DNA of 64,000 nucleotides from Thalia democratica (lineage: Eukaryota), in assembly GCA_965202585.1 (NCBI GenBank), contig OZ241828.1:59520001-59584000 (forward strand), in the 5' to 3' direction. The notes below the pieces were generated by a model. The model saw nothing but the letters and a program-made list of their open reading frames with translations. It ran no database searches and had not been told where the DNA came from. The stretch's first letter is position 1; each line of letters starts with the position of its first letter. Both the position numbers and the translations under genes were made by a program. Positions 1 to 64,000 of the stretch are shown here, one piece after another.

Positions 1-731
1 AAGCTTAATTTAAAACAAATTTTGAAAACCTTAATAGTACCAAAGTTTTATCACAGCAAACATTAACAGTAACTATCATAAAATACAAAAACATCAAGTG
101 ATTCTTTAGGTTTTTCTTGATTTTATCGAGCTTCTTAAAAATACAATTTTTTTTGATTAATATTAAACTTTTAGTAAAAAACTTATTTTGTAGTACAACT
201 TTATTAAAAATATATACTACATTGTAATGCTACTTTGAGTTTATAGAAAGAATTTAAAAAAATTAAGATATATAACGCTTTTATTAAATAATGCATATAA
301 TAGGTAGTTGTGGTGTAAAAAAAGTTTTAATATTTTTATATAAAAGTAGTTAAGGTTTTTAAAGTATAAAATTCAAGCTATTCTAGGTTTTTCAACTAAT
401 TTTCAATTTCAAAGTTTTTCCAACTATTTTACATAAAATAGCCACTTTGAAATAATGGCTAGAAAAAAAGTCAACACTTTAAACAAGTTTTGCTGCCTTC
501 TAAGTTTTCAAAATGTGAATTATGTAGAGTTTCTCAAAACAGGTTATAAGCTGCAATGAAGCCAAAGGGGGGACGTGCCTAGTAAATTGGGGATAGAGGC
601 CATAAGTTTAAAACTTACACACTAGATTTTCTGGAGTTGATGATGAAAAGCAAAATATGTTTTATGCGTATTTTATGTTAGTTTTAAAATTTATATTAGA
701 TATTAGGAAAATTTTATTACTAAAACTGGGC

Positions 732-958
732 CAGGTAATCCCAAAGTGGACATTTTTAGAAAGTTAGGAGGTCATTAGCTGAAAAGGGGGAGAGGAATAG
801 GGCCTTAATTTGAAACTTACACTAGATATTCTGTAATTAATGATTAAGAGCAAAAAGAAAAACATCATAGGTGTTTTAAAGGGTAGTTATTATTTCAGAG
901 GGCTATTGTATTTTAAATATCTTAAAAGGAGGATTTTTGAAGAACTTTGGAAACCCTG
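732..958. mobile_element. hAT-type MITE (degenerate copy of the family at 18689 and 54236)
   Basis: Ends CAGGTAATCCCAAAGTGG ... ACTTTGGAAACCCTG. Internal GAAACTTACACTAGATATTCTG segment is shared with 18689-18955 (reverse) and 54236-54471. No intact TSD. A partial copy lies at ~560-660. Confidence 0.55.
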
Positions 959-3900
959 CTGTAGAGTAATAAGTTTAGAACTGAGCTCGGTATGCTTCTA
1001 ACAGTGATCCTTGAAAAGTATTTAAAGCATTAATTTTTAAACATTAGCATATAAAATTTACAGAAAGTAGAAATTTTTAATATGATTTATATAACAGACA
1101 TATCTCTTTAGTATCTGCAGTAGCTTTCTAGGAATTTTAAGTGGTAGATAAAAATTAATGTTTATATGTTTGTGTTTTTCAACTAAAACCCAAATATATT
1201 TGTTCTTGTTTAAATAATTAAGTTGTTTAAAAATTAAATACATGAAGTTGGTTCATTAAACATTCATTTTCTTTTAAAGATTTTTGACTTGTTTGGTCAT
1301 TAAAGTCATTGAGTGATAAACTTACAAAATTTGATAGTTTACTTACATTTTCAATACAGTTTGTAAATTTATTTGTGAACAAATTAATTGCAAGGTGATA
1401 ACTTATGTTTGTTGACACTTTTCAAATAAAACACTAGAAGGTTATGGTAATTATATGAGTAGTGGTAGCAACATAATGTTACAGAAATAGTATATAAAAA
1501 TAATACAAGTTTCTAATTGAATTTTTTTAATCAGAAACTAAAATAGAAAATTAAGGTATTAATTTCTAAATATTTATTATACCCTTAATTACAAGTTTCA
1601 TTTTGTTCAAACAATAAAATTTTACAATTCATTCATAATTTTTAAATTTTTGGTTTAGTTTGAACCAGTTAGTTTTAATAAGTTACCAATATAATAAATT
1701 TAAAACTAAATGGAATTGTGACTTCTAAAATTCAGCTGATCTAAGTTTTTTATGGTAAGATTGTTTACACAATATATTTCTATGCTTTAAAAGTAAACCT
1801 AAACAGGTTATTACCCAGCTTTAGTTAATTACTTAAACTAAGTAATAACTTATAATATCCAGAGATTAAATAGTTTAGTCAGTGTATTATGTTTTAAACC
1901 ATGCTGTTTTACTTAGGTTTGTAATTTTTATTGACCTAAATTCTTCATTTATAATTATTTGCATACTTTTTTAATGACAAAATTGACATAAACAACTTTA
2001 GAAATTAATTTTCTAAAAAACATTTAAAGCGAATTTTATTTGTAGCGGTATTTTTTTGACATACTCCTTTTGTCTAATTTATCAAAAAGCTATATAATAA
2101 AGATTTTTTTAAAGTGATTCATTAAAATACTTTATGAAAAAACTTTGCATCGCAGCTTAAATAAAAGTTGTGAATAAATATTTTTTTGCAAACATGTTTT
2201 ATGAAAATGAAAAGCTATGTATAAGTTTTTTAAATTTATACATATAATTTTTTACCAGTGACTTTTTAAAACAGATGAGCTACGAATTATATTAAATTAT
2301 AAAATTTATTTAACAATGTATACACAAACCGTTCGATAATATGTTTAACTTAATAGTGATGACTGTTTTGAGTCACTTATAAAATTCTAAAATAGTTTCT
2401 TTTTTTCTAATTACTTTCTAAATATTGCTTTAATAAATACTTCCAAATATTTTTTTTTTTTTTTTACAAACTATCAGCCAAACTACTGATAAAATTTAAC
2501 GTATAGATACCTCTTTTTCTATTTTTACTTTCCATAAAGTATTTGATAAAACCGTAGTTGATTGTCATGTTTGCTGTTATAATTGTTTTTATATGTCAAG
2601 TAAAACATAGTTGTTGCGGTCTAAAAACGCTTTTCTCCTATACTTTTTCAAAATTTTATGCTATAGCTTTATTTACATTTGCATGTTATTAGATAGTTTT
2701 TAAGTTGATTATGTTTTTTTTTTGGTAAACTTTATTTTTTTATCTTTTTATTAAGTGTAATAAAAAATTCAAGTTTTACTAAATAATAAAGTTATTAGAA
2801 ACTTTTTGTTTAACTTTGCATTAAAATTAATCGTAAATAAATTGAAAAATTTAATGTTATTATTTTTTATCATTAACAACTATAAATTTTGTCTTCGAGT
2901 AAGTAAGCATGATAAAAAGTAATAATAAAAGTAATTATTAGATTTTTTTTTAAACGTAAGGAAGAAAAATAAAATAAAACTCGAATTTTTTTAACAAATT
3001 ATTTAAAATCATTTTAAGTGGGCTCTGTGAAAAGTGATTCTGTTGTTTTAATCAACTATTTAAATATATATGTATTTATATATGTGATAGTTTATAGTGA
3101 GTTTTAATTTATAAAATATTAACAACGAAGTACATACAAATAAATATATAGTTACGGAATCTATCAGTATTTTAATTTAAAAAATTTAACTAAAAGGTTT
3201 GTAGTTATAAGCTATGTATTTAATTTAAAAGTTGTTTGTTTTCTAAAGCTTTAACATTTCTTTAATTATTAAATAGTTGTGTAATATAACTAAAAACTTT
3301 TAATTTGATAAAACTTAAATAAAGTACGTTTAATTTATAAAATTAAAAAACATAAGTACAAAGTATTTTTTTTTGAGCTCAAGTTTTCTTCAATCAAAAA
3401 GTTATCCAAGTAATTTAATCAAAAACAATATGTCTATAATCTAATGTTTTTTAATTTTTGTTCTTAAGTATCTAAAGTTGTTGTTTTAAACCTGAAAACC
3501 CATTTTTTTTATTACAAAATCTTCAGTTTCTATTTTTTGAAACTATTAAATATTTAGCCGGTCAAAGCTGTAAAAACTGAGATCTGTCTCAAGAGTACTT
3601 CAAACATTGTTAAGCTTTTTTTGAAAAAAGAAACATTTAGTATAAACTATGACATCAGTAAAACATACAACTTTTAGATTAAATCTGAAGTAAGGTGTTT
3701 AAATTTACAAGTTTATAGTTTTATAAATTAAAAACATACTCTTTGATTTCTGTCAATAGCTTTTATTTATTTAAGTTAATAGTTTTAATTAGTTTAATTT
3801 ATATGAAAAATACTATATTATATATTAATTTTCAGTAAAACAACAGATGGAGAGTTTATAAAAATTTTATTCCGAAAATCACAAGTTAAAGTTTTATTAT

Positions 3901-6900
3901 TTATTAAATCTTAAATAAATAAGTTATCCATAATCTTTTAATAAGTCTAGCAACTACTTTTGTTAGCTTACAAAATATAATTTAAACAAGTGTACATATA
4001 AATCAAACAACTAGTTTATTTGTATTTAAGTTGTTTTTTTTTTGTTTATAAAATTTTAGCTACAAAAACAATCCATAATATTTATACAAGGCCTAGACAC
4101 GGTTTTATTTTTCATTTAGTTGCAGCAACTTAATTGCAGCAACATCTCAATACTACCCATAATTTAAATGACATCACATCAAATTATGGGCAGATTTCAT
4201 TGCAGCAATTCTACCCATAAAAAGTCCTACTGTGACTCAATACTTCACACATTATTATATTATAATTTAACATTATGACGTGACATTTTATATTATAACG
4301 TGACATAAGTTAATCGCGATTGACCAGACCAAAGAGGGCGAAAGTTGTTAAGAGGAACTGGAAGAAATTAGTTTTGCTAACTAGAGGGTTATATGAAATA
4401 AATAAAGAAATTGTGGAGTTAAGACGCAAAACAGGTAAAATTTTTGATAATCTTTTATTTTTAATTCTAACAATTAATTATATTTTGTATAATTGATTTG
4501 GCTACATGGATTTCAGAATTGTTTAATAAGGCTAAATAAGTTAAAAAATTAATATATTCATTAATTTTTATTTGGTAACTAATAGTAAACCATATTATTA
4601 AATTGGCTAAATGGAGTTCTATAATGTAGCTGAAAAGTTTATTAAAAGTATAAAAACAGTTATAACCAGTATAGAAAATCAAAAAACTTCATGACCGAAA
4701 TATTTTGTTTTTGACTATTTTTGAAATAAAAATTAATTTTTTATAAATATATGTAATACATTATCAAAGTGTTTTAATGGATATTTCTTGAAAAGGTGTA
4801 TACTTATCTTAGGAACATGAACAATAAATCGTATCTAAAAACGCAGGAGGAGATAGATTTTAGTAACTTTAATTTTTACCTTTCTTAGTTTTCTTCCCCA
4901 TAAACGAACTATCGTACTCTCTGATTTCAACCAGTTTATCTACAAAAACTGTTTTGAATTGTAAAAATGTGTAAAGATAAACTTTTGGCTTGATCAAGTT
5001 TAAAACTCTACAAAGTAAGACCAAAGTGTATTAAAAGTGATTCACCTCTCCCCGCCATGGCCTCATTGCAAACAACATGATTTTAGAAGAATGATCGTTG
5101 TTCTTGGTTTCGAAAAAACTCGGATAGGTGTCAAAATTACCGAATAATAAAAACCTAGCACGGTTTTAAACTTCTTTTACTATCACTGTTACCCCTAATC
5201 CTTACCTTGGTTGGTAACTTTTGTTATTTTTTTTTTCTCTCGTGCAAAAGTGTCTTGTAGAAAAACTGACCCGTCTCGATAAAGTTTGATATGGCTTACA
5301 GTAAAAGGTGTTAAAAAAATTCACTTTATTTTACCATTAAAAGTTCCTAAAAAAATCTTAATTCCAATACCTATCAAAATTATTTATATGAAACTGAAGT
5401 AAATCATCAAAAAAAAGTGTCTTCTGTTTCTGTTCAATATATGGCAAAATATACTTCCAAATTCTTATTTAGGTTGATGTACTTTTTATTTACTAATATT
5501 TTAACTTGAAGCATGATAGTTTGTTTAAAGAAGTTTTCAAAACAAAATTAATATAAGTTATCCAGAAAAATAGTTCTTTTATTTCAAGTAGTTATTTTGC
5601 TGTAGTTTAAAATTCATCTCTTTTTAAATAACCATATTAATTAAAATTGTCATGTTTTCAAATTTTTTATAATCTTCACATTTAATTCAGGCCTAAACAC
5701 ATATTACTTATTGTTTGCATACAAAATAAAAAATATATTTAAAATAAGTAAAGTCAAGTTATGATTTTTGGTGTTTTTAACATTAAGCTTTATTAATTGA
5801 ATTATAAGAAATCACATAAACAACTATAATCATAATGCCAATCTAAAGTTCATGGTTAAAAATTGTAAAGTTAAAATATTTACAAAGAGATCAAAGAAAA
5901 ATATTTAGTTAAGGCAAATAACTATACAAAGAGATTACAAAAACTAATAATTTAAATTAAATACAATATACAAAATACTGTCAATTTACTTTTTTTTATA
6001 AACACTTTTTTTAACATGAATATCAATTTACAGGAAAACTTAGACATCTGAGCTCACTGATAAAGCAATTATGCAAAATAATTTCGATGTGGCTTCATAA
6101 AAAAAAAACTTTGTTTGTAATTGCTAGATTATTTATTCGCCTCAAAAACAAGTCTTATGCAGAGAAACAAATATTTTTATAAAACTTGATTCAAACTTTG
6201 TTCAATTTTTCAGCACAGCTGCTTTTTTTATTTAATAAAAAGTTAATAAGTTCGGTACTTGAAAGAAATTAATTTCATATATAAATAGTTTACATTTTAT
6301 TATCCAAATTTTTTTAGTTTAGAATCTTTCGAAAATATTATGGTGAACTTTTAATTTTAGCTTTGTTTCGTTATTTCGTTAAAATTATGTCAAATTATTT
6401 TTGTTTATTTTTTTTTTTCAATGTGATGAAATTTTTCCGACTTTTTTCTGCTTAAAATATAAAAACCTGACTCTTTTTAAAAGTCACACAAACCAGTTAT
6501 AGACAAAAAAAATTTCCAAATATTTCTAATTTTTTAAATCTAACACAAATTAATATAAATTTATTTACTAGTATTAATAATAGTTAGATATTCTCTGTGA
6601 TCAGTTTTTTTTTTGTTTTTCTGTGACTTATTCATAAATTTGTTGTCACGAACATACAATGGTATCTTATAAAAACATAAACTGTTCCGTTAATTATTTT
6701 AGATTATAAATAGCTAACATATAATTTAATAATATATGGTTTATTTAATTCTCAAAAAGTTAAGTATACTTTGATTTCTTGTAAAACGAAAGAAATTACT
6801 TTAAGAAGTAAATAAAAGAACAAATAGAGTTTACATCTTACATTGTAAGAGGCAATGGATTTTCAAAAGATTATTGTTTGTTGTTATTAAAAGCAGAAAA

Positions 6901-7218
6901 AATGGATAACATTTAAACTGCAAAATATTGTTTCAAAAATTATAAAATACTTTGACTTGTTGTGATACAAAACAAATTATTAAAGATAGTTATTAACTAA
7001 AGTTATCAACTTGAATTGTAAGAGGCGAACAACTTTGATTATAAAATATTACTGTTTGTAACTGTAAGCAGAAAAAATCTTTAAAATAAAAAATATTAAT
7101 TTAATAAATGTTTGTAGAACTGTTCTTAAATGTAAGCTTTTTTTATTTTAACAATTTCAGAATCATGTTTAGTAAATGATTAATCGTACTTGGAAAAAAA
7201 AGTTTAGATCAAACAGCG

Positions 7219-9615
7219 TTAGTATTCACAAATAAAGGAACGTGACCGATTAAGTTCGTTATAAATAGTGTTTTTGTTTGAGTTATTTAAGAAGTACCAG
7301 TTCAAAGTATCATAACCATCATCGCTGATAGGATACCCTGGATGACAATCGTCCTGCACATCGACCTTGACTCCATCGCCGCTTCTTCTGTATTCGGTCT
7401 TGTTCGTCGCATTTCTTCTAATTCCTGTGTGGCAGCGTTCATACGGCATTCCGATTTCTTTGGAAAGTTGGCTGAAAGATTTTTAAAAATAATTTATATA
7501 AAAAAATAAATATTATATTTCTTGTTAGTTGATGTTAAATTCTAACTTAGCTGGTTAAAATTGTTTAACCATACTTAAATTCTAGTTAGTTTTCTAATAT
7601 TGCTTTTAAAAAAAAGTTAATTCGAGTTTTTTTTACATTAAACAGGATGAGAAAATTAATAACAAATTTATAAAAATAGTAAGACTACTTAACTATTTTA
7701 ACTACATTCACATAACAAAATTTTTGATGTTACTTATACGGTACTTAATACAATAACACGTGGGAAGTACTTTATGTTACAGAAAATTTGTAAATTCTAT
7801 TGATTTTTACAAACCTTAACGTACATCAAAACTTTGAAAGATACAACAGTTCAACTAATTCTAGATTTTAAGCAACTTACGTTCTACCTTGTAGACTATA
7901 TAGTCTTGGGTCGTTTTGTATTAAGTCTCCATTTCTTTGCTGGCAATAACTTCTCGCTTGACCCCACATCATTCTTTGATTGACAACTTCGAACTTTTCT
8001 GATAAATATTTAGCATTTAATTAATAATTTATGCAATTTTAAATTTGTACTATTTAAAACCTAATGACTGACAGACAACTATTTTTAAAGTTCTCTCAAT
8101 TAAACAGTTAGCTTGTAACTTTTTTAGTTTTCCTAATTTGAAAGCAAAAACCATATTTTTAATATAAACAGTTTGCCTGTAACGACAGTTATCTGAAAAA
8201 AACTATATCAATGAACCTTTAGAACATTTTAATCTTAGGTTTGTACTTAACTTTAAGCTTATAAAGTCTTAGATATGTTTTAGTAAGTGTTTTAAAGATG
8301 TTTAACTACATTACACAGTAATAATCTTCTTTATTAAAATTAAGTATTATTTCTCCTTAAAATTATTTTTGCTAGTTTTAATAAATTTCACAGGTAATTT
8401 TTTTTTTACACAAGATTTGAAAAAGGTAAGCAATATTTATTTTTTTTCACTAAACAACCATTGTCTGCTTCAAGTAAATAGTTTTTCTTTACAGTTAGTT
8501 TAATTTAGTCGTGTTGCATAAATTTATTTGTGGTAACTGTTTTACATAAATGTAACTTTTTTTTGAGCCTCTACTCAAAAATTAAGTTCTCGAAAGGTTA
8601 TTTTTAAGTTTTAAGATAAAAAACAAAAAATAAAAGTCTAAACACAGTTTTAAGTTAGTTTCATTGTATTGGTGTTTTGTCCGGCTGGAAGTACTATTTA
8701 ACTTTGTACAAACTTTGAAATATCATAAAAGTTTACTAACTCAAATTCTCTTGGGTTGTTGCTGTTGTAGAAATCTCGGATGTTTGCGCCGCAGTTGTTG
8801 GTGTTTCTACCGCAGTTGTTGGTGTTTCTGCCGCAGTTGTTGGTGTTTCCGCCGCAGTTGTTGGTGTTTGCGCCGCAGTTGTTGGTGTTTCTACCGCAGT
8901 TGTTGGTGTTTCTGCCGCAGTTGTTGGTGTTTCCGCCGCAATTGTTGGTGTTTCCGCCGCAGTTGTTGGTGTTTCCGCCGCAGTTGTTGGTGTTTCCGCC
9001 GCAGTTGTTGGTGTTTCCGCCGCAGTTGTTGGTGTTTCTGCCGCAGTTGTTGGTGTTTCCGCCGCAGTTGTTGGTGTTTCTGCCGCAGTTGTTGGTGTTT
9101 CCGCCGGAGTTGTTGGTGTTTCCGCCGCAGTTGTTGGTGTTTCCGCCGGAATTGTTGGTGTTTCTGCCGCAGTTGTTGGTGTTTCCGCCGCAGTTGTTGG
9201 TGTTTCTGCCGCAGTTGTTGGTGTTTCTGCCGCAGTTGTTGGTGTTTCCGCCGCAGTTTTTGGTGTTTCTGCCGCAGTTGTTGGTGTTTCCGCCGGAGTT
9301 GTTGGTGTTTCCGCCGCAGTTGTTGGTGTTTCCGCCGGAATTGTTGGTGTTTCCGCCGCAGTTGTTGGTGTTTCCGCCGCAGTTGTTGGTGTTTCTGCCG
9401 CAGTTGTTGGTGTTTCTGCCGCAGTTGTTGGTGTTTCCGCCGCAGTTTTTGGTGTTTCTGCCGCAGTTGTTGGTGTTTCCGCCGCAGTTGTTGGTGTTTC
9501 CGCCGCAGTTGTTGGTGTTTCCGCCGCAGTTGTTGGTGTTTCTGCCGCAGTTGTTGGTGTTTCTGCCGCAGTTGTTGGTGTTTCTGCCGCAGTTGTTGGT
9601 GTTTCTGCAGTAACA
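7219..9615 (-). CDS. Mucin-stalk C-type lectin, 5'-incomplete; exons 9615-8741, 7998-7881, 7471-7219
   Basis: The Thr/Ala/Pro/Glu repeat exon (ctaacag| ... |gttagt) splices in phase to KKFEVVNQRMMWGQARSYCQQRNGDLIQNDPRLYSLQGRT, then to QLSKEIGMPYERCHTGIRR...HPGYP...SFICEY*. All junctions are GT-AG and phase-consistent. The W-x-x-A-x-x-x-C and FICE motifs of CTL domains are present. Confidence 0.85.
8780..9610 (-). repeat. Coding minisatellite, 21-nt unit (GCCGCAGTTGTTGGTGTTTC[T/C]) x about 39-40, encoding PTTAAET
   Basis: Directly visible tandem array. Only substitutions and no indels, so the frame is preserved. Confidence 0.95.
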
Positions 9616-12508
9616 CTGTTAGTTGACTTGTGTGCACTTCGGCCCGCAGACAGAATATGGCCCTCCAAGCCAAAATTTACAGACCACGAGGTTAAAACGT
9701 ACCTTTTTAAACAATAATAAAAAAAACAGTATTTTTTTAAAATAGTAATAGGCACTTAATTTTATAAATACTCATTACCAGTAGTCTGTTTTTTTTTTAT
9801 TTATCAAACTTTCGATTTAAAAAGTATTTTAGTGTTGATTATTGTTTCTCACTAACTGCGGCTTGTGGATAAACTGTTTTAAATAGTACTTTATCACTAA
9901 AAATGTTTTCATTTCTATTAGAAATTATTCATAAAAGGTTATTACAAGCTTTAAATTTCTTTTTAAGTTATTTAAAATCAGTTTTTTCACAAGTAAGATG
10001 TAGAATTTTGCAACTAACTGCCACAAATTGTTAAACATTTACTTTGTGTGTCTCAATATGATTTTTTTCTTAGTATACTAGAATATAGCCAAGAAAGTAT
10101 AAAATAAGCACAAATGATTACTCTTAATTACTAATATATCTTTATTGTAAGTTTTATCCTTTTTTTTAACACTTTATTAATTATTATAAAAGTTTGTGGG
10201 CAAAAAAAAAAATCTTGACAGATCGTATTAATGACCTCAAGCAAAACTTATCTTAATCTCAGCTTTAATAATACTCTTATTATAAATCACAATAAAATTT
10301 AATCAACGATTTAAATCTCGCAGACTTATATCAAAAATAAGTTATAATAAAAGCTGTTTAATAGCTGAGCTAAGGATAAGTTTTGCTTGAGGTCAAAAAC
10401 ACGATCTGTATAGAAATTTACTTGTCTTAAAATTGGTGGAAACAAAAACATCAATTATATTTTTACAATTTTTACAGCTCTCACAAACTTTGAATAGCAA
10501 AACCTTACAAACTCTAACTTTTTGTCAAACTCTAACTATTGAGGAAGGCTTACAGCCTAAAGGAAAGCGATTAGTAGTACATAAGCTTAAATGGAGAAGA
10601 CTAAATGTAAAACACACTCATCAGTTAGTTTTTGCAAGTATGTTAATGAACAAACATGTTTTTTAAAAACTGTTTTATTTTTGACAGGTAGTATGAAGAA
10701 GTTGTCAAGTTTTTCGGGCATTGTTTAGTTAGATTTAGGTATTCAGGGTTTTTGTTGTTTAACATAAAATAGATTTAAAAAAGTGTCTGTTCCTGAAAAA
10801 AAGATGTCAGCATGAAATTTGAAGACAAAAATTCTCCTTGCACATTTCTGTTTTTATGCATAATGTTCCAAAAACCTAAATGTAAAATAGTAGCATAAAA
10901 GCTAAGATATTACTTAAAATCATGAGGTAATTTATTTAACTTGGTCATAGTATTAACTAAGTATTATAAAACAATATTTTATTTTACAACATTGTCAACA
11001 CAGTAATAGTGACAGTAAATATTTTTCTAGGTTTAAAAAATTTAAGTTATAAAAAAACAAGTATCTAATTTAACAAAAGATATAGTATTACTAATATATA
11101 TTTTTCAGAAAATAAAATAGGTCAAGAAAATTATTTGGTTTTAAGTTGTTTTTAAGCAATGCTTTTTTTATAAAAATGTATCAAACTTAGCTGTTTTAAA
11201 GGAAAAATGGGTTATGGTAAAAATTTTCGCCACTAGTATTAGAAAACTGAAGAGAGAAAATTGAAACGGCTTAATTCTTTAAGCTCTTTATTATAAGAAC
11301 CTTTTAATCTCTTACTATAATAAGAAGGAGTAACTCCTACTTACCGCTTGTGTTAGAACAGAGTTTATAATTTAAAATTAGTTTGAAAATAATTTTTAGT
11401 TTATAAAAAGACTTGCAGGTATAATTTAGAAACTCACAATTTTTTTGGTTGCGTGTTAAACATATACAATTAAATTTCATAAAAAAAGTTATTTGATACT
11501 TCAAACAAGTCTAAACATAAAATAAAAGAAAATAATTTAAATTTATATACAAGTTTAACAGAATTTTAAATATTTTTTTGTAGAATACTGTACAAAAAAT
11601 AGACGAAAACGAAACAGTTAAATAGTGCTAGTTGAATTCAATGTTTTTAATTAAACAACAAGTACAACTTTTTCTAGTTAGTATGTAAAATAAATTAACA
11701 AGTTTAAATTTAAACTAAAAATTAAACGCTGATATTTTAGTTTTTTCAAAATGTATCTTTCCTTGCCAATTTTTTCAGTGTTCATTTATTTTTTTATTTT
11801 ATTTTTTTATTTTTAAAGAGGAATATAACTAGGGACATATTTATTTTTTTGTGATTAAAATAACAAAAAAACATTGAATTTATTTAGGCTATATTTTTTG
11901 CGTACTTTAATAAAAGTTATTTCAGTAGAAAAAGTAGTTATTTTAGTTTAAGTTTTGAACAAGTTTTGTTTGAGATAAGTATTTATAAAAACATTTTTAT
12001 TAAAGCCAAGGATTTTAAGTATCATTTAGATTTAGGGTTTTGATTAATAGTTTGAACTTTCATTATTATAAGTAAAACTTTTCGGAATTATCGTAGTATT
12101 TGGTAGTATATATTATACATATATAAATCTACATGCCTTGTGAAAATTTTGCAAAGTTTTCAAAAATATGCATAAAAAGTTACTTTTTTGTTTATTATTT
12201 TGTCTAAATGTTAATAAATCTAAAACCAAAAATATACTTTTTTTTACTCCATCAATAGGAAAATTACTACGAGTTTGAAACTAAAATATACACCAAGCTG
12301 TTCTAAAAACAACATAACTCAAAATAAATTTCATTAATTTCAATTAAGATTTCAATAGTTGATTTTTTCGAATGGTCATGTTAAAATAATTATAAAGATA
12401 GTACTACTAAAAAATTTTAAACAACAAAGTTTTGTCTCATATTTCAAATATTTTAGTTTCTATTTATCTTTTTACTCTAAAGTTTTTTTTTTTTATTTGT
12501 TGAGGAAG

Positions 12509-14694
12509 ATGGACAAATATAATTCTGACGGTATGAACTGTTTTAACAAACAACCACAACAATTTCGGCATCAGGACAATCAAGCTGACACTCCAGCGAC
12601 ATCAAGTGGCCAGTTTCAACCGCCACTCATGAAAGTACCGATGATGGTAAATGGAAGTGAGCAGGTGATTCAGCAAACTCATAAAATGACGACAAATAAT
12701 AAGAAATACATAAGAAATGACGCTGGCGTCAACTTTGCAACGGATGCTGTTAGTTTTAGTTAAATTTAGCACAATTGAAAATAAAACAAGAAAGTCAAAA
12801 CTAAACAGCTAGTTATTACTACTCAAAACAAATACTTAGACTTTTTTATTTTTTTATCTTTTCTAATAGCATTAGTGATCTATATCATTGTTTTACTTTA
12901 GTCATAAATAAAATGTTGTGTAAAATTCGTTTGAAAAAAAATTAAACTAACAAAAAAGTTTTTAAATAATAATTTCGGAAGTCACAGTTCTTATTGAAAC
13001 CATGGTAATAAATAACAGNNNNNNNNNNNNNNNNNNNNNNNNNNNNNNNNNNNNNNNNNNNNNNNNNNNNNNNNNNNNNNNNNNNNNNNNNNNNNNNNNN
13101 NNNNNNNNNNNNNNNNNNNNNNNNNNNNNNNNNNNNNNNNNNNNNNNNNNNNNNNNNNNNNNNNNNNNNNNNNNNNNNNNNNNNNNNNNNNNNNNNNNNN
13201 NNNNNNNNNNNNNNNNNNNNNNNNNNNNNNNNNNNNNNNNNNNNNNNNNNNNNNNNNNNNNNNNNNNNNNNNNNNNNNNNNNNNNNNNNNNNNNNNNNNN
13301 NNNNNNNNNNNNNNNNNNNNNNNNNNNNNNNNNNNNNNNNNNNNNNNNNNNNNNNNNNNNNNNNNNNNNNNNNNNNNNNNNNNNNNNNNNNNNNNNNNNN
13401 NNNNNNNNNNNNNNNNNNNNNNNNNNNNNNNNNNNNNNNNNNNNNNNNNNNNNNNNNNNNNNNNNNNNNNNNNNNNNNNNNNNNNNNNNNNNNNNNNNNN
13501 NNNNNNNNNNNNNNNNNNNNNNNNNNNNNNNNNNNNNNNNNNNNNNNNNNNNNNNNNNNNNNNNNNNNNNNNNNNNNNNNNNNNNNTAGAAGAATTTGTA
13601 ATTTATTGTTTTAATACTATAATAGTACTTTCGTTTTTACAGTTACTAAATATTAAACATATTAAGTTGTCTAGTTAGTATACTATCTTAAAGTATTTCT
13701 AAATATCGTAGTTTTAATAAACAAACCGTATTAATATCGCTAAATTTTTTTTTAGTTTGTTGTTAAGAAATATATATTTTATTAGATTGACTTGGTATGG
13801 ATTAAAATTTATTTTATTGATCAATTAAAATTTAATTAAAATAGGAAAATTACTGTTCTATCAAAAAAAATTTTACACTAATCAATAGCAGCAAGAGTGA
13901 CAGTCAGCAGCAAACGAACAAAGAGACTAATAAAATGCCAGAACCTATAAATCCAGAAGAAGAGTTCTGCATTGTCATGGGTAGACTTGGCTTACTGAAC
14001 TCAACAAAGAAGTACGCACGAACAAATGCTGAAGTAGATAGGAGACTGGATTATCCTGAGCGTCTTAATGCTTCAAAGCTTAGGGGTTATTTAAGAAGGT
14101 TTTTATTTATTTTTCTTATGAATAGAAAGTAGAAAGTTTTTTTTATAGAACAGTGTAAGAAAGTAATTTTAAAATTTTTAAAAACTTGTACGACTTTATT
14201 TGAAGTACTTAAAAATTCAAATAAACGTACACAAGTTACATTTAGCTTTAACGAACTTGTTAAAACGGTGTCTGACATTCTACTAAAGCAAAGTTTTTTT
14301 TAACATAAATGAACTACCTTTATAGTTTTATAAAATCTATACAAACAATAACAGAGGAAAAACAAAAGAAGGACTAACGTGTCTCCGAAACGAAATAAAT
14401 GATAAAATTGGAGTTGATTTGCGTGTAGGCAATCGAAATGAAAGTAAAGTCACACTGCTTCCATCATTAGTGGAAGGTAAGTGTTTAATGTTTATATATT
14501 TACTTCTTTATTAATAGATCTTTCTGCTATATGAAATAAGTTTTTTGTTTCAATTAAATCTCTAGAAAATATTTGTTAAGGTAAACATGCATTCTTATTC
14601 TACATATGTATATATATATATATATTCACGTGTATATACATATGTAGAAACAGTATTTACCATCACAAATATTTTCTAGAGATCTAATTGAAAC

Positions 14695-14744
<50 letters not shown>

Positions 14745-15575
14745 CTTATTTATTTATTCATTTAATTATATAAAAACTATAATTCAAACAGCTGTTTCAC
14801 ACATTGAAATGTTAAATTTCATGTGATCTTCAGTGAGTTGTAGTTTATTATAATAGTGAACAGAAATTTCGATTTTAGAATTTTTTATAGTAATTATGAC
14901 GTAGTAATGGTACAGTTTATTGTACGATTAGTTGAATTTGAAATACGCTGTAAATGTTATTCTATGCTTTTTAGGAAAGTTTAAAAAGGTTATTTTGGAA
15001 AAATGTTTTAAGCTATTAGAAAAATTTTTTAGGCTGTTGGGAAAAATGTTATAAAATGCTATAAAATACTCGTGTTTGCCGCTTCGATTTTATTTTGTTT
15101 TAATATTTAGTTGGTTTTAATTTTGTTAAAAAAGTATTTTTGATAATGGATGCATATGTTTTGTCTTTCGCTTTTCTTGTTTAGTGTTACGTTCTTATCT
15201 GATTTTTCGATTTCTATTTTTTCTAAGTTACAAAGTTTGCAGCCGAATTTAGTATTGAATTTTAATTTTGTCCTGTTTAATATTTCCCATTTAATTTTGT
15301 AGTCTGTATTGTTATCTTTTAAGTTCCATATGTAATTCGCTAGTTCTGTTGTGTGTCTTTTGTTAATATTGTTGAATGATGATTTGTGGTTTCTGTATCT
15401 TTGTTTAAAGGTATTTCCTGTCGACCCTTTATACTGCTTTGTTGTTTTATTTTATTTAATATTTATTTTATATTTATTTATTGTTGTATTTATTTTATAT
15501 AATTAAATAAATAAATATTAAGCTCCAATTTGATTTGTCGAGCACTATCGATCAGAACTTTGTATAAAACCTTTA

Positions 15576-15613
<38 letters not shown>

Positions 15614-17328
15614 ATACAAATATATTAATATACATATGTATGTATGTTAATCGCACAACTCAAATGAAAAGATATTAAACTTAGATATAAATAAAAGTTT
15701 ATACTATATAATATATTTCTTAATTTAAGTTTAACATGTCGTTTTAAGTACACATTTTTTTATTTCATATTATCTTGTTGGTTGGTACGTTTAATTGCAT
15801 TAAAATAAAATAATTAAAATCAGTATATACTTTATATTATTAACTAAAAACTAAACTAGACTGTTTATTCTAACTCTTTTATTTGACAACTATCAGTAAA
15901 GTAAATGATCGAAATTGTTCATCAAATTTGTATTTGCTTACAAAACATGTTTTCAGAAACATATAAGTTTGAAGAACCGTATACCAGAAAAATTTTGTAA
16001 GCCTAATACTCTAATACATAATTTTTTTAGTTATAAATATCACTTGACAACAAAACACTAACCAAATAGTTTCTTTGATTTTTGCTCATAACGGCTTACT
16101 TATAGGAGAAGCAGTTGACCTTGCGAAAGATTTCGGTTCTATTTGTGAGAAAAAGTTTCCTGCGGAAGTTCTGGCTGAATTTGTATGTGAGAATCATTCT
16201 GATCCTCATACGGTAGACACGAGAAAAAATAAGATAATTGCTACTAAGTTTGTAGCTTAAGTCTATTCTAAAGTTCTTTAAATATGTTAAAATCAATAAA
16301 AAATTTCCATAAGTTTTTTACAATAGTTTTTTTAATCTTCTGTTACAGTTATTCTATTTAATATTTTTTTAAATGGCAGAACTTTCCGTATGATTGTGTT
16401 TTGATAAATTTTTTTATCTAACTTTAAATTTTCAATGGAAATCTTTTTACACCAAAACAAAATTTAAGAGATACAAAGCATAAATGTATTTTTAACCTTA
16501 AAGTTTTCACCAAAGGCTAATAAAACTTATTTTTTAAATAGTTGTTTTAACTATAAATCATATGTGTTATTTTTAGAATAATTAAAAATAACTATAAGAA
16601 ACAGAAAAAAAGGATGTACATACTTTAACTTTTTTTTTTGGTTTTAAATGTTTTAATGTCAAAATTTTTTTTAATTTTTATATATTTTTTTCAAAACAGT
16701 TGTTATACTGTATGAACAGAATCGTTTGCATAAAAAAAGTAGTTTTTATTACTTAAAATAGTAAATTTTCTACAACCATTTACTTTTGATCATAGGCAAA
16801 TAGTGAAAGAATTACAAGACTTACTAGCGCAGGATAGATCACCAGTGATGAACAGTGCACCAACACCAATATTAGAAAAAAAAGTTCAAAAGTCTTCAAA
16901 CTTTAGTTCAATAACACATGGTTTTGGTAACCCTGCTTTCAGAAACACCCTGAATGCTTTACAGGTAGTTTGATAAATAATTTCTTTTTTTATACAATAG
17001 TTTCTAAATTTTATAAATATTTTTGTAAAACAGACTATCAGTAAATTATTGTAAAGCAGTAGTATAACATTTTTAATAAAACTACTAATCTGGTTAATTT
17101 TTTTAAACTTACAGTTGAAAATTAAATATTTTTAGATAAGTGAAATGTTAATCAGTCTTTTAAAAATTTATTTAAAAACTACTTATACTATTTTAGGTTT
17201 CTAATTTTAAAGTGTTTTAACATAGAACTGAAAATTTAAGTATATTTCAGATGTACCTAGATGATCTGCTTAAGTTTCAAGCAAAACAAAGTATCAAATC
17301 GCAGCATGACAATTTACCCAAACATTAG
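12509..17328 (+). CDS. TFAP2: AP-2 (TFAP2)-family transcription factor, divergent; exons 12509-12748, [probable exon in gap], 13889-14098, 14355-14476, 16106-16247, 16796-16964, 17251-17328
   Basis: Spliced translation gives [21 protein letters not shown]...[19 protein letters not shown]...[35 protein letters not shown]...[25 protein letters not shown]...PILE...ITHGFGNPA...ALQ. This is collinear with the basic and helix-span-helix region of vertebrate TFAP2. Junctions are GT-AG and in phase. Assignment of the first exon (12509-12748) is less certain. Confidence 0.9.
13019..13586. other. Assembly gap (568 N)
   Basis: Run of N. Confidence 1.
14547..14694. repeat. Foldback (palindromic) element of about 148 bp, followed by a (TA)n microsatellite
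   Basis: GTTTCAATTAAATCTCTAGAAAATATTTGT ... ACAAATATTTTCTAGAGATCTAATTGAAAC. Inner arms TCTACATATGTATA/TATACATATGTAGA. (TA)n runs to about 14741. Confidence 0.85.
14781..14840 (-). ncRNA. Minimal type I hammerhead ribozyme of Penelope-like-element type
   Basis: Minus strand reads AACTCA-CTGAAGA-TCACAT(GAAAT TTAAC ATTTC A)ATGTGT-GAAA-C AGCT G-TT-TGAATT. The CUGANGA and GAAA cores are intact. Stem II is present, loop III is palindromic (AGCT), the triplet is GUU and stem I pairs 5/6. It lies about 270 nt 3' of a PLE endonuclease ORF on the same strand. Confidence 0.8.
15107..15448 (-). mobile_element. Penelope-like retroelement 3' fragment (GIY-YIG endonuclease C-terminal part), 5'-truncated
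   Basis: Open 113-aa frame with no ATG, so it is absent from the ORF track: [22 protein letters not shown]...[11 protein letters not shown]...IKWEIL...CKLCNLEK...[13 protein letters not shown]. This matches the PLE pattern Y-x-G-x-T...FK-x-R...H...W...C-x-LC-x-x-EK...LNKRSE...C-x-H. Confidence 0.9.
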
Positions 17329-18688
17329 CGATCCACTGCAATCTCATAGCAGTTTAGATATGATAGCAAGATACTAAACCATTCAATAACGGATTTACAA
17401 AACGACACATTAAACTGACACTTAAATATTTACATTCCTGCTCTAACTACTTGAAAATATTACTTTTTTATATTAACTAAGCTGAGGATTTTAAATGATA
17501 AACTAATAGTTTGTCTATTTTCTTTTTAAAAGTAGTTTTAGACCCACAGTGATACAATTTTTTTTGGGTTCTATTCTACACTTAATAAAATGTCAGTACA
17601 CATTTACAAATTTTGCTTGGTTTATTAAATAAAAATAAAATTTATTTCTAGCTTTTTCATTCATTAAGTACTTATAAAAATTGTTAATGATTTTTAATTA
17701 TAGATTTTCAGTTTAGATACTTATATAAACTATTTAAATAAAAAAAATTCTGCAAGACTATTACTATGTTAGATTGCCTTTAATCTCAATTTTAGTTTGA
17801 AAACTAACATATATTCTTGAATATTTTAACTTAAACATTTTTTTGATGATTCAGTTTTATTTCTTTAAAATAGTAAAAAAAAAATTAAATAGTTTTTGAG
17901 ACTTTACAACCTTAATAAAGATAAATAACAAATTCGTAACTAAAATATCTTTCGAATACAATGTTATTTATTCGGAAATAGTTCTAAATCCAAGGTAATA
18001 TTTTTATCAAAGGTTAAACTAGGGTTGTATCATTTAACCTAGGTACTACAACACATCAAAAACATTTTTTTTTTTAATTATTTAACGACGGTAAATTTTT
18101 GTTTTATGGCTTAAGCTTGTGTTTTTTTGAAGTCTTGTAACTTTTTTTTTTAATTGTGAAATTTTTCTGAATATTTAGTAACAAAGGGTATTACAATTAT
18201 ATAGAATTATATTTTTGTTAATTAAAAGTGGATTATTAAAGAGGCAGTTAACTTACATGCGCTGTAAAACGCTCGCATTTTTCAGAAAAATTTAATCGTT
18301 GCAAAGAAAGAGTGAAAAACTGATGTTTTATTATAAAACAAAGGTTTTTGAGTCAATAAGAACGTTAAATACACAAGTTGTAAGAGTATCATTTTATGTG
18401 TTTTTACACTCTTTGACACAAAAAAGCGTTTTATATCTTCAATTAAAACTAAAAAACATACTTAAGTTTAGATTATCATTACAAAAATATTAAGTTAAAG
18501 TTTTAGTAATAAAAAAGTACTAAAAAAATTAAAAACAAGATTTTGATAACAAAATAATTGATAGAAACAACATCGTTTTAGCCCAAACATTTTTGTTTTT
18601 AGTAAAAAGCATATAGTCAGTTTTTTGTAAAACCAAAAAGCTGTGTACCAATAAATATCTGAAAAAAAATAGTTAATATAGTCTAAGT

Positions 18689-18955
18689 TAGGGTTACCCA
18701 AACTTTTTTTATATGGGCCCCTTTAAGAAAATCAAAAAACTATGGCCCCTTTCAACAAGATTACTTAAAACACAACCATTAAAAACACCTAAGTGCGTTT
18801 TTTTTTTTTTGCAATTCACCAACAACTCCAGAATATCTAGTGTAAGTTTCAACTTTTGACCTCATGGCTCCCTTGTGGCTCCTATACTGCTTATGGCCCC
18901 TGAGTATCTGTTATGGCTCCCAAAGGGGCCACTTAGCCCACTTTGGTAAACTCTG
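18689..18955. mobile_element. hAT-type MITE
   Basis: Imperfect TIRs TAGGGTTACCCAAA / TTTGGTAAACTCTG. Internal GGCCCC/GGCTCC repeats. Homologous in reverse to 54236-54471. Confidence 0.7.
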
Positions 18956-20416
18956 GTTTGTATTAATAGTGTTTTTGTGTGTCTGGTTTTACAAAACTAA
19001 AGCTAAACTTTATTTAAATTGCGATCACTCGTAGTTTTAACTCTTTATGCGTAAAGTCTTATTACTTTTGATATTATTTTAATGTTAGTTTTAAAGTTGT
19101 TTTGTTGAACAATTTTTTTTATCTTAACTAAGCATTACTTAGATTGTATGTTAATAAAGTTAAAAGAATTAATTTGAATATATGTTTACAAATTTAGATA
19201 GAAACAAAACAATATGAAATACTAGGCAGTCTACTTTAAACTATTGAAGTTCCAATGAAAAGAAAGTAGTGAATATTTGAAAGTCTTAGTATCGATAGGT
19301 TTATTTAACAAAAGTTAGAATTGTATGAAAATTTTTCTACCAAGAGCTCAAGGACAGCCTCAAAAGGCTAATTGGAAAGTTTTTTTTTATTTGTGCAGTA
19401 TAATGATGTTTAATACTGTAATAAATTGTTTATGACGTCACGAATTTTCGTGTTACGTCACGAGGAAGTTACAGTAGGCAGCTTTGATGATAAAAAAATT
19501 GAAAAAAAAATTAAGAATTAATAGAATGAAATTAAAATAACACGTTTGTTTTCATATGTTATCATAAAGTTTACGCGTGTTAAAAACTTTCAAAGAACAA
19601 AATAATAACTATACTTGATTTAAATAAAACTTGTTTTTAATCATTTATGAATAAATATTATTTTGGATAAAACTAAAAATAATTAAATTACAACTAAGAT
19701 TTTCGAAATACTTTTCAAAGTTTTTACTAAAAATGTAGTTGAATTAAATTTTCTAACAACACATAACTAGTTTTTATATGAAATTACACACTAACAATAA
19801 ATACAAATAAAAATATATATAAAGTTCAGTTTTATTTGAATAAAGTGCTTGTATTTATCTGTCAGCAAGCATTATACAAAACAGATGTGTTTAGGTTATA
19901 ATTTTACAAATGTTATAATCGAACATTGTTTTGTTTTCAGTTTTAATTAAATAAACACAGCGTTTATAAAAATTAAAAAAAATCTTAATCTTATAAACAT
20001 AAAATAGTAAGTTAATGTTCAATAAATAAAACAATAAAACAAACTGTTACAAAGAAGTAAAGCTTTGAATCAAATATTTATTATTTTTTTGATGTATTGT
20101 AAGTAGTAACAGATATAGCTTAAAGCATTTTATAAAACTTAAAAAACTAAATCATAATGTTATTTTAACTATAATATTTTTATGCAGTATCAAGCTTACT
20201 GCTCAAACTCAAGTTATTTCTAATGTTGCAACAATTAAATTCATTAAAAAATGGTTAAAACTAAAACGATTAGTTTACTAAAACTAAAAAAAAAATTTTT
20301 TTTAAATAAATAATCAGTAAAATTTGTATATTGTTATTGTAAATATAGTAAAATTATGAGGTTTAAACATTTTACATGTATGAATTTATTTTGTTTTAAA
20401 TATTTTGTGTTCAAAC

Positions 20417-21542
20417 TAGTGATGTACCGGACTCGTTATCCAGGTCCGGATCCGGCCGGATATTGCCATTTTTGTCTGATATCCGGATCCGGCTGGATCT
20501 AAATATGAAAAAAAAAGTCCGGATCCGGTTCCGGCCGGATCCTAATTTGAAAAAAAAAAACCGAATCCGGTTCCGGCCGGATTATAATTAAAAAAAAAAG
20601 TCCGAATCCGGTTCCGGCCGGATTCTGATTTGAAAAAAAAAAGTCTGGATCCGGGTCAGGCCGAATCCTAATTTGAAAAAAAAGTCCGGATCCGGTTCCG
20701 GCCGGATCCTAACAGAGATCCGGTCGATTCGAATCTAGTTAGTAAAAAAGAGCATACAGTAAAGTATTTTTTCAAAAACAAACCCTTTGTAAATTAAAAA
20801 GAGTCATTTTCATCAGTTGAATTTAAACACCTACCATGATTGGCTCATTTTGAACACGTGACTAATTTACATTTGTTTACATATAAACTATGAAATAAAC
20901 ATTTTAGAAATGCAACTCTTTACCTATGTTGTAAAATTAAAAACTTTACTACTAAATTGTAAGGCTAGTTTTAAGATTTTTTGAAAAACTCAGGCTAGAT
21001 CTATATAGGCATAGGTAAAGAGCTTTTAGATTTTGAATGAGTTTAAGCTGATCCGATTTTCAATATTTTGTGATTTTCTAGTTAATTTTGTTCAAGAACT
21101 TGATTTTAATTGATTTTAGATTGGTAAGGCTATAGGGGGGGTCCTCCTTGATTTTCACAAGTTGATCTTATTTAATAAATTTTAATCTTAGCTACCAGAT
21201 ATTGTTTCTGTTATGTACTTTATATTTCTATCAATTTTCTTTATACTAAATATAAAGTTATTCATAGTTTTATTTTAGCTTTTATAGAAATGAAATTTTG
21301 AAACTACAAATGTAAGCACTACTTTTTAAGTGAAAACTAGTGATGTACCGGACTCACTATCCGGATCCAAATCCGGCCGGATATTGCCATTTTTGTCTGA
21401 TACCCGGATCCGGCAGGATATTGCCATTTTTGTCTGATATCCGGTTCCGGCCGGATTCTAGTTTAAAAAAAAATTCCGGATCTGGTTCTGGCCGGATTCT
21501 AATTTATAAAAAAAGTCCGTATCCGGGTCCGGTACATCACTA
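20417..21542. mobile_element. Non-autonomous hAT element, 1126 bp, with CCGGAT-rich subterminal repeats and an internal second left end at 21338
   Basis: TIRs TAGTGATGTACCGGA ... TCCGGTACATCACTA. Perfect 8-bp TSD GTTCAAAC at 20409-20416 and 21543-21550. About 40-bp subterminal repeats at 20500-20710. Confidence 0.88.
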
Positions 21543-24500
21543 GTTCAAACTCAGTTTAAATAAAAACAATATAGTTTCTTTATAGTATAAAAATTCCTTT
21601 AGTTGCATTTTTTTATTAAAAGTTTTATCAATTGCATTTAGATGATTGTACTTAATGTTACTTTTCTTTTTGTGAAAAAAAAAGAATACTTTACAAAACA
21701 AATTGTTTTTAACTACTGTTATGAAATAAATTAAGACACTAACATAAAAAAAAATAAGTTTTAAATCGCTTATTTTAACAAGTATTACACTTGTTTCAAA
21801 TTTGTATTCTCAGCAAAAAATTCAGAACACCCAACAAAATGTTCAATTATTTTATTAAAATGTTTTTTTTAAACTTATATATTTTAATGATGTTTGAGTT
21901 TGTGACAATTCATTTATGGCGTCACGAATTTTTGTATAACGTCACGAGGACATTAAAATAAGCATTTTTTTTTAACTTAAATCTATATTAAATAAAAAAT
22001 TTAATCTTTTTTAAGTCATTTAATAAATTGTATTTAAAATAGATGTGTAATCTTATTTAAGCATATTAATAAAATGTGTTTTAATATTTAATACAAATAT
22101 ATTAAACTTTATTTCCAATTTAATTTTATTTAATATAATATTTGCAAAAAAAAAGGTTTTCATTTGAAGTTCTTTAACATTTACACGAACTGCTTTGACT
22201 TACATGTTAGCAAATATTTTAATTAAATTAATTAAGCTTATAATTTATGAATTTTAAAAACATTTTTTAGTTTTAGTTTTAATCAGATAACTACTGTATC
22301 TATGACTTACATTACAACAGACAATAATTAAGGTTTTATAAGTATAAGGTAGTTATGTCAAACTTAATAATTGATGAAACATATTAATATAAAAAATAAA
22401 ATCGTAATTAATTTTTATATGATATTTGTTTACGAATTGTTACTGGTGATATATATAGATATTTAAGCATTATTTTACAGTTTCAAAAACTTAACAAGTT
22501 TAAAACTTTATGTTAATTTTAACCAGTATTTAAGTAGCAAAGTAATCAAACTGTAAGAATTTATGGAACACTAATGTATAAATTTCTATCAACATAGCAA
22601 AATCAACAAAATTAAACAAATCTTATTTTGACAAAATGAAGTTTTATTTGATTGAAATTATTATTTACATATTAAACTTTCTTTAAATTTTTGCATTAAA
22701 CTTTATTTTTATCTAATCTACTATTGTGTTGTATATCTCTAATAAAAGTTAGTTAAAGTGTATTAGAATTGAATTGATCAAACACTTTATTATAAATACA
22801 TTTATGATATAATACATAATATTTTATATATTTGTATATATATATATATACATAAACATTAAATTTATAAAATTTTGTACAACAATACAAACTTAAGCTT
22901 AAAATAATCAAATTTATGCTTATACAAAAATATATTTTTACTATTTCAACGATGTACAGTTCATGCTATGGAACCGTTGTTCTATAAAGTAATAAAAACT
23001 TAACTACCGATATGTGTAACAATAAAACATTGAAATAAAACTATAATGATTTATTCAACACACTTTTATTTACAGAACTAATGAAAACATTTGGCAATAA
23101 AGTGCAAGTACTACTTTAAACGGTACATCTTATGTATAAAGTTATTTTAAAATGTAGATATTCTGCAAGTTTAAAGTTTGTATAAAGTATCATTATAAGT
23201 TAATTATTTTGTAATTAATAACTAGTTTGTAATTGTATAAAGTAGTTATCTTTATGATTGGTGGTCATTTTTTGAAGCATTGTAATATTATTCAGATTGT
23301 TTATTTTTTAAATACAACTTATTTCTGTGAAAAAGTTCTTACTCTACTTCGTTTTACAGAATTTGATAAGTATTTTTATTAAATTATGGTCATGTACATC
23401 ACTAAATAAAAAAAGTACTATAATAGTTTAAATTGGTTAGTTGAGTTTAAAACTCTTTTTAGTGTTTTTTTTTTTATGTTTTAGCAAAGCAGTGCATCCT
23501 TGTAGATGTTGTGATTGAAATTAATAAAATAGAAATAAAAGTAAATATTTTCTCAAATATATTTTAAAACTAGAAAAGTATGTTACTAACATATTAAATA
23601 GATACACTTAACAACTTTACAAACTTCTTGTGACGGAGTTGATAGATTTTTCATAAAAGAAATTTGCTTACCAAACAGATTTATGACCATAGTTTATTAT
23701 TATTGTTTTAATTGGTTTAAACAATGTTTATCTATTTGAACTTTTGTAAGTTTTTAGTTTTTCATACAACACATACCTTATAAAACTTAAATTCCTGAAA
23801 CAAGTTTATCATTTGCATTTTCATATTATGACCAAATAATAAGTTAAAGTCAATTTTTTTACATATACATTTTTTCTAATGCTATGCCAAAATACTTCCA
23901 TATTGTCTAAGTGTTTTTTTTTGTTCAATGTTCTGCATGTTTTTAAATTAACTTTATGTACATGTTAGACATCTAACTATTCAAAATATAGATTTAAGTT
24001 TTTGTTAACAAAAGATCTTAATGAAACAAGTTCATTGGAGTATAAATAAAAACAAATTATGCAGCAATCTTCCTTTATTATATCAACATACAAACATGTT
24101 AACGAATTAACACTTTTTAACTGGGTTTTTAATGGAAAGAATATTTTGTTAGACATTTTAATTTAGGCACAAACTTAAATTTAGTTACAACAGATTTTGA
24201 TGTGAAAAAGTGTCTTTTTAGTTTTTTTTTTGTGTGATTAAAAATAGTTTTTAAATGTACATTGAATTTAAATAAGTTTGTTGAAGACAAAAAAAAAGTA
24301 ATGATTTTCTGAATTTAACAAAACATGTTATACTGTTTTTTCTGAAATTAAAACTATTAAAATACGTTAAAAGTATAAAAACATAACTTTGACTACACTA
24401 AATACTGACTTACTATTACATACTTACTATTACTTTTGAATTACATTACACTTACAAGTTTTAATAAGAGTATTTGTTATAAGTTTTGCTTAATAGCAAC

Positions 24501-25276
24501 TAGTCGTAAACTTTAAAGACCATATTTCACTTATATATGGTACAGTATATTGTTAATGTTATACTTATCAACACTATCTTTTCGTTGCATACTTCAATAT
24601 AGTTTCAATCAAAGTGTGCATGAGTATAATATTTTTCCCAGATTTTTAATATGTAAATTGTTTTTTTTTTGTTGCATACTTTTTATGTATTAAAATGTAA
24701 TCAACTTTTTACGAAAGAAAAATTTAATATTATGACTTTAAATGAAAAGTTAACACATGTAAAGCAGAAAATATTCTGAGTACATTTTGACAAGGTGACA
24801 TGAATTTTGTAAAAATAATCAGAGCTGGCAAACTTAAGGTTTTATAGTTTTTACAAAGATATTTTATAGTTATTTTAGAAAATATTGTAGAAATTTTTAG
24901 CAGTTTCAAATTTTCAGAATGCTTAAAAAAACTATAAAATAAGTCAACCAAAATGCTTTAAAATTTACAAACATAAAATGAGAAGTGAGCAAAAATTAAA
25001 AATTAAATTCTTCTTTTTTAAAGAAATTTAAACTTGAAAGTTACTATATTATTATAAGATTTATTTTACACTTACAGCTTACAGGTTTTTGTTATTTCTA
25101 ATGCAGTAACTGCCAACTGTAAACATTTAAGTTAGACATAGACCTGTATATGGCTTTTACGGTACATTCGTTTAGTTTAAGTTTGCTTATAAAAGTTTAA
25201 AAAATTAGTTTACACATACTTAAATAAAAAATTCAAAAAAAATAATGACATGTTACATATTTGTGCTAGTTAGAAT

Positions 25277-26412
25277 TAGTGATCTACGGTCATCTTTTGC
25301 TTGGAACCGGAACCTACCGGATCCTATTTTTAAAAAATGATCCGTAACCGGATCCGGCCGGATCCTAGCTGAAATTTGACTGAGTCCCGATCCAGTAAGT
25401 TTGGAAAGACTTTATTTTCAGCAATCAGCTTCTTTCAGTTTTGTATACTTCGATTACTTTGGTTTGAATACTTAATATGTGAAAAATTAGTCAAGTGAAC
25501 CAGTCTAATTAAATTTTAGTTAATCATTTATTGTAAAATTGCAGGTACATACAGTAGTTTATTAAAAAGTTATTAAGTTTTCTTCTTAATGGTTATGATT
25601 ATTATTTAATCTACTTTTGATTAACACTTGAAAATGTTTTAGAGTAGAAAATATTTTTTAGTTTCATTATTATAAGGCTAATTCAGGATAAGTTTATAAA
25701 TTTAAGAACTTTTAAAGTTTCAGAAAATATACATTCTAGATTTTTATTTAAGTAAGACTTAGTGAAATTCAACTTTTTTAGTTAAACTTTTTATAATCAT
25801 ATTTTATGATAGAAACTTGAACTTTAATAATGTCAAAAGTTATAATTAAATATTTTAAAGCATTCAATAAAACTCAAGATGACTCAGTACAGCTTCATTG
25901 GCAAAAACAGTGGCAACGCTGTACAAATCTAAGACTAATAATATTATTTTTAATATAACTAATTTCTAACAGTTACATAGTTTATTTCTCCTTAATTAAA
26001 AATGTCAATTGCGTAGAAACTTTTCAACACAAGTAAGGCATTATGTTATGCCCTTGTTATGCAATTTGCAGTCTTTGGGTTTACAGTTACTCATTAAAAT
26101 ATGTAATGTTTATTCGCACAGTACTTCTTTTTTATTAAAGCATTCGAATTCAAAGCATTAAAGAAAAATTTCAGAGGCTAGAAATCACCACCATCATATA
26201 ATAAAGCAGTTAGAGATAGTTCGTCCCCAACTCTAATACAAAGGAAGCTAACAGCAATAAACCAAACTAGTACTGAGAGTTTAACAATGTAAAGTTATTG
26301 TTGAAAGAATAATTTAACTGAATTATCAGAAACTTCGTTTTCTTCATTTACATGTGACATATGGGCAAATTCAAAAACAATGACATCATATCCTTCTTAA
26401 ACAGCGCATTGG
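25277..26412 (+). pseudogene. Decayed hAT transposase with a TAGTGAT-type left end
   Basis: Starts TAGTGATCTACGG with CCGGATCC repeats like the 20417 element. 26335-26412 translates SFSSFTCDIWANSKTMTSYPS*TAHW, resembling the hAT motif around the first catalytic Asp (F-T-x-D-x-W...S-Y-x-S-L-T-A-H-W), with an in-frame stop. Confidence 0.62.
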
Positions 26413-26539
26413 TAGATGTCTAGCTCTCCATTGTTAAATTGATGCCAAAAACAATGCCCAACACTAAAACGTTTATTAATTACTAAATTTTGTTTTAGTT
26501 ACGTTGAAAAGCGTTTTAGGTTTTATATTTCAAAGTAAA

Positions 26540-26632
26540 CGTAGTGTACGACTCGATAACCGAAAGGTTCCTTTGTACACCAGGTCGTTAAACCAAACAT
26601 TTTAAGCGCTTCTTTTTTTATTGTTCAATAAA
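26540..26632 (+). repeat. Copy of the dispersed CTCGATAAC structured repeat
   Basis: GTGTACGACTCGATAACCGAAAGGTTCCTTTGTACACCAGGTC...GTTCAATAAAC. Homologous to 48125-48250. Confidence 0.8.
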
Positions 26633-27793
26633 CAATAATAAACTTTAAGAAGTGCTTATTCTTTTAAATAACTTTACAGATAATGGGCTTCTATAAATAA
26701 GTCATAAAATTTTACTTTTTATAACAAAAACTTATAAATGTATTTATTATTAGGCTTAAAAAACATTAGGTGTTTAGTAAACGAGCATACTATTACAATC
26801 TTGCTGTTAAGTGATTCTTCTAATGTTTTTTTGTAATAACGCAATCTGCGAAGAACATTATACAACAAATTGTCCTTCAAGTTTCTTTATAGCAATTCTA
26901 GCCAGCCGACGAGAATAGTTGCCTAGCCTTATTATAAAGAAATTAATTTTTTTACACAGCTCTGTAAACATATTTTCGTTAGTTTAATGACAAATTGTGA
27001 AAAAAGAAAAAAGCAATTGTATTACTTTTAATTCTCTCTTATTTATAAAGGCAACTTCTTCAATAGTAAGCTAATGATACAAATCAATAACTACCTTAAT
27101 AACATTTTTTTAACATATACTTTGTTTTAGAAGTTCTAAAGCTTAAAATTTTTTGTTAATTTCACTCAGGACTTTTTTTACACGAACAAAGCTCATTATA
27201 AACTTAATTTTTAAAGTTTCAAATTGTTATGTTTAATATTTCAGCCAATTTACAGACAACTTGTTGCTGGAGATTAGGTTGGCAAGTTTTCAGTTACCCA
27301 AAAGTTTTAATGAAATATATACATATTTTAAATATCGTACCATTCTAAGCACTCTGATGAATTTTGCGTTTTAACTAAAAAAATATAACATTTAAGTATA
27401 ATAATTAAGTGTTTAAATTATAAATTTAACTTTATTTTCAGTAGGTTTTTAGATTTTGATCTTTATAACATTTTAAAAAACATTAGTTCTGTTAAACCTG
27501 AGAATGACAAACATCAGAATGAAGTTAAGCTGCAGCATTTTTTATAAAACTAGTTGTACCAAAACATTTTAAACAGCTTACATTCAAAATACAATATTAC
27601 TGAAACCGTCTGTAACTAACAGTTTATTTGAATATAAAATTGTACAACAAGAATCTATATAACACTTTAGCAAGAAAGCAAATAAATGAAAACTAAAAGT
27701 ACGTAGACAAAAAAAGTTGATAGTTGTTGAGAAAATCTTAGATAAAAACAACAACTTTGAAAGCATTACAATCTAAAACAAACACACGTATTC

Positions 27794-29908
27794 TTATTGG
27801 CATATAAACTTGTTGGTTCTTTCCGGTATGTTCGCAAACCTCCCGAAATATCTATCATTGTTTACATTGCAATAAATCGCAACAAAGTCGTATTTAATGC
27901 TTGGGTACCCGGGCGCCCATCCTTCAATCTCGAACCCGGAATCTAAACCGCTTCCGTCCGCTTTCACCCATTTTCCTCCGCACTTTTTGATTCCGGTCCA
28001 AAGATAACCAACTGTAATTTCGTATTTCTTGCACAAAACTCTGTGATAAATATTGTAACTGTTACCGCATTCAATTGATAAACTAACATTGTTAATTAAA
28101 CGTTTTTTTTTTACTTTACTAAAACACTGTATTTTATGTAAATTAAAAAAAATTGTTGAAAAAGTATAAGTTGCTCAATATTAAATCAAAAAATGAAACT
28201 CATGCATAAATAAAAAGTATACTCACTTGAACCTCACATAGACTAATACCTATTTGTGGTAAAAAGTTAAAAAACTATAGTTTAAAATATTTATTTAATA
28301 GTTTGATACAACTAACTGTCTTTTCTCAACAGTCTCAATACCGTCAATCAAAAGTTTTCTTCCAAACTCTAAACACTTGTTGTTTGCTGCTTCCCAGGTG
28401 GCTCCAAGTAGCTCTGTTGTTTTTAAAAATATTATACTGTAAAGGTGGCAATCAAAGTTTTCAACTTAAAAACAAATTATTCACAATACAATGTTTCACT
28501 CGTTCTACTTGAATAAGATTTTAAACAACTGAAAATCTCGTTTTAAAACGAGTGAAATATTGTATTGTTAATAAAACTTATAATTTTTAAAAATATAGTA
28601 AAAACTTACTTGGTTTTAAAATGGGTTTTGAAATACTATCAAACAAACCAAAGCTACGTAAATAAGTATTTTGAAAATTAGTATTGATTTTGAAAACTTT
28701 TTCTTTTTGAACGTGTGCATTATCGAACTTTTGCTAACGTTCGATTATTTTATATAAGTTTATTAAAATAATTATCAGTATAGTGATTAAAATGACTTTT
28801 TAAGTTCTTTAAAAATTTATCGAGTTGCTATTAAAATATAATTTAATAAATTTATTAAAATAAAATATATTTTAGAATAAATATAAAATTATAAATTTAT
28901 AAATTTTAAAAATTATGCTACAAAAACTTATTATAAACAGCTCGCAACAAGAAACAGTAAATAAGAAAAAATCTTTGAAAATTTACTTACTGATTTTAAA
29001 CTAACCACACTTGAATGGGTCAGATTTGAAATTTGGAATCCAACTTCCATTCAGACAGTTTCTGCTAACTTCGCCAACCGCAGTGAATGGACCGCACGAA
29101 AGTTCAACCGACGAATTGTGGGGTATTTTAACGGGAGTTTTCGGGTGGATGTTTAAAATTGGTGGCACGTTACATTCTGTAAAGTACTTTTTATATTTCT
29201 TCAGCACTGTTAGTAAAACCATTTTGTAAAACGTCGGTTTTGAATGTAGATTTCTCAAAAGACTTCAGTAGATAAAAGTTTACTTTATTTGCGAAATTCC
29301 TCATCTATATTGAAGCACCTCTTATGCAGTACATTATAGTTTCATGCTAATTTTTTTTAAATGAAAGTTTAAGTAGAATTTCAAGGTATTAATCAAAAAT
29401 TTTTAACAAACCTGAAAGGTCAGAAACCTCATTTGCTTGCTTGTCCACATTTTTCAAGTGTTTTGCAATCTTTTCTTGGCTTAGAACTGAGCTAGCTACT
29501 CGATCTAAAAACAGTTGGCAAACATATTTTGTTTAACTTTGAAAATCTTTGCGACTATTCTAATACTTAATAAAACAAAATCAAACCGTTCAATTGTCCG
29601 ATGAAACTTTGCAGCTTGTTGACGTTTTCTTCCTGGTTCGACGCGGCCCGGTTAATTTCACGGACCATTTCCTTCAGCTTTGAACTTCCCATCTTCAAAA
29701 CTTCCACCTGCGTCTCAATTTCGCCCAACATCTCACCCAAGCACCTTTCGCCCTTTTCTCTCTTCAGCCCCCCTGTGACCGGGTTTTTGGGGTCTTGGGG
29801 GTCATGATCCTGGTCGCCGCAAATTGAAAGCTGGTGGCAGCTGCCGGCGGAAACGTGGAAAACTTCGATTAAAAATACACAAACCAGTAAAACTACTTTC
29901 GTATTCAT
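27794..29908 (-). CDS. Secreted collectin-like lectin (signal peptide, Cys/collagen-relic segment, coiled coil, sushi/CCP, C-type lectin); exons 29908-29587, 29504-29412, 29176-29006, 28464-28317, 28040-27794
   Basis: Signal peptide MNTKVVLLVCVFLIEVFHVSAG. A heptad-like helical region follows. The 171-nt phase 1-1 exon ECNVPP...SVELSC...RNCLNGSWIP...FKC is a 4-Cys CCP. The CTL reads TWEAANNKC...LWTGIKK...WAPGYP...FICQ*. All junctions are GT-AG and in phase. Confidence 0.88.
28477..28574. other. Intronic hairpin: 28-bp arms, 42-nt loop
   Basis: TTATTCACAATACAATGTTTCACTCGTT ... AACGAGTGAAATATTGTATTGTTAATAA. One mismatch and one G-T pair. Confidence 0.8.
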
Positions 29909-32217
29909 CGTTTCCCTCAAGTTTTTTAGTGGAGAAATTGGATTGAGCTTGTGCTTATATACTTTTTCTAAAAACTTGCTCGCACGCGATCGCGAATTCG
30001 TTAAAAAAACCTCAAAAATATTTTTTTCGGAACAAGTTTCTGTCAAGTCGAATTAGCGATGTCATCGACATTTCTTTAATGCGATGTTATCAGCGAAATT
30101 GCCCGAGGGGTTAGATAATATCAAGGACAGTAGAAGCTTTTTAGTCATGAAAAATTTTTATAGTTGAAGTAGAAACATTTCTTTCTAGTCGAAATAATGC
30201 GATTGCACTAAAGGATGCAAAAATGTAAAGCTTCTACTTGCGAGAAAGTAATTTCAATTAAATTTATGTCACAACTTGTTTTTGAAATTAGCTGCAAAAT
30301 TATATACGGAAGACCGGAAACAAAGCTTTGAATAGAAAAAAAAGTTTTGAATCATAAAATAATGATTGATTATTTTTATTACAAAGCATTTGATTTTCAA
30401 GTTGTATTCTGTGTTTAAAATTATTAATTTTTAAGTTTCTATACTTATTTTGGAGAAAAAAATGATTTTGTTTAAAGTCAATTATTCACGTTATATGTAT
30501 GTTAAAAACAAAAATATAATTTAAAAAGTTATGATTCGAGATAAAAACAAACGTACTAAAAAAATGTTTCCGGCAAAACAAATTTCGAAGTCTTAACCGT
30601 TTATTACTTTTGGATTTTTATGAATTTATTAAGAAGTAATTTATTTTGTAATTTTCTCTTACTATATGCTTTTCTGGTTACAAATTGTATGGGTTTTTGA
30701 TTTATTTACTGGAGTATTGCTTTAGATGCTGGACATAAAATAAAACATTTTAACACTTACCAACGATACTTCTATTTTATTTTCATAAAAACAATGTAGC
30801 TTATACGACACTAATGTTTTAATTTGATACTACAAGTTATAACTTGAAGTTTGATTTATTTGCAAAGTTGTTTTGTATCAATAAAACTTAATGAAACATA
30901 ATGCTTTTTAACACGAAATTACTTAATAAATTTTTGAATAATAAAAAAGAAAAATGTTAACACTATGAAATTAACATTAAACTTATCAAAATGCTTACTC
31001 ACAAAATGATAAATTTGTTGTCAAAAAGTTCAAAAGCTGTAAGTCAGAACAACTCCAAAATAAGTTAATTTATTTTCTCTATAATACATATGTATCTGTT
31101 TTACACAATTACTCCTTCGGTTTAAAAACTTTAAATTAAAAAAAAGCTAGACAGTAGCAAAAACTTTTGAAAATTCCGAATTTGTTATATATTTGATTTT
31201 TTTTAAAGTAGTAAATTGTTTAACTTTGTAAAAAACTCTGTTATTTGTTTACCACTAAAGTTTTGTTATTCTTAAATAATAAAAAAATTCATTTATTTTT
31301 GTTTCAAAAATAATGTTCTTGTTTTAAAAAGCATATAAAATACTTAAACTCTTACTAATTACATTTCTATTTTAACCATTTAAAACTATAATCTACACGA
31401 TATAAATGTTTTTAATGCAATACATGAAATTTTATTTTAAATATTGACTAATTAAAATGGTGGTTAAATGTTAATAAAATTGTACAATGCATACAGATGT
31501 AAACTTGTTTTTCACTATTTTTATACAAACACTTATTTTTTAATATAATTTAATAAACATTTGTCAATTTTTATTGTATTAATTAAAAACTTCTGCATTT
31601 AAGTTAAATTTAGTAGTTTTAGTAAGGTTTTGTATAACACAAAATTATACTTTTTAAATTACATAAGTACTTTTTCGTATAAATTTTCTGCCAAGAACAT
31701 CAAAAACTTTGTGTCAGAAAATTTCAAAAACTATTGAAGTAAATCAAGTTTGTTTTTGCGATTGCAATGTGATTGCAGTAAATCTTGCAAAATTTAAAGC
31801 TTTAAGTACAAGAATAGTTCAATTGGAAATCATTTCTTAGCTGATTTTTTAAGTTAAATGCAAAGTTAGTTGTGCATGACCAAAGAAAGAAACTCAATTA
31901 ATTTTGAAAATAATAACTTTTTTTGTTATCGGTGGACGAACAGGTTAATTGAAAAGTAGAATGTGTTTTAAAATTTTACGAAATTTCACATTTCAAATTA
32001 ATAAGTTTTATGTACTTTAAAATAAACTTGGCTATATAGTATACTAAAGTAAGTTATTTGTTATTAATCATACAAGTTTTCTATTGTTTTGGCTTATTTT
32101 TATAACAACAAAATTTTTGTAAAAACAAAACTCTTTGTTTAAAAACGTTAAAAGTGTATGCAATTTTTCAGTTTAACTTAGATAGTAGTTGATTTTTATA
32201 AAAAATTAATTTGTAGT

Positions 32218-32305
32218 TTATTGACACCACAAAAAATACGCTCAAAATATTTTCGGTTATCGAGTCGTACAACACGGATACCTTTTAATTTCTTGTGTAG
32301 GATAT
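32218..32305 (-). repeat. Internally deleted copy of the CTCGATAAC repeat
   Basis: CGCTCAAAATATTTTCGGTTATCGAGTCGTACA. Lacks the GGTCCTAGGACC palindrome segment. Confidence 0.7.
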
Positions 32306-34334
32306 AAACAATTTCTATATCTTTTTCAGGACAAAGTACTTTTTAAGTACTTAAGACTTTCAAATTTAAACACAACAGAAATTAGTTTTAGTGATATTTT
32401 AAACCGCATTACATACAATTTTTAATGTTAGTTACTTTTGTTAAGTATGTTTGAGTTCTTTTACCTTATTGTTTTATTTTCATTGTAATATTACAAACTA
32501 AAATGCAATCTTTTTACCATATTTTGTGTATATGAAGCTAATAAAAATAAACAATGTATAATTTTACTTTGGGTTTGAAAAAAAATAGTTTTTAGCCATA
32601 TAAGATGAAAAAATCTTCTATAATCAAAACAGTTTACAACTTTTAAGGACTTGTATAAGAATGCAAGTAAAACTTATTTTATTTTCCAATTTTTATGTGT
32701 GGTTTTGCTCTCTTTATTTATTAATATTGATTGAATTGCTACAACAATTATCCACTATACTTTAGTTAAAACTACCCAAAAAATTATTGTGGTATAATTT
32801 TTTTTCAATGCTGTGCTGCTCGTTTTACAGTAAATCTTGATTTATTTAAAAATTGTTTTGTATTAATATAATTTTTTTTATGTAAAAATTAGTATCAAAC
32901 ACAAAAGTATTAATAAGATTTCAATTATATACAATAAACAAAAAGTTTAACAATAGGAAATTAACAATTATTAAGTTTTTATATACTAATGTTAATTCTT
33001 AGTGTAAAAGTAAAACTTAAAATTAAGTACAGTGAAATAATGCAGTAACGTTTCGGTTAAAAATTATATTTTTTAAACTAAGTATATTACAACTTTTTTC
33101 AAGTAGTTTTCTGTTTAATTGTATACTTAGCGAGATTCATGTTCATAAACTATAAAATTAATTGCCAAGAGAATCGAATTCTAATTGTTAAAATTTGAAT
33201 TATAATTAACCTTTACCAAACACATAAACTGTACTTTTGTTTTGTATAGATTAAAAACAATTTTAAACTACAGAAAATAAAACACAATTTTTGAACTAAA
33301 TATAATTTTGACTAACATTTAAAACAAAACATAAAGTATGTTGGTTGTTTTGAAGTTTTTGCTAGATTTATATTAATCTACATTAATAAAATTAGTGTTT
33401 ACAATTTTCATACTCTTAATTGTTATCAATTGAATTTTTTTAATTACAAAGACTAAACAGTACATTATATTCAAAACATATTTATATTGTATATCATATA
33501 TTTATAAATACAAATTTTTATTGTATACCTAAATGCATCGTTACTCAGTGTGTGCATGTATATAAATTTTTCAAAATTTTTACATGTCTCGACCTTTTTT
33601 TTTCTTGAATACTTTTAAATATAAAAACGTTTTAAACAATACGAGAACTTTAAAACATACTAAGTTGCAAACTATTAGTTAAACATAAATCATTCTGAAA
33701 AACTATACAAAAGTCTGTTGTTTTATTTCAATTTTGTCTTTTAAACATAAAAATTGAAATTTTTCTAAATTTAATTATAAAAGTACCATAAAAACCCAAT
33801 AAAAGGTTATTCGGTTTTTATAATGACTAATCAAAAGTTTGTCAAAAATTGTAAATTAAGTGTATCAAATTGCTTTCAGATTAGAAACTCAAATACGAGT
33901 CACAATAAGTTTAAAACTTGATTAAATAAAATACTTTGAAAAAAAATAGTTATGAAATCATGAGTTTTTTTTTTAAGTTATTTTTAACATGTATGATGTG
34001 CTGTATTTAACAATTTAATCATTTTAGTTGTACTTATACTTTTGTAAGGCTTTTAAAACAAACTTTTATTTTATCTTTCCTTAATTTACTTATTGTTATT
34101 AAAATTTTTATAAACTTAAGTGCAAAAAACTTAAACTAAGTTAATCTTAATAAAGTTTACAATGAAGTTTAACATAATTTCTGTGAGTTAAAGTTTGACT
34201 TAAAAGTTCAACTTCAAGAAAAGTTGTATAAAAACTAAAATCCAAATTGTCAAAAATTTCTTTTAAATTAGTTACCTTGGGTATTTCCCTCATACAATAA
34301 CATAGTTTTCATTAGTTAATCATCAATTACATAG

Positions 34335-34455
34335 TTTATAGAAACAAAAATAAAAGCTCAAAATATTCAGCCCTAACACCTTTTGAATGCATGAAGAACC
34401 TTTTAGTTATCGAGTTGTACACCGCTTCGATCCTTTTTAACGCCTTTTTTAGGAC
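34335..34455 (-). repeat. Diverged copy of the CTCGATAAC repeat
   Basis: GAAGAACCTTTTAGTTATCGAGTTGTACACCGCTT ... TTAACGCC...AGGACTA. Confidence 0.7.
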
Positions 34456-35333
34456 TATACTTGCGGTAATAAGTACACAATGTCATGGACAAAAATACAA
34501 GAAGATTTTTTTTATTCAACTGTGTTCATTTGTACAGGTTCAAGATCTAACAGTTAGTCTTGTCAATTAAGTTTGAATAAACTGCCAGTTTTTAATTTAA
34601 TTAGAGGTTGGTAACGTAGGTCTGTTAACAATGAACACAAAGTGGAAGCTGACCCACAAAAATTAATACTGCAGCCCATAAGTGAGTAAATCCAAACCTT
34701 CTTTATTTGCAGTACATATACTGAACTGAAATAAGAGTAAAAAAGGTTTGAAATTTACCTAATTAAGACCTAATATAGTTTGTAATTTTTTAAAATGAAT
34801 TGGATAAATGGGTAATTTTTGTAACTACTAAATAGATTGAAATATTTGACACCCCAACAAAATCGACATCTAGGCATGCAAAAAAAAACTGTAATACTGG
34901 AAAAAAACTGACTTTTGACAATTTAGGCAAAAAAAAACTAGTGTTTGAGAAAAAAGAAAAAAATTAAATTAAACTAAAATCACTTGTGTAGTTTTGAAAA
35001 ATTTTTACATGTAAAATGATGAAATTTTGACAAGTACAAAAAATCTATCATATATGATAATTGTTGTATCTTTTATTGTTTTATTTACTATTAAACACAT
35101 TTATAGTACCACAACGTTATCCTATTAATGCTTTAATAACATTTCGGACAGTTTTTATCATATACTTTATTTCATAATAAAAATGGACAAAAAATCGTGT
35201 GTTTTCAAAAACATGGAAAAATTTAGAAAACCTTGTTAAAGTTTCCAAAAACCCTCTGGCAACCCTGATCACTTGGTCTGCTGGCTAAAGTTGTTGCCCC
35301 ACCCCTTAAAATATCTATTGGAAGTAAGTTATT

Positions 35334-36309
35334 CAGGGTTGCCAAAAAACTTAAAAGCGTGGAAAAATCTGGAATTTGAGAAATTTTGAAAAAAAAAACT
35401 CGAGTTTTGAACAAAAATTACTAAAAAACCTTAAATTTAAAACAATTTTACATGTTGCGTAGAATAATTTTGACTTGACACAAAAAATCTACCATATAGA
35501 TTACTTTTTTGTCATCACCAAAAACATATTTGAAGTGGCTTTACAGTATCTTTTAAATGTTTTTATACTTTTAACTCAGTTTTTACCTTAAACTTAACTT
35601 TAAACTAAAAATAGACCCAGTATGTGTACTTTTAAAAACCTGGAGGAAATTTTGTAAATCTGGAGAAAATTTTTCAAAAACATTTCAATAGTACAATTTC
35701 ATTTAAACAATTTCATTTAAAGCTAAAAAGATTTGATTTAAATATGATAAATACCCATAAAATTTACTAATTTTCCACTGTAAACAAAAGAAAAAATATT
35801 CGCTTCCCTACGCCTCCCCCCTACAAACTATTAGTTTACTTATATATTTTGTAGTTATGAATTTTGTTTTATAAGCCATGATTTTAGACAAACTTCTTTA
35901 CTGTGTGTAGTAAGTGATATATAAGTTTGAAATTAGTTCATTTGTTTATCATATTGTGTTTAACTTTGTGTTTTCATTTAAATTATGTTTGTATATATAT
36001 ATATAATTTATCTTAAAGTTTTTAATATAAGTTTATTTTCTTTTTCTCTTTTTGTGTGTCCTGTTTAAGTGGCTCAGGTTTTGATGCTTGAGTCCAACAT
36101 TGCACAATAAACAATATAATAATAATAATAATAATAATAATAAAGTAACTTTACAGTATTTTTTCAATGTTTTTATACTATTTAACACAGTTTGTTATGT
36201 ATAAATTAACTTAAAACTTAAAATAGACCCAAAAATGTGTACTTTTGAAAAACCTGGAAGAAATTTGGAAAACCTGGAAAAAATTTGGAAAAAACGAGTG
36301 GCAACCCTG
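35334..36309. mobile_element. hAT-type non-autonomous element with an internal duplication; a further right end of the same family at about 35257-35269
   Basis: Ends CAGGGTTGCCA ... TGGCAACCCTG. Duplicated block at 35541-35660 and 36150-36270. Contains (AAT)n at about 36115-36143. No clear TSD. A related fragment lies at about 42800-42958. Confidence 0.65.
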
Positions 36310-36605
36310 TTAAGAAAGTAAACATTTTACAAAATTTATCAAAGTTCACTAACAGCATTGATATTTTTTATAGTAATTAGTTTTAAGCTTAATTATAAAA
36401 ATAGATTAATTATAGCATTCTTTTAAAACCATCTGACTAAGTTGTGTTCATATCTGGTTTTTGATCTTATTTTATATAGTTTTTACTAAGCTACAAGATT
36501 CTTTTTACAGATTTTAAAAATTCAAAATAGTTTTTGAGATATAGCCGGTCAAAGTCGGAGCCAACAATAGGTTCCTTATGGGAGGGGCAAAAATAGACTC
36601 TTTTA

Positions 36606-36892
36606 CTAAAAATCTATCTTCTCCTACGTTTTTTGAGATAACTACCTCAAACTTTTAGGAAATGTTCCTTGATATATTTAAAAGATTCAGTTGAAAGGAA
36701 TTTAAAAAAAAATAAAAGATTAAAATTTTATATAAATAAAAAAAAGTTTTTTTTTGTTTTTTTGTTATAAAATTTTTATTTTTTAATTTTTTAAAATTCT
36801 GTTCCAACAGAATTTTCTAAATACTGCAAAGAACATTTCCTGAAAATTTGAGGTAGTTATCTCAAAAAATGTAGGAGGAGATAGATTTTTAG
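36606..36892. mobile_element. Foldback element, arms about 135 bp
   Basis: CTAAAAATCTATCTTCTCCTACGTTTTTTGAGATAACTACCTCAAACTTTTAGGAAATGTTC... is mirrored by ...GAACATTTCCTGAAAATTTGAGGTAGTTATCTCAAAAAATGTAGGAGGAGATAGATTTTTAG. Confidence 0.85.
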
Positions 36893-37344
36893 TGATTTCT
36901 AGTTATTTGCTGTTTTAGTAAATATTTTCTTTTAACATAGTACAAAATTTAGTTGCTTTATTTTACTTAGCAAATAGGTGTTTAATAGCTTACAGCATAG
37001 TTGCCAGGTTTTGATTATTTTAAATTTTGAGAGTTTTTTAAGCTTCTATTGTCCAGCGTTTAGTATTGACAAACTAAGGTTTAAAAAGTAGAAGCTTTGA
37101 GAGACTATATTTAAATAAAATTTTGTATATAAAGGATGTACTTTGAAAAAAAATATGGAAGAAAATTACAAAACAAATTAAGGGCATAAATGGTCCACCT
37201 TGGTTTTTACAAGTTTATCTTATTTTATAGAGTTTTGTCTGAGCTATTATAAGTTTTTCACTGCTTAAAAAAATCAAAGTAACTTTTTAGATATAAGAGA
37301 TCAAAGTTGGTGTGCTCAATAGGTTCCTAATAAAATAAACAAAC

Positions 37345-37692
37345 AAAAAACGCTAAAAAAGACTATTTCATTGAAAATCTATCTTATACTTCATTTTTAA
37401 CCAATCTTCTCCAAATTTTCACTGAACTTCCGTTACTAAAATTTAAATAGATTGAATGCAGGATTTTATTTTATTTATAAAAATAGCAAAATAGATATAT
37501 AAAAATCCACCTACTTTTTTTGTTTTTTATCTATAATTTTAGTATGAGTCATTGTTTATTTTTAAATATTTCTTAATTTGCATCATTCAAAGTCACTATA
37601 AAAAAATGATTTCTGATAGTTTAAAGGTTTCTAGTTTAAAACATGAAGGAGAAGATAGATTTTTAATGAAATAGTCTTTTTTAGCGTTTTTT
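37345..37692. mobile_element. Foldback/MITE related to 36606-36892, with about 60-bp TIRs
   Basis: AAAAAACGCTAAAAAAGACTATTTCATTGAAAATCTATCTT ... AAGATAGATTTTTAATGAAATAGTCTTTTTTAGCGTTTTTTG. Confidence 0.75.
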
Positions 37693-38970
37693 GTATATGT
37701 TTGTATCAGAAACTTTTTACAAAAATTAAATTATCTCAACAACTAAAAAATATTTTTTAATTCTATAAAAACTAGCTTGTAGTATGTAGTTGAAAGCTTT
37801 CATGTAAAAATTTTTTTTTTAATGTTTGATTTTCCCTATGCCCTTAAGCTTATTTTGTTATTGCAAGTTTGGTAAAAGCTTAAGTTAGATTTTCATTAAG
37901 CCTGGGTATCTTGTGTTTAAATTTATTTAAACAAACAAAAAATTGAAATTTTTAGTTCTAACAAATTTAATTTTGAAACCTTGAACTACGAAGGATCATT
38001 ACTTCTGGCTTACATTTAGAGCTTAGAAAAACATTTTTAGAAAAGCAATTTGATATAGCTCAAAAATCATAAAAATCAAGAAATAACATAGAAATTTGTC
38101 TTTTTTGTAAAGTGCTGGGCCAACCTTTAAATTTATATACAATATTTACAAATATATTGGCTTAATGTTTAATAATGAATTCATTATTGTAATTATCTTA
38201 GAAGTTCAAGTGTTTGATATAATTTTCAATGAACTGGTTATCATCTTTTTTTGTCCAGTACAACAGATTGCAGTAGTTTTAGCTTTCATACATGCAGTTT
38301 TGCAACACACTCAGGATAACTCGGGCTAGTTTGATTTTTTTAACAACTCAAGTTAACTCAAGCAAGTTAAGAATTTAAAAAAAAACTCATGATTTAATTT
38401 TCTGGAAATCTTAGGTATAGATCTGAGATCTAGTTTAAGCTTAAATATGTTGATATTTTATAACTAATTTTGTTGATAATCTTGTATTTTATTATTTTTG
38501 TTTTTTATATTTGAAAACACTTAGTACGACTTCAGACAGTTTAAGGTCACAAAAGACAGTTTTTTTACTCAAAAAGTGGTAACCCCAAAAAGTGGTTGTA
38601 TATGATAAAGGAATATAATGACTATGAGTCATTTTTAAACATAAAACTAAAAGTTAGTTTTTAGATCTTAGTTTTTAAATTAAGGTTGCCACACACCAAG
38701 GATACTGAGTTATACTCAAGATAACTAAGAACATTTTTTTTAAACTCATACTGACTCAGGATAACTCAGCCTAGTTTTTTATCTCAGGATAACTCATGCC
38801 AGTTTGTATTTTTTGTAAAAAACTCAAAATAGTTATAATAATTTTGAATATCTTAGTCATTTTTTAGATCTCTAATGAGATTTTGTGGTTTCAGTTTTGA
38901 AATATTTTTGATATTTTAAAATTATATAAGAAACCGCTTGGTTAATGTCATAGCAGTTTTTTGCAACTAT

Positions 38971-39013
38971 GCCTGCATGATGAGTCCTAAAAAAGACGAA
39001 ACTGGTCGTAGGT
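38971..39013 (+). ncRNA. Decayed minimal type I hammerhead ribozyme
   Basis: GCCTGC-ATGATGA-GTC CTAAAAAA GAC-GAAA-CTGG-TC-GTAGGT. Stems I and II pair, the GAAA core and GUC triplet are present. C3 is changed to A, and the loop III palindrome ACCGGT has decayed to ACTGGT. Confidence 0.6.
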
Positions 39014-39646
39014 TGTCTTGGATGCTGTTATTGTTGGTCGTGCAGTGAAGTCATTGTTTATTATGATATTTTATAACAAATTTCTTATTTGGTTATGACA
39101 AGATTTATAAATAATTCTCAAATTGGTCCAGGACACAGTCAATTGTTTTTACTTGTGATTTTTTTTCCTGCGTCAATAGTTACAAAAAAATAAATAAACA
39201 ATGGTTTAAAAATATTGTTTTTGAATGTTTTACTTAGGTTTTGTTAAAAAAAATAGTTATTTTTATTCATCGATAATACAATTTCTTTAAAATAATAAGT
39301 TTGTAAAATACAGTTTCTTATTAATATAGGTTTTTGTAATTACTGTAAGTATTGTTTAAAAAAGTTTTTATTCTTATTTCGCCGATAGCAGTAATAATTT
39401 ATTAACAATAACTTACATCAAACAGTTCTTTACTTAGACAGTTTTTAATTTAAAGTTTATATCGGTAAAGTGTTTGTTTTTGTATTCATTTCATTTGGAT
39501 TTAATTTTACATACAAAAATATCATTATAATGTAAAAAATTGTCTAGCTTTAAAAAATTTGATTTTATACACAGTTTTGAACTACTATGTCATAATATAT
39601 CTTTATTTACTTAGTTGCATGAATGTGTTTTAGTTCTGCTAGTTTA

Positions 39647-39690
39647 AAGTTCACTTATGAAGGACTGTTGTCCGGAATCGATTTGAACTT
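39647..39690 (+). ncRNA. Possible heavily decayed minimal hammerhead
   Basis: AAGTTCA-CTTATGA-A-GGAC TGTT GTCC-GGA-ATCGAT-T-TGAACTT. Perfect 7-bp stem I, 4-bp stem II and palindromic ATCGAT, but about three core deviations. Confidence 0.4.
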
Positions 39691-40354
39691 GTATGCAATA
39701 AACTTGTGGATTTTTAAACCATCGTTTATTTATTTTTTTTGTAATTTTTTGGTTATGAAAAGTTAAATGTAATATTAAAATAATTTATTTAAGACTTTTT
39801 TCAGGATTATAAAAAACTCAGGACAACTTAGGACAGTAAAGATCTCTAAGGGTATTTTTTGCCACTTACAACAGGTTTATGCAATTATAATTTTAATTAA
39901 ACTTTAATATAGTTGCTTAAAATTGGTTTTATCTTATTATTTACATTTCTATTTTCTAATTTTGTTGCACAACTTTGTAAGTATCCTAAAACTAAAGTAA
40001 CAACCAGATTAACAGAATAATTTAGTAAACTTTGATTCTTACTTTTGCAATATACTTTTCTTATTAATATTAGCACAATTTTTTCAACAATAATTTATTT
40101 AAGTAGCTTATATATTTCAAACATTTAGTATATCAAACTAATTTTCTTAACATTTTGAACACATTGGTTGTTTAAAGAAATCTTATATCAAAAACCAAAT
40201 GTAATTAATATTATTTAATTCTACAGAACTTATTGTTAAGAAGATCAAAAGTAAAAAAATAACTTTGATCAACTGTTGAACCTGAGACACTAACCATTGA
40301 AGCTTAAACAAAATTTAATTATCAGTTAATTACCAAACATTTAGAATTTTAAAA

Positions 40355-41715
40355 ATGGCTGACATAAGGCTATCAACTTTTGTTGGAGAAACGCCCACAG
40401 GCGAAACTCTCCGATTGCTGACACCTGAAAAATATGCTCAACTTCAAGACCATTGTAAGGAGCTTCAGTTTCTTGTTGGAAAAACACCTCGGTCAACTTC
40501 AGGAGCAGAGACACTTCAATTCAGTGCAATTGACAAGCCAGCTCAGCCTTCAGTCCCTGGTCAACTGTTTCAAACAGGGGAATCTCCCCAACTCGCAACT
40601 GACAAACAGAACCAGATGATGGAAACAATCACCAAGTTGTCAGACATGGAGGGCCTTGCGGTTTCTGTGGGTAAAACTATGACTGGCACCGTAGTGAGCG
40701 GGCTGGGGTTCCTTGCCGGTGGTTTAGTTGGAGGGCGCTATGGAGCAATGCTAGGTTAGATATTAGGTATTGAGAATATTTATTTGAAGATATTACTACA
40801 CTTTATAATATAACTTGGTTTGTCTTTTACATTATAAAACTCCTAATCTGAATTTTAGAATTAAATTTTTATTTTTGTTTCTATAAGTCTATTTACATTT
40901 AACAAAACTATTTCAAATTTTACTAACTTTAGTTTGATAAACTTTACTAGGTAGTGCAGCTGCAGGCTTGGCAATAACAGGTGTTTGGTCGCGTGAAAAA
41001 CATGAATCACTGATTGATGTCATAAAGAAACTTCCCAGTAAAAAGTTTGTTATTTTACTTTTGTTTAAAATTCAAGTTTTATTAATCTAGATACTATTTG
41101 TGCAAATTTTTTAATCTACTTATTGTAAAACATTTCCTTTTTATTTGTATCAAGGCCGTAGTGGGGTCCAAATTTTTTTACATACAAAATTTAGCATTAA
41201 CTTTTATTTCAAGCTTAATGTATAAGCTATAATTTACTGTTTATAAAATTCGAGATATAGTCTGTTTTGTAAACATTATCATAAACATTATAATGGAAAT
41301 ATCAGTACAATTGAAATAGAAAAAGCATTGTTTTTTTTTTCAAATCTAAATTTAGAAGGACTCAAGTTTAAAATAATTGTTCCTTGCATACTTATAAAAA
41401 CTATAATGTATACTTTTTAAATAAAAAAGTATTTTTTTCAAAACTAAAACAGCTGTATAACAAATATTTTCTGTTATAACTAAATTCTACTTCACAAACA
41501 AACTATATAACAGAAAATCAGAGCTACTCTTCCTATTGTGGGAAGCAATCAGGCCACTGTTAGTTGAATTCGCATTTGAACAAGGAGCCAGAATTGTACA
41601 TTTGCTGAGTAATTCACAATTCAAACAGAAACTTGTGAAAAGTATTAAGGCTTGTTGTAAGATAGTAGCTAATCTGACAGTTGTTAAAATTAATAACAAA
41701 ATAAAAGTTTCTTAA
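40355..41715 (+). CDS. C19orf12/Nazo-like small membrane protein with an N-terminal extension; exons 40355-40754, 40951-41044, 41514-41715
   Basis: MMETITKLSDMEGLAVSVGKTMTGTVVSGLGFLAGGLVGGRYGAMLGSAAAGLAITGVWSREKHESLIDVIKKLPSKKKSELL... aligns by eye with human C19orf12 (glycine-zipper GGLVGG hairpin followed by the PQILMELP-like helix). Junctions are in phase. Confidence 0.78.
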
Positions 41716-43380
41716 AACTGCTGTTTGAAGTCTTTTAGTTGGACTCTAATTTAAATTTGTGTTAAAAAATATTTCTGTCTCGAAAAAATCATTACTATTT
41801 TTTCGTTAAACTATATTTTCAATGTCTTTTTTATTTGAGAGAGATTTTTCTGTACTCAAAGTGCTGTAACTTGCTATTTAGTTCCTTTTTCACGTTTTGA
41901 TTATTAAAACTTTTTATTATTAAAAGTTAGCTGAGCACTTATAAATGCCAAGTTATCTGCCTTTTTTTTAATTTAAATTTTTCCAATCACTAAAAGTTAT
42001 AATCATTTTAATTGTACCCATTTCTTCAATGAAGTTTGCATTGTTTTAAAAAGATAGACTTTAGATGCATTTTCTCTATATGTTGTTTTTATACTAAGTG
42101 CTCTTTGTATTTTAATGTTTTAATCAAATAATACTTTTCTGAAATTTAAGCGTTGTGTTCTGTATCAAAAAAATTGCAAAAATTTTATTTTAATTCGGTC
42201 TCATTATTTTGGTATTTTTAGGTACATAAGCTTTTTTTTTTAATTTTGCGTTCATACTAATTTTTTTTAATACCTCCAAAACTCAATGCTAGTTTTATGT
42301 AACTCAGGTTAGTTTTTGGTCACTTAGGCAGACTTTTTTGATTTGAAGAGTTGCAACCCTGTTTATCATCTTTATCTTATATTTATTATATATCTTATAT
42401 TATATGTTGATCTTATATCATCTACATATACTGAATGCATTGAGATTTTTTCAAGTTTAGTTATTAACCCTTACTTTTAAAAAACTAAACATTGAAAAAA
42501 ATTTAATTTGAAATGTAATATTATATTTTATTAAAATGTTCTTTTTTTTGGTAAAGTTGCAAGGGTCTATATATAAAAGTTTCCAAAAAAACTAAATGAA
42601 AATAACATTTTTACTATAAAATTAACCTCACCGTTAATAAATGTTCTATTTTTTAGAACTTTTTGTGCTCACTTTTAAAATACTTTTGTCAAATCGATTA
42701 TCTAAATATACTAGGGTTGTCAAAAAACTATGTTTACATGTAAAGTAACAAAGTTCCAATTAGATACAATAAATCTATCTTAGAATTAATTGTTTTTTTG
42801 TATCACTAATTTTTTTCTTTAAAAGTACCATAAAGTATGTATTTAATGTTTAACTATTTAAGACAGTTTTTTACCTTAAATTTATACTAATAATAAAGCA
42901 AAAAATTTGTTCTTTCAAAAACCTGGAAGAAATTTTCGAAAAGTTATTGGCAAACATGATTGAGGTTAATCTGGAACCAGATAGGAACTTTTTCTAAATC
43001 AAGTTCCGGTCAGAACCGGATTCAAATATAAATTTTAATCAAAATGTGGTTAGATTCATAGGTTAAAAAATATGGCCGGATCCGGTAGAACACCACCTCA
43101 AAACCGTGTAAGCTTGAATATAAAATTTTACAAAATAAAAACTTTTAATGTGTATAGAAAAATAATGTTTTCAATGGAATATTTCCAAAGTGAAAACTGC
43201 GTAAAGTGTTACATGTTCAATTGTTTTAATAATTTAATGAAACTGTTGTAAAATATTTTAGTTAACGTGTTATAAATCTTGTTTAAATTTTCAACAAAGG
43301 TTTTTTTTGTCGTTTTAACATGCTGAGCTAGCTTTTGTTCTACCTATAATAGTAATAAAGTTTAAATATTTAAATAGTTG

Positions 43381-43500
43381 TTTAGTGAACGACAAAAAAC
43401 GCTCGTAAAGTTTGGTCCTAGGACCTGGTGCACGAAGAACCTTTCGGTTATCGAGTCGCACACCGCTTGGATACAGTTTAACGTCTTGTCCAGGACTAAA
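43381..43500 (-). repeat. Best-preserved copy of the CTCGATAAC structured repeat
   Basis: Reverse complement: AGTCCTGGACAAGACGTTAAACTGTATCCAAGCGGTGTGCGACTCGATAACCGAAAGGTTCTTCGTGCACCAGGTCCTAGGACCAAACTTTACGAGCGTTTTTTGTCGTTCA. Confidence 0.85.
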
Positions 43501-44107
43501 ACTTTTTCAGTGAAGCGTATTAAAGTTATCCGAATTGATACTTATAATAAAGCAGTTAATGAAAGGTAAACAGGTTTTGAAACTATAAACTTAATAGAAT
43601 AAATGAAATGGTGTTTTGAATACTTTTAACTCTGACTTTATGTTTAATCCGTTTTTATTAAGTATTTATATTGCATGACATGAAAAAAATTGAAATTGTT
43701 ATTCAATGAAAAGATTTAAACACCTTCAAGTTTTTACAACCAGTTTTAAACAATCTGAGCAAAATTAATTTTAACTTTATTACCGTAGCACTGAAAAAGT
43801 TATTTTTACTGACAATTCGAACAACTTCTAACCAGTATTTATAAAAGTTACAAGCAGAGTAAAAACTTTAGAACACAATTATTTTGACTCAACTTAAATT
43901 GAGCTGCTAACAACTAAAGTAGAACAGAAACTTTTTCCATCCAGTTTAATTGAGAGTTAAAAAAGTTCCGTAAGTCTTTTTACCATTATTAAAAATATTC
44001 TTATCCTGATTATAATAATTAGAATGACTTATTTTATTGTAAAACAACCGTTTTACTAAAAAATGTTATATATTAAATATTCTTACACTTTTAATTAACC
44101 TTATACT

Positions 44108-44235
44108 GTTTATTGAACGACAAAAAAAAATTGCTCAAAATATTTGGTCCTAGGACACGGTGCTCCAAAAATTTTTCGGTTATCGAGTCGCACACCGCTT
44201 AGATACAGTTTAACGTATTGTACAGGACAACAACT
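44108..44235 (-). repeat. Copy of the CTCGATAAC structured repeat
   Basis: TTGGTCCTAGGACACGGTGCTCC...TTTCGGTTATCGAGTCGCACACCGCTTAGATACAGTTTAACG. Confidence 0.85.
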
Positions 44236-44871
44236 ACTTTGAATTTAACATGTTAGTTTTTACATGAATATTTTTATAAATGTGATAAAAATTCTCTGAT
44301 TCTCTAAACAGTAAAGGTAAAACAACTCTTTTATACAATAAATTATAACTCTTTTGTATTAGAATTTATACTTAGTATGGACTATGGAATTTATTAACAA
44401 CATATATCTGTTGAACATTTTTTATTTAATTATTTTCTTTTTTTAATTGTAAAAACTACTTCATTCATTTACACTGTTATAAAAGACTCTTTTATGTACC
44501 TAAATACTTTTCATATCTTGTAACTAATTATGTTTTGGTTTGCTCTACTTTATCTTTGTATTTTGGAAAAAAGCCTGTTTTTTTTAATTGAGCTAGTGTT
44601 AACTTTTAAAATACAAGCCTTTGTTTGCCCCAGTGTAAGTAAAACAAAACTCTAAGTCAAATTTGTTTGACTTATTTTATTTTTAAAACACTTTTTCATT
44701 ACTAGATGTAAGTTCACTTACTCGTTTTTTTTTACTAATAATATTGATTCTTTTTAGTTTCAGCTGAAAAAGCTTTTCATATTTTTTAAAATGTATTTCT
44801 CAGATTTAACTTACAGTCAATCTGAGTGAAACTTGGTTTTATAAAAATTTATAAATTAACAAATCTCAGAT

Positions 44872-45297
44872 GGGTGCACGACTATTCAAATTCGGACAAT
44901 TCAAATTCCGACAATTCAAATTCTTAAAAAAAAAATTGAAAGGGCCACAACTAAAAAAGTAATGTATATTTGTCAAATATAAAAAATACATATGTAAGTC
45001 CTATTAATATCTTCAAGCAATTTTTTTCTTTTTGCAAAACATTGAATACTTTTTGGTATATGGTTTAAATAAAGTAAAAAACATAGTTATTTTTAGTAGT
45101 TTTAAAATATCTTAAAAAGTATTTAAGATTTTGCAAAAAATAAAAAGTGGCTTGTAAATATTAATAAGGTCTACATAAACATTTTTTATTTTTCTCAAAT
45201 TTCAATTATTTTTTGAGATATAGTCTTCTAATTGTTTTTTTTTAAGAATTTGAGTTGTCGGAATTTGAATTGTCCGAATTTGAATTGTCATGTAACC
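44872..45297. mobile_element. Mutator-like (MULE-type) MITE, 426 bp
   Basis: Perfect 9-bp TSD ATCTCAGAT at 44863-44871 and 45298-45306. About 60-bp TIRs starting GG, with internal GACAATTCAAATTC repeats. Confidence 0.85.
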
Positions 45298-48124
45298 ATC
45301 TCAGATTGTTCCTCGTTTACTTTTTAGATTTTATACATAACTGAAAGTTTTGTAAACTGCAACAAATTTCAAAAACTACCTAGTATACAGTTATCACTTA
45401 TAACAGATTTATTATAGAAAAACAAGCTTAAACACTAAAAACTTGTTTAACTTTATTTTAATCTCTTTTTTAAATTATTTAATTTATGTTACTTAACTTT
45501 AGCAATTTCCATTACATAAATAGCTAGAGTTTTATTGTTACAACTTTTTATAATGCATTGCAAGCAGCCTCCTTTTTTTTAGCAACTTCTTTCGAAAATT
45601 AACATTAATTTGTTGTATTATTTTTAGTTGTCAAGGTTTATAAATAGTTTTTCATAAATTGTTAATTCAATAAGAGCGTGATAGTTCTTAATTATTTTTT
45701 TCTGAAAATCCGTATAACAGTAATAAAAGAACCAACTATTTTTCGTGGAAACATTTTTTCATAGCAGTTTGCCTGTCAAGTGTTTTTTATCAGATAGAGA
45801 ATTTTGGTTAATTTGTAGAAATCTCATAAGAATGCTAACTGACTAATATACTACACAGTTAAGTTGAAAATATTTGAATTATGCAAAACCTAACATACTT
45901 TATTTTACGGCAGTTGATTATTAAACCTGAAAAGGTTCCTATTTGCTACAAAACTAGATTCGTGCTTTTAATTTGTTACTTTTTACAAATTACAATAAAC
46001 AAAAAAGTGTTAGTTTCTACTTGTGTTTTTTAATAAAGCAGTAAAGTAGAAATCATTCAAATTCAGCACACTATATATTTTTTCAGTTCGCCTATTTACT
46101 CTATTTATTGTAGTCTTAAAGTTATTCTGCTATTCACAGCTCTAATAAAACATAAATCGCTTCCATTTCATAATAAACTTTACAATACTTTTTTCTTTGG
46201 TACTTATTGTTGAAAACAAATAAGACAGCAAAAATATATCCAAAAAAAATTTTTGTTTTATTAGAAAAAAGAATGTTAACAGAAGCAGTAAAAACAAGTT
46301 TAAGTAAGTTTTAAATTTAAACAGACAAAAAGGTATATTTTGAAAAATACAAACCTTATACACGGTTAGCTTCTATTTAAAAACATTTCATTTCGAACCT
46401 AAATTGTAAAAACTAAGACTTTTGCTTCTATGTTATTCATGCATTTTTTGAAATAATAATTTTACTTTGTAAAGTTATTTTTTGCAAAAAACTTTTACGG
46501 CTTTTATTCAGTTAATTATACTTATTGACACTCTTTTCATAAAAACAAAATCGTAGTTTATTGAAACTTTTAGTTTATAAAATGTACATTCTGTAACTTG
46601 TACGTTAATCAACGTGTATTAACAAGTTTTCCAGATCTTACTTAGTATAGCTTTTAATTTATTTTTTTATTAACTTGAATTTTTATAGAATTTAAATTTT
46701 GTTGTAATTTTTAGTAAATATTAATAAATTTTCTTTAATAGATTTTTATCAAAAGCATAATATTACAATCTAAATTTTTTTATAGTTTTAAATGTAGTAT
46801 GTAAATTTAAATTAAGGCTACACTAGTGCTTTTTTAACCTCATAATATAAATAAAATTAAAGTTTTTTCATAACGGAGTATATTAAAAAGCATCTTTGAT
46901 TATTTATAACTAACCAAAAATATTAAAAAGAATGATTATACGATTTATTTATCTTGCCTAGCTTACATAATGTTACTAAAATACAAAGAAATATTTTTTT
47001 TTACTTTTTTTCAGATTTAAATAAGTATAAAAAATGATAATCATTTAGAATCAACATGTTTGCTATTAATAAACTTCTATAAGTATAAACAAAGTATTTC
47101 TTTTAAAGTTTTAAATAACACTTACACAAATTAATTTAAGTTTGCCTTTAGAAAAACATTGTTTAAGTATTATTTAAAGCAAAAAGATTAGGCATTTATC
47201 CCACTAAGATCTACTTGTTGTATATCAGTCTGTACTATACACTAGGTGTCGACAAACTGTTGCCCATGAAAATATCGGGCCAACGACGTTGTTTATAGCT
47301 TGAAAGCAACTTTGGCAAAATACGCAGGTTTGAGCGGTTTTAGAACAATTACTTACAAATATATCCTAACTCAATTTTTTGTAGGTAGACAGTAATGCTT
47401 ATTAAATATGATTTTTTTACAATTGTTTTTTAGTTCTGTTAGTAGTTCTAAATTGCGCTATGTCGACACACAAACACTTTTTCCAACAAAGCCTTAAAAC
47501 AAAAGTTTTTTCCAGTAAATCTAGCTGGTTACTCGTTAAAGGCCGCGGACCAGAACTATCACTAACAAACATAAAACTATAAAATTTAGAGGACTTTTAC
47601 AGAGTTAAACATTAAAACTTTGAAATCAGTTGTCCAATGCATACTGCTTTAAATAAAAAAAGTTCACTAAACTATACAATAACTAGTCAATATTTATAAT
47701 TATTGCTCACAAAAAAATCTAAAAACACTAACAATGCTTCAATTAGTTGGCGAGTAACTTGAAATAAAAAGAAAGTTTCTAAGTTTTTTGTCGTTTAATC
47801 CACCTTTTGTGATCATTTAAGTAATGTTAACTCTAAATTATACATAACTAAGTAAGTTTTTATAAATATACAAAATACTTTATTTTGTTATTCCACAACT
47901 GATTTTTAAATTACATATGTGTTATATACAATTTATATTACTTGTTGTACGTATGACTTCGAACTGTTAACACTTTTCCTAAAAAGCTTTTGTAACGATA
48001 CTTTTGAAGAACAGATACAATAAAAAAGTTTCTATGAATTATTTAAGTTTGGTTATAACATGAAAAGTAAAAGTTAATCTCAAATTAATGAAGGAAAAAG
48101 TTTTATTAAATTTAATTATTAAAA

Positions 48125-48250
48125 TATAGTGTACTGGACAAGATGTTAAAAGGCATACAAGTGGTGTGCGACTCGATAACCGAAAGGTTTTTTCGTGCAC
48201 CAGGTCCTAGGACCAAATATTTTGAGTATTTATTTTGTTGTTCAATAAAC
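48125..48250 (+). repeat. Copy of the CTCGATAAC structured repeat
   Basis: GGTGTGCGACTCGATAACCGAAAGGTTTTTTCGTGCACCAGGTCCTAGGACCAAATATTTTGAG...GTTCAATAAAC. Confidence 0.85.
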
Positions 48251-51200
48251 ATTAGTATTAATTTGTATAAATGTCAAAAAAAAAAAAAACAAGAAAAAAA
48301 ATTGTGAAAATGATCGTAAACTAGATTCTGATCTTTAAATCGTAAAAATTCAAATAATATTACATAAAATCTTTAAACAGTTTATAGGTTTTAACAATAT
48401 TTGGTTAATTAAAAAGTACATTAGTTCCTAACTATTCGAATCAAGTAATTTGAAATTATATTTTAGAATATCAAAGTCAGATATTTTTCACCAAATAAGA
48501 AACTTTATAAAAAAAATATTTTGTAAGCAAGCAAATCTAAACAAAACCACGGGTACTTTTAACTTCTTATCCAGGACAAATAAATTCTTCAACACTTAGC
48601 ATTCATTTAACTTTCAACTGATTGTCGAAAAGTTGTATTTTTAAAAGCTGCTATAGCGAGCAGTTATAAAACTGTACTTCTAGTACTGCATTGCTTTTAC
48701 ATCGTGTTAAAGAGATTTTAAATGTACACTTTTAATGTTTTTAAGCAATCAAGCGTATATATCTGTTTATAAAAATAAAACTAATTAACTGGTTTGCTTT
48801 TTTCTAATGTGCTTTTGTTCGGGAAACCTTTATTTTTTGTATTTCTCAAAGTTTTCATCTGACTTCCATAAGTCAAGTGTATGAAATTAGGTTGTTGTAC
48901 GAGGAAATGAAATGAAGTTATCTTTGTGCTTCGCTTATAAACTTTAATTTTTTTATGGTTTTTTTTTCTGCTATATGTATTAACTTTTTTTTACCTGTCT
49001 ATTCTTAAATTAAAAGTTGTAAGTTTACTATTTTTTAACTGAACGTACAGAGTTTGAAACATAGTTTTATCTCAAAATAAAAAGTAAAATGATAGGTTGG
49101 TAACGACGCATCTGTTTCTTTCTTTTGATTAGAATTAAAAATGCAAAAAAGAACCTTAATTTAAGCAACAAAAGAGATGTTTAAAGTTTTTTTGAAAAAT
49201 AATAGTTATTGCGATTCAAATTATTAAAATTTTAAAATAACACTTTTTTTTTCGTTTTGTGTATGCGTAACAACATTTATCTCGCCATGTAAATATAAAT
49301 TGTAAAAACATCAATATAAACTTAATATTTCTAAAAAGAAAAAGCTCGCTTAAATTTTTACAAACAGATGATCTTAAAGTATAAAAAGTTACACAATGTA
49401 TTTATAAAAACTTTACAGATTTAAATAAGAATTCTTTTAATTTAAAAAAAAACAATAGATTAACTTAAATCTTAACATAATATGTAAAAGATCTTTAAAA
49501 TGCATAAAGTATATATTACTTTATCACCATATTTCAAGTAACTTTGAAAAAAAAAACATTTTAAGGCCAGGAGAAGAAAAAAAATTCAAGTCATCCTACT
49601 CATATCTATAATGAGTTAAAATTAAAAATATCTTATGTCTGAAGCCAAAAAACATTTTTTTAATGAAAATTTACATACCATCAAGTTCTATATTGTATAA
49701 TTCGTTTTGCATACTTGTAAGTAGCTTAAAGGATTAACAAAGATAAAAAATAAAACAAATTAAAGCCTTATTAATGTCAATAACTAGACAACTTTTAAAA
49801 AGTTTAATTAAAACTATTTTTTTTTTAAATTACTTCTACTTATAAAAATTTACTACAATGACGTTTTTGATATATATATAACATAAAATAAAATTAACGC
49901 TAAGTATAATAGATATAACGGTTCAAAATATAGTTTTAATTGTTTGTTAACAAAAGATCCTAGTGAGGTAACTTCACTGGAATAAAAATAAAAACAAATT
50001 ATACAGTAATCTTCCTTTATTGTACCAACATATGTTTCTGTGTGTCAACGAATCAACACACTTCAACTGGGTTCTGTAAAAAATAATTACTGTAATGAGA
50101 GAATAGAAGCATAGAATAGAATATGTGTATACATATTTTCATTAAAATAAGATATTTTCTACAGATAATAGTTATTAATAGGTAAAATACTTAATATTAA
50201 ATCCGACTGTTATAAAACTATATAATATTTATGATTATTAAGTCTAAAATAAGTAAAGTAAGCTAAATTAAACAACAAAACAACAAATTATAATATAAAC
50301 AAACAACTCACGTTAATGGGAAAGATAACTGATTCAAAATTTATTGTCGTTAACTAATGAAAAATATATATTCATTGCAACTAATAATTACGTCACAATG
50401 TAAACGAGGTTATTTAAACTATTTAATTTGTATTGCAAAGATCATTAATTTAGTTTTTATGTAATCTATTTTGAACAAAAATAAAACATTAACCATTAGA
50501 TAGTTGATCAATAAAATTTAATAAAACTTAACGACGGTGAAGGCAGTAAGAGTCACAGAAACTCGATGTAACATGTATATTATATATTGAATGTTTGTAA
50601 TGATTGAATCAAAGTTATATAGAGTTAGGAAGCAGATTTAGTTCAAATGTAAAAATCAAAATGAAAAAATTAAACTTTAAGAAAAAACCAAAACACAAAA
50701 AAACAAAATTGTTATTAGGCTTACGATGTACTGACCGATAATTAATTTACAGCGACATACATAAAATCATAATGAACTAAATTTAATATATATTTTATTT
50801 TATAATTAATAAAATAATTAATTGGTAAAGTAGGAGTCGGCTGTTTAATTTAAAATATCAATATTACAATAATATAGCTGTAATAATATTACAGATATTT
50901 TAATTAATTAATAAGTAAGTTGTGTTATATATGAAAGTTGAAATGTAAAACAACAAGGTAGTCATATGCTAAGTATAAACCTGCAGTAAAAAACCTACTA
51001 GCTCTCTTGGGCGTAGTAGGTAAAAAAGCACGGTTTATCTGTGATTTGAATACAAGCTTCCAATTAAACTTGGAACTTAACATATAAAGGTGTGAAGAAT
51101 TATGGTCGGAGGGTAAAGTGGATATATGAAATTTCGGAGAATAGAAAGTGACTTGTGTGAAATAGATATAAATTATAAATGAATAAAACTATATTTTACT

Positions 51201-51299
51201 TAGGATATATAATTATACTGTTAATATATGTTAAGTGAGTGTGTGTGTGTGTGTGTGGAAGTTGAATGAAAAGTATGGAAGGTGAGAAGGCGCCAGGTG

Positions 51300-51488
51300 T
51301 TATTTGAAGAAAAACCGTCGGTTGTGTGCACAGTTGTTTGAAATATCACGTCTTTTATTTAGTAATTGTTTACTATCTTCTGCTAAAATTGCCATTCGTT
51401 CAAGGTTGCATATTTGGCAGATCTTGCTTGCGCTACTGATGTTACTGTTGGCGTGGTGGAGGATGCTCCATTCCATTTCTAGATATAT
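51300..51488 (-). mobile_element. Second Penelope-like GIY-YIG C-terminal fragment (different family)
   Basis: LEMEWSILHHANSNISSASKICQICNLERMAILAEDSKQLLNKRRDISNNCAHNRRFFFK* fits W-x-IL...C-x-x-C-x-x-E...LLNKR...C-x-H. A (GT)n tract lies at about 51239-51256. Confidence 0.8.
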
Positions 51489-52397
51489 TCAGTTATTACT
51501 TATTAAAAAACAAAAAAATCCTCAAATTAATTGGTTCCAGGACTTGGTGTACGAAAAAACTTTCTGTTCCAAAACACATATCCTTTTGTAATAACTTTTT
51601 TTTTTGTATTAATATTACGTTCAATAAGACCTTTTTTCAAGTGAAATCTGTGATAAAAACCTACGATTTCTTACGAATTGCATTCATAGACAATCAATTT
51701 AACGTTATCAAAAAGAAAATTTAGTTTTTTCTTTGGTACAATTTTTAAGTAGAGATCAACCGGGTACATAAAAAGATCATGATAATGGAAGTTCTTTGTA
51801 ATAAAAAAAGCTAAACTACACTAAGATTTTGTTAATAGTTCATTACTTGTCAATAGATTAAAGCTAATAGGTTTAAATCATACTTAAGTAATTTATCTTG
51901 TATGGTTGATTTAAATTTGTTACAAAACATTGAGTTAAGTACCAAAGAATTGGTAACTCTTAAAATTATAAATTACAGCAAAAATTAAATTTTAAGTGTT
52001 TTGAAAAAAAATTGAAGCAAAATGCTTATAACTCAATCATTAATATTCATTTATAAAAGAAAACATATTCCCATAAAATGCTTGTTGCAAACTTACCTTT
52101 TTACTTTTTATTAAACTTTGTCTAACCTCTGTAGTAACAAAAGAAATTAAAAATATTGGAAAACTTTGCAAAATGTTCCCTTACTGTACAAATGTATCTA
52201 AAAGTGTTGGTATATCTGCTCTAGATGGTTTGCTTTAAGGGTTTTTAAAAACATTTTGATTTAATTAATTAGGTTTTAATTTTAGACGCTTTGTTTCACG
52301 AAAAAAAATGGTACTTTTTTCAATTTAAAGGATTATGTTTAGGCCGTTTATCACAAATTCAGAGCATGGTCACATCACCATTTTAACTAGCTTTGAT

Positions 52398-52865
52398 CAT
52401 GGTTGCCACTGATCAAGCTGAGAAAAATTTCCTGACTTTTTATAAAAATTTTCCTGACTTTTCTAAATCAAACTCTTAAATTAAACTTATTCTAAAATAC
52501 ATTTCTAACAACTTGAAAACACTTGAAACTATATAAAGCTGTTCAATATGTTAACAGAAAATTTTTACAGTTTTATAAAGGATATTTTACAAATTTATAC
52601 CAAATGAAGGCATTGAATAAACATTATTTTGAAAATTTCTAGGAAAATTTTGGAATTTTTTTCTGACTTTAAAGGACTTTTTATTAACATTACCATTTGA
52701 AGGCTTTGAAAAACAAGGAGTTTTGTAGATTTAAACTGACAAAATCTGACTTTTTTGTTAAATTTTAACTAATTTTTTTTTTTTTTTCAAAACTCCCCAT
52801 TTTTTCTCGACTTTTGTCAATTATTTAAATTTTTCCTGACTTTTCCTGACCGAGTGGCAACCCTG
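52398..52865. mobile_element. hAT-type MITE with TTTCCTGAC subterminal repeats
   Basis: Ends CATGGTTGCCACT ... AGTGGCAACCCTG. TTTGATC occurs at both ends as a probable eroded TSD. Confidence 0.7.
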
Positions 52866-54235
52866 TTTGATCTAATTTCTCTGAACGCATAAAAGAATTT
52901 CAAAACTGTCTTTTAGACATTTACTTCTTAAACAACTCCAGAAGTCTAAGTTAAGTGATATCATTAAAATGGTGGTAAAATACTTTTGTTAAATTAACTA
53001 CTAATTTCCGCATAATCCACATTTTCTTGAGTTCGTTACTTGTATATGTTTAGTCAGAAAATCGTTTTACCACTTAATCTTCCTTCAATACTACGTTTAT
53101 ATAAAGTTTCACATACTTCTTTAATTTAAATTTATTTTGACAACAAAATCATGGTTACCACTGTTTTTGAGAAGTTTATTCCTGGTTTTCTAAAAGTAAA
53201 CGTTTTTTTGCCTATATTTAATATAAAGTCAAGTTTAGGTAAAAATCAATGCAAAACAGTATAAAAACTTTAAAAAGATATTGAAAAGTTATATCTGTTT
53301 CTTAATAAAAAAAATCTTTGATGACAAAAACACTAAACATGTAATTTTGCTCAAAATAAGTTTTTTTGCCTAAATTATCAAATTCCAGGTTTAGTGTCCA
53401 TAAAATTTCTACTAATAACACTTTTATATTTTTCAAAACGATTTGGAATATATAAAATAGGTTGCTAACTTACTTAAAAACTAAACAAGGGTTTATATAC
53501 ATTATGAGTAACTACATCATTGGTACTAATTTGGAAAGCATGTTTAAAATTCATCTAACTTCAGTTTACGGTTTTGAGCTATACAGTTAGTTTTATTTTA
53601 CCTGCAGTTTTACAAAATTTCTAACCAGCGTTCTTCAACAATGGATATATTTCATTTCAGTCAGCATTGCATCAACTTAGCTCGGCCCAATGCCAACTCT
53701 TAATCTGGTGCAGTCAGATCTCAACATCGACAATAACTAGTTCTTGGGTTGAAAATTTATATATCATTCTGTATAGTGCCGTTATCTAATAAAGGGCTCA
53801 ATCATTTATGTATCTTATGCTAGGTAGGTAGTTGGTAAAACAGTTTAAGAATGTCGTAATAAACTACATGGAACCGCTCAATTCTAAACCGACTAAATCC
53901 GAGAACCGCTTACCGAACAAGGATTAGGGGTAACACTGATAGTAAGAAATTAATAAAAACAAGTAAATTTCACACTGAAAAATTTAAACATGGACTGCAT
54001 ATTCAGTTACTTTGATGTTACAAAGAAACTTAATTATTAAAATTAGGCAAGTATACTCGAATTAGTAATATTAAACTTAACCAACTTACAGGATTGGAAC
54101 ACATCACAACATTTAGTGGCTTCTCTTTGGGATTCCGGATTCTTAAGCGCTCTTAATAAAAAAAACTGCAAGATTCTCAAGTGAATTAAAAAATAATTTG
54201 CTCTTATGACGAAATCACGCCTCGTGCCGTTAGAC

Positions 54236-54471
54236 CTGGGTTTCCCAAAGTGGGTCATGACAAGTACTCTGGGGGCCAAAGGGGCGCCATGAGCAATAAA
54301 GGAGCCACAGGGAGCCATAATATGAAACTTAGACTAAATATTCTGGAGTCGCTGATGAAGGGCAAAAAAGGTCGTACGTTTTTTTTTAATGGTAGTGATC
54401 TTCGTACAAGGGGGTCATAGCTTTTTCAATATCTTTAAGGGTGCCAATTGAAAAAAGTTTAGGACACCCTG
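54236..54471. mobile_element. hAT (Charlie-like) MITE
   Basis: TIRs CTGGGTTTCCCAAA / TTTAGGACACCCTG. 8-bp TSD CGTTAGAC / TGTTAGAC (7/8). Confidence 0.8.
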
Positions 54472-55361
54472 TGTTAGACTTTCATTAGTAGCTAGGTACT
54501 TAAGAAAGCTTCGAGGCTTGATTCTAATCAATTAACTTGTCAATTTTAGCATTACTCAGTATGACCCAGCCTTCTACTAAAGTATAACTATTTTAGTTAA
54601 AACTCAGATAAGTTTATGTATGGAAGTTGTTTAGTACCAGTTAAATTGCTTTCAAACAATAATTTTTAAGGTTAGGGTCTAATAGTTAACTTTAATCTAT
54701 ACTTAGATGGTTTTTACCTATGGTCCCTTAAATTTTTTCAGTAGCCCTTAATGATTTTTGTTAAGTTGAAAAATATTATTCTGTACCAATAATAAATGTA
54801 TTTTCGTTTTACTTCGCGAGTAATCATTAGTTTTGTAAGAAACTAGATGTATTCCGTTCACGCGCTTTCATTTATTGAATTAAAATTTTGGCAAGATTTT
54901 GTGGTGTACGTAAACATTTGTGTTCGAAATGCGGCACATAAAGATAATTTATTCCTGGTAAAAGATCTGCAAACTACAAATTGAAAAAAGGATTATTACC
55001 TGTCGCATCAGTAAACTTAGGGTTCTACAGGTGGTGGAAACTAAAGCCAGGGAGTTGAAATGTAACTACCAATGTAAGGTCATTAATCAATACCAGGCCA
55101 AATTAATTAAATATTTTAAACAAAACAAATAGACATAAAACTCATTATTTTAATATAAGGGCGATGAAACAGAACACGCGAGTAATTTCAAACAAAATGC
55201 TTACAAGATAGTCAGGGAAAATTAATCTACATCTAAACTCGTGAAGAGAGGGGTAAGGAGAAATTCAACTACTGAAACAAAATTCTAATGTTACGTCATC
55301 GTGTGTGACGTCTTCCTGATCGCTTTCAGGGCATCTTGTGCGACGTGTTATGACGTCACAG

Positions 55362-58300
55362 TTAGGCGAGGGAAGGGAACTCGCGCTCGTTTCCAACATC
55401 GGGGATTTTCACCTGAAAAAAAATAAATTGATGTTGTAGGGAACTATAAAAAGAATAAAATTTATATCATTGTAAATTTAAATCATTGTTGTTAAGGTGA
55501 TAAAAAATAAAAAGATTAAAAAAATAAAAAGTTATTTTAAATTAGAATACAAAAATATACAGAGGCATAAATTTGGAGTATAATTAATTAATGTATAATA
55601 AATACTTTCATTTCATAGTTCATCCGTAAATTTAGTAAAACGTTGAACCCTTATAACGCAAAACAGTCTGGATTATAAATATATATATATATATATTGGT
55701 GTTATTAAAAAGTTTAGAAACTTAAATTGAAAACGCTTTTTACCAAATCAAAATAGTAGCAGATAAAATTTTAAATATTAATGGAAACTATTTACATTTA
55801 CAAGCTCTTAGATATTATTACTCGTATATAAAAAATCTAAATTTTCTGGATCAAATTAAATTAGTGAGAAATAAATAATGATTTATAAATAAATTCAAAC
55901 ACAATTTTATATATTTTTTAGTAAAAAGATAACACTTAAATCTATTTTATGTAAATGAAACTTTAGCTGGTATACAAAATGTTTTTTTTTTTTTTTTACT
56001 TTATTTTAGGTATTTTTTTCAAAGTTAAATGTCTCCAATATTTTTCGACTAGCGGTCAGTCTTGTGAGATAATGCAAATATGTTTTCAAAGCAAAATTTA
56101 AATACGTGATATGTTGAAAATTAATGATTAACTGATATTTTGCAGCAAACAAAAGCTGCACACACCCAGACAAGCTAGTTCTAATATATTTAATAAATAT
56201 ATATAAAATTAAGTTTAGTGGTTGCATGTTATCTACGTATTTTAACCAAAAATTTGGCCCTTGGCATTATACAATATAAAAACTAAACTAATTATCTGCA
56301 AGATTCTTATCAAGTATTTTGTTGTTTAAGTAAATTAAACTATTTATTTTTCAAATGCATATATAAAAATATTGTTTTATTTATTGTTCGTTATCACAAT
56401 TAAAACTGATTTCTAACACAATACTTCTAATATATTATTTATTAAGTTAAATAAGCTCATATTTCAATTATACATTTTTACTTTAAATCTAATATTTTTC
56501 ATAGCTTTAGTAATTCTTAATGACAGCTTAAATAAATTATTTTCCTAATAACTTAATAATTCTTAATATAATGTTAATAACTAAAAACATAATGACTATG
56601 ATATGATTAAATATTGATAAAACACAAAACTTTTTAATAATTTAAAAGTTAAATGAGTTTATAACTACATGTACTTAAGCAATTGCTCAAATTGATTTAT
56701 TTTTATTGATTTAGTTGTGAAGTATTCAATCATACATAATTGATTGCTTTAAAGCTTTACTAATTTCATTTAACTTTTACGACCCTAATCGATAACTAAA
56801 ATGATATGCTACAAGTCAAATAGAAATTATATAGTTTATTGAAAGAAAATTTACAAATAAATATTCTACTTATAGAAATAAATCCTTATAACGCTGCAAT
56901 TTCAACACTAAATATATACAAAATACTTACAAAAATATTTCTTATATTTAACTTTCATGTTTGCCACCTTGAAACTAACTTTATTTCAGAGTGAGAATCA
57001 ATCAACTATACAACCATACAGAGCTAATTAAAATATTTTTGAAATAAAACAAACTCTTTGAAGCATATCGTATTATGATTAAAGAGAACTATTTAGTGAA
57101 AATTTATAATCTTGATTTTAACTTATCAAGTAAAAAGTAATCTTAATATACACTTATTCTACAACAAACCTTCTTCTGGTAAGCGCCCTTGTTGCCCTCA
57201 TTTCTCCTTCCCTGGTTGAACCTTCCCCCCCTCCTGTCGCCCCTGCCGCCCCTGCTGTCCTCGTACCTTCCCCTGCCGCCGCGCTTCGCCTGCGTGTTGA
57301 ACTGGAACCTGAAGTCCTTCGACACGTCCTTCTTCCTTCCCTGCTTCTCCTCCGCGTGAGCCTGTTCGGTGCGAATTAGTTGGTTTTAAAAATAATATAT
57401 AATTAGTTGGATTTAATTAGAGTTATAAGTTTTAAAGTGTCTGGGTATGCACTAAAAATTCATGTTGAAAAACGTCAATTTTACACTTCTGTTGTAAATT
57501 CAAATATCAGATTAAATGTAAATGAGTTAAATGAACATAAAAAAGTTGAATATAAATAAGTTGGATTTAAATAATCTAGATTCAAATAAAACTGGTTTCG
57601 TAACTGACTTTAGGTTTAAGTGAACAAACATCAAGCATTAAAAATTACAGCCCAGGTACAAAATTAAAGGCATAAAATTGGATAGTTTCAGGTGATGGCT
57701 GTAAGAGGTTAGATAACTTTGATATTTTGATGATAGGTTAAATGGTTGAAGATCTGTTTTTTACATGGCTAATTGAGAAACCATGAACATAAATGAAACT
57801 TAAAAACTTGCTGTTAGATTTTGTTTCATAATTGAATGTCAACACCATGTTTGAAAGTTTAGACAGTAAAAATAAGATTTGGTGTTGTAACATATTGTAC
57901 TATAGGCTAAATTTAGAAAATAAGTATTTAATGAAATGGTAAGTTTTCAAGTTTCTAATACTTGCAGCTGTAATATTAAGTTGTAAAGTTTAATAACCTA
58001 CACCTGTATTTGAATAAAAAAATATTCAAGTGGTACTGAATCACTGTTTACATAGCAAGTTTAACACATGATGTTTTACAAGAAATAATTTTCAAAGAAC
58101 TATCCGCTTAATTTATCCGAGTATTAGCAAACAGTACCAGAGAAAGCACTTTAGAACAATGAATCGAAAACACTTGAAAATTTTAAAAGGCTTCTTTCCA
58201 AGTAGAGAATTTAAACCGTTTTGTTAGATGAGATTTTTCAAAGTGCATGTTGTTTTAAAATGCTGCATGCATTGAAATTGCAGCAATCAACACAGAGCAC

Positions 58301-61300
58301 CCACGGCAATAACTAATCAATAAACACAAACTGTTTATGTTTTCAAAAACCGCAGTTAAACAATGTTGTCGATGAAAAGCAAGCTTATTTTTCAACTTAA
58401 TCTTACAGCAAATCAAATTTTAAAACAGTAGAAAGCATTTATTCCTATATTTCTTAATTTTACGGTATGTAAGCCCTTGGGAGAATGATCATTAATGAAA
58501 CGGAGGTTGTTTAAGCCTACATGTTGTTTTTGTTAAACTATACATTATTCTTACATAAGGTATAACATAACTGGTAACTACTAACTTTAATTTTTTCTTT
58601 TTTTTTCGGACTCTCATATATTTTAATATCTCATACTTTTAAATTGTAATTATTACTTTACTTTCACTAACTTCAACTTCCTCTTCTTCTTCATTCTTTT
58701 CTTCAGCAAATTTTTCCAACTTCTTGTAATTGGCATATTTGTCATCCTCTGCGTAATAAACCAATAGTAACAAAATAAAAATATAATATACACATATACA
58801 ATAATAAACTTATTTGGTAAATAAATACACTGGAAACCATGCTATATTTTATAAATTATCTCTTTCAATTAAATTACATTAAAATATGTATAAGGTATAC
58901 ACTTAGTCTTAATAAGATATTACTTTGTTTTCAATACAGTTTTGTATGTTTTAACAGGAAAGGCTACTGCTAACAATAGCTATTTTATTACTTTTACAAT
59001 AAAAGCTCTTATATTTTTATAACTGCTTTTAAATTGAATAATTTTGTTTTTATAACACAAAGGTACTTATGAAAACAAGTTTAAAACTTTTACTGTTATT
59101 ACTAGTTTTAATACCTGTAATTCATTTTTATTACAACTTTTCTAATAACATTCACTGTATTAACTATCTCTTAATACTAGTAAACTTTTATACAACCTCA
59201 TTTTAAAAAGTTTACTGTATAAACTATTTCTATAAATATTGTTGTAAAACTTTAGTTAAAACAATCATAAAATTAAAAATATAAATTACTACAGCTGAAA
59301 GCAGTAAATATTTATTGTTTAAAATGATAAAAGTTTCTTTAACAATTTATAAGTAGTAAAACGACCTTACAGTGAGGAAAGTCAAGTGTTGCTGTATTTT
59401 TACGACTAGCTTGCAATGTTTACAATAAGAACAACATTTTACATACAATTTGACATTAGTCATAACAATGTTGACATTATACTTTTACAGTTAAATAGAA
59501 TACTTGAAGTTTTATATTTGCCAATAGTGATATTTATAATATCATGAATAATACGAACTATTGTTTAACAAAAAAATTATATATGGACTTCCATTCAATC
59601 TGTTAGCACTAAAAAATCTTCATACCAACTTAGATTTTATTTAAACACAAATCTAGTTTTAGTTTGAAAGTCAACACAAATTGCTTACGGAATTTAAGCA
59701 AATTATTAAATGATTAAATAAATACATTTACAAACAACTTTTTATATCAACAGTTTAACTTATGCTTAAATAGTTAAATGCTTAAATGACAAAAACCTAT
59801 TGAAATACTAGTTAATCAAGTTATAATACTAACAGAACAACTTCATGATTTTTCACAACAGTAGATTAGTAGATACCACAACAAATTAATATAAATTAAC
59901 CGCACCTACTTACAAAACAAACGTATGTCATGAGTTTCAACTGTTAAATATAAAAACAAAATTGTTATGTTAATTGAGCAGTTATTTTTGTTTTATTTTT
60001 TTTAATGAAAATACATGAAAAAAAAATTCAAGTAACCTCTATTTTTTAATATTTTTATAACTTTAAATGTCATATGTTTTGGTAATTTAAAATAACTTAC
60101 AATGCAGCTCTTTTAGCTTATTACTTTTCAAAGCATATAAATAATTTATAAGTTGATAATTTATCTTATAATTTTAGCCACTCTAATTTCCAAATTTTAG
60201 TCTCGAACTCATAACTACCAACCACATCAGTCTAAATTTTAAAAAAACTTTTATTTGTTCATGTTGAAAACAAGATATGTTTATCACTTTAATATAATTG
60301 AAAACAAAACAATTACCAGTAACAGTCCTAATAATTCTCCCTTACACCAAACTTTTTATCATAATGTCTATGTTATACAATAAATAAAATAAATAAATAC
60401 CAGTAACAGTTTTTTTAATTATCTGAGCTTTTTTTTTTAATTAAATATGTAAAACAAACAATAACCAGCAACGGTCCTGATGTTGAACTGAGCCTTCTCC
60501 CTCACCCCGAACTTCTTGTTGTACTCGTCGAGTGTGTACGTCACCGGTTCCGGTTCCTCTTCGTTCTCCTTGTTCTCCTCTTCAACTGCCGGCTTCTCAC
60601 TGTTGATGGATTGGTTATAATTTATTATGAGTATTGCAGTAAAACAAAACATGCTTTATAGATACACGAATATACAAGGTTGTCTGACATGTTGATTTAA
60701 AATTAGTATTCATTATTTTATTATATATTATTATTCATTATATCATTATATCTATATATATCATTATATTATATAAGATGTAACACTGCTTGTGTCGATA
60801 CTCTAAAAATAGAATCTTTTAAAATTTATGATGGCCTTCGGCTGTTCACTTATACAGTGCAGATATTTTAAATACAATTTTGATACTACCATAGCAGATA
60901 TTCACACAAAGCATCCATCTTATCTTGGGTAAATTAAATATATGAATATGTTGTATTTACAAAACATACCCTTAGAGTTAATTTACATTAATCTTTATAC
61001 TAATTAATGTAAACATGTTTAAAAATTATGAATAAAAAAGAATTAAAAAAATTTCAAGTGTTTTAAATATTCTATCGTTAATACTTTTTACTGTCCATTG
61101 CTTTAATTTCTTATAAAAACAAATTACATGACCTTGATTAATTTTTTTTAAATATGAGTAATTGATTTTTTAACTGTAAATAAACAACACATTGGTTTTT
61201 TTTTAATAATCAATATCCATCACTTAAAATTTTATGGTCTTTATCGATACAAACAGTCAATAAAAATATGAAATTAATTATTAACTGCACTGAATTTTGT

Positions 61301-63615
61301 TTTCATAGCTAACCAATACTGTTGGCTAAAGACTTCTTAAAAGGATTACTTCAGTTTTAATTTTGTATCAACTCTTATAAACTTACTTACAATAAATATA
61401 GTTTATTTTTGAAAACCCTTACCACCACCTACTACTACTAGTAAATCCTATTCAGCAACATACTCAAACAAGACTTAACTAACTTATTATTGCTAGTTTG
61501 CGTAAAATACATACTATAAATTACAATATCATTATTCTACAATCGTAGCCCTTAATTTCTCAAGCAGTTTTTTTAATGTAGTTCAGACATTTATACTAAA
61601 ATTTATATATCTATGTGCTCGAAACAACTGATGTGCTCGAAATTCTTCAACCTTTCTTCTAGTAATTAGAATAAAATAAAATAATTAAAACAAAATTTAT
61701 TGTTTTTACTATATTAATATTTCTCAACTCAACAACCCCTTCGACATTTTCAGCCTGAACTTTTTCAGCCTGGTCCTTCTTCACATAATAAATTTATTAT
61801 ATCTTAGTTATTACTTACTAATTATATACAAATACAAACCCTTCAACAGCTTGCACCTCATCAGCCTGGTCCTTCTTCACGTCGCTTTCAATTTGTTCGA
61901 CCTGTTGCTCGATGTCGGCGGGCACGGCTTCACCCCAGTTGTGTGCGCCTGTGAATACAAAATGTATAATAAATAATAATGTGTGTGCGCCTGTAAATAC
62001 AAAAATTTATAAGAAATCATAATGTGTGTGCGCCTGTAAATACAAAAATGTTATAAGAAATAATAATGTGTGTGCGCCTGTGAATACAAAAATGTTTTAA
62101 GAAATAATACTTTGTGTGCTCCTAAAATTAAATAAATGTTTAATAAATAATAATGTGTGTGCTCCTAAAGTTAAATAATTGTTATACTAATGCAGGGGTT
62201 GGCAAATGTGGCCCTCAAAGCCAAAATCTGGACCCGCAAGGTACTTTAAAAAAAGGTTTGCGATAATTATCAACTCTTGACTAGTGTTATTTTACTGCTT
62301 ATTTTGTAATATTTTGGTTTGAAATAGTATTTTTCTACCATTTACTATGATTATTTTTGAATAATTGCGGCCTTCAGAAACGTTTTTTAAATAGTTTGGC
62401 CCGCGAGCAATTTTTTCTGGGAAAATTGGCCGGCGAGTTACAAATGGCTGCCAACCCCTGTACTAATGTATATAGTTATTGCTCCTAAAAATAGATTAAT
62501 ATGTTCTATATACACAAGATCCACACGCAACCAAAATAAGCAATAACAATGATATTTTTACTTTTCTATTTTAATACACACATCATGATACAATATCCTT
62601 TTTACTTTTTTTTCTTACGTTTTCAGGGTTTATTTCTCTACGGTGCGTTATTTAGTAATGACTGAGTCAAATAAAAACAAATTCTCTCAAATCTCGTAAA
62701 ATAAATGATTTGTAACAAATCTCTGTTGCAGCTAAAAAATTTACTTTGCGGCATACTTTCCTGCAAAATCACTTTCCCTATTGAGCTCATAATTTATTTA
62801 TGGAATAGAAGCATTATGTTCTGGAAAGATTGTAAAAACGATGCGTCAATCACAGATGTTCACTTAGTTAATTTATCTCAGATCTTTGAGCTCATTATAT
62901 CTAACTTTTTTTTGTCTTAATTAAGAGAATATTCATGAGACTCACTTCGTTTATTTACAGGACTAAAATTTATTTGTCTATTAAGTTTATATATTTTTTA
63001 GCTGTCCTAACTTAGTTTTTAAAATACTTGAATATTCTTATTTCTTAAGGTGAAATTTAAAATGTTACCTGTTGTCAATAAGTCAAAATAAACATAAGTC
63101 AACTTACAGCAGGGATATTCAAAATACTTATAGACGATACTAAAACGAATGCAGATAGTTCTGTACATAAATTTTCTTTATACGCATGTGATTTTTAAGA
63201 TATCACAAGACTAAAACTATTTTATAAACTAGTTTGTCGACAGTTATATTAAATAAACAACGCTATCAACACAATAAAACTCAAAACATTTATCACAAGC
63301 CCCATTCCTCTCAGCTGAATCAATTATTAACGCTTCAATTTATTAATAAAAAAACGTTGTCATTATCTTACCAGCGCCTTCTTTTTTATCGTGTCCCTCC
63401 TACTGATCGTTTAACATATACAAAACAATTATCAAAACTAGCTACCGATCTATCATCTAATTATTATATTTTAGTAATGATATTTATTCATCTTACCAGC
63501 GCCTTCTTTCTTATCGTGTCCCCTCCTCGACGTCTGATCGTTCCCGCTTCTCCTGTCGAATTCCCTCTTTCCTCTGTATCCTCCCCTTCCGCCTCCGCGA
63601 CCTCCGCGTGGTCTT
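55362..63615 (-). CDS. SERBP1: SERBP1/HABP4-family RGG RNA-binding protein, 3' part; exons 63615-63497, 61948-61840, 60599-60466, 58748-58672, 57361-57170, 55412-55362 (5' exons not resolved, probably beyond the window)
   Basis: Spliced: RPRGGRGGGRGGYRGKREFDRRSGNDQTSRRGHDKKEGAGAHNWG...VTYTLDEY...KAQFNIRTV...RGGRGRY...VKIPDVGNEREFPSLA*. This carries the KREFDR-SG, G-x-HNWG, TLDE(W/Y), FNIR and FP-x-L-A family motifs. All five junctions are in phase. AATAAA on the minus strand at 54871-54876. Confidence 0.92.
61941..62192 (-). repeat. Tandem array (about 41-46-nt units) of a duplicated 3' splice site in SERBP1
   Basis: Each unit on the minus strand is a pyrimidine/AT tract + YAG + G(C/A)GCACAC, which is the acceptor and first bases of exon 61948-61840. 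Confidence 0.9.
62193..62460. mobile_element. hAT MITE, 268 bp, apparently recent
   Basis: Perfect 12-bp TIR CAGGGGTTGGCA/TGCCAACCCCTG and perfect 8-bp TSD TACTAATG at 62185-62192 and 62461-62468. Confidence 0.92.
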
Positions 63616-64000
63616 CTGTTTAAAATTATAATTGTTTTATGCCATTTTATACAACAACTTACACCTCCGCATTGTTGATAGATGAATGTATAAGTATTTT
63701 ATATTTGCTTATACTACAAACATATTTTTAATTATTAGATACTTGGCAGACATTCGAATATTGCAACTAAGTTCAATTTGGAACACTAATTCCCAAAGTT
63801 TTATGCTAGTTAGATAATTGTACGGGTGTTACTAATGCATGTGCACATGTGTCACTATATCACATACTAACTATGCACAGACTACCATACAAACCATTAT
63901 GCCTATACAGCAACATGTAAATATATACACTTTCACTTGTTAAACACAACTTATTACGTAAAACTTCATTATAAAACTTCTCATACAAACCTATCAACTC

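What the first reader, a model, noticed from the sequence alone, without database searches (positions are those of the whole stretch)
43381..43500. Dispersed ~130-bp repeat with a strand-specific RNA fold, GAAA tetraloop and invariant CTCGATAAC core
There are at least six copies (26540+, 32218-, 34335-, 43381-, 44108-, 48125+) and traces at about 51510-51570 and 56777-56800. In one orientation it folds as GGUGUGCGA/UCGUGCACC (9 bp with two G-U pairs that become mismatches on the other strand), enclosing an internal loop and an AACC-GAAA-GGUU hairpin. A GGUCCUAGGACC palindrome, a T-run and AATAAAC follow. The 26540 copy changes both wobble pairs to Watson-Crick (GUGUAC/GUACAC). CTCGATAAC is unchanged in all six copies while flanks drift. 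A Pol III A-box-like TGGACAAGACG lies near the 5' end, but I see no clear B box, consistent TIR or TSD. I cannot assign it to a known class. It may be an unusual SINE or a mobile structured RNA or ribozyme, or the core may be a DNA-binding site (it shares TATCGA with the DREF element).
Basis: partly seen in the sequence, partly recalled or inferred. Interest (0 to 1): 0.75.

Follow-up and report, generated by a model that had tools for sequence, protein, structure and literature searches.

The report
Abundant hairpin-shaped short mobile repeat
This is one copy of an old ~125-base mobile repeat, present tens of thousands of times in a salp-like tunicate genome, that folds into a strand-specific RNA hairpin and most likely spread through an RNA copy as SINEs do; it is an ordinary kind of genome filler with some odd details.

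Summary
The window has seven copies of a ~120-131-bp repeat. The core CTCGATAAC occurs 6 times against 0.1 expected. An 18-base core occurs 3,039 times in the 802-Mb genome, and I estimate 15,000-50,000 copies.

- Ends: the 5' end is sharp (GTCCTGGAC...). The 3' end is ...GTCGTTCAATAAAC followed by a short, variable TAA-like tail.
- Flanks are unique, with no target-site duplication of any length tested.
- Truncation is at the 5' end only.
- The last ~100 nt are shared with a longer (475 nt or more) non-coding family.
- The sense strand folds far better as RNA than the antisense (-35.1 vs -25.7 kcal/mol; z -2.9 vs -0.8), owing to six G-U pairs. Subfamilies changed stem bases only in ways that keep sense-strand pairing.
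- Individual copies decay neutrally, with no covariation beyond shuffles.
- No Rfam family, tRNA or ribozyme matches. The best A-box-like motif is lost in a subfamily that still amplified.

Best reading (about 0.5): a non-autonomous retroposon that works like a LINE-tail SINE. It lacks two defining SINE features, a Pol III head and target-site duplications, and no partner LINE was found.

First-stage notes on three other windows describe what is probably the same family. No RNA data were available.

The parts
43380..43496 (-). Full-length copy (the finding), sense strand = window minus strand, about 90% identical to the family consensus
43488..43496 (-). 5' terminal GTCCTGGAC. It can pair with the internal GTCCTAGGAC (9 bp, one bulge), and the family's sharp 5' end lies here
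43456..43464 (-). 5' arm of the main stem, GGTGTGCGA
43447..43455 (-). Core CTCGATAAC (internal loop), the best-conserved 9-nt window of the family
43440..43447 (-). CCGAAAGG: apical mini-hairpin with a GAAA tetraloop
43427..43435 (-). 3' arm of the main stem, TCGTGCACC (two G-U pairs with the 5' arm)
43414..43425 (-). Palindrome GGTCCTAGGACC: a small hairpin, or the partner of the 5' terminus
43394..43399 (-). T-run (6 here, 7-8 in the consensus). It closes the long imperfect palindrome that spans element positions 10-101
43380..43393 (-). Conserved 3' end GTCGTTCACTAAAC (consensus GTCGTTCAATAAAC), followed by an A/T-rich TAA-like tail
44108..44228 (-). Full-length copy, 87% identical to the consensus
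48131..48264 (+). Full-length copy, 90% identical to the consensus.
34326..34455 (-). Older full-length copy, 77% identical to the consensus
26541..26641 (+). Copy of the older or sister type (GTGTAC/GTACAC stem), lacking the first ~30 nt
32203..32302 (-). Copy with an internal deletion of element positions ~56-83
51500..51568 (-). Old 5'-truncated copy (element positions 48-117, 79%)

Best explanation
The repeat is a copy of an old, very abundant, non-autonomous mobile element that spread through an RNA intermediate, in the way LINE-dependent SINEs do.

The working part is the 3' ~100 nt. It consists of a long imperfect hairpin topped by a GAAA tetraloop with the CUCGAUAAC internal loop, a small GGUCCUAGGACC hairpin, a U-run, GUCGUUCAAUAAAC and a short (UAA)n-like end.

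Inferred steps: this module is the handle by which a reverse transcriptase of the 'stringent' type recognises the RNA. The TAA-like repeats prime or slip on an A/T-rich nicked target. Copying runs to the fixed 5' end (GUCCUGGAC) or stops early, which gives 5'-truncated copies.

Shown: copy number, sharp 5' end, one-sided variable tail, absence of target-site duplications, truncation at the 5' end only, a 3' module shared between two families with different 5' parts, a sense-strand-specific fold, and neutral decay of inserted copies.

Not shown: any transcript, the polymerase that makes it, how the 5' end is defined, and the autonomous partner.
For: Abundance and dispersal:
- More than 3,576 first-look candidates in the genome.
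- 3,039 exact 18-mer cores against 0 for the reversed control.
- 11 copies in 180 kb of arbitrarily chosen DNA and 7 in the window.
- Flanks are unique apart from three segmental duplicates.

Ends:
- The 5' boundary is sharp in 35 aligned copies.
- 35% of copies have a TAA dimer within 14 nt after AATAAAC, against 2.3% in other flank windows and roughly 2 of 40 in the last ~20 nt upstream by eye. A+T is 85% in the first 15 nt downstream against 75% further out.
- Truncation: among about 25 unselected copies, 6 lack the 5' part (starts at 28, 28, 31, 33, 48 and 71/73), and none lacks the 3' end except one cut off by the end of its locus.

Shared 3' module:
- The L036 copy belongs to a family of 475 nt or more (2,000-3,000 candidates). 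It shares only the last ~100 nt with this repeat and ends the same way.

RNA-type structure:
- Sense -35.1 kcal/mol (z -2.9) against antisense -25.7 (z -0.8). The sense strand is more stable in 37 of 39 copies.
- There are six G-U pairs in the sense fold and two in the antisense.
- With DNA parameters the two strands fold equally, -18.1 each.
- The subfamily series in the stem, A38/A66 to A38/G66 to G38/G66, keeps pairing at each step on the sense strand only.

From the literature (PMC3747384): a conserved stem-loop in the 3' end is usual for LINE/SINE pairs of the stringent type, the I element ends in TAA repeats, and UnaL2 ends in TGTAA repeats. PMC10686999 reports I, RTE-BovB and L2 as the low-divergence, highly transcribed LINE subfamilies in Salpa thompsoni.
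Against: - No target-site duplication. True upstream/downstream pairs match no better than mismatched pairs for k = 6-12, and no fixed 2-5-bp duplication appears at any boundary offset.
- No head derived from tRNA, 5S, 7SL or snRNA.
- The only good A-box-like motif is destroyed in a subfamily that still amplified (9 of 45 copies).
- A conserved run of 7-8 T on the sense strand would stop RNA polymerase III before the conserved 3' end.
- No RT-coding partner with this 3' end was found. The longer sister family has no ORF.
- The element is also a DNA-level near-palindrome, so a DNA mechanism is not excluded.
- No RNA data exist for this organism in the runs offered.
- The G-U asymmetry of 6 to 2 is suggestive, not significant.
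Confidence: 0.5

Rival explanations
1. It is a DNA-level mobile foldback element. A single-stranded or cruciform hairpin is recognised by a transposase, for example a rolling-circle (Helitron/Helentron-like) enzyme or an unknown one, and is inserted without duplicating the target.
For: - No target-site duplication at any length tested.
- Element positions 10-103 form a long imperfect palindrome that folds equally well as DNA on both strands (-18.1 kcal/mol, z about -2.4).
- The 5' terminal GTCCTGGAC is complementary to a subterminal GTCCTAGGAC about 40 nt from the 3' end, like the asymmetric terminal inverted repeats recalled for Helentrons (recalled from memory).
- Both junctions are somewhat A/T-enriched.
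- Families share the 3' end but differ at the 5' end.
Against: - The termini are not TC...CTRR, and the flanking bases show no A|T or T|T rule.
- The hairpins lie 35 nt or more from the 3' end, not about 10.
- The 3' end is fuzzy, with a one-sided TAA-like tail (35% against about 2-5% upstream).
- Truncation is at the 5' end only.
- The six G-U pairs favour one RNA strand.
- There are no terminal inverted repeats as in MITEs.
Confidence: 0.2
2. It is a dispersed family of small RNA genes. RNA polymerase III would start near position 10-13 and stop at the T-run, giving a ~90-nt hairpin RNA with a U tail, possibly processed further (small-RNA precursor or self-processing RNA). Dispersal would then be secondary.
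For: - The long hairpin (positions 10-101) ends exactly at the T-run.
- An A-box-like TATCCAAGTGG (1 mismatch) lies at 24-34. A weak B-box-like GGTCCTAGGAC lies 48 nt downstream, which is tRNA-gene-like spacing.
- The sense strand is strongly structured (z -3.35 for positions 10-104).
- The 5' G1 helix plus the AAGACG/CGUCUU pairing has the strand order of an HDV-like double pseudoknot (from the sequence).
Against: - Tens of thousands of neutrally decaying copies, with a median of ~84% identity to the consensus and no covariation, are not a gene family.
- The 20 nt after the T-run and the first 9 nt are conserved as part of the unit.
- The A-box-like motif is lost in an amplifying subfamily and absent from the sister family.
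- The B-box match has 3 mismatches.
- No Rfam family matches, including all ribozyme and tRNA models, at E up to 10.
- The HDV-like core (3-bp P3 with a short L3, catalytic C in J4/2) and the hammerhead core (CUGANGA...GAAA) are absent from the sequence.
Confidence: 0.1
3. The conserved core is a protein-binding DNA site (DREF/BEAF-like or insulator) kept by selection in the host, and the repeat matters mainly as a carrier of that site.
For: The core is the best-conserved 9-nt window in unselected copies (0.92 vs 0.81). Its reverse complement contains TATCGA.
Against: - The match to the DRE octamer TATCGATA (recalled from memory) is only 6 of 8.
- The core is equally fixed in the sister family and in all subfamilies, so the excess is explained by constraint on the source elements plus subfamily differences elsewhere.
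- The excess is modest, from only 15 copies, which were detected by similarity.
- Copies otherwise decay neutrally.
Confidence: 0.03

Closest known systems
SINEs with a LINE-derived, 'stringent-type' 3' tail (e.g. UnaSINE1/UnaL2; tortoise Pol III/SINE with CR1)
   Same: Short, non-coding and very abundant. A conserved 3' stem-loop module is followed by short terminal repeats. The module is shared by families with different 5' parts, and truncation is at the 5' end only (PMC3747384).
   Different: There is no tRNA/5S/7SL-type head, and a T7-8 run lies inside the unit. There are no target-site duplications, and no RT-coding partner has been found.
I-clade LINEs (I element), whose 3' ends are TAA repeats
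   Same: The variable end is TAA-like (PMC3747384). I-type LINEs are reported as low-divergence and highly transcribed in Salpa thompsoni (PMC10686999).
   Different: The tail here has only 2-4 units and is degenerate. I elements make target-site duplications (recalled from memory), and none is seen here.
T+ SINEs of mammals (B2 and relatives) that carry AATAAA signals and a Pol III terminator in the tail (recalled from memory, not tested)
   Same: A T-run and AATAAA both lie in the 3' region of a short retroposon.
   Different: The order is reversed (T-run before AATAAA), there is no poly(A) tail, and no tRNA-like head.
MITEs / foldback elements
   Same: Short and abundant, and near-palindromic over most of its length.
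   Different: The palindrome stops short of both termini. There are no terminal inverted repeats and no target-site duplication, and the tail is one-sided.
Non-autonomous Helitrons/Helentrons (e.g. DINE-1/HINE)
   Same: No target-site duplication, hairpins, A/T-rich targets, and a 5' terminus complementary to a subterminal 3' sequence.
   Different: There is no TC/CTRR and no A|T or T|T insertion rule. The hairpins are far from the 3' end, and the 3' boundary is fuzzy.
HDV-like ribozymes at the 5' ends of retroelements (R2, RTE, L1Tc)
   Same: The sharp 5' end begins with G, in a helix that pairs ~70 nt downstream. The AAGACG/CGUCUU pairing gives the same strand order as P1/P2.
   Different: The stem in the P3 position has 9 bp and a 20-nt loop instead of 3 bp with a short L3. 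There is no C in the J4/2 position, and no Rfam hit.

Membership tests
SINE (LINE-dependent retroposon) | Short, non-coding, high-copy, dispersed with unique flanks | tested here: met
   About 120-131 bp. There are 3,039 exact cores and an estimated 15,000-50,000 copies. Flanks are unique.
SINE (LINE-dependent retroposon) | 5' head derived from tRNA, 7SL, 5S or snRNA with an internal Pol III promoter | tested here: not met
   ARAGORN finds no tRNA in the window or in 44 loci. Rfam gives no hit at E up to 10. The A-box-like motif has 1 mismatch but is lost in an amplifying subfamily, and the B box has 3 mismatches. A T7-8 run lies inside the unit.
SINE (LINE-dependent retroposon) | 3' end of simple repeats or poly(A), variable between copies | tested here: met
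   A TAA dimer is present in 35% of copies within 14 nt of the end against 2.3% elsewhere, and its register varies.
SINE (LINE-dependent retroposon) | 3' region shared with an autonomous LINE partner | tested here: inconclusive
   The module is shared with a longer non-coding family. No RT ORF was found among the ten longest ORFs outside a tandem array, out of 30 ORFs of 130 aa or more in the 337 kb held.
SINE (LINE-dependent retroposon) | Target-site duplications flanking each copy | tested here: not met
   Real flank pairs match no better than mismatched pairs for k = 6-12. No fixed 2-5-bp duplication was found.
SINE (LINE-dependent retroposon) | Transcript of the whole unit | not testable with these tools
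MITE | Terminal inverted repeats at the extreme ends plus a fixed-length target-site duplication | tested here: not met
   The ends GTCCTGGAC... and ...GTTCAATAAAC are not inverted copies of each other, and there is no duplication.
Helitron / Helentron | 5' TC and 3' CTRR termini, a hairpin ~10 nt from the 3' end, insertion at A|T (or T|T) | tested here: not met
   The termini read from 35 copies do not fit. The flanking bases are A or T at background rates.
Hammerhead ribozyme | CUGANGA and GAAA cores around a three-way junction | tested here: not met
   There is no CUGANGA in the consensus (one search shows the sequence), and no Rfam hammerhead hit at E up to 10.
HDV-like ribozyme | Nested double pseudoknot with a 3-bp P3, short L3, P1.1 and a catalytic C in J4/2 | tested here: not met
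   The P1/P2-like strand order is present. The stem in the P3 position has 9 bp with a 20-nt loop, and the J4/2 position reads UGAG without a C. There is no Rfam hit. Cleavage itself is not testable here.
tRNA or other known small RNA (Rfam) | Score at or above the family's gathering threshold | tested here: not met
   There are no hits at gathering score in the 64-kb window. At E up to 10 on the element, only a chance miRNA hit appears on the other strand.

The most novel reading that the evidence does not exclude
The unit is a self-contained mobile structured RNA whose fold does more than recruit a reverse transcriptase. The 5' G1 helix with its pseudoknot-like partner would define the RNA's own 5' end by self-cleavage or by a structure-specific host nuclease, letting a promoter-less element ride in host transcripts. 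Alternatively, the hairpin that ends at the T-run is a Pol III small-RNA precursor. A similar loop inside a different stem in an unrelated ORF-poor metagenome contig (L050) would then point to a wider, undescribed RNA motif.
Probability: 0.07. Interest if true: 0.7.

Novelty: new variant of a known kind. Interest (0 to 1): 0.3.

Why it matters
Salp genomes are reported as about 80% repeats, many of them unclassified (PMC10686999). This family alone may account for roughly 0.3-0.7% of the genome. Together with its longer sister family it defines a 3' RNA module that some still unidentified reverse transcriptase probably recognises. Naming the family and its module would improve repeat masking and gene annotation in pelagic tunicates. 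It would also give a handle for finding the partner element. The combination of a sharp 5' end, no recognisable promoter and no target-site duplication is a small open puzzle about how such elements are transcribed and inserted. Otherwise this is ordinary genome filler, old and decaying neutrally.

Tried and rejected
1. Rfam: at gathering score on the whole window, and at E up to 10 on the element, on the L036 family and on L050/L062, nothing relevant was found.
2. tRNA search of the window and 44 loci found none.
3. Target-site duplication searches found nothing: exact k-mers, best-match statistics against mismatched pairs, and fixed short duplications at all boundary offsets.
4. A search for empty sites through repeated flanks in the 337 kb held turned up only three segmental duplicates that all contain the element.
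5. Covariation was counted on 45 copies for 23 pairs. It is not above shuffles (118/500, 93/500, 259/500), as expected for neutrally decaying copies.
6. Partner LINE: Pfam was run on ten of the 30 ORFs of 130 aa or more in the held DNA. They were host genes (Kelch/BACK, CUB), one with a baculovirus FP-type domain, or had no hit. None was a reverse transcriptase. Shorter ORFs were only eyeballed.
7. The apparent 'family B' in L044, sharing only the tail, turned out to be one 5'-truncated copy inside a local inverted duplication, not a family.
8. A metagenome scan for the 18-mer core gave 33 hits. Nearly all are chance matches in unrelated, mostly GC-rich contigs. Only L050/L062 is curious, and it is only modestly better than the other hits.
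9. The paper search for the core sequence found nothing relevant, and the salp genome papers give only class-level repeat tables.
10. The look-up of sequencing runs listed no RNA run.
After that, no letters of 48262-48311 went to any pattern, genome, paper or findings search. The copy there was trimmed to 48131-48255 for alignment. Local scripts did read the whole window file, and one search's script printed that copy's downstream flank, which lies in that stretch.
I did not try to obtain more letters another way, so the sister family could not be extended and LINE 3' ends could not be inspected.

Full report
WHAT IS THERE

The window is A/T-rich animal DNA (22-30% G+C). It comes from an 802-Mb assembly with nine chromosome-sized pieces. 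Earlier notes of this scan call the organism a pelagic tunicate, probably a salp. I did not verify that myself. One small-share holder of the stretch among the listed runs is a marine metagenome.

A consensus built from 35 genomic copies finds seven copies in the window. Four are full-length: 43375-43496 -, 44108-44228 -, 48131-48264 + and 34326-34455 -. One has an internal deletion (32203-32302 -). One lacks the first ~30 nt (26541-26641 +). One is old and lacks the first 47 nt (51500-51568 -). The 'trace' at 56777-56800 is only an 8-mer in the wrong arrangement.

FAMILY ANATOMY

- In 35 aligned copies the 5' boundary is sharp at GTCCTGGACAAGACG.
- The 3' side ends in TTTTTTTGTCGTTCAATAAAC and then becomes variable.
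- The flanks are unique, apart from three segmental duplications that each contain the element.
- The 18-base core occurs 3,039 times in the genome, 1,464 on one strand and 1,575 on the other. The reversed control occurs 0 times.
- In 180 kb taken at round coordinates there are 11 copies, one of them with the exact core. This gives a rough 15,000-50,000 copies. The window itself is about three times richer than average.
- Unselected full copies are 66-90% identical to the consensus, with a median near 84%. The family is therefore old.

ENDS AND FLANKS

After AATAAAC, 35% of copies have a TAA dimer within 14 nt. The figure is 2.3% in other flank windows. In the last ~20 nt upstream it is roughly 2 of 40, judged by eye from the listing. 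A+T is 85% in the first 15 nt downstream against 75% further out. The register of the tail varies between copies (C-TAATAA, C-AATAAT, C-TATAATAAT).

There is no target-site duplication. True upstream/downstream pairs score no better than mismatched pairs for words of 6-12. No fixed 2-5-bp duplication appears at any of 480 combinations of word length and boundary offsets.

Among about 25 copies not selected for quality, six lack the 5' part. None lacks the 3' end except one that is cut off by the end of its locus.

A SISTER FAMILY WITH THE SAME 3' MODULE

Three copies (window 26541, L036, L048) looked like a short subfamily starting near position 28. A genome search with the L036 copy plus its upstream flank changed that picture. 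About 40 of 40 scored hits (2,000-3,000 candidates) continue upstream for at least 475 nt, and for about 560 nt in other copies. This longer family is A/T-rich, with no ORF, no tRNA and no Rfam match. It shares only its last ~100 nt with the short repeat, at roughly 80% identity, and it ends in the same AATAAAC-AAT(A). Some of its copies start about 50 nt further in, at higher identity.

The 3' module is therefore the common, constrained part, and the 5' parts differ. That is the pattern of elements sharing a recognition tail, not of transposons sharing both termini. An apparent third family in L044 proved to be a single 5'-truncated copy caught in a local inverted duplication.

STRUCTURE

As RNA, the consensus sense strand folds at -35.1 kcal/mol (z -2.9, 0 of 300 shuffles). 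The antisense folds at -25.7 (z -0.8). For positions 10-104 the values are -29.9 (z -3.35) and -17.0 (z -0.14). The sense strand is the more stable in 37 of 39 copies (the window copy alone).

The asymmetry comes from six G-U pairs in the sense fold against two in the antisense. With DNA parameters both strands give -18.1 kcal/mol. The unit is thus also a long imperfect palindrome, spanning positions 10-103 and ending at the T-run. What is strand-specific is the wobble pairing.

Two architectures compete:
- a closing helix between the 5' terminal GUCCUGGAC and the internal GUCCUAGGAC;
- a long panhandle in which AAGACGUU pairs with the stretch just before and into the U-run.

The main 9-bp stem, the CUCGAUAA internal loop and the ACC-GAAA-GGU cap are common to both.

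The stem differs between lineages in an ordered way. The sister family and the oldest short copies have GUGUAC/GUACAC, all Watson-Crick. An intermediate group has A38 with G66. The main group has G38 and G66, which gives two adjacent G-U pairs. A third difference, C63 to U, also gives a wobble pair. Every step keeps pairing on the sense strand only. This is consistent with selection on the RNA of the source elements, but it rests on three one-sided changes, so it is weak as statistics.

Among the inserted copies there is no covariation beyond shuffled controls. That is what neutral decay of dead copies predicts.

THE 'INVARIANT' CORE

CTCGATAAC is the best-conserved 9-nt window in 15 unselected full copies (0.92 against 0.81 overall, rank 1 of 114). 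It is the same in all subfamilies and nearly the same in the sister family, whereas other segments carry subfamily-specific differences. I read this as constraint on the source elements, probably a contact in the internal loop, and not as selection on the genomic copies. The DREF idea rests on six shared bases only.

WHAT IT IS NOT

- No Rfam family reaches threshold in the window. At E up to 10 the element gives only a chance miRNA hit on the other strand.
- It is not a tRNA.
- The hammerhead core is absent.
- The 5' G1 helix and the AAGACG/CGUCUU pairing do have the strand order of an HDV-like double pseudoknot, which would neatly explain a sharp 5' end in a promoter-less element. However, the stem in the P3 position has 9 bp with a 20-nt loop instead of 3 bp with a short loop, and the J4/2 position has no C. 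The defining core is not there.
A better one (TATCCAAGTGG, one mismatch) lies at positions 24-34 with a weak B-box-like match 48 nt downstream. A two-base deletion destroys it in a subfamily that still amplified (9 of 45 copies), and the sister family lacks it. Chance alone would give such a match in a few per cent of sequences of this length (my estimate).
- The termini fit neither MITEs (no terminal inverted repeats, no duplication) nor Helitrons (no TC/CTRR, no A|T rule).

MOST LIKELY MECHANISM

The evidence consists of:
- a one-sided, variable TAA-like tail;
- truncation at the 5' end only;
- a structured 3' module shared by families with different 5' parts;
- a fold that is better on one RNA strand.

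Taken together, these point to propagation through RNA by target-primed reverse transcription. The module would serve as the handle for a 'stringent-type' reverse transcriptase, and the TAA repeats as the priming or slippage end. The review PMC3747384 states that such stem-loops are usual in stringent LINE/SINE tails, that the I element ends in TAA repeats and that UnaL2 ends in TGTAA repeats. PMC10686999 lists I, RTE-BovB and L2 as the low-divergence, highly transcribed LINE subfamilies in Salpa thompsoni.

Three things are against calling it a SINE proper. Two defining features were tested and not met (a Pol III head and target-site duplications). The internal T7-8 run argues against Pol III transcription of the whole unit. 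No coding partner was found. I therefore say that it works like a LINE-tail SINE, with confidence about 0.5, and I do not file it as a member.

The main rival is a DNA-level foldback element inserted without duplication (0.2). A Pol III hairpin-RNA gene family or self-processing RNA comes next (0.1). A host binding site as the primary function is unlikely (0.03).

LIMITS

- No RNA run holds the stretch.
The sister family could not be extended, LINE 3' ends could not be read, and I did not try to get letters another way.
- The metagenome scan for the core returned chance hits. One curiosity is an ORF-poor, 41% G+C contig (L050, identical to L062). In it a different 9-bp stem encloses the same 20-nt loop, followed by a small hairpin, a T-rich run and AATAAG. 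It is only modestly better than the other chance hits, and I rate real kinship at perhaps one in three.

NOVELTY AND SCORE

The salp genome papers give only class-level repeat tables, with many repeats unclassified. I found no description of this family, but I could not consult Dfam or Repbase. First-stage notes of this scan on three other windows describe a ~120-150-nt structured SINE-like repeat that is probably the same family. I did not check them.

This is a new variant of a known kind: an old, neutrally decaying, non-autonomous repeat with a well-defined RNA-type 3' module and some unexplained features (sharp 5' end without a promoter, no duplication). Interest 0.3.

Noticed in passing
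L036:6518-6993 (minus strand): A longer A/T-rich, ORF-less repeat family of 475 nt or more, ~560 nt in other copies, with 2,000-3,000 candidates. It shares only its last ~100 nt with the short repeat, and some copies start ~50 nt further in. It may be the 3' part of something longer.
   Followed up: partly
L050:1745-1850 (identical in L062): An ORF-poor, 41% G+C metagenome contig in which a different 9-bp stem (CUGGGACAC/GUGUCCCGG) encloses the same 20-nt loop GACTCGATAACCGAAAGGTT. A small hairpin, a T-rich run and AATAAG follow. This is either a distant relative or chance.
   Followed up: partly
L044:757-858 and 1122-1223: An inverted duplication (81% identity, ~260-bp spacer) whose arms each carry a 5'-truncated copy (tail only) plus 54 nt of unique flank.
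   Followed up: yes
window 8613-9700: About 50 tandem copies of a 21-bp unit, 94-96% alike in the middle of the array. It gives open frames of 260-340 codons on both strands.
   Followed up: no
window 20403-21555 and 25305-25380: G+C-rich ~42-bp tandem units built on CCGGATCCGG-type palindromes, each followed by an A-run. They form islands in 25% G+C DNA.
   Followed up: no
window 36605-36893; 44862-45307; 37343-37694: Three foldback or MITE-like structures. The first has 141-nt arms with a 7-nt spacer. The second has 73-nt terminal inverted repeats (92%) around 300 bp and lies between two copies of the repeat. The third has 56-nt inverted repeats (93%) around 240 bp.
   Followed up: no
G000:C1, first 45 Mb (coordinates only): Exact-core copies are unevenly spread: 13 in 0-10 Mb against about 29 in 30-40 Mb and 26 in 40-45 Mb. 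The window itself is about three times richer in copies than the arbitrary sample.
   Followed up: no
L030:600-900: One copy sits between two direct repeats of a ~25-bp GTTACCCC...CTTACCCTTGG motif that also occurs next to other copies (L009, L010/L011). This is probably the end of another repeat family.
   Followed up: no
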